A stretch of 64,000 nucleotides of DNA. Source: Phyllobates terribilis (lineage: Eukaryota). This document shows positions 1 to 64,000 of this stretch, piece after piece. The notes under the pieces are model-generated. The model was not told the DNA's origin and did not search any database. It worked only from the letters and a program-made list of their open reading frames with translations. Both the position numbers and the translations under genes were made by a program. Numbering within the stretch: the first letter of the stretch is position 1; each line of letters opens with the position of its first letter. The stretch lies in contig NW_027362762.1 in assembly GCF_046119375.1 (NCBI RefSeq), positions 776,116,001-776,180,000 on the forward strand. The letters are read 5' to 3'.

Positions 1-1373
1 CGTAGTTCTTTTCTGCAGGTGATAACTTCTGTGAAAGAAAAGCACAGGAATGCAAAAGATCTTTCTCACCTGTTCTCTGTGAAAGTATAGCCCCTATAGC
101 ACAGTCTAAGGCATCCACTTCCACTATGAAGGCCCGATCCGGGTCCGGATGTATGAGAGTGGGAGCGGACGTGAATTTAGACTTCAACCTGTCAAATGCT
201 GTCTGCGCTTGTGGTGACCAGACCAACAGCGTCTTTTTCCGTGTCAGTTGGATAATGGGTGAGACAATCTCCGAGAAATTTTTAATGAACCGTCTGTAGA
301 AATTGGCGAATGCAATAAATCGTTGCAGCTCCTTTAGTGTGTTGGGAATTGGCCACTCCTGAATGGCTTGAGTCTTGCTTGTATCCATGCTGAGACCCTG
401 GGGAGAAATAACATACCCCAAAAATTGAATTTCCGACTTGTGAAACTCGCATTTCTCCAACTTGATGTACAACTGATTTTGCCGTAGATGATCCAACACC
501 ATTCTCACATGCCGCTGATGATCCTCGAAGTTGCTGGAAAAAATTAAAATGTCATCCAAATAAACTATAACAAAAATATCGAGTATGTCTCTAAATATAT
601 CGTTTGCCAAGGGTTGAAAAGTAGCCGATGCGTTACGAAGTCCGAAAGGCATAACAAGATACTCAAAATGTCCGTAACGTGACCGGAAAGCTGTTTTCCA
701 TTCGTCACCAGGACGAATCCGTACTAAATTGTATGCTCCATGAAGGTCTAATTTTGTGAAGATTTTGGCATGTCGTATCCTCTCAAGTAATTCAGGAATT
801 AGTGGAAGCGGATAAGAATTTCTGACCGTAATTTTGTTGAGCTCACGATAATCAATACATGGTCGAAGTGAGCCGTCCTTCTTGTTCACAAAGAAGATTG
901 GGGCACCGGCTGGAGAGGAAGATGCTCGTATAAACCCCTTAGTTAAATTCTCATCTATATACTCTTTGAGAGCTTTTAGTTCAGGTCCGGCCAAAGGATA
1001 AATGCTACCAAACGGAATCGCGGCACCAGGTAAGAGTTCTATGGGGCAATCATACTGCCGGTGTGGTGGCAGCTTGTCCTTGTTCTTTTTATCACATACA
1101 TCTGCAAAATCTTGATATTCCATTGGTAGTTTTAGATCACTTACACATGCTGACCCGAATTAAAGCTGATTCCCTGGAAGACATCTGCCATTCTGGAAAC
1201 TGCAACTCCTTTGTTGCCCAGTTGATAGTAGGGTTTTGTAATTGTAGCCACGGTAAGCCTAAGATTACAGGAAAGTGGGGAGAAGAGATCAGCAAAAACG
1301 ACAGTCTTTCTGCATGGTCCGCCCCCATACGAACCTTCAATGCTGCTGTTTCAAGGTCAACAGGCCCGGATGC
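1..1373 (-). pseudogene. Gypsy pol (end of protease, RT, start of RNase H) with stops/frameshifts
   Basis: After TAA at 1374-1376 the frame continues with FPVILGLPWLQLQNPTINW. RT motifs YLDD and [14 protein letters not shown] follow. Confidence 0.9.
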
Positions 1374-2669
1374 TTACGGGGACCCATCCACGGTCTCCAT
1401 TAATACCGGTGCGATTCTCCTCTGTGGACGTATACCATGTTTTTTAGCGAATGCGATGTCCATGAAATTACCACTGGCTCCAGAGTCAACCATAGCAGAA
1501 CTAGTAACCCAGCCGGACTGAATCTTTATCTTGAGAGGAATGTAGCAGTGTGAATTTTTCTTTGAGCTCTCCGAGGCCGAAGTAGTGGAGCCTACTGAAA
1601 GAACGGCTGCACTCACGGGTGAAGATGTTTCTGAAGCACAGTCGGAGAAATCATAATCCTGGTCGGTTTCTTTATTCCGAGGAGGAATTTGATGAGAAAT
1701 TACTGAGACTTCGTCTGAGACGTCGTATTCGATCACTGCAGCCGTAGTCCTGCGAATTTTACTGGGACAATTTGAAATATAGTGACCAGATTTTCCGCAA
1801 TAGAAGCATAAATTTTCTCTGAAACGATGTTCCTTGCATGCGTCAGGGCGAGTTATTTGAATTGCATCCACCTGCATAGGTTCCGACTCCACCTGAAGTG
1901 AGGACTTATTCTGAGTTTCTCTGGAGGGAGGAGAAAAAGATAGCAAGTTGTTACGATTAGCATCTGCCCATCTCTCTTGCCGACGTTCTGTGAGGCGAAT
2001 ATCTATCTGAACACAATGGTTGATAAAGTCTCCCAGGGCAACAGGTGACTCCCCTCGTGCCAGCTCATCCTTAATTGCAGCGGATAAACCCCTCCTAAAC
2101 ACTGCATATCTTGCCGAATCGCACCACGTAGTGTCCAGCACCCACCTCCGAAACTCCATTGCATATTCTACGACAGAGCGCTTTCCCTGTTGGAGTGTCA
2201 ATAGTGCGGCTTCTGCTGTGGCACTCCGATTGGGATCACCAAACATTTGACCCTTTGCAGCAATAAAGTCTTTCAGCGAATTTAAACACATATCATCGGC
2301 TTCAATCAGAGGATTTGCCCAGGCAAGAGCTTTGTTAGTTAACAGCATTATCATGGTTAATACTTTTGCTCGTTCAGTTGGAAAGTGAGCTACCTGTTTA
2401 GAAAAATACAGTTGACACTGATTTAAAAACCCACGGAATTTTTCTCTTTCTCCACCAAACCTGAATGGCGGGAGTTTAGGAAAAGCCAGAGCCGAAGTTG
2501 GCATTGATACTGGAACCGGAGCTGTGGCTTCAGTCTCTTGAGTTGACAGGCGATTTGCTAATGCGTGAATGGACGAGTTGGCCACATTAGCATTATGATG
2601 AATTTGCGTCTCTAATGCCGCTAGTTTTGTTTTAGTAGCCTGCAGGTCTCCATGAAGTCCTGTGATATA
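1374..2669 (-). pseudogene. Gypsy gag-protease, main part (N-terminus displaced to 4301-4354 by the Tc1)
   Basis: ORF 2747..1374 includes Tc1 sequence at its start. It has a retrotransposon gag-like region (FRGFLNQCQLYF), a zinc knuckle and a DSGA protease motif in one frame. Confidence 0.9.
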
Positions 2670-4298
2670 CAGTACAGACCAAAAGTTTGGACACACCTTC
2701 TCATTTAAAGATTTTTCTGCATTTTCATGACTATGAAAATTGTACATTCATACTGAAGGCATCAAAACTATGAATTAACACATGTGGAATTATATACTTA
2801 ACAAAAAGTGTGAAACAACTGAAAATATGTCTTATATTTTAGGTTCTTCAAAGTAGCCACCTTTTGCTTTGATGACTGCTTTGCACACTCTTGGCATTCT
2901 CTTGATGAGCTTCAAGAGGTAGTCACCGGAAATTGTTTTCACTTCATAGGTGTGCCCAGTCAGGTTTAATAAGTGGGATTTCTTGCCTTATAAATGGGGT
3001 TGGGACCGTCAGTTGTGTTGTGCAGAAGTCTGATGGATACACAGCTGATAGTCCTACTGAATAGACTGTTAGAATTTGTATTATGGCAAGAAAAAAGCAG
3101 CTAAGTAAAGAAAAACGAGTGGCCATCATTACTTTAAGAAATGAAGGTCAGTCAGTGCGAAAAATTGGGAAAACTTTGAAAGTGTCCCCAAGTGCAGTAG
3201 CAAAAACCATCAAGCGCTACAAAGAAACTGGCTCACATGAGGACCGCCCCAGGAAAGGAAGACCAAGAGTCACCTCTGCTTCTGAGGATAAGTTTATCTG
3301 AGTCACTAGCCTCAGAAATATCAGGTTAACAGCAGCTCAGATTAGAGTCCAGGTCAACGCCACACAGAGTTCTAGCAGCAGACACATCTCTTCAACAACT
3401 GTTAAGAGGAGACTTTGTGCAGCAGGCCTTCATGGTAAAATAGCTGCTAGGAAACCACTGCTAAGGACAGGCAACAAGCAGAAGAGACTTGTTTGGGCTA
3501 AAGAACACAAGGAATGGACATTAGACCAGTGGAAATCTGTGCTTTGGTCTGATGAGTCCAAATTTGAGATCTTTGGTTCCAACAACCGTGTCTTTGTGCG
3601 ACGCAGAAAAGGTGAACGAATGGAATCTACATGCCTGGTTCCCACCATGAAGCATGGAGGAGGAGGTGTGATGGTGTGGGGGTGCTTTGCTGGTGACATT
3701 GTTGGGGATTTATTAAAAATTGAAGGCATATTGAACCAGCATGGATACCACAGCATCTTGCAGCGGCATGCTATTCCATTCGGTTTGCGCTTAGTTTGAC
3801 CATCATTAATTTTTTAACAGGACAATGACCCCAAACACACCTCCAGGCTGTGTAAGGGCTATTTGACCAAGAAGGAGAGTGATGGGGTGCAACGCCAGAT
3901 GACCTGGCCTCCACAGTTACCCGACCTAAACCCAATCGAGATGGTTTGGGGTGAGCTGGACCGCAGAGTGAAGGCAAAAGGGCCAACAAGTGCTAAGCTT
4001 CTCTGGGAACTCCTTCAAGATTGTTGGAAGACCATTTCCGGTGACTAACTCTTGAAGCTCATCAAGAGAATGCCAAGAGTGTGCAAAGCAGTCATTAAAG
4101 CAAAAGGTGGATACTTTGAAGAACCTAGAATATAAGACATATTTTCAGTTGTTTCACAGTTTTTTGTTAAGTATATAATTCCACATGTGTTAATTCATAG
4201 TTTTGATACCTTCAGTGTGAATGTACAATTTTCTTAGTCATGAAAATACAGAAAAATCTTTAAATGAGAAGATGTGTCCAAACTTTTGGTCTGTACTG
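2670..4298 (+). mobile_element. Full-length Tc1/mariner DNA transposon (1629 bp)
   Basis: TA duplications at 2668-2669 and 4299-4300. Termini CAGTACAGACCAAAAGTTTGG and CCAAACTTTTGGTCTGTACTG. Inverted repeats ~260 bp long. Confidence 0.97.
3083..4135 (+). pseudogene. Tc1 transposase (DD34E), single frame with 4 premature stops
   Basis: MARKKQLSKEKR...GRPR...WSDESKF...QDNDPKH...PDLNPIEMVW...GGYFEEPRI*. Confidence 0.93.
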
Positions 4299-4300
4299 TA

Positions 4301-4354
4301 TGTGCATATTTTCTTTAGACGCACCTCCACAGTATCTGACCCAGCGAACTCCAT
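4301..4354 (-). pseudogene. Gypsy gag N-terminus (MEFAGSDTVEVRLKKICT)
   Basis: ATG at 4354. Removing the Tc1 plus one TA restores the frame into YITGLHGDLQ. Confidence 0.85.
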
Positions 4355-4375
4355 TCTTTTGAGGCTTGTGTATTC

Positions 4376-4938
4376 TGTCAGCTATATACTTTATACTTAT
4401 GGAGATCGATAGCGTGGGTCGGAGTGAAGACAAACACGATATATCGTATTAACAGGATATATTGAAGCAGGCAAGCATATATTATAGCAAGCTGGTATAG
4501 GCAATAAGCGATCAGTAAACAGTCTCTGGAAACGGTTGTGATGTCAGTACAAACCGATAGATGTCCCAGGTCCAGAAACGCACAGTCCACGAGATCCTGA
4601 GCCCGGACCAGGCTCCTTGCAGAGAGCAAGCTGAACTGCAGGTGGATGCAGAGCGGGTCTTTGCACACAGATGAAAGTCTGGATAAACGGCAGGCAGGTA
4701 ACAGGTGGGAAATCCCAATGTAGAGAAGCAACAGGCACGATGCAAGTCCTTCAAGCTTGGCAGCAGGTAAGATACAAGATACACAAGCAAAGTATAGTTG
4801 GCCAGAGTCTCTTTATATACATAGCAAACAGGAAACAGGAGATATCAGACAGGAAACAAGATGGCCCCCGAGGCTGTCAACTCCATTTCGGATAAGGGCA
4901 GAACCAAACAGAACAGATACATGATTCAGCTCCTTACA
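4376..4938 (-). repeat. Gypsy 5' LTR (~563 bp)
   Basis: Minus strand starts TGTAAGG at 4938 and ends TGACA at 4376. TATA-like TATATAAA near 4812-4820. A short leader then precedes the gag ATG. Confidence 0.75.
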
Positions 4939-4959
4939 AATAGATTGCGTATTCCATGT

Positions 4960-5600
4960 CACATTTGAAGGGCCTTTGACATGCCAAAACAGCATAAACC
5001 CCCACAAGTGACCCAATTTTGGAATCTACACCTCTTGTGGAATTCATCTAGAGGTTGAGCATGTTTAATCCTCAGGCTATTCATAGAAATGTATAACATT
5101 GTACTGAGTCAATGGAAAATTACTATTTTTTCCACTAAAATGTTGCTTTAGCCCAAGTTTTCAATTTTGAAAAGGGATAATGACAGAAAATTAATGTTAC
5201 AATTTGTTATACAATTTCTCCTGAGTGCAACAATACCCCATATGTGGTTGAAAACTACTTTTGAGGCACAGTGCAAAGCTAAGAAGGGAAGAAGCGCCAT
5301 ATCAGAGTTCAGATTTTTCTGGTATGGTTGGAGAGTGCCATTGGCAGAGCTTCTGAGGTGAACAGCAGGACCCCCCATAAGTGATCCCCTTTCACAAGCT
5401 ACACCTCTCAATAAAATCATGTAAGGGTGCAGTGATCATATTGACACCCCTGTGTGTCACAGAATTTTATACCATTGGGTGGTGAAAAAAAAAAAAATAC
5501 ATTTTAGCTCAAATATTTTGATTTAGCCCCAGATTTTACATTGTCATATGGAGAAATGTGTAAAAATGACACCAAAATTTGTCACACAATTTCTGCTGAA
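4960..5600 (+). repeat. Internal fragment of the same non-autonomous family as 29094-33368
   Basis: Shares gtcacatttgaag...acatgccaaaacagca...cccccacaagtgaccc with ~30920-31300. Confidence 0.6.
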
Positions 5601-5639
5601 CATGGCAATAAACAACATGTGGCTGGACAGTACTGCAGG

Positions 5640-5893
5640 GTTGCTTTCTAATTACTGATAGATTTCAGGTAGTGTCACAACTTTCAATGACTTTTTGCAC
5701 CACTCTTTCTTCTTGTGTTCCATACTTTTTCCCTGTGTCATTTCTCATACATAGCTTAATTTATGGACATCTATGGTGTGGTTTGTTTGGCTGTGCGGAT
5801 AGGATGGGTTGTTGCCGACATTTGGTGAGAATTTAATGTCATATATTTACTTTAAAAAATTGGTGACATGTTCAATACTTATTTCACCCGCTG
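5640..5893 (-). mobile_element. Tc1 terminal fragment
   Basis: Ends ...atacttatttcacccgctg and is homologous to the Tc1 end at ~23730-23994. Confidence 0.75.
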
Positions 5894-6041
5894 TGAAAGC
5901 CTGCCCATGTGTGTGTTTATATGTACTGTATGCAAATATATGTGTATTGAAACAATTCCGGCCAAAATTGGAGGCTGGCACGATTAGGCGGACTGCGCAG
6001 CGGGAATGAAGAGGCTTGGGATTCCAAGACAATTTTTATCA

Positions 6042-6086
6042 ATACCAACGCGTTTCTGCGCCGTACCGGCGCCTTTCTCAAGGTAT
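6042..6086 (-). ncRNA. Minimal hammerhead-ribozyme-like motif (Penelope type)
   Basis: Minus strand reads ATACC-TTGAGAA-A-GGCGCC-GGTAC-GGCGCA-GAAA-CGCG-TT-GGTAT: 5-bp stem I, stem II, GAAA, palindromic CGCG. The core has U3/A8 in place of C3/G8. Confidence 0.55.
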
Positions 6087-6742
6087 AAAAACCTCTCTCT
6101 TTAGAGATCCAATGAACATGCAGGGATTGTCTGCCACACACTGTAATGCCGTAGCCATGTTTGTTGTGGGCATTACGGTGATTGGCTGGCCGCACAGCGT
6201 CATCAGGTGTAATTAGTATAGGTATTCCACAACATATATCTATATCCATCTGAACCAACAGTCCTTCTGAGCACTAATCCAGCAGCATATAATCAGTGCT
6301 AGGCAGGCAGGCAGTGTATGTGGCAGACTGCAGTGTATACAGCACAAGAGGGTCCATTGAACATACTGTCTGCTGCTGCTGTAATATTAACAGATATTTC
6401 TAGACAGCCCCAGATATCAAGATATCTTAATCCTGCTTATTTGCTTATAAAGCAATCCAGAGTACACCATTTTTCTGCACACTGCAGAATAAAGCCAGAT
6501 ATGTTCCATATTACAGCGATAAAAATCCAGGAATTTTAACTGAACGTGGAAAATATTGGAGTCCTTTTCCATTCTGTTGCAGTGTGTCGGTGAAACTATT
6601 CACACTAGGTCTCCGTGTAGAATAATATTAGTAAATAACAGGCCTGTTAAAATCGTGGTTCTCTGTCAGACATATCATATATAACTGCGTTCCAAAATCA
6701 GCCATTTCTCGTGAACGTGGAAAATATTGTCCTCCATTTAAA

Positions 6743-9700
6743 ATGGACAAGGTAGGTGGCAAGGGATGGGAAAGTGGACGTGATGGTGATGGTGCATGCA
6801 GAGGCTGACGATGTGGCCATGGGCAAGGTGAAATTGTGCCATAACAAACACCCACATCTTCTCGCTGGACCTTCCTGTCCCAATTACCAGGGGACTGTAG
6901 AGCACCACTATTGAACACAGAGCAGTGTGAAAAGGTTATTGGTTGGATAGCAGATAATGCTTCCAGTCACTTGGCCACCACCACCACCACCCTGTCTTCC
7001 ACATTGTCAAGCCTCAGTAGCCGTGAGTCTGGACCGCATATTCCTCACCCCGATCCTCTTTCCTCCCACCATGCCGATTGCCCGAAGACAACTGATACCA
7101 CACTTGGACACTCAGAAGAGCTGTTCACTTTTCCATTTGTAGATTCAGGCCTTTCGCCCGGCCAGCTTCAAGCGAGTGAAGAGGAGAACATGTGTAGCTA
7201 TGCCCAAATATTGGAGAAGCCACGGTCACACAAAGGTGACGGTGATAAAGTGCAAATACTGTTGCAAGAGGTGGATGATGATGATGAGAAACAATTGCCA
7301 GAAAGTCAGGAGGAGGACCAGGGTGCGGAAGTGGAAGACTAGGTGGTGGATGATATAGTAACTGATCCAATCTGGCAGAGGGACACACAGAGCGAGGACA
7401 GCAGCACACAGGGGGAGGAAGGCATAGCACCACAACAGACAGGAAGAAGCAGTGTGGTGGCCGCAGACACGGGGCGGGAAAACGTTCCTCGTAACACCAA
7501 CATGACGGAAGTTGCCAGTACAACTGTTAGGTCTTCCAGAGTCTGGTTATTTTTTAAAGACTCTGCAGATAACCCCAAAAAGGCCTTTTGCACCACCTGC
7601 CAGGCCAGCATCAGCAGGGGAAGCAAAACTACCAGCCTGACCACCACCAGCATGATCAGGCACATGGAAGCAAAGCACCCGACTAAGTGTGCAGAACCTC
7701 AGGGTCCAGCACCAGTGTCTGTGGGTGACACCACTGCTTGTTCCACTGTTGTGCGTGCACGCCAATTCTCTGCCCATGGCGCATGCCAAGATGCCTCCCG
7801 CCCTGCACCTGTCGTTGAACACTCTCAACCAGCACGATCAGCAAGCACGTCCCCATCCTTGTCCCAGCACAGCATTCAGTTGTCCCTACCCCAGTCCTTG
7901 GAACGCAGGCACAAATACGCAGCCAACGCCCCACAGGCCACACTACTAAATTCACACATTTCGCTAATGCTTGCACTTGAAATGTTGCGTTTTAAGCTCA
8001 TAGAGACAGAAGCTTTCCGCAAACTCATGGCGGCAGCCGTCCCTCGGTACTCTGTCCCCAGCCGCCACTATTTCTCCCGGTGTGCCCTCCCCCGCATTAC
8101 ATGAACACGTGTCCCACTATATTGGACGTGCCCTCAACAACGCAGTTAATGGGAAAGTCCACATAACCACGGACATGTGGATAAGTGCTTGTGGGCAGGG
8201 ACAGTACATCTCACTGATGGCACACTGGGTTAATACGTTGGAAGCCGGGACCCAGTGGGACCTTGGAACGGAACATGTCCTCCCGACGCCGAAGTTTCCG
8301 GGCCCTAGGTCAATCAGGGTTGCCCCCACATTCTACAGCTCCTTCAACTCCTCCTCCTCTTCAGAATCCATCTCCAATATTACCACATCAGTCACAAGCT
8401 GGAAGCACTGCAGCACTGCCTCGGCCAAGCAGCAACAGGCTGTGCTGAAGCTAATATGCTTAGGTGATAAACCACACAACGCTGAAGAGTTGTGGAGAGC
8501 TCTGAAAGAGCAGGTGGATCTCTGGCTGACACCGCTGACCCTACAGACAGGCATGGTCGTGTGTGGCAATGGCCGGAATCTGGTGGCGGCTCTGAGGTGA
8601 GGCGAGCTCAAACATGTAAAATGCCTGGCCCATGTGATTTTAGAGTCAGCTACAGCTTCCGCCGCCATTGCCATGCTTCAGCAGCGTTTGCAGCTTCAAG
8701 CTCACCGACTAATCTGCGATTTCCCCATGCGTTGGAACTCTACATTGCAGATGTTGGGAAGGATTTGTCAGCAGAAGAAGGCGGTTGTTGACTACCAGCA
8801 TCGACAAGGCCATCGGTATTCAGGTCAGACTCCAAACATAAACCCTCTGGAGTGGACATGGGAGCCACACATCTATACCATCCTCCAAAACTTTGAGGAC
8901 TCCACCAAGATGGTGAGCAGCAATGACGCCATAATTAGATAATCCCGCTTCTCTGTCTTCTGAAACATTCTCTGCTCTCAATTAAAGAGGATGCATTGCA
9001 GACGGAGCACGATGAGATGGAGCAAAGAACCATACAGGGAGATTACACACAGCCCAGCCTCATCTCATCCCAATGTGGATTGGGTGACAATGAGGAAGAG
9101 GAGGAGGAAGAACAGGAGCTAGTTTCCTGCGCTATAGACGGTACTACCTGCACAGCTGTCATACCGTCTGTTCAGCGTGGATGGCCTGAGGACAGGGAGG
9201 AGGAGGATGAGGAGGAGAGCATGGTCAGTCGTCCTTTTGGTGAGGACACGGAAGTATTGCCTCTTTGCAGTCTGGCACAAATGGCTCAGTTTATTATAGG
9301 CTGCCTTTCCCATGACCCTTGCGTTGTCCAAATTTTGGGTGACAGTCATTGCTGGTTGGTGACGCTTCTAGACTCATGCTACAGGGAGAACTTTATGTCT
9401 CTTATTCCCTTGCAGGAAAGGCCTAATAAAATGGTGCAGTACGAGAAGTCCCTTGTTGCGCAATTAGTGAAAAAATTCCCATCTGAAAACGCTGACGGCA
9501 GAGGTCACAGTTCATTGGACAACCAAGGAGTACAGGCGAGAAAGACACAAATGCAATCCAGCAGAGGCACTGTCAAAGTTCTGGGACAGTTTTATCAGAC
9601 CCTCCCATCGCACAGGCCCTGAGGCGCGGGGTACTCTCACAAGGAGTGCAACGTTTGGGAAGGTCCTGAGAGAGTACCTTTCCGACCGTAACAACATCCT

Positions 9701-9750
9701 CCGTGACTCCTCTGTGAAACAGGATGTGTCTGATAATGTGTCATACACCA
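6743..9750 (+). pseudogene. hAT transposase remnant with BED zinc finger
   Basis: WLFFKDSADNPKKAFCTTC...MIRHMEAKH (BED), VHITTDMW, CDFPMRWNSTLQML, WLVTLLDS. Broken across ORFs 6911, 7343, 8082, 8634 and 8996. Confidence 0.9.
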
Positions 9751-10139
9751 CATGGCCAGATAAGGTTGTAAAATGTTAAAATGACATTTCCTGGAGAATG
9801 CATTTGTTTAAACAATAACGTAAAAAAAGCAAAACACAGTAGGTCGCCAATGTAACCTCAATGTAATCACATTGTTCAGCTCCTGCACTTACTACCAGTT
9901 CGGCCTCCATCTCCGAAAGACCACATCAGTCACAAGCTGAAAACACTGCAGCACTGCCTTGGCCAAGTGGCAATAGGCTGTGCTGAAGATAACATGCTTA
10001 ATGCTTAGGTGACAAACCGCCCACCACAGCAGAGTTGTTGAAAGCTGTAACACAGCAGTCTGATCTGTGGCTCTCAACGCTGAACATTCAGCCAGGCATG
10101 GTCATGTGTGACAATGGGTGGAAACTGGTGATGGAGAAA

Positions 10140-11800
10140 TGACAGCTGGGGTAGATACGGTTCCCAAAAGTCAGTCCTTTCACCAAGCTAAAAAATATGG
10201 CTGTGGTGAAATATAACTCATCGACAAGCTAGCTGTGGACTGGCTCCGTACCGTCCCTGGCCACATTCACTTGACCACGTGTTTGTGGTTAGGCGGGCCT
10301 TCACAGTAAGTGCACTGGGGGGGGCACAGGTAATGTTGTTTGACCCATCCTTGTGAAAGGCGGAGACGACACCGGGACAAATAGTGGCGGCTGGTGAACA
10401 AGTATGGACTCTTGGCCGCCGCTGCCAAGAGGTTGTGGACAGCTTCCCCCTCTACGAGCCTAAAAGCCCACATTTCAAGTGTAGGCAGCTTTAGAGGACT
10501 TCCTGGGAGAAATGACAGCTGTAGTAGATATGGTTTCCCAAGTCCTTTCACCAAGCTAAAGAATATGGCTGTGGTGACATACAATTCTCAGAAAAAAAGC
10601 TGTGGACTGGCTCCATACCATTCCTGACCATATTCACTTGACCACGTGTTTGTGGTTAGGTGGTCCTTCCCTGTAAGTGCACTGGGAAGGGCATGGGTAA
10701 TGTTGTGGGCCCGTGGTTGGGGAAGGCGGAGACAACACCGGGATAAATAGTGGCAGCTGGGGACCGAGTATGGACACCCGGATGCCGCCGCCATGAGGTT
10801 GTGGACAGCTTCCGCCTCCACGAGCCTAAAAGGCCACATTTCAAGTGCAAGCAGCTGTCAAAAATTTGGCAGTATAGTATTGCAGCCTATGGGTGGGTGG
10901 GTGGCTGGCTGCAGACTTGCGCTTGCATTCCAAGTAACAGAAAACTAAGCAAATGGTGGCCTCTATCGTCATCATGGCCTTACCTCAACACTATGAACTC
11001 TCCTGAAGGAGAAGCCAGGGCACACCAGAGGAGTCTATGGTTCTCTGGTGGGCCCATCCAACTCCGAGAAGCAACCCTGGCTAAGAAAAGTGTGTGGGTG
11101 TGGGAAGGTACCCGGACACTCTATGGCTGCCTTTTTAATGTGAATTGGACGTGCTTATTCATGCTATTTCTGAAACCGCATTGCAGATCAGGCCATTGCC
11201 CAACTCTGTAGTCATGAAATTAAATGGCAAAGAAAGATGTTTGTGTGTCAAAACACCACCGACAAGAGCAAGCTGACGTTGGTCGGGCTGCCATTGCTTA
11301 TGCAACAAGCTGCATTTTAGGACTTCCTGTGAGAGATGTCAGCTGGAGCAGATACGGTTTCCCAAGTCAGTCCTTTCACCGACCTAAAAAATATGGCTGT
11401 AGTGAAATACAACTTACCGACAAACTGTGGACTTGCTCCGTACCATCCCTGGCCACATTCACTTGTCCACGTGTTTGTGGTTAGGAGGTCTTTCCCAGTA
11501 AGTGGACTGGGGAGGGCATGGGTAATGTTGTAGGACCCATGCTTGTGGAAGCCTCCACAAGCCTAAAATGCCCCATTTCAAGTGCAAGCAGCTGTCAAAA
11601 ATTTGGCAGAATAGTATTGCAGCCTGTGGTGGGTGGCCGGCTGGCTGTACACTTGCGCTTCCATTCCAAGGAATGGGGTAGGGGCAACTGAATGCTGCAC
11701 TGGGACTAGGATGTGAGCGGTGATTGTTGCCAGTCTGCAATGACAGGTGCATGGCATGAGGCATCTTCGCATGTGCCAAGGATCACTTATGATGGGCACA
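10140..11800 (-). repeat. Three imperfect copies of a ~350-bp hAT transposase segment, inverted relative to the main remnant
   Basis: Units start near 10140, 10513 and 11336. Minus-strand translations (AFRLVE.EAVHNL.AAA...PSRHYLSRC...HLTTNTWS) match 7960-8200. Confidence 0.75.
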
Positions 11801-12899
11801 CTTAGTAAGTGACCTGAGAGTTAGAGATGCTTCCAGGGGTCTTCCCCATGCTGTTCCGATGTCTTTTCAGCACTGTATGCATGTGTCTGATGATGTGTTA
11901 CACACAACATGGCCAGATAAGATTGTAAAATGTTATAATGACATTTCTGGGTGAATGTATTTGTCTTGGTTGAAAGCAATGCAAAAATGCAAAAACGCAT
12001 CAAAAACACTACGTGTGAATATAGCCCAAGGTGTGGAGGAGCATTTTTGTTTTTGATTATTTATTTTGCGTTATATACAAGTCATTACCCTGGAAAGGAT
12101 GTTCTTTAACATATTTCCCAGGAAAATTGGTTTCGTTTTTGCATGTTTTATTGTGAGTCCGCAAAAGTAGAATAATACCTCTGACAACGTTGTTGACAGC
12201 AATGTCCTTGGAGTCAGAAATGCTTCTAGGAGTCTTCCCCGTTCTGTTCCCATGAGCACTGTTCCCGTCGATTTGGGCAATTTTTAGGCCCTCTGCAGAC
12301 CGCCGGGGAGGGCGCTGGAAAAATGCTTAAGTTTCCCATAGACTTACATTGGGCTCGTTGCTCGGTCCGTGCACTCGAGCATTCCAATTTGCTCGACCCG
12401 AGTAATGAGTACCCAAGCATTTTAGTGCTCGATCATCATTACTTGTGAATCATCCTCCATACTCCTAACGTTTGCAAATAATGGACCCAATTTATTAAGA
12501 CTCCAAATGATGGACGTAATAGTGTAAGATGAATCTTACAACTTGTGAGCATCTCCATGCAGCTCCGCCAGAAATGTTACTCCAGTCAGGAGTAACATTT
12601 TTGTTGTAAGATACGCCACAATTTTTCATCTGCTTTGCCAAAGTTCCCTCCAGCTCCATCTCTGCCCACTTTGGTAGAGCTGGGTGAAATTTGTGTGAAA
12701 ACGTCAAATGTTTCAACATTTTTGCACAACTTCATGTTTCTCAAAAATGTTATGACATATGAAGGTGTTTTACACTAGAGAACAGTAAATCATAAATCAG
12801 GCCCATAATTTTTCTTATAAGCTATTAAAGTTATCACTCTTCTGTGTTTTTTCCACACAAGAATTCAGCACTCAATACTGTAAGCACTCTTGAAACTGC

Positions 12900-13165
12900 T
12901 AAGATATTGGGATGTGATCACAGAACCATCAAAACTTTTCTTGCAAATAGACAACAGGGTCACAAAAAATGTGATTAGAAAAAAAGATGCACATTAACTG
13001 CCAAAGATTTGAGAAGAATCAAACTTTTCATGGTTATTTTATCACACCCTAATTCAAGGACTTGTAACAGTTTTTTTACTTTTCAGAGTCAGTTAAATCT
13101 CTATTTTGGCCCATCTTGCCTGAGGAAAAGAGGCTGCCTAATAATTCTGCACATCTTGATAAAGG
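12900..13165 (-). mobile_element. Tc1 5' fragment
   Basis: Minus strand tgtgcagaattattaggca...ATGGGCCAAAATAGAGATTTAACTGACTCTGAAAAG (MGQNRDLTDSEK). Confidence 0.6.
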
Positions 13166-14087
13166 GTATTGGATCCTTAGACCTCATCCTCCCTGATTAC
13201 ACAATTACACATCATCTGATCTGCTTCATCCAATAAGCACGTATACAGTTTGGAGTGGAAAAAAAATGATGATATGGTGAAAATACTCACTAGCCTAATA
13301 ATAATAATTTTTTTAAGCCTATTGCGGCAACATATTCCATAGCACTTTACAATTAAGCGGGGACATGTATAGACAATAAAGACATTACAGAGAAATACAG
13401 AACAATTCTGCACATAGTGTAGATCAAAGTACATATGAATTTTTCAGTAATGGTCATACATAAAATTCACTTACATGCAATGTAAGATACAATTTCAGTA
13501 AGCCTGCATGTGCTATATATGCTCCTTTCCACCATAATTAACAATTAAAATGACTAGAAATCAAAATAAAAAAACACACAAAAACGACAAAGAAGTCACA
13601 TCCATAAGAGCTTTCAATCTAAATATGTTATTTAAAAATATATTTTTTTTGAAAAACTGCTCAAGTTAAAACACTTGTATTGAAATTCAATAATCTTTTC
13701 AATATTTTATTGACTGCTGGACTTTACCACTGCATTGCACTAATACAATTTGCAACTTTGCCTGTATGTTTGGGGTCATTTCTGGGAATGACTACAACTG
13801 CCAAAACTTAACCAACTCCATCCTTAGAACCATGAGAAGAGTTCCAACTCCTTCTTCAGAGATGCTATCATCTGCGAGCCAGGCTCTGAATGAGAAATTA
13901 ATTACACTGTTTAACATATTTTATTTTCTTATGTAACCTTCCTACTATCTCCCTCAAGGCTTATTCACATGTCAGTATAATTCAAGAGTGGAACTTTCAG
14001 AGAAAAACTATAATTGAAAGAATGACATCTCTTCTGTGTTTTGGAGACACTATTGGTTTTTGCATATAAATGCTGATGAAATACAGG

Positions 14088-14581
14088 TGGGAGACTCACT
14101 ACTGAGAGGAACAGAAGCTGCTATCTGCAGACCGGACATAACCGCAAGAGAAGTGTGCTGCCTCCCAGGTGCGAAGATCAAGGATGTTACCGATAGGATA
14201 CCGAAGCTCATCAGTTCCAAGGATGTCCACCCATTTCTTCTGATACATGTTGGCACCAATGACACGGCAAGGAAGGACCTACCGACAATCTGCAAGGACT
14301 TTGAAGCATTGGGGAAGAAAGTAAAAGAACTGGATGCGCAGGTAGTTTTTTCTTCTATCCTTCCAGTAGACGGGCATGGCGTCAGGAGATGGAACAGGAT
14401 CCTTGATGTGAACAACTGGCTGAGACGATGGTGCAGACAACAAGGATTTGGATTCCTGGACCACGGTGTGAATTACCTCTATGACGGACTCCTTGCCAGA
14501 GACGGACTACACCTCAACAAACCCGGGAAACACACACTCGCCAGGAGACTCGCAACACTCAACAGGAGGGCGTTAAACTAG
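14088..14581 (+). pseudogene. CR1 ORF1 SGNH/GDSL esterase domain (partial)
   Basis: VGDSLLRG, CCLPGAKIKD, LIHVGTND and DGLHL motifs. Confidence 0.9.
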
Positions 14582-14592
14582 AAGAAGAGGGG

Positions 14593-17538
14593 ATGGGAAG
14601 AAAAATGTCGGACACGAACATGAAACCAGAGAACATACTAATGAAAGATATGAAGTGCGACAAAGAATGTCCAAGACAAGATACTTGGAAGGGAGGTAAG
14701 AAAATTTCTAATACAATCCACAGGGAGAAGATTGGAACAAAACAAAATCGTGTAAACTGCGTGCTAGCAAATGCCAAAAGCCTGACAAACAAGATGGATG
14801 AACTGGAAGCAGAAATATCTACAGGTAACTATGACTTAGTGGGAATAACCGAGACATGGTTAGATGAAAGCTATGACTGGGCAGTTAACTTACAGGGTTA
14901 CAGTCTGTTTAGAAGGGATCGAAGAAATCTGAAAGGGGGTGGAGTCTGTCTATATGTAAAGACATGTCTAAAGCCTACAATACGGGAGGATGTATGGGAG
15001 GGAAATGAGGAGGTCGAGTCCTTATGGGTGGAGATACATGGGGCAAAAACAATAATAAAATTATCATAGGAGTCTGTTATAAACCACCAAATATAGCAGA
15101 AGCCACGGAAAGTCTATTAATGAGACAAATAGACGAAGTAGCAAAAAATAACGAGGTGATTATTATGGGGGACTTCAACTACCCTGATATAGACTGGGAA
15201 ACCGAAAGCTGTAGATCTCAGAAAGCAAACAGGTTTCTGTCAATTATCAAAGACAATTATTTGTCACAACTTGTGCAGGAACCAACTAGAGGGACGGCCC
15301 TTTTAGACTTAATATTAACTAACAGGCCAGACAGAATAACTGAGGTGCAGGTCGGGGGGCACCTGGGAAATAATGACCACAACATTATTCAATTCCACAT
15401 GTGCTGCAGTAGGGTGCCCAGCAAGGGAGTCACAAAAACACTGAACTTCAGGAGGGCAAAGTTTGATCAGCTAAGAGATGCCCTTCACCTTATAGACTGG
15501 GATAGTATCTTCAGTAATAGGAGCATGGATAGAAAATGTGAAATTTTCAAAACAGTCCTACATAGTCACTGTAGAAGGTACATACCTTATGGGAATAAAA
15601 GGGCTAGGAATAGGAGGAAGCCAATGTGGCTAAATAAGGAAGTCAAGAGGGCACTGAAAAACAAAAAAAGGGCTTTCGGTAAACTTAAACAAGAAGGCAG
15701 CGAGGAAGCGCTAATATGTTATAGGGAAAAAAACAAAATCTGTAAGAAACAAATAAGAATAGCAAAAGAGGAGACAGAGAGACTAATTGCCAAGGAAAGT
15801 AAAACGAATCCCAAACTGTTCTTTAACTATATAAACAGTAAAAGGATTAAAACTGATGGAGTTGGCCCATTGAAAAATAACCTGGGTAAAATCATAGAGG
15901 GCGATGAGGGTAAAGCAAACCTACTCAATAGCTTCTTCTCCACTGTTTTCACAAAACAAAAAAAATTTATCGGAGGAAATGCAGAGTGATAATGTAAGCC
16001 CTCCGCTAAATATCACCCACCTAACCCAGGAGGAAGTTCAGAAACACCTAAATAATATCAAAATAGACAAGTCACCAGGCCCAGATGGCATACACCCCCG
16101 GGTATTAAAAGAATTAAGTAATGTGATAGACAGACCGCTGTATCTTATATTCAAACACTCTTTATGGACAGGGACTGTCCCACTAGACTGGCGCCAAGCA
16201 AATGTGGTTCCAATATTCAAAAAGGGGTCTAAAAGTGACCCTGGGAACTATAGACCAGTAAGCTTAACGTCTGTTGTGGGTAAATTGTTTGAAGGATTTC
16301 TTAGAGATGCTATTGTAGAATATCTTAATGATAATAACTGTCTAACTCCATATCAACATGGATTCATGAGGGATCGCTCCTGCCAAACAAACCTGATCGC
16401 CTTCTACGAGGAGGTGAGCTCACAGCTGGACCGGGGAGAGTCATTGGATGTTGTATACCTTGACTTCTCCAAAGCGTTTGATACCGTGCCACACAAAAGG
16501 TTGGTATATAAAATGAGAATGCTTGGTCTGGGGGATAATGTGTACAAGTGGGTAAATAGCTGGCTGAGTGATAGAAAGCAGAGGGTAGTTATCAATGGAG
16601 TAAGCTCAGGGTGTGTCAGGGTTACTAGCGGGGTGTCTCAAGGATCTGTCTTGGGCCCTATATTATTTAATATATTTATTAATGATTTAGTGGAAGGGTT
16701 GCATAGTAAAATAGCAATATTTTCAGATGATACTAAACTTTGTAAAGTAGTTAATACAGATGAGGATAGGGCACAGCTACAGGAGGATTTAGATAAATTG
16801 GGGAGTTGGGCCAAAAAATGGCAAATGGGGTTCAATGCCGATAAATGTAAGGTCATGCACATGGGAAAGAAAAACAGCAGTCACCCATACATATTAAATG
16901 GGAAACCGTTGGGGAAATCTGACATGGAGAAGGACCTGGGCGTCTTGGTTAACAGCAAATTAAATTGGAGTGCCCAGTGTCAGGCAGCAGCTGCAATGGC
17001 AAATAGAGTCATGGCATGCATCAAAAGAGGAATAGCGGCATATGATGAGAACATTGTTCTTCCTCTGTATAAAGCGCTGGTAAGGCCGCACTTAGAATAG
17101 TATGCACAGTTCTGTGCTCCGGTCCTCAGGAAAGACATATTGGAGCTAGAGAGGGTACAAAGGAGGGCGACTAAGGTAATAAAGGGAATGGAGGGACTAG
17201 AATACCCAGAGAGGTTGTCAAAACTAGGCCTATTTACGTTGGAAAAGAGAAGGCTTAGGGGAGACCTCATAAACTTGTATAAATACATCAGGGGGCAGTA
17301 CAGAGATCTCTCCCATGACCTGTTTATACCAAGGATGGTGACAAAGATGAGGGGGCACACTATGTGTCTGGAGGAAAGGAGGTTCCTGCATCAGCATAGA
17401 AGGGGATTCTTTACTGTCAGAGCCGTGATACTCTGGAACTCTCTGGGAGAGGAAGTGGTGATGTCCAACTCACTTAATGAGTTCAAGAGAGGCCTGGACG
17501 CCTTTCTTGAGAACAATAAAATTACATCTTATGCTTAG
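14593..17538 (+). pseudogene. CR1 ORF2 endonuclease-reverse transcriptase (2 frameshifts, 1 stop)
   Basis: GITETWL, MGDFNYP, LDLILTN, KSPGPDG, YRPVSLTS, LDFSKAFD, QGSVLGP, FSDDTKL. Pieces are ORFs 14593, 15024, 15904 and 17140. Confidence 0.95.
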
Positions 17539-18069
17539 TGATAGTTAATTAATCCAGGGATTTAATCTGACTGCAAGATTGGAGTCGGGAAGTGAATTTT
17601 TCCTCAATGATGTAAATTGGCCTATACCGCATGTTTTTTTTTTGCCTTCCCCTGGATCAATGCTGCGGAATAGCTGCAGTGCACAAGAAATAGGCTGAAC
17701 TGGATGGACGCTTGTCTTTTTTCGGCCTTATAAACTATGTAACTATATAACTATGTAAATACTGATCAAAAATACTGATGTGTGAATAAAGCCTAAGATG
17801 ATCTGAAGTAAAGTAAAAGCTATTTTTAACAAACGTATATATGATTTTTTTTTCTGTTTGTATTCATTCTTGGATACTGGAAATCTCAAGTGATTTTGGT
17901 TCACTCTCCTTTGCAGAACTGACTTAAATGGGCTGTTCCTTGAAAACAAGTTTTCACCTATTTGCCGGAGAGGTGGTAACTTGTTAATTGGTGGGATGTA
18001 ACTGCTGGGGACACAACTATTGGCAGTATGGGGAGCTTTTATCCCCGTTAAAATGGAGTACACACATGG

Positions 18070-18485
18070 AGTGTGTGCAAGTACGATCGTTGCTCCATTC
18101 ATTCTCTATGGGGCTGATGAGTGTTGTGCTCCGTTTTTTTTGGCAGCCACATAGAGAGAATTAACGAAGCTGCCGCTTCCTTTTGTAATGGAAATATAAG
18201 CATGAGATGCCTTTAAATTTAAGTGGCAGCGATTTGAAAATGCGGAGAGGACTTGACGGGTGACAGTGAGGAGTGGGGGCTGGAGAGGTCAGCAGTGAGA
18301 TGAGTTTAAGTATTTTTTTTATATTTTTAATATCTTAAGTTTATTATGCTCTGGGGTCTGTAGAAACCCTATACTATAATAAGGGACATTAAATTTGTGG
18401 AGAATAACTTATCTGTGAATCAAATTTCCTTGGAAAATCCACACGCACAGGCAAATTCGAATTTTGACTCTTCGGCTCATCTCTA
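18070..18485. mobile_element. Non-autonomous hAT (MITE-like) remnant
   Basis: TIR gctcatctcta at 18475-18485. The left boundary is uncertain. Confidence 0.45.
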
Positions 18486-19794
18486 GTTGACTTTTTTTAA
18501 GCAATTATATTACACAAACTTGTGGCACAATTTTTTAGCAACTGTGGTACATTGGATCAAAGTTTCGGTCACTGTTTTTTCTATGCCCACTTTACGATAA
18601 ACCACACTCTCTTACGATAAACCACACGCAAAGAATGAAAGGCTGCTTTTTGGCACAAATTAAGCCAGATTTCAAGAGTATGTAGCTTAGTATATCAGCT
18701 CCTGTATTTCAAGTGTGAAAACCTAGGTCGGAGACAAAAATGATAAATCCACCAAGATAGTTTTCTGAAATCAGCACATGCTTTCTCAATAATATTATAT
18801 CAAAGCACTGTTTGGTGCCTGATCTAAAATTTTTCGTCCCTTTGTCCTGTATTTGACTCCGTGTATTTCTAGGAACTTAGCAATGCAAGCGTGATGTAAA
18901 ACAGTAATATATCACATGAATAGAAATTATATACTACTGAATAAATGAATCTACAGTGGCAAGCTGCTGAAAACATGACTAATGACAGTATTAAACCTAG
19001 GCTACCTACAAACAATAATTATTTCCAGGGTTTTACCGGTTATCTTTGGGCCATCACTACCTGACAGACTTGCAGCTGTTACAGAATCCTGATCGTATAT
19101 TCATGAATGTCATAAGAAATATATAGGCATGATCCAGCTAGATAAGAAAACAAAAAGATTTCCTAGGAAAAAATCCTAGTTGTTAGTTAACAGAACTTAT
19201 CAAACATTATTGCTTCAGACAAAAAAAAAAAATCACAGAAATGAGGCAGCCTTACTTAGCAACACCAGGTCCCAATACTAATGCACTACAGGATGCTGCA
19301 GCTCCATGATAAAGGCGGGGGCAGCACAAGTGCAAAATACTTATGAAACAACCACTCACAACCTTCCATCATGGAGGGGGTGGCAGCCTACTATTATTAA
19401 GACACACCAATGAGGCTTGTATAGGGCACCAGTCACACAGATATGTGTGGTCCACAGTATCAATCTAACAGCCTATTAATGATGCCCATAGTATTAGATC
19501 AGGCAGGCAGTGCTCCCTTCCAGTACAGACACCCCAATTTGCCCAGCAAGCACTCAATGGCACTTGAGCTAGCGTAGCTAGGGTTCAACTTAGGGGGGGG
19601 GTGAATCTATGTGGGACCCTAACCAGGTAACCACGATTACAGCTTTGGTGGTACAATCTAATGGTGGGTATAGAGGAACCTCAGCAGATGACCAAGCTGT
19701 TGCTGAAAACAAATCTCTATACAAAGACCAAAACTGATATTACCACCATATGGTGACCATATAGTGGTAGATATCTGTCCTGTAGAATGTGTAA

Positions 19795-20184
19795 TGGTAC
19801 TTTCACATTGCATTCAGGCATCCATTTCGCGGCTCCTTTGGGACTTATTTCTGAATCCCCCGGATGTATGCGTCGAAGGGGCCATAAACTATAATGGTGA
19901 TGGCAGAGTGCATGCTCGCTCTGCTGTGCATCATTTTTGAGTGTGTACACCAACTGGAGGCAGACAGTCAGCTGTAGTAGACTACGCCTGAGTGTCCACC
20001 TCCAGTAGGTGTATATGCCAGAAAATGGTGCACGGCAGAGCGCACGTTTGCTCTGCTGGCACCATTACAGTCTATGGCCCCACTGACACATATGTCCAAA
20101 TCCTGTTTTGCGGTGAGGGTGGGTTTGGATGTAAGCCCCAAGTGGCCCAACAAACTGGTGCCTGAACGCAATGTGAAAGCACCC
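19795..20184. mobile_element. PIF/Harbinger-type MITE
   Basis: TIRs ggtactttcacattgcattcaggca and tgcctgaacgcaatgtgaaagcacc, flanked by TAA on both sides. Confidence 0.7.
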
Positions 20185-20689
20185 TAAGAGATTACAATAC
20201 AGATATTGATAGTGACTTACAGCTGATGCTCTTTCTTATGGAGTCATTCACTTTTCCCTTCTTTCCCATCTTGCCCAGACCACCAAAAATTACAACAAAG
20301 ACTCATTTGACTCCTCACTTTTCCAGCACCTTCCCCCATCTATTCCCAACCTGAAAATACTCCTCATCCTGCTGATACCACAATGCTGAGTCACTGCTGC
20401 AATACATGTCCCTATTACTGCACCTGCTGTGTCCCACATAATAATGCCCACCACTGTGCCCTTTACAAAGTAAAATGCCTTCTTTGTGTCATTTAGATAA
20501 TAAAATTGCCCCCTAGAATATATTAATGCTCTGTGCAAGTGTCCTAGAAAACAATATCCACATTTTGCTCCTAGTAAGTAATAATGCCCCCTGTGTGCAC
20601 CTTTGACAGTCACAATGCTCTGATTAGCACCAATAATGCTTCTTTAGTGCCTATTTAACATTTTATAATGTCTCCCGAGTCCCCAAATG

Positions 20690-21075
20690 TACAGCTCCTA
20701 CAGTATGGGGGGCCCATACTGTATAATGGCCCTAACAGTAGCCACCAAACTGTGTAATTCCCCTCCATTAGCTCTTACACTGTATGATGACCCCCACAGT
20801 AGTCTCCACACCATATAATGGCCCCCACGATTGGCCTCAAACTTTATAATGGTCCCCACATTAGCTACCACATTATATAGTGGCCCACACACTTTATGGA
20901 GGCCCCACACTGTTTGAGGGTCCCCCACAATAGTCCCTACAATGTGTGAGCCCCCCACAGTACCCCTCACACTTCATGAGATGCCCCCAAACTATATGAG
21001 GGCCCCCTATAGTAGTCCCTACAATGTATGAGCCCCTCACAGTAATGAACACTGTATGAGGGCCCCCATATACTC
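20690..21075. repeat. C-rich degenerate minisatellite (cccccaca...gtatgag-type units)
   Basis: Many imperfect ~30-40 bp units are visible. Confidence 0.6.
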
Positions 21076-21242
21076 ACCTAATCCAGGATCCTGAGTCCAC
21101 CAGTACAGCGCAGACGGACCAAAGCGTTGAAGTCATCACATCGAAGCACACTTATGATATTAGAGTCCCGGAACTCTGACATCTTGTGCATGTGCTGGTG
21201 CGTCTCTCACTTCTTCACCATATAGTTCAGTAGACAGTAGGA

Positions 21243-21752
21243 TTAAAGGGAATCTGTCACCCCCTGAGAGATATGAGACCTCTAATATGGTCATACAGGT
21301 TATAGAAATGTAAATCTATACATACCTGTATGGCCCATAGTAGAGGTCTACTTGCAGAGAAATGTGTTTTTATAAAATCTGTTTTCACATGCTTGGCATC
21401 CGGGGGACGCCAAGAAATCCCCGCCTATCTGATTAGGAAGCCCAGAAATCCCCACCTATCAGTTTATTTAGCATATTTCCCCCCTCCCCTGGTAGTCACA
21501 GGGCACTGTGACATGCACTCGTCTCACTCACTTCCCGCACATGCGCACAATGCCGGGGAGTCACCATGACTTCCGGGTGCCTGCGCACTGGAACACTGCA
21601 GAGACAAATGGGGGGGGGGAAGCATTTAGCAAAAAGAAACGTTTTCAAAACTTCTCAAACAGGGCCAATTTTTGCGCTACTTAATGTGACAAAACACTGT
21701 GAGTAAACACTAGAAAGGCAGACATCTGACCCCAAAAAGGATAACTTTTTAA
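21243..21752. mobile_element. TTAA-target Kolobok/T2-like MITE, degenerate right end
   Basis: Starts TTAA-AGGGAATCTGTCAC. Confidence 0.45.
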
Positions 21753-22426
21753 CTGTTTCTACAGTTTAAGCAGCCTAAAAAGTTCGATACTGCAGTGTGT
21801 TAGTAACAGTTCTGATATTTAACAATGGCTGTCATCTTCTTTCACTTAGCCAGAGAGGTTGAAATTACTTGAACAATAATAAAGTTGTGTTTGCATTAAA
21901 GCACTCAAAAGATGTTCAAGACGGATCTACAAGACCTCTGCTTGTTAGAGAACTACAGTTACTTTCAAGGCAATTAGAAACGATGCAGTATTCCAAATCA
22001 AATTTTGGGGGAAACTTTAGCAAAGCATATAAATTTGATTTTCAATCAGTTAAACCTTTTCTAGTGAGAATCATCAACAATCAACAAATATGGAGAATGA
22101 GCTAGCACATTCAGTGAAATGAACCTTTTATTAACGCATTCAATGTCTATGCTCCAATGGGAAGAAGAGAACGTACAACCTAGTGAAAATAAAAAAAATG
22201 TCATTTAGCAATATCAAACTATGGCCATAACTCTTTGTAGGGAAAACAAAATCGTCATTACAATTTCAATTCCATAATACGATGTCATCAGTTGTTTAAT
22301 ATACTGTAATTAAGGTGACAAGGTATAAAATACTTTTATGTAACACTTATAAAAATATATATATAAACATGTATAGTATGCATGTACACTACTTTTTATT
22401 CTATTATGTCATATGAATGTGAAATG

Positions 22427-22500
22427 TTAAACTATATTAAACAGAAAATATCCGAGCATTATTGAGCTTATGTAGCATATAATTACTGAGGAAGCAGAAC
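22427..22500 (-). CDS. Candidate terminal coding exon with a GPI-signal-like tail, (G)SASSVIICYISSIMLGYFLFNIV*
   Basis: Long polypyrimidine tract + TAG acceptor in unique DNA, phase-1 entry, small residues then a hydrophobic run to TAA, AATAAA ~27 nt downstream. No upstream exon found. Confidence 0.25.
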
Positions 22501-22954
22501 CTAGGAATTAAAAAATAAAAGTAGAACAGGATGAATTGACATAGCAAGTCTTAACTAGGCCCTGTAATTAATCGCCTGAATGGCTTTTTATACTTCAAAT
22601 GAAATCCTAAGTAAGTTGACAGCAATATATGGTTATTAATTATGAGTGCAAATCTTTTAAATATGACATATGACATACTTCTAAGCAGACATCTTGAGAA
22701 CTTTGAATCTGAGCTTCTAGTCTTAATAAGTAGTTTATGAAACACAAATAGTGAGGTAGACAGAGAAAATCATATTCTGAGTGGCAACATAAAAGTATCA
22801 ATAGTTGCTTTTAAGTAAGAAGTAACACTTTCAGTAGAAGGGTTGTCCACTTCTAGGACAACCCCTTCTCAATCACAATTTTGCCCCTGTAAAATAAAAA
22901 CACCTATACTCATCTCCCATGCCGGTGGCACTCTGTTCATGGGGTTCACATAGA

Positions 22955-23994
22955 TGTCCATAAATTAAGTTATATGTAATAATAAGAAATGACACAGGCA
23001 AAAAGTATTTACCTCTTACTGAAATTTTAGTTAATACTTACAAAAGACTTTGTTGGTGATGACAGCGTCAAGATGTCCTCCTGTATAGAGAAACTAGTTG
23101 CATGCATTGCTCAGGTGTGATTTTGGCCCATACTTCCACACAAACACTTTTCAAATCCTGAAGGTTACGTGGGCTCCTTCTATGAACTCTAAGCTTTAGT
23201 TCCTTCCACAGATTTTCTATTGGAATCAGGTAAGGTGATTGACTGGGCCATTCTAGCAGCTTTATTTTCTTTCTTTGAAACCAATTGAGAGTGTCCTTGG
23301 CTGTGTGTTTGGGATCATTGTCTTGCTGAAATGTCCACCCTTCAGACCTGCTGATTCCAGGTCTTCTGTAGCTCTCCACAGGCAGTCCTTTACTCTTGGA
23401 CAACTCTTCTGATAATTCTTTTCACTCCTCTGTCTGAAATCTTGTGGTGAGTACCTGGTCATGGCTGGTTTATGGTGAAATTATGTTCTTTCCACTTCTG
23501 GATTATGGCCACAACAGTGCTCACTGGAACATTCAGTAGTTTAGAAATTCTTCTTTAACCAATGCCATCTGTATGTTTTGCAACAATAACGTTGCCAAGG
23601 TCTTGAGACACCACACTGGTTTTACCCATCGTGACATGTTTCTTGTGTGGCGCCTTGGTAATGAGACACCTTCTTATAGGCCATCAGTTGAGCCAGCTGA
23701 TATTATTTTTCAATAAGTGGAAGGATTACTTTCTAATTACTAATAGATTTCAGCTGGTGTCATGAATGTCCATGGCTTTTTGCACCTGTCTTTCTTCATG
23801 TGTTCAATACTTTTTCCTTGTGTCATTTCTTAGTACACATAACTTAATTTATGGACATCTGTGGTTTGATTTCTTTGCTGGTGGAGTGGATGGGTTGTTA
23901 CTGACATCTGGTGAGAATTTCATGTCAATAGCACCTTTAGAAATATATTTACTTAGAAAATTTGTGACGATTTCAATACTTATTTCACCCTCTG
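22955..23994 (-). mobile_element. Internally deleted Tc1 element
   Basis: TIR CAGAGGGTGAAATAAGTATTGA at 23994 next to TA. Transposase remnant [10 protein letters not shown]...[15 protein letters not shown]. Confidence 0.85.
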
Positions 23995-24005
23995 TATGTA
24001 CATAC

Positions 24006-24130
24006 TAGAGATGAATGAACCGATCCTCTCCAAATTGACTTTGAGTCGAATTTTCTGAAATTTGCAAGTTCCACTGAAAATAATCAATTTGCAATTCCAT
24101 TTTTCGTGTTTTACAACAAAAAAATGATTG
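24006..24130 (+). mobile_element. hAT-type left terminus of a degenerate non-autonomous element
   Basis: TAGAGATGAATGAAC resembles the family TIR. Confidence 0.4.
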
Positions 24131-25229
24131 GCGGTGTTTCATACATTGCTGATAAGAGAGCAGGCTAATATGAAATTAGACATAGCGGCGCATGCATCCC
24201 CATAATGCTTTGCACCTGTTACATCATAAGGTCTAACACATCCAATTTGGGGAGACCATCACAGGCACTTTAAAGGACATGGGCAGGGAGAGAGAGGGCT
24301 AAATCAGAATATGGTGTAATATTTTAGGGATGAAGAACACAGAAACTGGATGTTGTAGTCTTACTCTGTAAATAATAATACACAGGTTCAAGTGATAAGG
24401 AGGTGCTGGATCTGCAGAAACTATATGACTGTGAATTAATTGATCCATGACATATTGCAGTACAGAACTTTAATAAAACCAATATTTTTTTCATGCTTGA
24501 TGCATTAAAAAAATGAATTCTCTTTCATAGAAAGTGTGTTTTCTGGCATTTGAAGCAGACAAGCCAAAAGTGACATAATTTTTCTGCATTTCTTTTGCAT
24601 ATTGTTTTTCATTAAGGCAGGATGTTTTTTTTTTTTTTTAAATCACAACATTACAGAAATGTAAATGCAACTGTCTAGCCAACAAAGTATGCATGTTTTA
24701 AAAAAATGTTTTTTTTTTTTTTTTTTTTGCACACTTGTAATAATCCAAGATTACATTCTTAAACACCACCTAAGTACAGTTGCCTGTTGCAGGTGCTTGC
24801 TTTTGGGATGTGAACCTTCCAAGCCTTTAATGTCACATCTTCTTTGGTATAGGCTCAGTGGATGTTATTTTTTTTCATAGAAAATAGAAAAATCATTGCA
24901 CTCCTATATAAATCAATGCATGTAGTTTTAGTTGTAATCCAAATCATAATAAACATGACGTTTTGGTCAAACAAGTCCTTTATCGGAAAATGCTGAAAAA
25001 ACAGAACATAGAAGATCAATTACAGATCATATATTAGCATAATCAATACCAGAAATAATAAATACAGTGATGAGCAAAAGGGTAACAATTAGAGATGAGC
25101 GAACATGTTTGGAAAACGTTTGCCAATTTCAAATTCGGCACATTTGGATTCATGACCGGACACCCCAGCGTTTTTACTTAAAATCTGAAAAATTTGGTAA
25201 AAGTGCAGGAAATAATTGCGTTTCTACTA

Positions 25230-25620
25230 CAGATTTCAGTTTGAACTTATTTGGAGCATATATTCTATTTAATACAGGCCTCATTCACAGTTTAAAAAAT
25301 AATTTATTGTGTTACTAACGTGATACAGTAGGCCAAATCTCCGTTTGAACTTGTTTGGGGCATATATTCTACATAATACATGTCTCATCCACAGTAAAAA
25401 AAATAATTTATTTTGTTACTAACGTGATACAGTAGTGGAGATCTCAGTTTAAAATTCTTTGGAGCATATATTCTATTTAATACAGGTCTCATCCACAGTA
25501 AAAAAAATAATTTCTTTTGTTACTAACGTTATACAGTAGTGGAGATCTCAGTTTAAAATTCTTTGGAGCATATATTCTATTTAATACAGGCCTCATCCAC
25601 AGTAAAAAAAAAAAAATTTT
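25230..25620 (+). repeat. 104-bp tandem repeat, ~4 copies, upstream of the transposase start
   Basis: ttgg(a/g)gcatatattct recurs at 25251, 25355, 25459 and 25563. Confidence 0.85.
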
Positions 25621-25661
25621 TCTTTGCTAATAGCGTGTTCCAACCAAACTATCTGAGCAAC

Positions 25662-28100
25662 ATGAGTGGGAAAAAGCGAGGTTGTGGTAGAAGGGGGAAT
25701 AGGCTTGGTGTTCAAGGTATACGTGGGGTAGGTGGTAATGTTAGTGAAAGCACTAGTGAACCAACACCGTCACTTCCAATCCAGACCCAGCTGACAACTT
25801 CTGTTACTGGACGGGCTACTCCACTTCCTTTCTTTGGCAGCCGCACAGCGGTACACCTTGTAGCTGAGGGCCAGAAAGAGCATGTGCTCCAGTGGATGGC
25901 AAGCACTGCATCAATAGCCTCTCCTCCTCTTCCTCCACCTCAACATCACAAACAGTACAGTCCTCACAGTTGGCAACCCAATTACCCTTGCTTTCCCCTG
26001 CGTCACAACTCTCCAACCACCCAACTGACTGTAGGGAACCACCGATGGGTGAGTCTGCAGAGCTGTTCACACCTTCTATGTCATGGGCATCAGAAGTCTG
26101 CTCCAAAGATTCACAGAATCAAGAGGAAGAAAGCATCTTCACCGATGCCCAATTTTTTTAGGTTGGATCCGGGGCAGGACGATGTAGGGTCCAAGAAGCA
26201 TCCTAACCCTTGTCACCAGACATTAACCCCCAGGGGGTGGAGGTGATCCTGATGAGACACAAATACCTGAGGCTCACGCGGGCTGTACTGTGGTGTCAGG
26301 GCAGGAAGAGGAGGAGAGTGACTCTCAGGGCAAGGAATGGGAGAACAGAGAGGATGATGATGAGATTGTAGATCCCACTTGATGTGAACCAAGAGGCAAG
26401 CATCTGAGTAGCTCATCTGAGGAGGTGGAGGAGGAGGAAGACCAGGAAGTTTGGCACAGACACAGAGTGATGCAACCACAACGAGCACTGCATCCTAAGC
26501 CACAACTGTGGCTTTGGCCAGCAACGGTCGCAGGTCTGCAGATCACAGGGGCAGCAAATAAAGGATGAGCCAACTCACGTTATCTTCCAACTTTGCAAAA
26601 AAAGACTCAGCAGAGGGAAAAAGTGCAATAATTTGTACATGAACTGTCGCATGCATGATCAACATATGTTACTCTGGCTATGTCACTGAGAAAAAATTCA
26701 GACCAGTAGGCCTCACCATCACCAACCATTGGCCGCCCCACCTGCCACTTCTTCCTCTTTCTCTGTCACTGTGCCAAGTGTTGCCACGCAGGTCTTAGAC
26801 CACTGAACCTCCACTTGTTTACCCACTCCAGTCAGGCAGAATGAGAGCCCGTCAGCTGTAATGGAAGTGGACATTGCTTCAATGAGCACACCACATTTTT
26901 CTCAATCCGCCATAACATCTCCGCCTGCACCTCACCCACGGTCCACCAGTTTGTCTAGTTCACCTTAACTCCTCCTTCTCTCAGCACTGCAGCCAGCCCT
27001 TGGTCCCGCAGTTGTGGTCAAGTAAAAGATTGTTTTCTCCTACACATGACAAACCTAAGAGATTGAACTCCACCATCTCCAATCTGTTGGCCACAGAAAT
27101 GCTGCCTTGCAACCTCGGGGATACAGACAGTTTCCAAAAGCTGATGGCCATCACAGTCACCCATTACCAGCTGCCCAGTCACCATTACTTCTCTAAGAAA
27201 GCTGTGTTTGCACTACACCAGCATGTCACAGACAGCATCCCCCGTTCCTTGACTAAATCTATGTCTGCCAGGGTGCATTTCACCACAGTCACCTGGACGA
27301 GTAAGCATAGCCAGGGGAGTTACATCCCGCTGACTGGGCACTGAGTGACTCTGGTGGCTGTGGGGGCAGGCAGGAAGGGGCTGCTCCACAAGTCTTGGAA
27401 TCTAGAAGGCTTGCAGGACAAACCTCTGTATTTAACACTTTCTCCACTGCTTCTGCCTCCACTACCTCCTCTATGGCCTCCACCTGCACCCTCATCCTCT
27501 GCTTTAATGAGACACGCGTTCCAACAGTGCAGAGCAAATCCCCAACACCTCCATACTGCACAGCCAGGGCTCACCGCAATCAGGCAATTAATATGTCTTA
27601 GAGATCGCAGTCATACAGCTGGAGAGTTGCTGGAGCATCGAAGCACGCTTTTTCACAACCTTAGAGAGGTTTTCCCCAAGACAGCAGTAAGGCACATTGT
27701 GTATCGCAGCTCTACACTTCCAACCTTCAGAACGTCAATTTGCCAACGCCAAAACATTAGCAGCAGCAGTGTAAGTGGCAGAAGCAATTTCTGTCCTTTC
27801 ACACATTTATTAGACCAGCTCGTGCATCAGCACACCAGAGTACAAGTCTGACACATGGTGAACGACTGGAGAGGATGGTGCAGGAGTATATTGAGATCAA
27901 TATCAATAAGATCATGGAGGGTTTGGACCCTTTCACATTTTGATCTTCAAAAATGCCTGGCAGCCAGCAATCTCTCAAAACGTGTCTGCAGTGCTGCTGG
28001 TGGTATCCTGATGGATAAGCGCAGACTGCTGTCCCCTGAAAGTGTAGACCGCCTAACTTTCATCAAAATGAAAAAATCATGGATCTCCAAGGACTTTTGA
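25662..28100 (+). pseudogene. Deleted, frameshifted hAT transposase
   Basis: MSGKKRGCGRRGNR start, LLATEMLP, LPSHHYFSKKA, VHFTTVTW, and a C-terminus RVCSAAGG...LSPESVDRLTFIKM. Confidence 0.85.
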
Positions 28101-29599
28101 ACCTCAATCGCAGACTAGGCGATGTTGTAGTTTTTAGTGTGCTGCATTTATCTTGCATAGTTGCAGTCTGTGATATCTTTGTCGTGGCTTCTGTGCCTGC
28201 TGTTGCTGCTGCTGCAGATGTTAACAATTTTTTGAAATGTGGAGACTGCTGGTTGGGTCTCCATCTGCTGGGTTGGCTGTAGTGGAAGAAGTGTCAGTCC
28301 CCATTATACTAGTTGTACTCTACTGAAATTGATGCCACTTTGGTGGTGTCTGCCTATAATTTTTTAAAATTTTAAGACTCCTGCTTGGGTCTCCATCTGC
28401 TGGGTTGGCTGTAGTGGAAGAAGTGTTGGTCCCCATTATACTATTTCTACTCTGGTGAAATTGATGCCACTTTGGTGGTGTCAGCCCCTAATTTTTGGAA
28501 ATGGGGAGACTCATGGCTGGGTCTCCTTCATGTGTTTTGCCTATAGCATAAACCTCCGAGACCGGCAGGCCTCCACTTACTTTTAGTCAATTACCCGTGC
28601 TACTATCCTTAAATTTTTTTTTCCAGTACTGCTCTATGAAACTGATTTTTCTGCCATCTGACTGTGGCTGAGCATTAAAGTAGCTTGAGCTGTTGCATGT
28701 GGTATCAGGGCTCCCAGCACAGCAGGTCTACACCGATCCCTCACCCACTTCATATTAATTTAGTTTAATATGGCCCAGACCCTGATACCTCATGCATGGC
28801 CCATGGCTGACTGCTGCTGTGCCATTACAAAATTTGTACTGTGGGTCAATTGATGCCACTTTTCCTGGTATCTGCCCCTAATTTGAGCTGTTTTGGCAGC
28901 TTTTTGGCCCATTTGAAGGTGTTGTGTATGCATTTGGTTTTGCCTCCCATTGAATCCAATGGGATTCAGTATGTTCATCGAACCGTTCGATGAATTATTC
29001 GGCAAACATCGGGAAGTTCGCCGAGCCAGGACGAACCGAACATTTTAAAGTTCTCTCATCTCTACTAACAATGTTTTGAACTTTTGACTTTAACCACTTC
29101 GCGCCAGAGCCTGTTTTTGCCTTCGTGACCGGGCCAATTTTTTCAATTCTTACCACTGTCACTTTATGAGGTAATTACTCTGGAACGCTTCAACGTATTC
29201 CCCTGATTCTGAGATTGTTTTTTTATGACATATTGTACGTCATGATAGTGGTAAAATTTATTCGATATCACTTGCGTTTATTTGTGAAAAAATTGGAAAT
29301 TTGGCGAAATTTTGAAAATTTAGCAATTTTCAAATTTTGAATTTTCATGCCCTTAAATCAGAGAGATATGTCACACAAAATAGTTAATAAATAACATTTC
29401 CCACATGTCTACTTTATATCAGCACAATTTTGGAACCAAAATTTTTTTTTGTTAGGGAGCTATAAGGGTTAAAAGTAGACCAGCGATTTCTCATTTTTCC
29501 AACAAAATTTACAAAAACATTTTTTTAGGGACCACATGATATTTGAAGTCACTTTGAGGGGTCTTTATGACAGAAAATACCCAAAAGTGACACCATTCT

Positions 29600-31020
29600 A
29601 AAAACTGCACCCCTCAAGGTGCTCAAAACCACATTCAAGAACTTTATTAACCCTTCAGGTGCTTCACAGGAATTTTTGGAATGTGGAAGAAAAAAATTAA
29701 CATTTAACTTTTTTCACAAAAATGTTACTTTAGACCCAATTTTTTTTATTTTCACAGGGGTAACAGGAAAAAATGGACCCCAAATTTTTTTGTGCAATTT
29801 CTCTTGAGCAAGCTGATACCCCATATGTGAGGGAAAACCACTGTTTGGGCGCACTGCAGGGTTCGGAAGGGAAGGAGCGCCATTAGACTTTTTGAATGTA
29901 AAATTTGTCTGAATAATTAGCAGACACCATGTTGCGTTTGGAGAGCTCCTGATGTGCCTAAACAGTGAAATATTGAGCCGTAAAAATAAAATTTTCAATT
30001 TTTTCCCACAAAAAATGTTTTTCATTCCCTAATTTTGTATTATCATAAGGGTAACAGGATAAATTGCACCATTAAATTTGTTGTGCAATTTCTCCTGAAC
30101 ACGCCGATACCCCATATGTGGAGGCAAATTACTGTTTGGGCACATGGCAGGGTTTGAAAGGGAAGGAGCGCCATTTGACTTTTTGAATGTAAAATTTGTT
30201 TGAATAATTAGCGGACGCCATGTCACATTTGGGGAGCCCCTAATGTGCCTAAACAGTGGAAACCCCCCATAAGTGCCACCATTTTGGAAACTAGACCCCT
30301 TAGGGAACTTATCTAGATGTGTGGTGAGCGCCTTGCACCCCCAGCTGCTTCACAGAAGTTTATAATAATGAGCCGTAAAAATAAAATTTTCACATTTTTC
30401 CCACAAAAAATGTTTTTCATTCCCTAATTTTGTATTATCATAAGGGTAACAGGATAAATTGCACCATGAAGTTTGTTGTGCAATTTCTCCTGAACACGCC
30501 GATACCCCATATGTGAGGGAAAACCACTGTTTGGGCGCACGGCAGGGTTTGAAAGGGAAGGAGCGCCATTTGACTTTTTGAATGTAAAATTTGTTTGAAT
30601 AATTAGCGGACGCCATGTCACATTTGGGGAGCCCCTAATGTGCCTAAACAGTGGAAACCCCAAACAAGTGCCACCATTTTTGAAACTAGACCCCTTAGGG
30701 AACTTATCTAGATGTGTGGTGAGCACCTTGCACCCCAGCTGCTTCACAGAAGTTTATAATATTGAGCCATGAAAATAAATTGCACCATGAAATTTGTTGT
30801 ACAATTTCTCCTGAGTACGCCGATACCCCATATGTGGGGGAAAACCACTGCTTTGGTGTACGGCAGGGTTCGGAAGAGAAAGGAGCGCTATGTTGGCTGA
30901 GATAGGTTGCAGACACCATGTCACATTTGAAGAGTCGCTGACATGCCAAAACAGCAGAAACCCCCACAAGTGACCCCATTTTGTAAACTACACCTCTCAA
31001 GGATTTCATCTAGGGAAGTA
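29600..31020 (+). repeat. ~395-bp internal tandem repeat (2 near-identical and 2 diverged copies)
   Basis: cctaattttgtattatcataagggtaacagg occurs at ~30028 and ~30423. Confidence 0.8.
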
Positions 31021-31476
31021 GTGAGTATTTTTTAATTTTTAAATTTATACCATTGGGCAGTGAAAAAAGCATAATTATATTTTTACCACAAAAAATGTTT
31101 TACCGTCAGATTTTACATTTTCACACAGGGCAATGGGTAAAAATGGTGCCGAAATGTGTCACACAATTTCTTCTAAAAGTGTCAATACCCCATATGTGGC
31201 TGTATCGTACCGCTTAGCAATAAGGTGAGATCTGGGGGGGACGGAGTGCTATTTGACAATTGGAGAACAAATTATTGTAGAGTAGGCATTTGGATTTGGG
31301 AGCACAAAATTTTCTGAATTTCTTTTGGGGGGCAAGGGACATTTTGCTTTTCCAGAGCCTTTCTGCTACCAGTAACTTGAAAGTCCCTTATATTTTTAAC
31401 AGATGATGGACCTGAGTGGGGACTAGCTTTTTTTGAGGACTGAGTTGAAGCTTTTATTGGGAACATTTTACGTAAC

Positions 31477-31847
31477 ATTTATCCGGCGCTCTAGGCTGAG
31501 CACTTACATCGGGGTTTCCATCTAAATTTCCAAGTGATGTAATTCAGATGAAACCCCTGCAGGATCCATTCACTGTAATGAGGCAGCAGAGTTACTCTGG
31601 ACACCGTCTGGCCTCTGTTTAGCGGTGTCCTTTTTTTCAGAAGTGCACAAAACTGTGGCCAACCGCACTTTTATGCGCGCCTAAAACAAATGACACCGTG
31701 GGATCCCAGGCTAGACGGCGTCCACAGTGGCCTATATCTGCCTCATTACTAAGAATCTTCCGTCATGGGTTCCGGCTGAATCATGTATTTCAGAGATTCA
31801 CACGGAAACTCTGGTGTAAGTGCTCAGCGCAGAGCACAGGATAAATG
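31477..31847. mobile_element. MITE nested in the piggyBac-like element
   Basis: Inverted repeats catttatccggcgctctaggctgagcacttaca and tgtaagtgctcagcgcagagcacaggataaatg. Confidence 0.6.
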
Positions 31848-33896
31848 TGGGCAGAGCCTTACTGGGATCTTTGGGGACATAATAAACAAATCAGTAGCAG
31901 GTGAAGAATTGGTTTTATTTATTTTTTACGCCATTCCTAGTGTGATATAACTGATTAGATTACTTTATTCTTCGGGTCGGTGCGATTACAGAGATACCAG
32001 ATTTATATCGGGTTTTTATGACTGACAGCTGTCACACACTAAAAGACGCTTTTTTTGCAAAATCTAGTTTTTGCATCACCATATTTTGAGAGCTATAATT
32101 TTTCCATATTTCGGCCGACAGAGTCATGTTATGGCTTGTTTTTTGCAGGACGAGTTGACATTTTTATTGGTACCATTTTAGGGTACGTGACATTTTTTGA
32201 TCGCTTTCTATTCCGTTTTTTGTGAGGTAAAATTAACAAAAACAAACAATTCAGGAATTGTTTTTTGAGGTTTTTTTTATGCCGTTCTGCGTGTGGTAAA
32301 AGTGATCAGGCAGCGTTATTCTTCGGGTCAGTATGTTTACAGCGATACTACACTTACTGTATTTTCTTTTATGTTTTGGCGCTTTTACACAATAAAACAA
32401 TTTTATAGAAAAAAATATTTTTTTTGCATTGCTTTATTCTGAGCGCTATAACTTTTTTATTTTTCGGCTGATGGAGCTGTATAGTGGCTTTATTTTTGCG
32501 TAACAAGATGACGTTTTCAGAGGTACCACTTTTATTTCTATTTTGTTTTTTGATCGCATTTTTTTCCACTTTTTGTTTGGCGATATGATGAAAAAGCATT
32601 TTTTTTGCTCCGTTTTTTATTTATTTTTATTACGGTGTGCACAGAAGGAGTTAATTAGTGTGACAGTTTTATAGCTTGGGTTGTTTCAGACGCGGCGATA
32701 CCAAATATGTGTACTTGTTTTGGTTTTGTAAAATTATACGGATTTATTGGTTTAATATTTTATTTATTTATTTTTATTTATTTTGTGATTTTTTTTTTAA
32801 TAGTTTAAAAACTTTTTTTTTACTTTTTTTTACATTTTTTCTTAGTCCCTGTATGGGACATTAATTTTTATTTTTCTGATCACTGATCTCATGTAATGTA
32901 ATAGACATGTATTACATTACATTACATGAGATCTTCCCTGACTGTTTCAGTCAGAGTCTCCTGTCTGGCTACAGCTGCAGCTGAGCCAGACAGGACACCA
33001 TATATGGCAGAGCTGGAGGTGGTCATGTGACCTCCAGCTGCCATAGCAACCCAAGGTCCTGGAAGGACTCGGAGGTCTTCGGAGAGGTAAGTTGACGACC
33101 CCCTCTCCTCCTGCTGTCTCCTATATGCCGCGATCACTATAGATAGCAGCATATAGAAGACAGCTAAGGGTTAGCATCACTGGGACCTGATCTAATCAGG
33201 TCCCAATGATGTTCCCTGTCAGAGCTAACGCTCTGCACCGGAATTGCAGTGCTTGCAGGACCCTGGGGGTCCTGAGCGCTGCGAGACCACCCACCGTTTT
33301 TAAACGTCGGCGCTGCACAGAGCCCAGCAAGCGCCGACGTTTATCTACAGTGGGCGGTCGGGAACCGGTTAAGGCTCCATATTAGTGTTGAGCCACCCCC
33401 GTAGTGTTCGAGTTCGGTTCGGTTCGTCGAACACCCGTATGTTCGCCGAACTGTTCGTCGAACTGTTCGTCGAACTCCTTCGAACACAGTTAAAACCAAT
33501 GGCAGGCAAACAAAAACACATAGAAACACATAGAAAACACATAGAAAACACTTCAAAGGTGTTCAAAAGCTGACAAACTGCTCAGAAGACACAACTAACA
33601 CATGGAAAAGTGACAAGTACATATAGTCATGCGAAAAGAAAAGAGGTGGAGGAGTAAAAGGAGGGGGAGACACAGATTTAGGCATGTCATGCCCTTCTAA
33701 AACCAAAAAAGTGCGAAGCCGACACAGCCAGTCCGTTCCTGCCCGTGTGACCTCCGTGTCGCCGGGTTTGTGCCAGAGCTGCGGTGGACCCTGACGGCCA
33801 GCCCCGCTCTCCCAATACTGATGCCTGTCCACTGGTGGGTCGAGCGAGCCCCCATGCGGTGGAGGCAGGTCTAATCTTTTTAATTTAAATTGTCTC

Positions 33897-34165
33897 TCTA
33901 ATTTGAATGAGTACACTTTAAATCCTTTTACAAGGATCTATTGGAGGGCAAGTCTCATGCCAGCAGCCGCGGTAATTCCAGCTCCAGTAGCGTCCACTAA
34001 AGCTGCTGCAGTTAAAAAGCTTTTATAAAGATCGAGCTTGGATGTCCACCGCAAGGCGTCCTACCGCCAGGCCCAGCCCCTGTGCGTTGGGGTGCCTCCC
34101 CGATGCTCTTCACTGAGTGTCCCGGGGGCCCGAAGCATTTCTTTTGAAAAAATTAAGTGTCCAAA
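33897..34165 (+). rRNA. 18S rRNA-derived fragment (~270 bp, diverged, not a functional gene)
   Basis: ttggagggcaagtctcatgccagcagccgcggtaattccagctcc...gctgcagttaaaaagc...actgagtgtcccgggggcccgaagc matches vertebrate 18S, including the helix-18 (530-loop) region. Confidence 0.9.
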
Positions 34166-36228
34166 CTACAGGTGGTGTAGCTTGCTTAACAGCTGGGTTA
34201 ATCCGCTGACTAGCAGACACTGCTACTAGGCCCAAAGTATTGCTTGGGCTAGATGCAGTTAAAAATTTGTAATTAGATACTCTCGTTGGATGCTGAGAAA
34301 GCATTCCATAGAGTCTTCTGGCACGCCATATATTATTCTCTTATAAAGCTTGGGGTAGGGGACCCTTTTATAGCCAAAATCATGGCCCTGTATCATAATC
34401 CGTCAGCTAGGCTGAAGATAAATGGAACATTATCATCACCTTTCATAATCACCAATGGGACAAGGCAGGGATGTCCTCTGTCCCCTCTCTTATACATCCT
34501 AGTGATGGAGCACCTGCTCTCATCAATTCATGATAACCCCAATATTAGGGGGATTGAGGTGGGAGGCACCGAGTACAAGTGCTCTGCATTTGCTGATGAT
34601 GTCCTAGTATATGTCACTCAACCACATATATCCATCCCTGCTGTTATGGCTGAAATAGATCACTTTGGTACATGGTCAAATTTTAAAATCAATGCAGCGA
34701 AGTCTGAGGCCCTCGATGTCTCCCTCCCCAAATCCATAAAGGATTCCATCCAGTCCAACTTTCCCTTTGCCTGGCCCTCACAAGGTATCAAATACTTAGG
34801 AATTCGTATTCATAGAGACCTCTCCTGTCTATTTTATCTTAATTTTGGGCCTTTTATTGAACAACTCCATAGAGATTTTACGTCTTGGACGGTGAAGGAT
34901 TTTTCCTGGTTCGGCAGAATAAATATACTAAAAATGAAAGTCCTACCTGAACTCTTATACCTCTTCCAAACCATTCCCGTGGTAATTCCCTTAAATTTTT
35001 GGAAAAGACTACGCCGTAGCTTTTGCAGATTTATCTGGGCAAGTGGGCGTCCACGCATTCGGGGGAAGTTCTGATCAGACACAAACAAAAGGGGGGCCTT
35101 AGCCTTCCGGATTGTAGAAGATATTACATGGCAGCAGTACACGCTTGAATCCTGGACTTCTTCCATCATTCAGAGGGGAAATTGTGGGTCAAAATAGCTC
35201 AATCCATTTGTCCTAAAGCTCTTACCACTCTCTCGTGGTGCGCCCATTTAATTGTCCCTTCTCTTGGCCTCATGTCATATACTACCTATGCCACTGCTTT
35301 GGCTTTGAGATTAGAGATGAGCGTTGTTCGACTCGAACTGTTCGCCAATCTCAAATTCGAGCTGTTTTGGGCGGTGTTCGAGCCGTTCGGCGAACACGAA
35401 CGATTTGAGAAAAATTCGGCTGTTCGAGGTTATGTTCGATAACTGTTCGTGCACCAAAATCATAACTGGATTTTTTCTCAGTAATGATGAAAATTAATGT
35501 TAATACGCAGTTTGAGTGTACAGCGGGGTGGGGGGAGGGGCAGGGGATGGATCTCTGCAGGAATAATGAAGATCTCCATTTTTTTTTCTCTTTCCCGCAT
35601 TTACAGTGGGGAGGTGCAATCTGTCAGCCTATCCGCAGCGCACACACGAAGCGAAGTGCTTTTTTTCACACAAGCAAGGGCATGTGTCATTGGCAGTGTA
35701 TGTCACATGTCCTTGCCCTATAAGACCAAGCCATTTTCCCCATCGCCACCATTTTCTCACTGCTGCAGCTACGTGTTAGACGGCACCGCTGTTGCTGTGT
35801 GCGCTATACCTTGTTAATTTCAAGCCAATTTTCGCACAAATCTACAGATAGCTTGGGAGTAGGGAATAGTTGTGATTGCAGTCCTTTTAAGGACTAGGTT
35901 ACAGCATTTCCTACGACTTTTATCAGGCAGGTCTGTGCTCTTAAATAGATAGATTGTGGGAGTAAAGACTAATTGTAATTGCAGTCCTTTTCAGGACTAG
36001 GTTACATCAGTTCCTATCAGTTTTTGCCAGGCAGGTCTGTGCCAGTGCTGTGCAAATTTTTTTCACAGCATTTGGCTGAATCTAGCAAAGCTAATCCTTT
36101 TTGGCCTATTGCAGAGTGTGTTAGTCAGTGGAGTAGCCTATCTGTGTTGCAAGATATACCACCTGTGTATAGAATACCAATTTTTTTACTGCACCTAGTG
36201 AAGTAAAATCTTTTGGGCATAGTATCAT

Positions 36229-38716
36229 TCTATTAGTCCATCTATACTGACCTCCATCAGGTTGCAAATTGAATATAATTTTTTTCTGCATCTAGCTCTG
36301 AAAAAATATTTGGCCTTCTAGCAGTGTGTGGGACTTTCTCTATTAGTCCATCTATACTGACCTCCATCAGGTTGCAAATTAAAAATAATTTTTTGTCTGC
36401 ATCTAGCTCTGAAAAAATATTTGGCCTTCTAGCAGTGTGTGGGACTTTCTCTATTAGTCCATCTATACTGACCTCCATCAGGTTGCAAACTGAATATAAT
36501 TTTTTTCTGCATCTAGCTCTGAAAAAATATTTGGCCTGCTAGCAGTGTGTGGGACTTTCTCTATTAGTCCATCTATACTGACCTCCATCAGGTTGCAAAT
36601 TAAAAATAATTTTTATCTGCATCTAGCTCTGAAAAAATATTTGGCCTTCTAGCAGTATATGGGACTTTCTCTATTAGTCCATCTATACTGACCTCCATCA
36701 GGTTGCAAATTAAAAATAATTTTTTGTCTGCATCTAGCTCTGAAAAAATATTTGGCCTTCTAGCAGTGTGTGGGACTTTCTCTATTAGTCCATCTATACT
36801 GACCTCCATCAGGTTGCAAATTAAAAATAATTTTTTGTCTGCATCTAGCTCTGAAAAAATATTTGGCCTTCTAGCAGTGTGTGGGACTTTCTCTATTAGT
36901 CCATCTATACTGACCTCCATCAGGCTGCAAATTAAAAATAATTTTTATCTGCATCTACCTCTGAAAAAATATTTGGCCTTCTAGCTGTGTGTGGGACTTG
37001 TTCTATTAGTCCATCTATACTGACCTTCATCAGGTTGCAAACTGAATATAATATTTTTCTGCATCTAGCTCTGAAAAAATATTTGGCCTTCTAGCAGTGT
37101 GTGGGACTTTCTCTATTAGTCCATCTATACTGACCTCCATCAGGTTGCAAATTAAAAATAATTTATATCTGCATCTAGATCTGAAAAAAAATTTGGCCTT
37201 CTAGCAGTGTGTGGGACTTTCTCTATTAGTCCATCTATACTGACCTCCATCAGGTTGCAAATTAAAAATAATTTTTTGTCTGCATCTAGCTCTGAAAAAA
37301 TATTTGGCCTTCTAGCAGTGTGTGGGACTTTCTCTATTAGTCCATCTATACTGACCTCCATCAGGTTGCAAACTGAATATATATTTTTTCTGCATCTACC
37401 TCTGAAAAAATATTGGGCTTCTAGCTGTGTGTGGGACTTGTTCTATTAATCCATCTATACAGACCTCCATCAGGTTGCAAACTGAATATAATTTTTTCTG
37501 CATCTACCTCTGAAAAAATATTTGGCCTTCTAGCAGTGTGTGGGACTTGTTCTATTAGTCCATCTATACTGACCTCCATCAGGTTGCAAACTGAATATAA
37601 TTTTTTTCTGCATGTAGTTCTGAAAAAATATTTTTGCCTTCTAGCAGTGTGTGGGACTTTCTCTATTAGTCCATCTATACTGACCTCCATCAGGTTGCAA
37701 ATTAAAAATATTTTTTTGTCTGCATCTAGCTCTGAAAAAATATTTGGCCTTCTAGCAGTGTGTGGGACTTTCTCTATTAGTCCATCTATACTGACCTCCA
37801 TCAGGCTGCAAATTAAAAATAATTTTTATCTTCATCTACCTCTGAAAAAATATTTGGTCTTCTAGTTGTGTGTGGGACTTGTTCTATTAGTCCATCTATA
37901 CTGACCTCCATCAGGTTGCAAACTGAATATAATTTGTTTCTGCATCTGGCTCTGAAAAAATATTTGGCCTTCTAGCAGTGTGTGGGACTTTCTCTATTAG
38001 TCCATCTATACTGACCTCCATCAGGTTGCAAATTAAAAATAATTTATATCTGCATCTAGCTCTGAAAAAATATTTGGCCTTCTAGCAGTGTGTGGGACTT
38101 TCTCTATTAGTCCATCTATACTGACCTCCATCAGGTTGCAAATTAAAAATAATTTTTTGTCTGCATCTAGCTCTGAAAAAATATTTGGCCTTCTAGCAGT
38201 GTGTGGGACTTTCTCTATTAGTCCATCTATACTGACCTCCATCAGGTTGCAAACTGAATATATTGTTTTTCTGCATCTACCTCTGAAAAAATATTGGGCT
38301 TCTAGCTTTGTGTTGGACTTGTTCTATTAATCCATCTATACAGACCTCCATCAGGTTGCAAACTGAATATAATTTTTTTCTGCATCTACCTCTGAAAAAA
38401 TATTGGGCTTCTAGCTGTGTTTGGGACTTGTTCTATTAATCCATCTATACAGACCTCCATCAGGTTGCAAATTGAATATAATTTTTTCTGCATCTACCTC
38501 TGAAAAAATATTTGGGCTTCTAGCTGTGTGTGGGACTTGTTCTATTAGTCCATCTATACTGACCTCCATCAGGTCGCAAACTGAATACAATTTTTTTCTG
38601 CATCTACCTCTGAAAAAATATTTGGGCTTCTAGCTGTGTGTGGGACTTGTTCTATTAATCCATCTATACTGACCTCCATCAGGTTGCAAATTGAATATAA
38701 TTTTTTTCTGCATCTA
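36229..38716 (+). repeat. 110-111-bp tandem array, ~23 units, with an 881-bp higher-order duplication
   Basis: tctattagtccatctatactgacctccatcaggttgcaaa recurs every ~110-111 bp. Rare variant gctgca at ~36923 and ~37804. Confidence 0.97.
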
Positions 38717-38814
38717 ACCCAGCCAATAGTTTTGGCCACTCAGCTCTGCTCGGTTCCCATCCATTGTTTTTTTGTGCAAACAACTTCAGAGTTGTGAATT
38801 AGTTAACCACCAAA

Positions 38815-41800
38815 ATGAGTGGAAAAAGGCCTGCTGCTGGTGGAAAGGGGAATAGGCGTGTTGGGAAGGGGAAAAAAGGTTGTGTCCGTGGGGTAGGTGT
38901 TAAAGCAACAGTAACATCTGCAGAAGAAAGACCATCTTCCAGCCAAACTAAAATGTCTACTTCTTTTAGATATAAGATCCCTTTCTTACGGCCACGCCAA
39001 TCGCTACAAATTCCAGATGAGGCACAAAAACAGCAGGTGCTTCAACGGATATCAAGTGCTCCTTTAAGTGGGCTCTCCTCCACATCAACTTCAACATCAC
39101 AAATACTCCAGTCCTCAAAGGTGTCACCCCAATCGCACTTGCTTCCTCACAGCTCCCAAATCTCCAGCTGCCCGTCTGAGTATGAGGTTGAACAGATGGT
39201 TGAGTCTGCAGAGCTGTTTACTCATACTATAGCCTGGGAATCAGAGGTCGACTCCAGCGCTTCTGCGAATCCAGACGAGGAAATGATCTGCACTGATGCC
39301 CAGAATCTTTATGAGTCGGATCCAGGACCAGACGCAGAAGGTTCTGACCATAATGTAGACCCTCATTCCCAAACTGTAACTCCTGTTGGTGGAGACAATG
39401 AGGAAGACGATGATGAGACTCAAATACCTGATTGGAGCGACAACTTTAGTTTTTTGTCAGGGCAGGAACAGGTTGGCTCTGAGGACGACGAGTGTGATAA
39501 CGCACAGGGTGATGATGATGAGGTTGGAGATTCCACTTACTGTCAACCCACAGTCAGCCAAGAGATGAGGTCAGCAGAGGAGGTGGAGGAAGATGCTAGT
39601 GACGACGAGGTCAGGTTGCGCCTTCCTGGACAGAGACGTAGTACTGGAAGCACGTCAACAACTGCATCCTCAAACACAACTCTGCCTCTCACCACAAGTC
39701 GTGGTGGCTCTTCAGGTCGCATGGGTGCTAAGCCTTGCATAGCCTGGGCATTTTTTCAGATCGATAAAGATGACCCAACTCGTGTTATCTGTAACATTTG
39801 TCAGCAAAAGCTAAGTAGAGGCCAAAAAATACATAGTTTGAGTACTTCATGCATGAACCGGCACATGGACATGAAGCATAAGTTGCAGTGGGAAGCTCAG
39901 CGTGCTACAATGTGGCCTAGCCGGCCGGGCCAACCACCGTCTGCCATATCTTGTGCATCCGCGGCCTCTTCATCCTCTGTGACTGGGGGGACAGCAGTCA
40001 CACCTGTTTTGGGGCGCAGACCTGCCACCTCTTTACCCGCAACAGCCAGCGTGATTGGCAGGTCATCATTTTCTTTGGAGGTGGTAACACCAGCTGGTGT
40101 TGAGCGCTGTCCGACATCGATAGCACCACCTTTGGATCAAGGCAACCTAACATGTCCGCCTGCATCTTCCTCACAGACCGGCAGTTTGCCGGGGACACCC
40201 TTATCAACCCCGTCTAAGCACAATAGCCAGCCCTCGGTCCCTGAGATGTGGACAAGTAAAAGACCATTTCCTCCTAGCCATGAGAAAGCTAAGAGGTTGA
40301 ATTTCACCATATGCAAGCTCTTGGCTACAGAAATGCTGCCTTTCCGCCTGGTGGACACAGAGGATTTTCGAGACCTTATGTCCGTCGCAGTGCCCCAGTA
40401 CCAGATGCCCAGTCGGCACTACTTCTCAAAGAAAGGTGTGCCTGCGCTCCACCAGCATGTCGCACACAACATCACCGCTTCTTTGAGAAACTCTGTGTGT
40501 GACAGGGTGCATTTCACCACAGACACTTGGACGAGTAGGCATGGACAGGGGCGTTACATGTCGCTGACTGGGCACTGGGTAACTATGGTGACAGCAGGAC
40601 AAGGGGCTGCTGTCCAAGTCTTGCCGTCCCCACGAGTTGTGCGTCAATCCTCTTTATGTCAAAGTTCCTCCACTGCTTCTGCCTCCTCAACCTCCTCTCG
40701 GTCTTCCACCTGCACCCAAAGCCTGTCTGGTCATGCCACAAGCTTTCTAACTGCGCAGTAGGGATCCTGCACACCTCCTTACTATGCCGGCAGTAGGGCT
40801 CAACGTCATCAGGCGGTTTTTACTTTGAAATGTCTGGGAAATGTGAGTCACACAGCTGAGGAGTTGTGGTCAGCTCTGGAGAACCAATTTCATGAATGGT
40901 TGTCTCCACTGGACCTGAAACCAGGGAAGGCCGTGTGCGACAATGCTGCAAACCTGGGTGCGGCCCTTCGCCGGGGCAATGTCACACACGTGCCTTGTAT
41001 GGCTCACGTGTTTAACCTGGTTGTCCAGCAATTTTTAGCCCACTATCCCAGACTAGATGGCCTTCTGCAGAGGGCACGGTCGCTGTGTGCTCACTTCCGC
41101 CGTTCGCATCCCGCAGCTCAGCGACTTACATCTCTACAGAAGTCGTTGGGCCTGCCACTTCACCGGCTAAAATGCGATGTGCCTACCCGGTGGAATTCAA
41201 CTCTGCACATGTTGCAGCGACTGTGGCAGCACCGACAAGCCCTGGTGCAATATGTTCTGACGTATAGCCTGGGAAAACGAGATCCAGAGGTGGGGCAAAT
41301 CACGCTGGAGGAGTGGTCTCAGATCAGGGACCTATGCACCCTTCTGCACAGTTTTGAAATGGCGACGAAGATGTTTAGTGCTGACGATGCCATTATCAGC
41401 ATGACTATTCCGGTGATTTACATGCTGGAGCACATGTTAAACAGAATTTGGAGTCAGGTGGTGGCACAAGAGGAGGTGGAGGAAGTAGAGGAGGATGAGT
41501 TGTATGCGGAAGGGCTAACATCTGCAAGGTCCAGACGGTCGGCAGCACGAAGGCGGCAGGCATGTGAGGGTGGGGGAGATGGTTTTACCAGGGCGCATGG
41601 TAGCAGCCAAACTAGTGAGGAAGGTGCAGGAGCCCAGGAAGAAGTGGAGGATGAACTGATGGAAGACTCATCAGATGAGGGAGACCTTGATCACATTTCT
41701 GTTGTGCGAGGTTGGGGGGAGAGGACAGAGGAAGGAAGCATGATTGTTACCTCGCCACCAACACAACAGGGTCTTGGTGCTCCTGGATGCGCAACACACA

Positions 41801-42507
41801 TGAGTGCCTTCTTGCTGCACTACCTGCAACATGACCCTCGAATTGTGAGAATTAGAAATAATCCTGACTACTGGATTGCCACACTGTTAGATCCCCGGTA
41901 CAAAAGTAAATTTGCAGACATTATTCCTGCCATAGAAAGGGATGCAAGCATGCAGGAGTATCAGCAGAGACTGTTGCAGAATCTTACATGTGCTTTTCCA
42001 CAAAACACCAGTGGTGCACGTAGTGAATCTCACAGTTCCAACTTGCCAACCGTGGGACCGTCAATTGTTCAGCACTCAAACCGTAACAGAACCACAGTAT
42101 CTGCTGGTAACATCAATTTTGCGGAATCATTTCACCACTTTTTTAGCCCATCCTTTGCAAGGCCACAGGAGACAAGAAGTCTGACACATAGTCAACGCCT
42201 AGAGACGATGGTACAGGAGTATCTCCAAGTAAACATTGAAGCCATGACTGTGTCACTGGACCCTTGCTCTTTTTGGGCTTCCAATCTGGATAAATGGCTG
42301 GAGCTCGCCACTTACGCCTTGGAGATCTTGTCATGCCCCGCAGCCAGCGTTCTGTCTGAACGTGTGTTCAGCGCTGCTGGTGGTGTGCTGACAGATAAGC
42401 GCACGCGGCTCTCCACTGATAATGTAGACAGACTCACGTTCATAAAGATGAACAAATCATGGATCCGAAACGACTTTTCTACCCCTGTGTCATCCTGGGG
42501 AGAGTAA
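38815..42507 (+). pseudogene. hAT transposase, ~1230 codons, one in-frame TAG (40759-40761)
   Basis: ORFs 38815 and 40825 are in the same frame. BED finger (WAFF..CNIC..RHMDMKH), FTTDTW, CDNAANL, CMAH, TRWNS, CPAASVLSERVFS. Confidence 0.95.
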
Positions 42508-42519
42508 AAGCTTGATGAT

Positions 42520-42830
42520 TGGTTAAAATCACCCTACCAACCGTTTTAAGCTTTCAAATTACTAATCATGTTTATCTGTATCTTGGCTGGAAAATAATTT
42601 GGGCTTTGTAGCAGTGTGCAGCACTGATTTTATTAGGCCATCTATAATAAGCTCCACCAGATTTAAAATTACTAATCATGTTTATCTGTATCTTGACTGG
42701 AAAATAATTTGGGCTTTGTAGCAGTGTGCAGCACTGATCCTATTAGGCCATCTATACTAAGCTCCACCAGATTTAAAATTATAATAATTTTTAGCTGCAT
42801 CTAGCCCGGAAAATAATTTTGGGGCTCCGA
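42520..42830 (+). repeat. ~3 subterminal units related to the 111-bp array
   Basis: tttgtagcagtgtgcagcactgat..tattaggccatctata..aagctccaccagattt aligns with the array unit. Confidence 0.75.
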
Positions 42831-42944
42831 GATGCGCAAGACACATAAGTGCATTCTTGCTGCACTACCTGCAACATGACCCTCATATTGTCAGAATTCG
42901 AAGTAATCATGACTACTGGGTTGCCACACTCTTAGATCCCCCAA

Positions 42945-44311
42945 ACTTTTCGATCATCCTTTTCATTTTAATAAAGACCAAAAAAATGGTCATTTTTGAA
43001 ATTATAAGCTTCAGCAGGTTATTAGAAACTGAAATCAAACAGTTTTCAACTCAAAACTTTATTCTAGGTGATGTTACATTTTCACATAGGACCTCTTGTT
43101 CGAAAGGAGCTTCTGAACTCTCTCGTCCATTGAATTTGTCAGGTTTTGGATGGTTTCTGCTTCAATTGTTTTGCATGAGGACAGAATACCCTCCCCGAGC
43201 TGTTGCTTAGATGTGAACTGCCTCCCGCCATCATAGACACTCCTTTTGATGATGCTCCAGAGGTTCTGAATGAGGTAGAGGTCAGGGGAGCATGGGGGTC
43301 ACACCATAAGTTTGTCCCCTTTTATGCCCATATCAGCCAGAGATGCAGATGTTTTATGTGCAGCATGAGATGGTGCATTATCATGCAAAAAAATTATCTT
43401 GCTGTGAAATACACGGTTCTTCTTCTTGAACCATGGCAGGAAGTGCTGTTTTAGAAAATCCACATACATTATGGAGTTCATCTTTAGCGCCTTCAGGGAT
43501 CCTAAAGGGGCCGACAATCTCTCTCCCCATGATTCCAGCCCAAAACATTACTCCACCTCCTCCTTGTTGGCGCTGTAGCTGTGTTTGCGTGGGGTGTCCA
43601 TCAACCAGCCATCCTCCACTCCATCCATCTGGACCATCGAGCGCTGCACGGCACTCATCCGTGAACAAAACAGTTTTGAAATCAGTCTTAATGTTATGTT
43701 TGGCCAACTGGAGCCGTTTCTGCTTGTGTGAAGTGGATAGAGGAGGTCGACAGGATGGCGTATGCACAGCTGCAAACCTCTGAAGGACCCTGCATCTTGT
43801 TGTTCGGGGGACGTTGGAGGCACCAGCAGCTTCAAAAACTTGTCTGCTGCTATGACAAGGCTTTTTTGCCGCTGCTCTTTTAACCTGACGTAATTGCCTG
43901 TAGGAAAGAGTCCTCAATTTGCCCTTATCAGCACGCACACGTGTGTACTGTGAATTAGCTACATACTTCTTGATTGCCAAGACACTTCATCCTGATCATC
44001 GCACAATGTTGATTGTAGTCATGCCTTGACCTAAACACTCCACAATTTGTTGCTTCGAAGCAGCCGACACATCCTTTTTCTTTCCCATTTTGGCAGAAAA
44101 TGTAGGCTGCTTAATAATGTGAGACAGTCTTCCTAAGTTGTCTTGCCTTTCATTGGACACACCTGCCAAACTATTTAGCACAGGTGTCTGCAATTGCTTA
44201 CAGTGATATAAAGAGCCCTGACACACATCACCATCAATGAGTTTAACTGACAAACAAATTCTTCCCTTATCACTCCTAAACACTTTTTGCATAATAATTT
44301 GGAACACAGTG
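42945..44311 (-). mobile_element. Dead Tc1 fragment carried as cargo (transposase remnant 43074-44088)
   Basis: TIR CACTGTGTTCCAAATTATTATGC next to TA. MGKKKDVS..., FTDECR, HDNAPSH. Stops and a frameshift. Confidence 0.88.
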
Positions 44312-44386
44312 TACATGTGCTTTTCCACAAAACACCAGTGGTTCACGTAGTGAATCTTACAGTTCTAACTTGCCAACCGTGGTCTG

Positions 44387-46206
44387 TATGGAGTTGTTCA
44401 ATAAAGGGCACAGAATTAAGATAACATAGATGGGAGAGGTCTCTATGAATAGGAATTCCTAAGTATTTGATACCCTGTGAGGGCCAGGCAAAGGGAAAGT
44501 TGGACTGGATGGAATCCTATATGGATTTGGGGAGGGTGACATCGAGGGCCTCAGACTTCGCTGCATTGATTTTAAAATTTGACCATGTAACAAAGTGATC
44601 TATTTCAGCCATAACAGCATGGATGGATATATGTGATTGAGTGATATATACTAGGACATCATCAGCAAATAGAGAGCACTTGTACTCGGTGCCTCCCACC
44701 TCAATCCACCTAATATTGGGGTTATGGCGAATTGATGAGAGCAGGTGATCCGTCACTAGAATGTATAAGAGAGGGGACAGAGGACATCCCTGCCTTGTCC
44801 CATTGGTGATTGTGAAAGGTGATGAAAATGTTCTGATGCGCCCCTTGGGCCTTGGGACACCCGGAGCCGGACCCTTTTTGGTGGATGCTGGTGGTTGTAG
44901 TCTTCGTGGCGGCGACCCGGTTCCGTGGCTCAGAGTGGTCAAACCAGTGGCGGAACTATTTATGTGGTTTTGATGTTTAAATGTCCGACTATGCCACCCG
45001 TGGATTGCGGTCAGAGTGAACCGCCGCTGCAGGGCAGACCGCTGAGGCTGGTGTTGTGGGTGCAGCAGAGTGTAGCATAACTCCCCACGGGAGGAGTATA
45101 GCCTCAGGGCAGTGTATGCGGAGGATGGGGGTGATGGTGCAGGGCAGCAGCAGTAACGACACGGAGTCAGTGATGCAGTCCAGGGCCTTTACTCACAGTT
45201 CTTATTATCCAGACCACGTCTGCAGGTAACGGCTGCCCACGTCGTACTGTGCTCACCAGGTGAGAGGCTCAGACAACTCCCAGATAACTTTGGAGTGCTT
45301 CACAGGACCCCCTTTGTGTGTCCTTTGTCTGGCCTTTCTTACCAACCCTTCTGTCCGGCTGCCTCGGGCCTCCTCTTGGTAAACTTGGCACCAGTTTCCC
45401 TGACCCTATGTGGTGCCTTCCTAGCGGGTGTAGCGAGGGGCTGCGCCACATAAAATGTCACAGCCTCCGGTTTCTAGCTGAGGGTCGTTTCCTGCCTCCA
45501 CTAGTTTCGGGGACCGGTCTCCCCCTTTGGCCTGACCCCTCCACGCAGGTGGATTCGGGCGTGCGGTGGCGACTCGCCCGTCCGCACCCCTGGGATCCCT
45601 TCATTCCTCGTTCCTGGAGCCTTCTCCGCTTCTCTTCCTTCCTTCTCCCTCTTCCAGGCCTGGGCCTCTGTTACTAGGCCCGCCTCCGGAGCAGAGCTCA
45701 TGCAGAGCCCCTGCTCCCTGCCACTTCTGCTCAGACTTCTCTGCACTGAACTAAGATGGTGCCCACCTTTTATACTCCCTTCTCAATGCACCCAGGAACT
45801 GCTTCCTCCCTGCTCCTGCACTACAGGCTTCTCCTTCCTCAGTGTTCCCTCCCCCCACTCCAGCCAGGGACAGGGACTGTCATGCCCATCTCAGAGGCAT
45901 ATTGGTCGCCCTGCCCCACGGCAATGTGCTGTAATGCATGCAGGTGTCGGGTCCTGATCCACACTCCATCCTTACCTGAGAGTGAGATATCACACCTCTG
46001 GGTGAGGTGCAATACCTCTGTAGCAACCGAGCCCTCAGGGTGCTACAGTTCCATTTATCTTCAGCCTAGGTGACGTATTGTGATACAGGGCCGTGATTTT
46101 GGCTATAAAAGGGTCCCCTAGACCCCTACCCCAAGCTTTTTAAGAGAATCATATATGGCGTGCCAGGAGACTCTATGGAATGCTTTCTCAGCATCCAACG
46201 AGAGTA
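44387..46206 (-). mobile_element. L1 RT fragment (cargo) split by a solo LTR
   Basis: Homologous to 34278-34870, with the same 5' junction ttgtaattaga|tactctcgttggatgctgag. Confidence 0.88.
44834..46047 (-). repeat. Solo LTR (~1.21 kb)
   Basis: TG...CA termini and a 4-bp TSD GTTC (44830-44833 and 46048-46051). Confidence 0.85.
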
Positions 46207-46317
46207 TCTAATTACAAATTTTTAACTGCATCTAGCCCAGGAAATACTTTGTGCCTAGTAGCAGTGTCTGCTAGTCAGCGGATTATCCCGGCTGTTAAGC
46301 AAGCTACACCACCTGTA

Positions 46318-46585
46318 GTTTGGACACTTAATTTTTTCAAAGGAAATGCTTCGGGACCACGGGATACTCAGTGAAGAGCATCAGGAGGCACCCCAAGGCA
46401 TAGGGGCTGGGACTGGCAGTAGGATGCCTTGCGGTGGACAGCCGAGCTCGATCCTTATAAAAGCTTTTTAACTGCAGCAGCTTTAGTGGACGCTACTGGA
46501 GCTGGAATTACGCGGCTGCTGGCATGAGACTTGCCCTCCAATAGATCCTTGTAAATGGATTTAAAGTGTATTCATTCAAATTAGA
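46318..46585 (-). rRNA. 18S rRNA-derived fragment, copy 2
   Basis: Reverse complement of the 33897-34165 fragment, inside the hAT right end. Confidence 0.88.
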
Positions 46586-49109
46586 GAGACAATTTAAATT
46601 AAAAAGCTTAGACCTGCCTCCACCACAGGGAGGCTCGCTCGACCCACCAGCGGACAGGCACCAGTATTGGGAGAGGGGGGCTGGCCGTCAGGGTTCACCG
46701 CGGCTCTGGCACAAACCCGGCGACACGGAGGTGGCACGGGTAGGAGTGGACTGAACGTGTCGGCTTCTCACTTTTTGGATTTTAGAAGGGCATGACATGC
46801 CTATATCTGTTTCTCCCCCTCCTTTTACTCCTCCACCTCTTTTCTTTTCGCATGACTATATGTACTTGTCACTTTTCCATGTGTTAGTTGTGTCTTCTGA
46901 GCAGTTTGTCAGCTTTTGGACACCTTTGAAGGTGTTTTCTATGTGTTTCTATGTGTTTTTGTTTGCCTGCCATTGGTTTTAACGGTGTTCGAAGGTGTTC
47001 GACGAACAGTTCGACGAACAGTTTGGCGAACACACGGGTGTTCGACGAACCGAACCGAACTCGAACACTACGGGGGTGGCTCAACACTATTTGAGATCCC
47101 AAAAAAAAGCTTATCCTCAATCGACCCCCAGGGCCCCTTGCTCCCGATTTCAGATAATCCAGATTTCCCACCAGGACTATCTGCAAATAGATTTCTCGGT
47201 TCAAATAAATCCCATCCGATATTATTTTCTCATGTCATCTCCAATACTTCGCTGCTCCCCCTCAATGACTTGTTACAGGGAAGAGCCACTTCCCCGAAGG
47301 CTAATTTTGAAAATAGCCAGTTACAACACTTCTATTCAACTGTGAAGAAGCGCACACATCTTCATAGAGATCTCACAAACTTTGAAAAATTGAGCCTATC
47401 ATTGTCACCCCCTACACACTCCATCTCCCTACTGTATAATCTCCTCATTGCCCAGCTAACTGACAATAGGCCAGGATTCTGCGGTGCATGGGAAAGGGAA
47501 CTGGGGAAGTACTTCTCTGACTCACAATGGGATAAATGTTTCTTCCTAACACATAAAACCTCAATAGGGTCCAAGGCTCAGGAAACCTCCTTCAAAATTA
47601 TCTCTATAAGGTACCGGGTACCAGCAGTCCTTCATAGATGGTATCCAGTGGTCTCAGATAGATGTTGGAGATGTGGGGAGGGGGAAGGGACAATGTCACA
47701 CATATGGTGGGCATGCCCTATAATAAATGCATTTTGGGCAAAGGTGGTTCCCATGATTGACAAAATAACTGGTTTGACTATCCCTAATACGCCAGAAGCC
47801 CTCCTTTTATCAATGTTACCAATAAGTAAACGTAGTTATAAAAGGTCATCAATAGGCTACCTAATACAGGCGTCTAAGAATGTCATTCCACGACACTGGA
47901 AAAGCAGAGACCCACCCACTGTGGAGGAATGGTTTGCGGAGATCTCCCTCCTTAATAGGATGGAACGAACATCTGATTGTCATCTCACCGGCTGATGTTG
48001 ATAGATACTGTGTGATTTGGAGGGATTGGATTGATTTGAAAAACTCTGACGCCTACCATCTAGCCCCCAACTAAAGTTATCCGTGATGTAGGCACAACAA
48101 TGATCATAATCGCACTCTATTGATTGGTGGTCTGCCGTGGTCCTCTCCCTCTCTCTCTATCTTTCATATGGAAAAATACATGCTTGATCTGGATATTGAT
48201 GGAAAACCCTCCCTATACCCCCCAATGTACTGTCGTTATGCATAGATTTATAGTTATACTACCCCTTTTACTATGTATATTGTATTTTCTTGTACTTTTT
48301 CAACAAAAAAATAAAAAAAAACTTGAATTTGAAAAAAAAAATTGTAATTAGACCTACAGGCGGTGGCTACTCCGTTGACTAGCAGACACTGAAGCTTTGG
48401 AGCAGGCCTCTGATTCCCAGGCTATAGTATGAGTAAACAGCTCTTCAGACTCAACCATCTGTGTTACCCCAAGCCATAGTGTATGTAGTTTCTTACGGTT
48501 AAAAGGGAGGGGAGAGACCCGACCCACCTTGAATTGACGATGGCAACGTCATGTAAAACACAGCAAGGGGACTCCAAAAAGAGTCTCCATTTTTTCCCAA
48601 AATTGTGGCACAGACACCACTTAAGTGGCATCAATTGTCCCAGAGTTGCTTAAAATGGTTGGTGAGGTGATTTTCCAAAATCCTCAAGCTTTTAGTCTCC
48701 CCAGAATGACACAGGTGGGGCAAATGGTGGTTGTCCCGGCCCGCTAGGCCGCATTGTAGCATAGTGAGCTTCACACTGCAACTTATGCTTCATATCCATG
48801 GGACGGTTCATGCATGAAGTACTCAAACTATTGATTTTTTGTCTTCTACTTAGCTTTTGGTGACAAATGTTACAGATAACACGAGTTGGGTCATCCTTAT
48901 CGATCTGAAAAAATGCACAGGCTATGCAAGGTTTAGAGCCCATGCGACTCTGCTACTAGCAATACTATCAGATGATTGGCTGGGTTAGATGCAGAGCGTC
49001 TGGGTTTAGTTGGGGGTCCCCACAGTCTGCCTAGGCTAGATGCAGTTAAAAATTATTATTAGATACACAGGCGGTGCAGCTTGCTTCGCAGCTGGGCTAA
49101 TACGCCCAA

Positions 49110-49690
49110 AGTATTGGTAGACTCTATACTAAATAAGGAAGGATTCACTGACTGTGGTGGCCCCTCCGTGGGCCGTGGAGATTGGTGGAGATTTGGTGGA
49201 TGATTATAGGAGAAAGCTCCTTAATAGAGAAAGTTGGTGGATTTATACTTTTAATACACATGTACCTGCGGGTTTAAACATCAGACATGATTTGATGTAT
49301 CATTATGAGTGATCATTTATAGATTATTATTATATATATGTTTCTTTTTTTTTCTTTTCTTTTTCTTTTGGATTATTTACATTTATATGCATTGTTTCTA
49401 TGCTATACGATTTTAACATGGTATGTGTGTTTAAATTTCTGATTAACTCAGCCTTGAACAGGTGCATAGCAGGACATGACATATAAATACCACTTCCTTG
49501 CTGTTTTTTTGCTATGCAATGATTAAGAACCTTTCGTTCGAAACGCATTTGCTGTTCTTCTCCAAGGTGGACTTTTAAAATATTTTTTGTATGACCCAAT
49601 AAAAAGTGGATTTTAGAAGATTTGTTCAGCTGGATCTTCCTGGTTCCTCAAGTTCGTCTGGTAGCACTCCTGGCTCCGTGCTGTTGATCT
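49110..49690 (+). mobile_element. Penelope-like element 3' end / pseudo-LTR
   Basis: GIY-YIG C-terminus GGDLVDDYRRKLLNRESWWIYTFNTHVPAGLN, followed by a hammerhead-like motif and AATAAA. Confidence 0.75.
49516..49552 (+). ncRNA. Degenerate minimal hammerhead-ribozyme-like motif
   Basis: GCA-ATGATTA-A-GAAC-CTTTC-GTTC-GAAA-CGCA-TT-TGC. The core has A3/U8 in place of C3/G8. Confidence 0.45.
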
Positions 49691-51520
49691 TCTAGGTGGG
49701 TGAGCTGATTTTTTCCTTTCTTTTTCTGCCAAGTGGCGATTGGTCATCCACTTTCGCTGCCCCTTACTCAATGAATTCACAAACATCTCCCGTCGGTTTG
49801 TAGTCCCATTATGCCCAACCAAAAACATAGGCCCCACAACTAAAAAAGATCGTTCTTAGGCATCGAAATCGACACCACAGCAAGGTTGTTCCGCCTCCCA
49901 TGGGAAAAAATACCAAAACATTACACCTGATCTAGGTTTTTTGCGCAGTATGGAAAGTAACACTACAGCAGATGCAAGTATTACTAGGTCTCCTCGTGTT
50001 TGCGAGCCGGGTGATGCCAGTCTGAAGGGTTTTTTCTCTTCATTTATCGCCCGCAACAAAAGGGGCATCTAAACCGAGTCATACAATCAGAATCAGCAGG
50101 AGGCTACGGGCGGACTTAGAGGTGTGGAAAACCTTCTTATAATCATTCAACGGTCACACGTTATTTATGTCCAACATTCAACTAAGATTATTCACCGGGG
50201 CGGCAGAATCAGGCGGTTATGCAGCGATATTAAATAACCAATGGTGCACAAGCTTATGGCCTCTGTATTGGGCAGAACAAGTGCTGACAAAAAAACAGAC
50301 AGTCCTGGAACTGTTTCCAATAGTGGTAGCAATAGAAATATGGGGCACGCGCCTGGCTAACAAAAATATACTCTTCATAAGAAAAAACACCAGCCTAGCG
50401 CACTTCATTAATAATATGGCATCATCGTCTCTCCCAGTGCTAGGCCTACTACGCTGGCTAGCATTCCTGTGCCTAAAACACAATGTATGGGTCCGCGCTA
50501 GCCACGATGCTGAGGGGTCTAACGCTGCTGCTAAAGCTTTATCACAATTCAATTGGCAGATTTTCACAGAGCTCCTTCCCAACGCCCACCCATCGGGCAA
50601 CAGTTGCCCAGCCTCCCTATGGGATCTAGTGGAGAACAGTTGATGCCATTAATCAGAGCGTCAGTTGCCCCGTCGATGTGGCAAGCATACGGTAAGGCAT
50701 GGGAACAGTGGACACGACTAGTAGCAGGCAGACTGGTTGACCAATGTGAACAAGCCAGATTACAAGTCAACATAGAATTTCTCCACCAGTTTATGATGAG
50801 GGGCATATCAGGGGCATCAGCGCAGCGGTGTCTGACCGGAGTAGCATTTCATTTCCAACTACTGAATTGGGGACATGTGACAAAGAGATTCATCATCAGA
50901 CAATCCATAAAAGGGTGGAAAAGGGGTCAGCCAAGTCAGGAGTGTAGACGTCCCATCCCGTGTCACTAAAACTGATTTCTCACATCATATCCCTAACACC
51001 ATTAACATGATACTCACAATTCGAAGCAACACTACTGTCTACTGTATTTGCGATCGCCTTCTTCGGGGCGCTATGCATAAGCGAATTAGTCCCTCAATCC
51101 AAAATTAACACCAGTGGAGGCTTATTACACCAGGACGTAGTCATAGCCAATAATGCAATATGTCTACGCATACGCAAATCGAAAACGGTTCCAGCGGGCA
51201 GGGGCTCTTGGGTACTTCTACAACCCACAAATGGTACACTGAGTCGGGTAACAATAGTAAAAACATATATAACCATCAGATCACAAAGTCATTTCTTCCT
51301 ATCACACATTTATGGAACGCCATTATCAAGATACCAGTTCCAAGCTATATTTAATAAATGCATAACATCGGCAGAGAACCACCCCAAAGATTAAGGGACA
51401 CACTCATTCCGCATAGGCGCGGCCACGGAAGCAGCAAGAGCAGGACTGTCACAAACGGAAGTTCAGAGGATAGGGAGATGGCGATCCACATGTTTGACGA
51501 GATACATGAGACCGGACTTG
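49690..51520 (+). mobile_element. Tyrosine-recombinase retrotransposon (DIRS/Ngaro) fragment: RT end, RNase H, YR; decayed
   Basis: FLGIEIDT (RT); LELFPIVVAIEIWG...LLRWLAFLCLKHNVWVRASH (RNase H); FFGALCISEL, HSFRIGAAT, IGRWRS...RYMRPD (YR). Confidence 0.88.
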
Positions 51521-51524
51521 TTTT

Positions 51525-51963
51525 CCTATGTTGAGCTATGTGGGATTGACCTCCAGGGAATTTCGGGTCTGGGTTAGGAAACACGTCAGGGATGTCTTGG
51601 CAGCTAGGGACGTCGCGGATATTACTGCACTCAAGACGGTCTCGCGACACTTCAGGCTGCGCCATGGTTGTGACCCCTCTTCTCTTAAGTTTCGTGGCAT
51701 TGACCGGGTACACTTGGGAAGTAGGGGGGGCAATTATAAACACATTTTGGCGCAACGGAGACCCGATGACCCCTGGGGGCCTCAATGAACATAATAGCTT
51801 TGCCTCATTTTTGTAGATCTCTCTTTTTCCCTTGTCTTTTTAATGTGGATTTTAATTTATTATTTTTTGTCACATTTTGTTCTAGTATTTTTATGTTGGT
51901 GCCATCATTACTACACTCTACTGGATTATATTCAGGATCTTTGAACGCATTGGAGACGAGCAC
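51525..51963 (+). mobile_element. Second Penelope-like fragment: GIY-YIG domain and 3' UTR
   Basis: YVGLTSR...KHVRD...RHF...H.CDPSSLKFRGID...RGG, ending GLNEHNSFASFL*. Confidence 0.75.
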
Positions 51964-52468
51964 TAGTGTTGAGCCACCCCCGTAGTGTTCGAGTTCGGTT
52001 CGGTTCGTCGAACACCCGTGTGTTCGCCGAACTGTTCGTCGAACTGTTCGTCGAACACCTTCGAACACCGTTAAAACCAATGGCAGGCAAACAAAAACAC
52101 ATAGAAACACATAGAAAACACCTTCAAAGGTGTCCAAAAGCTGACAAACTGCTCAGAAGACATAACTAACACATGGAAAAGTGACAAGTACATATAGTCA
52201 TGCGAAAATAAAAGAGGTGGAGGAGTAAAAGGAGGGGGAGACACAGATATAGGCATGTCATGCCCTTCTAAAATCCAAAAAGTGAGAAGCCGACACGGCC
52301 AGTCCGCTCCTGCCCGTGCCACCTCCGTGTCGCCGGGTTTGTGCCAGAGCCGCGGTGAACCCTGATGGCCAGCCCCCCTCTCCCAATACTGGTGCCTGTC
52401 CGCTGGTGGGTCGAGCGAGCCCCCCTGTGGTGGAGGCAGCTCTAAGCTTTTTAATTTAAATTGTCTCT

Positions 52469-52733
52469 CTAATTTGAATGAATACACTTAAAATCCATTT
52501 ACAAGGATCTATTGGAGGGCAAGTCTCATGCCAGCAGCCGCGTAATTCCAGCTCCAGTAGCGTCCACTAAAGCTGCTGCAGTTAAAAAGCTTTTATAAGG
52601 ATCGAGCTCGGCTGTCCACCGCAAGGCATCCTACTGCCAGTCCCAGCCTCTATGCCTTGGGGTGCCTCCTGATGCTCTTCACTGAGTATCCCGTGGTCCC
52701 GAAGCATTTCCTTTGAAAAAATGAAGTGTCCAA
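52469..52733 (+). rRNA. 18S rRNA-derived fragment, copy 3
   Basis: ggatctattggagggcaagtctcatgccagcagccgcgtaattccagctcc... Confidence 0.88.
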
Positions 52734-52846
52734 ACTACAGGTGGTGTAGCTTGCTTAACAGCCGGGATAATCCGCTGACTAGCAGACACTGCTACTAGGC
52801 ACAAAGTATTTCCTGGGCTAGATGCAGTTAAAAATTTGTAATTAGA

Positions 52847-54667
52847 TACTCTCGTTGGATGCTGAGAAAGCATTCCATAGAGTCTCCTGGCACGCCATAT
52901 ATGATTCTCTTAAAAAGCTTGGGGTAGGGGTCTAGGGGACCCTTTTATAGCCAAAATCACGGCCCTGTATCGCAATACGTCACCTAGGCTGAAGATAAAT
53001 GGAACTGTAGCACCCTGAGGGCTCGGTTGCTACAGAGGTATTGCACCTCACCCAGAGGTGTGATATCTCACTCTCAGGTAAGGATGTAGTGTGGATCAGG
53101 ACCCGACACCTGCATGCATTACACCACATTTGCCGTGGGGCAGGGCGACCAATATGCCCCTGAGATGGGCACGACAGTCCCTGTCCCTGGCTGGAGTGGG
53201 GGGAGGGAACACTGAGGAAGGGGAACCCTGTAGTGCAGGAGCAGGGAGGAAGCAGTTCCTGGGTGCATTGAGAAGGGAGTATAAAAGGTGGGCACCATCT
53301 TAGTTCAGTGCAGAGAAGTCTGAGCAGAAGTGGCAGGGAGCAGGGGCTCTGCATGAGCTCTGCTCCGGAGGCGGGCCTAGTAACAGAGGCCCAGGCCTGG
53401 AAGAGGGAGAAGGAAGGAAGAGGAGCGGAGAAGGCTCCAGGAACGAGGAACGAAGGGATCTCAGGGGTGCGGACGGGCGAGTCGCCACCGCACGCCAGAA
53501 TCCACCTGCGTGGAGGGGTCAGGCCAAAGGGGGAGACCGGTCCCCGAAACTAGTGGAGGCAGGAAACGACCCTCAGCTAGAAACAGGAGGCTGTGACATT
53601 TTATGTGGCGCAGCCCCTCGCTACACCCGCTAGGAAGGCACCACATAGGGTCAGGGAAACTGGTGCCAAGTTTACCAAGAGGAGGCCCGAGGCAGCCGGA
53701 CAGAAGGGTTGGTAAGAAAGGCCAGACAAAGGACACACAAAGGGGGTCCTGTGAAGCACTCCAAAGTTATCTGGGAGTTGTCTGAGCCCCTCACCTGGTG
53801 AGCACAGTATGACGTGGGCAGCCGTTACTTGCAGACGTGGTCTGGATAATAAGAACTGTGAGTAAAGGCCCTGGACTGCATCACTGACTCCGTGTCATTA
53901 CTGCTGCTGCCCTGCACCATCACGCCCATCCTCCGCATACACTGCCCTGAGGCTATACTCCTCCCGTGGGGAGTTATGCTACGCTCTGCTGCACCCACAA
54001 CACCAGCCTCAGCGGTCTGCCCTGGAGCGGCGGTTCACTCTGACCGCAATCCACGGGTGGCGTAGTCGGACATTTAAACATCAAAACCACATAAATAGTT
54101 CCGCCACTGGTTTGACCGCCCTGAGCCACGGAACCGGGTTGCCGCCACGGAGACTACAACCACCAGCATCCACCAAAAAGGGTCCGGCTCCGGGTGTCCC
54201 AAGGCCCAGGGGGCGCATCAGAACATTTTCATCACCTTTCACAATCACCAATGGGACAAGGCAGGGATGTTCTCTGTCCCCTCTCTTATACATCCTAGTC
54301 ACGGAGCACCTGCTCTCATCAATTCGCCATAACCCCAATATTAGGTGGATTGAGGTGGGAGGCACCGAGTACAAGTGCTCTCTATTTGCTGATGATGTCC
54401 TAGTATATATCACTCAATCACATATATCCATCCATGCTGTTATGGCTGAAATAGATCACTTTGTTACATGGTCAAATTTTAAAATCAATGCAGCGAAGTC
54501 TGAGGCCCTCGATTTCTCCCTCCCCAAATCCATATAGGATTCCATCCAGTCCAACTTTCCCTTTGCCTGGCCTTCACAGGGTATCAAATACTTAGGAATT
54601 CCTATTCATAGAGACCTCTCCTATCTATGTTATCTTAATTTTGGGCCCTTTATTGAACAACTCCATA
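52847..54667 (+). mobile_element. L1 RT fragment (cargo) split by a solo LTR
   Basis: Mirror of 44387-46206. Confidence 0.88.
53006..54220 (+). repeat. Solo LTR (~1.21 kb)
   Basis: TGTAGCACCC...GCGCATCA, TSD GAAC (53002-53005 and 54221-54224), TATAAAA at ~53280. Confidence 0.85.
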
Positions 54668-54742
54668 CAGACCACGGTTGGCAAGTTAGAACTGTAAGAT
54701 TCACTACGTGAACCACTGGTGTTTTGTGGAAAAGCACATGTA

Positions 54743-56108
54743 CACTGTGTTCCAAATTATTATGCAAAAAGTGTTTAGGAGTGATAAGGGAAGAATTTGT
54801 TTGTTTGTCAGTTAAACTCATTGATGGTGATGTGTGTCAGGGCTCTTTATATCACTGTAAGCAATTGCAGACACCAGTGCTAATTAGTTTGGCAGGTGTG
54901 TCCAATGAAAGGCAAGACTACTTAAGAAGGCTCTCTCACATTATTCAGCAGCCTACATTTTCTGCCAAAATGGGAAAGAAAAAGGATGTGTCGGCTGCTG
55001 AGAAGCAACAAATTGTGGAGTGTTTAGGTCAAGGCATGACTACAATCAACATTGTGCGATGATCAGGATGAAGTGTCTTGGCAATCAAGAAGTATGTAGC
55101 TGATTCACAGTACACACGTGTGCGTGCTGATAAGGGCAAATTGAGGACTCTTTCCTACAGGCAATTACGTCAGGTTGAAAGAGCAGCGGCAAAAAAGCCT
55201 TGTCATAGCAGCAGACAAGTTTTTGAAGCTGCTTGTGCCTCCAACGTCCCCCGAACAACAAGATGCAGGGTCGTTCAGAGATTTGCAGCTGTGCATACGC
55301 CATCCTGTCGACCTCCTCTATCCACTTCACACAAGCAGAAACGGCTCCAGTGGGCCAAACATTACATGAAGACTGATTTCAAAGCTGTTTTGTTCACGGA
55401 TGAGTGCCGTGCAGCGCTCGATGGTCCAGATGGATGGAGTGGAGGATGGCTGGTTGATGGACACCCCACGCAAACACGGCTACAGCGCCAACAAGGAGGA
55501 GGTGGAGTAATGTTTTGGGCTGGAATCATGGGGAGAGAGATTGTCGGCCCCTTTAGGATCCCTGAAGGCGCTAAAGATGAACTCCATAATGTATGTGGAT
55601 TTTCTCAAACAGCACTTCCTGCCATGGTTCAAGAAGAAGAACCGTGTATTTCACAGCAAGATCATTTTTCTGCATGATAATGCACCATCTCATGCTGCAC
55701 ATAAAACATCTGCATCTCTGGCTGATATGGGCATAAAAGGGGACAAACTTATGGTGTGACCCCCATGCTCCCCTGACCTCTACCCCATTCAGAACCTTTG
55801 GAGCATCATTAAAAGGAGTGTCTATGATGGCGGGAGGCAGATCACATCTAAGCAACAGCTCTGGGAGGGTATTCTGTCCTCATGCAAAACAATTGAAGCA
55901 GAAACCATCCAAAACCTGACAAATTCAATGGACGAGAGAGTTCAGAAGCTCCTTTCGAACAAGGGGTCCTATGTGAAAATGTAACATCACCTAGAATAAA
56001 GTTTTGAGTTGAAAACTGTTTGATTTCAGTTTCTAACAACCTGCTAATGCTTATAATTTCAAAAATGACCATTTTTTTGGTCTTTATTAAAATGAAAAGG
56101 TTGATCGA
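54743..56108 (+). mobile_element. Dead Tc1 fragment (cargo), transposase remnant 54970-55984
   Basis: Mirror of 42945-44311, with the same stop after INIVR and the same frameshift after PEGAK. Confidence 0.88.
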
Positions 56109-56507
56109 AAAGTTTGGGGGATCTAAGAGTGTGGCAACCCAGTAGTCATGATTACTTCGAATTCTGACAATATGAGGGTCATGCTGCAGGTAGTGCAGCA
56201 AGAAGGCACTTATGTGTCTTGCGCATCTCGGAGCCCCAAAATTATTTTCCGGGCTAGATGCAGCTAAAAATTATTTTTAATTTTAAATCTGGTGGAGCTT
56301 ATTATAGATGGCCTAATAGGATCAGTGCTGCACGCTGCTACAAAGCCCAAATTATTTTCCAGTCAAGATACAGATAAACATGATTAGTAATTTGAAAGCT
56401 TAAAACGGTTGGTAGGGTGATTTTAAACAATCATCAAGCTTTTACTCTCCCCAGGATGACACAGGGGTAGAAAAGTCGTTTCGGATCCATGATTTGTTCA
56501 TCTTTAT

Positions 56508-59500
56508 TAGTGTTGAGCCACCCCCGTAGTGTTCGGGTTCGGTTCGGTTCGTCGAACATCGGGATGTTCGATGAACTGTTCGTCGAACTGTTCGTCGAAC
56601 ACCTTAGAACACCGTCGAACACCGTTAAAACCAATGGCAGGCAAACAAAAACACATAGAAACACATAGAAAACACCTTCAAAGGTGTCCAAAAGCTGACA
56701 AACTGCTCAGAAGACGCTTTCTTTAAAAAAGCCGGCCGGCAATTCAGCAGCGGCATACACCGGTACCCGACAATTTAGACAAGAAGGAATAGAGCCTCAC
56801 ACATAGATTAGATAGATAGAAACATGTCAGTCACATATATATGAAGTACAGTGACAGTGTTGCTTACTGTACTTGTCATTTAGTGTAAAGGATTTATTAA
56901 AAAATATAATAGTGTTTTCATGCACTGTCTCTTTAAAAAAGCCGGCCGGCAATTCAGCATCTGTACCCGACAATTTATAACAGACAGAATAGAGCTTCAC
57001 ACATAGATTAGATAGATAGAAACATGTCAGTCACATATATATGAAGTACAGTGACAATATTGCTTACTGTACTTGTCATTTAGTGTAAAGGATTTATTAA
57101 AAAAAATAATAGTGTTTTCATGCACCGTCTCTTTAAAAAAGCCGGCCGGCAATTCAGCATCTGTACCCGACAATTTATAACAGACAGAATAGAGCTTCAC
57201 ACATAGATTAGATAGATAGAAACATGTCAGTCACATATATATGAAGTACAGTGATAGTGTTGGTTACTGTACTTGTCATTTAGTATTAAAATAAAGGATT
57301 TATTATTAAAAAAAATTGGCGTGGGGTTCCCCTTAATTTTAGTCTCTAGCGGAGGTTAAGCAGACAGCTGGGGCAGATGTTTGAAGCCTGGGAAGGGGGT
57401 AATACCCACGGAGCTTCCCAGGCTACTAATATGAGCCCCCAGCTGAATACATAGCCTTTACTAGCTATTAAAATGGGGGACCCCCCCAAAAAAATGACGT
57501 GGGGTCCCCCCTAATTTAATAGCTAGCAAAGGCTAGGCAGACAGCTGGGGGCTGATATTAATAGCCCAGGAAGGGAGCCATGAATATTGGCCCCCTCCCA
57601 GGCTAGAAACACCAGCCGTCAGCCGCCCCAGAAATGGCGCATTCATAGGATGCGCCAATTCTGGCACTTAGCCTCGCTCTTCCACGCTGCCCTGTAGCGG
57701 TGGCAGGGGGTAATAGGGCTGGGGTTGATGTCAGCTTATAATGCCAGCTGACATCAAGCCCAGGTTAGTAATGGAGAGGCGTCTATAAGACACCCCCATT
57801 ACTAACCCCATAGTCAAAGTTAAAAGAAAACACAAACACCCAGAATAAAGTCCTTTAATTGAAATAAAGACACAATCCTTTATTGTTCTAAATTAAACCA
57901 TACTTACCATCACGCCCATTCCAGCTGAAGCCAACGATCTCCTGCAATAAAAGAAAAATAATAAAGCAACATCATCCTTACCTTTCCATGGTTCCCACGA
58001 CAGCTTCAACTCTGCTACATCGAGATGACAGGCTGGACCGCAGCAGAACGCTGCCATCCAGCCTGTCATCCCGCAGACACTGAGAAGCGCAGGCATGCTT
58101 GCGCTCTGCAGTGTCTGGCTGTGACGGCATAAAGATGAGACGAGTTCATGTCCAATGAACTCGGCGCACCTCATGCACGTCACTGACAGCGTGGGAAAAT
58201 TCTCACGCTGAAGCGCTGAGTGCAGGAGAATTCTCCCACGCTGTCAATGACGTGCATAAGGTGAGCTCATGTCGAATGAACTCAGCTCACCTCCTGCACA
58301 TCACTGACAGCGTGGGAGAATTCTCCTGCACTCAGCGCTTCAGCGTGAGAATTCTCCCACGCTGAAGCGCTGAGTGCAGGAGAATTTTCCCACGCTGTCA
58401 GTGACGTGCATAAGGTGAGCTCATGTCCAATGAACTCAGCTCACCTCCTGCACGTCACTGACAGCGTGGGAGAATTCTCCTGCACTCAGCGCTTCAGTGT
58501 GAGAATTCTCCCACGCTGAAGCTCTGAGTGCAGGAGAATTTTCCCACGCTGTCAGTGACGTGCATGAGGTGAGCCGAGTTCATTGGACATTAACTCGGCT
58601 CATCTGGATGCCCTCACAGAGAGACACTGTGGAGCGCAAGCAAGCCTGCGCTTCTCAGTGTCTGCGGGATGACAGGCTGGATGGCAGCGTTCTGCTGCGG
58701 TCCAGCCTGTCATCTCGATGTAGCAGAGCTGAAGCTGTCATGGGAACCATGGAAAGGTAAGGATGATGTTGCTTTATTATTTTTCTTTTATTTCAGGAGA
58801 TCGTTGGCTTCAGCTGGAATGGGCGTGACGGTAAGTATGGTTTAATTTAGAACAATAAAGAATTGTGTGTTTATTTCAATTAAAGGACTTTTTTCTGGGT
58901 GTTGTGTTTTTTTTAAATACTTTACTAGAAATTCATGGTGGTCATGTCTAATATTGGCGTGACCCCATGAATTTTGGGCTTAGGGCCAGCTGATAATGCC
59001 ATGCTGGCCCTAACCCCTTTATTACCCAGTGAGCCACCGCATCAGGGCCCTGGATGAGTTGGGTACAGCGCCAGAAGATGGCGCTTCTATGAACGCGCCA
59101 TTTTCCGGGGTGGCTGCGGACTGCAATTTGCAGCGGGGGTGGCCCAGAAAGCTTGGGCCTCCCTGCGCTGCGGATTCCAGCCCCCAGCTGCCTAGTTGTA
59201 CCTGGCTGGACACAAAAACAGGGCGAAGCCCCACGTCAATTTTCTTTAAATTATTTCATGAAATAATTAAGAAAAAAAGGGCTTCCCTATATTGTTGTGT
59301 CCGGCCAGGTACAAATAGTTAGCTGGTGGTTGGGGGCAGCCCGTTCCTGCCTGCTGCACCTGACTGGACACAAATATAGTGCGAAGCCCCACGTCAATTT
59401 TTTTTAAATTATTTCATGAATTTCCTGAAATAATTTAAAAAAATTGAAGTGGGGCTTCGCACTATATTTGTGTCCAGCCAGGTACAGCAGGCAGGAATGG

Positions 59501-62376
59501 GCTGCCCCCAACCACCAGCTGCCTATTTGTACCTGGCCGGACACAACAATATAGGGAAGGCCTTTTTTTCTTAATTATTTCATGAATTTCATGAAATAAT
59601 TAAAAAAAATTGAAGTGGGGCTTCGCACTATATTTGTGTCCAGCCAGGTACAGCAGGCAGGAACGGGCTGCCCCCAACCACCAGCTGCCTATTTGTACCT
59701 GGCCGGACACAACAATATAGGGAAGGCCTTTTTTTCTTAATTATTTCATGAAATAATTTAAAGAAAATTGACGTGGGGCTTCGCCCTGTTTTTGTGTCCA
59801 GCCAGGTACAACTAGGCAGCTGGTGGCTGGAATCTGCAGCGCAGGGAGGCCCAAGCTTTCTGGGCCCCCCCCGCTGCAAATTGCAGTCCGCAGCCACCCC
59901 GGAAAATGGCGCGTTCATAGAAGCGCCATCTTCTGGCGCTGTACCCAACTCATCCAGGGCCCTGGTGCGGTGGCTCACTGGGTAATAAAGGGGTTAGGGC
60001 CAGCTTGGTATTATCAGCTGGCCCCAAGCCCAAAATTCATGGGGTCACGCCAGTATTAGACATGACCGCCATGAATTTCTAGTAAAGTATTTAAAAAAAA
60101 CACAACACCCAGGAAAAAGTCCTTTAATTGAAATAAACACACAATTCTTTATTGTTCTAAATTAAACCATACTTACCATCACGCCCATTCCAGCTGAAGC
60201 CAACGATCTCCTGCAATAAAAGAAAAATAATAAAGCAACCTCATCCTTACCTTTCCATGGTTCCCACGACAGCTTCAGCTCTGCTACATCGAGATGACAG
60301 GCTGGACCGCAGCAGAACGCTGCCATCCAGCCTGTCATCCCGCAGACACTGAGAAGCGCAGGCATGCTTGCGCTCCTCAGTGTCTCTCTGTGACGGCATC
60401 CAGATGAGCCGAGTTCATGTCCAATGAACTCAGCTCACCTCATGCACGTCACTGACAGCGTGGGAAAATTCTCACGCTGAAGTGCTGAGTGCAGGAGAAT
60501 TCTCCCACGCTGTCAGTGACGTGCATGAGGTGAGCTCATGTCCAATGAACTCAGCTCACCTCATGCACCTCACTGACAGCGTGGGAAAATTCTCCTGCAC
60601 TCAGCGCTTCAGCGTGAGAATTCTCCCACGCTGTAAGTGACGTGCATGAGGTGAGCCGAGTTCATTGGACATGACCTCGGCTCATCTTTATGCCATCACA
60701 GAGAGACAATGTGGAGCGCAAGCATGCCTGCGCTTCTCAGTGTCTGCGGGATGACAGGCTGGATGGCGGCGTTCTGCTGCGGTCCAGCCTGTCATCTCGA
60801 TGTAGCAGAGCTGAAGCTGTCGTGGGAACCATGGAAAGGTAAGGATGAGGTTGCTTTATTATTTTATTTTTATTACAGGAGATCGTTGGCTTCAGCTGGA
60901 ATGGGCGTGATGGTAAGTATAGTTTAATTTAGAACAATAAAGAATTGTGTCTTTATTTCAATTAAAGGACTTTATTCTGGGTGTTTGTGTTTTTTTTAAC
61001 TTTGACTATGGGGTTAGTAATGGGGGTGTCTTATAGACGCCTCTCCATTACTAACCTGGGCTTGATGTCAGCTGGCATTATAAGCTGACATCAACCCCAG
61101 CCCTATTACCCCCTGCCACCGCACCAGGGCAGCGTGGAAGAGCGAGGCTAAGTGCCAGAATTGGCGCATCCTATGAATGCGCCATTTCTGGGGCGGCTGA
61201 CGGCTGGTGTTTCTAGCCTGGGAGGGAGCCAATATTCATGGCTCCCTTCCTGGGCTATTAATATCAGCCCCCAGCTGTCTGCCTAGCCTTTGCTAGCTAT
61301 TAAATTAGGGGGGACCCCACGTCATTTTTTTGGGGGGTCCCCCATTTTAATAGCTAGTAAAGGCTATGTATTCAGCTGGGGGCTGATATTAGTAGCCTGG
61401 GAAGCTCCGTGGGTATTACCCCCTTCCCAGGCTTCAAACATCTGCCCCAGCTGTCTGCTTAACCTCCGCTAGAGCCTAAAATTAAGGGGAACCCCACGCC
61501 AATTTTTTTAATAATAAATCCTTTATTTTAATACTAAATGACAAGTACAGTAACCAACACTATCACTGTACTTCATATATATGTGACTGACATGTTTCTA
61601 TCTATCTAATCTATGTGTGAAGCTCTATTCTTTCTGTTATAAATTGTCGGGTACAGATGCTGAATTGCCGGCCGGCTTTCTTAAAGAGACGGTGCATGAA
61701 AACACTATTATTTTTTTTGATAAATCCTTTACACTAAATGACAAGTACAGTAATCAACACTGTCACTGTACTTCATATATATGTGACTGACATGTTTCTA
61801 TCTATCTAATCTATGTGTGATGCTCTATTCTTTCTATTATAAATTGTCGGGTACAGATGCTGAATTGCCGGCCGGCTTTTTTAAAGAGACGGTGCATGAA
61901 AACACTATTATTTTTTTTGATAAATCCTTTACGCTAAATGACAAGTACAGTAAGCAGCACTTTCACTGTACTTCGTATATATGTGGCTGACATGTTTATA
62001 TCTATCTAATCTATGTGTGAAGCTCTATTCTTTCGGTTCTAAATTGTCGGGTACCGGTGTATGCCGCTGCTGAATTGCCGGCTTTTCATGTTTATCTGTG
62101 AGCACTGTTCCCATCGATTTGGGCAATCACTGTAATGCCACAACCACCATGGCTGTGGCATTACAGTGAGTGGCAGACAATCCCTGCATGATTGGTGCTC
62201 TAAATAGCGCCAGACATGCAGGACACGCTTTTGGTGCACGAACAGTTATCGAACATAACCTCGAACAGCCGAATTTTTTGCAAATCGTTCGGGTTCGTCG
62301 AACAACTCGAACACCGCCCAAAACAGATCGAATTTGAGATTGGCGAACAGTTCTAGTCGAACACCGCTCATCTCTA
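56508..62376 (-). mobile_element. Non-autonomous hAT (5869 bp) inserted into the transposase 3' end
   Basis: TAGTGTTGAGCC at 56508 and CGCTCATCTCTA ending at 62376. Perfect TSD ATCTTTAT at 56500-56507 and 62377-62384. Confidence 0.95.
56731..62082. repeat. ~5.4-kb near-perfect palindrome centred at ~59421, with nested inverted and tandem repeats
   Basis: Arm ends gccggcaattcagcagcggcatacaccggtaccc and gggtaccggtgtatgccgctgctgaattgccggc. Apex tttttaaattatttca / tgaaataatttaaaaa. ~200-210-bp tandem units x3 at each outer end. Confidence 0.93.
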
Positions 62377-62384
62377 ATCTTTAT

Positions 62385-64000
62385 GAACGTGAGTCTGTCT
62401 ACATTATCAGTGGAGAGCCGCGTGCGCTTATCTGTCAGCACACCACCAGCAGCGCTGAACGCACGTTCAGACAGAACGCTGGCTGCGGGGCATGACAAGA
62501 TCTCCAAGGCGTAAGTGGCTAGCTCCGGCCATTTATCCAGATTGGAAGCCCAAAAATAGCAAGGGTCCAGTGACACAGTCGTGGCTTCAATGTTTACTTG
62601 GAGATACTCCTGTACCATCGTCTCTAGGCGTTGACTATGTGTCAGACTTCTTGTCTCCTGTGGCCTTGCAAAGGATGGGCTAAAAAAGTGGTGAAATGAT
62701 TCCGCAAAATTTATGTTACCACCAGATACTGTGGTTCTGTTACGGTTTGAGTGCTGAACACTTGACGGTCCCACGGTTGGCAAGTTGGAACTGTGAGATT
62801 CACTACGTGCACCACTGGTATTTTGTGGAAAAGCACATGTAAGATTCTGCAACAGTCTCTGCTGATACTCCTGCATGCGTGCATCCCTTTCTATGGCAGG
62901 AATTATTTCTGCAAATTTACTTTTGTACCGGGGATCTAACAGTGTGGCAACCCAGTAGTCAGGATTATTTCTAATTCTCACAATTCGAGGGTCATGTTGC
63001 AGGTAGTGCAGCAAGAAGGCACTCATGTGTGTTGCGCATCCAGGAGCACCAAGTCCCTGTTGTGTTGGTGGCGAGGTAACAATCATGCTTCCTTCCTCTG
63101 TCCTCTCCCCCCAACCTCGCACAACAGAAATGTGATCAAGGTCTCCCTCATCTGATGAGTCTTCCATCAGTTCGTCCTCCACTTCTTCCTGGGCTCCTGC
63201 ACCTTCCTCACTAGTTTGGCTGCTACCATGCGCCCTGGTAAAACCATCTCCCCCACCCTCACATGCCTGCCGCCTTGGTGCTGCCGACCGTCTGGACCTT
63301 GCAGATGTTAGCCCTTCCGCATACAACTCCTCCTCCTCTACTTCCTCCACCTCCTCTTGTGCCACCACCTGACTCCGAATTCTGTTTAACATGTGCTCCA
63401 GCATGTAAATCACCGGAATAGTCATGCTGATAATGGCATCGTCAGCACTAAACATCTTCGTCGCCATTTCAAAACTGTGCAGAAGGGTGCATAGGTCCCT
63501 GATCTGAGACCACTCCTCCAGCGTGATTTGCCCCACCTCTGAATCTCGTTGGCCCAGGCTATACGTCAGAACGTATTGCACCAGGGCTTGTCGGTGCTGC
63601 CACAGTCGCTGCAACATGTGCAGAGTTGAATTCCACCGGGTAGGCACATCGCATTTTAGCCGGTGAAGTGGCAGGCCCAACGACTTCTGTAGAGATGTAA
63701 GTCGCTGAGCTGCGGGATGCGAACGGCGGAAGTGAGCACACAGCGACCGTGCCCTCTGCAGAAGGCCATCTAGTCTGGGATAGTGGGCTAAAAATTGCTG
63801 GACAACCAGGTTCAACACGTGAGCCATACAAGGCACGTGTGTGACATTGCCCCGGCGAAGGGCCGCACCCAGGTTTGCAGCATTGTCGCACACGGCCTTC
63901 CCTGGTTTCAGGTCCAGTGGAGACAACCATTCATGAAATTGGTTCTCCAGAGCTGACCACAACTCCTCAGCTGTGTGACTCACATTTCCCAGACATTTCA
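62385..64000 (-). CDS. hAT transposase, C-terminal half of the second copy; open in this window (last codons displaced to 56442-56507)
   Basis: ORF 63983..62127 is near-identical to ORF 40825..42507 up to RLTFIK, then reads into the inserted element. Confidence 0.85.

What the first reader, a model, noticed from the sequence alone, without database searches (positions are those of the whole stretch)
56508..62376. Non-autonomous hAT whose whole payload is a 5.4-kb palindrome of palindromes
Only ~205 bp (right) and ~145 bp (left) match the autonomous ends. The interior folds about 59421 with ~2.7-kb arms and a loop under 10 nt. Each arm is itself an inverted repeat: A - module(-) - short nested hairpins - module(+) - B, where B is a diverged reverse complement of A. 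The ~330-bp module appears four times (57850, 58560, 60120, 60650). Such palindromes are normally unstable, yet this one has a perfect TSD. It could extrude cruciforms or give long branched dsRNA, placed inside its own family's transposase gene, which suggests a self-silencing (Mu-killer-like) locus.
Basis: partly seen in the sequence, partly recalled or inferred. Interest (0 to 1): 0.8.

Follow-up and report, generated by a model that had tools for sequence, protein, structure and literature searches.

The report
Mass-copied nested-palindrome hAT transposon family

Summary
The structure is real: 8-bp TSD, empty site in a sister copy, 208/148-bp hAT ends, 2.7-kb arms 96.7% identical, four copies of a 290-bp module. 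It is not a one-off locus. Exact probes give 4,073 (junction) and 18,974 (right-end) genomic hits; 56 of 80 sampled hits are complete elements with their own TSDs, 38 with the full double palindrome. Arms group by subfamily, not by side (AU p 0.015, 0.010); the core is inverted between two subfamilies; single-palindrome forms arise by deletion; a second hAT family with other ends carries the same modules. Two putative RNA runs (one study) show A-to-G hyper-edited pieces absent from the genome, so the family makes dsRNA. The Mu-killer reading fails: the payload shares no 16-mer with the autonomous element, which has at least 53,952 copies, and 5 of 80 other copies also sit in a transposase gene, near background (2-5%). 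Verdict: a foldback-like non-autonomous hAT family; new variant of a known kind.

The parts
56500..56507 (+). left target-site duplication (8 bp)
   Evidence: single copy at the empty site in the sister element (42442-42449)
56508..56715 (+). hAT end (transposase-3' side), 11-bp imperfect TIR plus subterminal repeats; 91% to autonomous end
56720..57316 (+). T array, 3 x ~200-bp tandem units (1-7 units per side in other copies)
57317..57835 (+). module A (diverged reverse complement of B-Y-X)
57845..58135 (+). module M, copy 1
58140..58605 (.). nested short hairpin units (h), variable number
58608..58891 (-). module M, copy 2; carries RNA-only A-to-G differences at family level
58915..59245 (+). 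modules B and Y, haplotype p (alpha subfamily left)
59246..59761 (.). central X+ X- X- units with AT-rich hairpin nodes at ~59260, 59421, 59586, 59750; symmetry centre
59762..60092 (-). modules Y and B, haplotype q
60116..60399 (+). module M, copy 3
60400..60680 (.). nested short hairpin units (h)
60685..60975 (-). module M, copy 4
60985..61501 (-). module A, right arm (98.7% to left)
61502..62082 (-). T array, right arm, 3 units
62090..62228 (+). family-specific non-palindromic spacer (probe 62159-62190: 18,974 exact genomic hits)
62229..62376 (+). hAT end (transposase-5' side); 94% to autonomous end
62377..62384 (+). right target-site duplication
62127..64000 (-). 3' part of the host copy's uninterrupted 1,297-aa hAT transposase frame; its last ~84 codons are read from the inserted element
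35312..47089 (+). sister autonomous-type hAT copy (11.8 kb, own TSD; BED finger and hATC domain, one stop at 40759)

Best explanation
The element is one member (alpha subfamily) of a young, very high-copy non-autonomous hAT family with a foldback-type payload. SHOWN: it needs only ~210 and ~150 bp of ends shared with the resident autonomous hAT, moves as a unit with 8-bp TSDs, and carries T(n)-A-M-h-M'-B-Y-X|X'-Y'-B'-M-h-M'-A'-T'(n). The palindrome is inherited from a few source elements rather than rebuilt per copy; between subfamilies the arms were re-homogenised and the core was inverted once; direct-repeat deletion collapses doubles to single palindromes; the same modules ride in a second hAT family. 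Transcripts of the family fold back and are A-to-I edited (one study, contigs). INFERRED: the nested architecture, arm matching, core flip and module swaps come from template switching between inverted and direct repeats during repair of excision gaps or replication in source elements; ~3% arm mismatch and indels make the palindrome stable enough to be copied; the payload is a passenger with no role in controlling the transposase; this copy hit a transposase gene because such genes are 2-5% of the genome.
For: 4,073 and 18,974 exact probe hits, reversed controls 0; 33 of 40 and 23 of 40 fetched hits complete with own TSD, T at TSD position 2 in 35 of 41 and A at 7 in 38 of 41; quartet sites by subfamily 29, by side 2, crossed 4 outside the alpha/gamma core, and 16 of 16 crossed in that core; 'all left arms one clade' rejected, AU p 0.015 outer and 0.010 inner; core order pq 16, qp 15, rs 16, rr 2, unclear 1 of 50; L120 has a hybrid M1/M3 and L100, L110 have gamma M1+M4; second family L074, L086 with own TSDs; RNA-only differences all A>G, 3 of 23 listed sites, edited 17-mer 0 versus unedited 33,779 in the genome.
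Against: Arm-to-arm copying after insertion is rare: 385 singleton alleles against 3 rare alleles shared by both arms of one copy once L124 (sole member of its lineage, 17 shared) is set aside; chance expectation below 1 (1 of 17 and 0 of 17). The 152 versus 11 opposite-arm/third-allele count can also come from retained ancestral states or ectopic conversion. Samples are the first hits on contig C1 only and the first 40 are biased to one junction variant. 5 of 80 in transposase genes has P 0.02-0.4 depending on the background used, so a mild preference is not excluded. The repair mechanism itself was not observed. RNA evidence is from runs only guessed to be RNA, one study, other individuals, and cannot be assigned to this locus.
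Confidence: 0.8

Rival explanations
1. Hairpin trap: copies that land in transposase genes (about 5 in 80, so on the order of a thousand loci) put a 5.4-kb hairpin into the 3' end of a transposase mRNA; the RNA is edited, retained or diced, and small-RNA production spreads into the ORF and dampens the family in trans.
For: The host copy here has an uninterrupted 1,297-aa frame that reads into the element; 39 perfectly paired runs of 21 bp or more between the arms; family RNA is hyper-edited; 5 of 80 copies in transposase genes is above the lowest background (P 0.018 at 1.9%).
Against: No transposase or end sequence lies in the duplex (0 shared 16-mers), unlike Mu killer (abstract of PMC3440606); at least 53,952 autonomous copies match a 45-mer exactly; 75 of 80 copies lie elsewhere; P 0.05-0.4 with flank-based backgrounds.
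Confidence: 0.1
2. The palindrome is selected at the level of the element: folding or paired protein-binding sites bring the two ends together or shield the element, so palindromic payloads transpose better than other cargo of the same length.
For: Double palindromes are the commonest complete form (26 of 33 and 12 of 23); the youngest subfamily (0.33% from its majority sequence) has the best-matched outer arms; the modules spread to a second family.
Against: Single palindromes (7 of 23), forms with a foreign ~2-kb insert in place of part of the left arm (3 of 23) and a 2.3-kb deletion form all carry their own TSDs; the second family's arrangement is not a whole-element palindrome; the 11.8-kb non-palindromic autonomous element is more abundant.
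Confidence: 0.2
3. The fold-back is an assembly or chimeric-read artefact.
For: Long palindromes are a known source of mis-assembly (own knowledge); no raw long reads were available here.
Against: Same architecture at 38 of 80 other loci with different TSDs, with fixed left/right differences and independent tandem-unit counts (20 of 64 complete copies have equal counts on both sides); an artefactual fold-back would give identical arms.
Confidence: 0.01

Closest known systems
Foldback-type elements (Drosophila FB, Tetris, Galileo two-TIR copies; PMC4079207, PMC4168063, PMC3573991, passages read)
   Same: Non-coding, long inverted arms with an outer domain of ~200-bp tandem repeats and an inner domain; many rearranged forms; inter-subfamily chimeras; conversion proposed for long inverted repeats.
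   Different: There the long repeats are the terminal repeats and most are assigned to Mutator or P; here the arms are internal to short asymmetric hAT ends, have almost no middle domain, are themselves palindromes, and number ~10^4 copies rather than 3-200.
Non-autonomous hAT elements (Ds-like) of an Ac-type family
   Same: 8-bp TSD, short imperfect TIR, subterminal regions shared with an autonomous BED/hATC transposase element related to Hermes.
   Different: Interior is not a deletion derivative of the autonomous element; it is 5.4 kb of foreign nested palindrome shared with a second hAT family.
Xenopus laevis 1723 element (recalled; three literature searches found no paper on it)
   Same: As recalled: 6-10 kb, thousands of copies, 8-bp TSD, short imperfect TIR, ~180-200-bp repeats inverted near the ends, variable tandem region, transcribed.
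   Different: As recalled, not described as a whole-interior nested palindrome; sequence relationship not tested.
FEDoR of Rana temporaria (PMC12054243, section 21 read)
   Same: Dispersed ~3.5-kb non-coding amphibian element with TSDs, internal tandem repeats, inverted repeat pairs and a short hAT-like flank.
   Different: Inverted repeats only 91 and 49 bp, 43 copies described, no kilobase palindrome, no autonomous partner identified.
Mu killer of maize (PMC3440606, abstract read)
   Same: Kilobase fold-back associated with a DNA transposon family and able to give a long hairpin RNA by read-through.
   Different: Mu killer's hairpin is an inverted duplication of the transposase gene and TIR; this hairpin has none of either and is itself a mobile high-copy family.

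Membership tests
non-autonomous hAT | 8-bp TSD, different at each insertion | tested here: met
   window plus 33 of 40 and 23 of 40 fetched loci; two of these have one mismatch
non-autonomous hAT | short TIR and subterminal ends shared with an autonomous hAT | tested here: met
   208 bp at 91% and 148 bp at 94%; TIR 9 of 11; partner has zf-BED, hATC and Hermes similarity
non-autonomous hAT | no coding capacity | tested here: met
   longest stop-free frame wholly inside is 121 aa; no Rfam match
non-autonomous hAT | mobilised in trans by that transposase | not testable with these tools
   inferred from shared ends and young age (0.3-0.9% from subfamily majority)
hAT Ac family | TSD consensus nTnnnnAn (criterion recalled) | tested here: met
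   T at 2 in 35 of 41, A at 7 in 38 of 41
foldback elements | long modular inverted repeats with tandem outer domain and inner domain | tested here: met
   T array plus A-M-h-M'-B-Y-X; definition from PMC4079207 passages
foldback elements | the long inverted repeats are terminal | tested here: not met
   arms begin 227 and 294 bp inside unlike ends
Mu-killer-like locus | hairpin contains transposase and TIR sequence | tested here: not met
   0 shared 16-mers between payload and autonomous element; BLAST hits only at the ends
Mu-killer-like locus | read-through hairpin transcript from this locus | tested here: inconclusive
   family-level edited RNA pieces; not assignable to this copy
Mu-killer-like locus | siRNAs silence the family in trans | not testable with these tools
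   no small-RNA data; at least 53,952 autonomous copies
MITE | short (hundreds of bp; criterion recalled) | tested here: not met
   median 5,706 bp, range 2,256-6,908 in 64 complete copies

The most novel reading that the evidence does not exclude
The nested palindrome is a transferable cargo that evolves as its own entity: it is re-symmetrised and inverted in source elements, is exchanged between hAT families with different ends, is favoured because it aids its own mobilisation, and at about 1% of the genome is a main source of long, ADAR-edited dsRNA; the roughly one thousand copies inside transposase genes act together as cis hairpin traps on the parent family.
Probability: 0.12. Interest if true: 0.75.

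Novelty: new variant of a known kind. Interest (0 to 1): 0.45.

Why it matters
Near-perfect kilobase palindromes are usually treated as rare and short-lived. Here one has been copied on the order of 10^4 times, in dated subfamilies, with built-in left/right markers. That makes rates of arm-to-arm conversion, core inversion and collapse in a vertebrate-sized genome directly measurable at thousands of independent sites, adds an hAT case to the convergent foldback structure, and flags a large likely source of edited dsRNA and of assembly difficulty. It does not reveal a new silencing system.

Tried and rejected
DNA similarity search of the own genome with a 261-bp payload piece returned nothing because very common words are skipped; exact patterns were used instead. 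Rfam: 0 matches. Splice-site-like motifs in M (seen by eye): no joint at them in either putative RNA run (contigs, so absence proves nothing). No holder is on record as RNA in the run list. Ongoing flip-flop at equilibrium was rejected: each subfamily keeps one core order and no sr form was seen among 18 beta copies. Per-copy regeneration of the palindrome was rejected: within-copy arm distance (0.024 outer, 0.037 inner) is no smaller than same-side distance between copies (0.020-0.025, 0.028-0.032). A loose count that gave G at 58639 in genomic copies came from the opposite arm of a small hairpin; anchored, 253 of 253 read AA. Literature searches for a description of such a family found none; the library lacks most subscription journals, and Repbase/Dfam could not be searched, so the family may already be catalogued. 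Earlier findings of this scan: none.
Full report
OBSERVATION. The element spans 56508-62376 with the same 8-mer on both sides; a 98%-identical sister of the host element in the same window (35312-47089, opposite strand) has that 8-mer once, so this is a true insertion. Its first 208 bp and last 148 bp match the sister's ends at 91% and 94%. The sister encodes a BED-finger/hATC transposase with one stop. The host copy has an uninterrupted 1,297-aa frame, similar to Hermes (E 5e-19), with the hAT catalytic motifs visible by eye (motifs recalled); the insertion replaces its last ~19 codons with ~84 read from the element. The interior is T3-A-M-h-M'-B-Y-X | X'-X'-Y'-B'-M-h-M'-A'-T'3; the arms are 96.7% identical, longest perfect run 129 bp. 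The centre carries one extra 165-bp unit, so the short loop at 59421 is one of two registers.

IT IS A LARGE FAMILY. The genome is 10.6 Gb; the organism was not determined. A 49-nt probe across the left-end/payload junction has 4,073 exact hits, a 32-nt probe in the private right-end spacer 18,974, a 50-nt probe in M 33,184; reversed controls 0. I fetched the first 40 junction hits on contig C1: 33 are complete with their own TSD, 26 of them full doubles. I fetched the first 40 right-end hits not already held: 35 carry payload modules, 23 are complete (12 doubles, 7 single palindromes, 3 with a foreign ~2-kb insert, 1 deletion form). Complete copies hold on average 1.5 exact M probes. Together this gives about 15,000-20,000 copies, near 1% of the genome (estimate). 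Copies differ from their subfamily majority by 0.3-0.9%, so amplification is recent. Tandem-unit numbers vary independently on the two sides (equal in 20 of 64), and arms have fixed differences, which excludes an assembly fold-back. Words of the payload occur in runs under three organism labels; one run of a second organism gave 336 contigs on a 661-bp piece.

HOW THE PALINDROME EVOLVES. Three subfamilies were defined from B haplotypes (13 alpha including this copy, 15 beta, 11 gamma; the other fetched copies were partial, deleted or of rarer lineages and were left out). If the palindrome had formed once and then only diverged, left arms would cluster together. They do not: informative sites group arms by subfamily 29 times, by side 2 times, crossed 4 times, leaving aside the alpha/gamma core, where all 16 sites are crossed. 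A tree with all left arms together is rejected (AU p 0.015 outer, 0.010 inner); both gamma outer arms form one branch (support 98) and both beta inner arms one branch (95). The crossed core means M'-B-X-B'-M has been inverted relative to the ends between alpha and gamma; of 50 two-arm copies 16 are pq, 15 qp, 16 rs, 2 rr, 1 unclear. L124 has lineage-specific alleles in all four M copies. Against frequent conversion after insertion: 385 singleton alleles versus 3 rare alleles shared by both arms of one copy when L124 is set aside, and within-copy arm distance is not below between-copy distance. So homogenisation and inversion are episodic events fixed in source elements. Single palindromes derive from doubles at least in gamma: L100 and L110 keep M1 and M4, L120 has an M1/M3 hybrid. 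Of 15 loci picked from the M list, 9 are this family, 5 have the ends of a second hAT family (L074 and L086 complete, 7.9 kb, own TSDs) carrying the same modules at 89-98% in another order, and 1 is a fragment. Template switching among these repeats during gap repair or replication is my inferred cause; it was not observed. Conversion and chimerism were proposed for the long repeats of Galileo (PMC3573991, passages).

THE SILENCING IDEA. Mu killer holds an inverted duplication of the transposase gene and TIR (PMC3440606, abstract). This payload shares no 16-mer with the autonomous element. A 45-nt transposase probe has 53,952 exact hits, so transposase genes make up at least 1.9% of the genome, 2.5-5.2% by flank sampling. 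Five of 80 other copies (L046, L048, L049, L067, L090) lie in a transposase gene; P = 0.018, 0.05 and 0.40 for the three backgrounds. A mild preference is possible, a special locus is not. What survives is a cis effect: a transcript of this host copy would end in a 5.4-kb hairpin.

RNA. Four runs of assembled contigs were laid on 58600-59260: X11 and X12 (guessed RNA, one study), X4 (DNA), X9 (second organism, kind unknown). Of 23 listed differences, 20 are also common in X4; the other 3 are all A>G (58638, 58639, 59200), at 28-36% in X11 and 7-10% in X12 against at most 0.03% in X4 and 0 in X9. In the fetched genomic copies these places read A in 253 of 253 (58638-9) and 317 of 317 (59200). 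A 17-nt loose end before 58644 (3 contigs in X11; its last 10 nt in 2 contigs of X12) equals the reverse complement of window 60363-60379 with all five A read as G; that edited 17-mer occurs 0 times in the genome, the unedited one 33,779 times. An 8-nt loose end before 58796 in both runs fits the same rule for two A (genomic G 0 of 310 and 0 of 257). This is the signature of ADAR hyper-editing of dsRNA (own knowledge). Limits: one study, different individuals from the DNA run, 223 loose ends not shown, no RNA-only T>C rows, and no assignment to this copy or even to this family rather than the second one.

COMPARISON. By ends and TSD it is a non-autonomous hAT. It works like a foldback element (tandem outer domain, inner domain, many rearranged forms; PMC4079207 and PMC4168063, passages) but fails the terminal-repeat criterion. 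FEDoR of Rana temporaria (PMC12054243, section 21) and the Xenopus 1723 element (recalled; not found) are amphibian elements of related build without a kilobase nested palindrome. Searches for a description of such a family found none, but repeat databases and most subscription papers were out of reach; no supplements were read.

VERDICT. Observation confirmed; Mu-killer interpretation not supported; dsRNA formation supported at family level. New variant of a known kind, interest 0.45.

Noticed in passing
window 33383-64000 and L031-L032: Three copies of the autonomous-type hAT are nested: the copy starting at 33383 is interrupted by 35312-47089 and later by 51964 onward (end in L031, matching TSD); a further end in L032 carries the TSD of the 33383 copy. 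The second and third copies are inverted, 96-98% identical and 4.9 kb apart, so they, not the payload, form an inverted duplication that includes transposase sequence.
   Followed up: partly
window 42659-47089 and 51964-56400: The autonomous-type element carries captured cargo downstream of its transposase: a Tc1-like transposase fragment and a reverse-transcriptase fragment (Pfam), and a 110-bp tandem array of ~2.5 kb upstream (36229-38737).
   Followed up: no
L041 and L042 (C1 ~33.73-33.74 Mb): Two near-identical copies with different TSDs sit tail to tail about 160 bp apart, making a ~13.5-kb higher-order palindrome; looks like a local hop.
   Followed up: no
L074, L081, L085, L086, L087: Second hAT family with different subterminal ends carries the same T, A, M, h, B, Y, X modules in a 7.9-kb arrangement with two B-X-B' cores; its autonomous partner was not sought.
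   Followed up: partly
L075, L076, L114, L121, L122, L125: A lineage in which part of the left arm is replaced by a shared ~1.7-2.1-kb non-coding insert made of its own palindrome and a ~67-bp tandem array, unrelated to the modules.
   Followed up: partly
window 58669-58714: A ~48-nt stem-loop in M has contig depth 10-100 times the rest of the stretch in both putative RNA runs but flat depth in the DNA run; loose ends there match the second family's right end by eye, so another carrier may be the source. Depth of contigs is not a measure of expression.
   Followed up: no
window 58750-58840 and 57630-57660, 59085-59105: M holds donor-acceptor-donor splice-site-like motifs around a 34-nt segment; A and B hold paired YY1-like motifs (both by eye, motifs recalled).
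   Followed up: partly
L037, L051: Copies of the family inserted into other copies of the same family.
   Followed up: no
window 2-2747, 15009-17100, 7343-8104: Ty3/gypsy-type gag-pol remains, an L1-like endonuclease/RT in two frames, and another BED-finger fragment.
   Followed up: no
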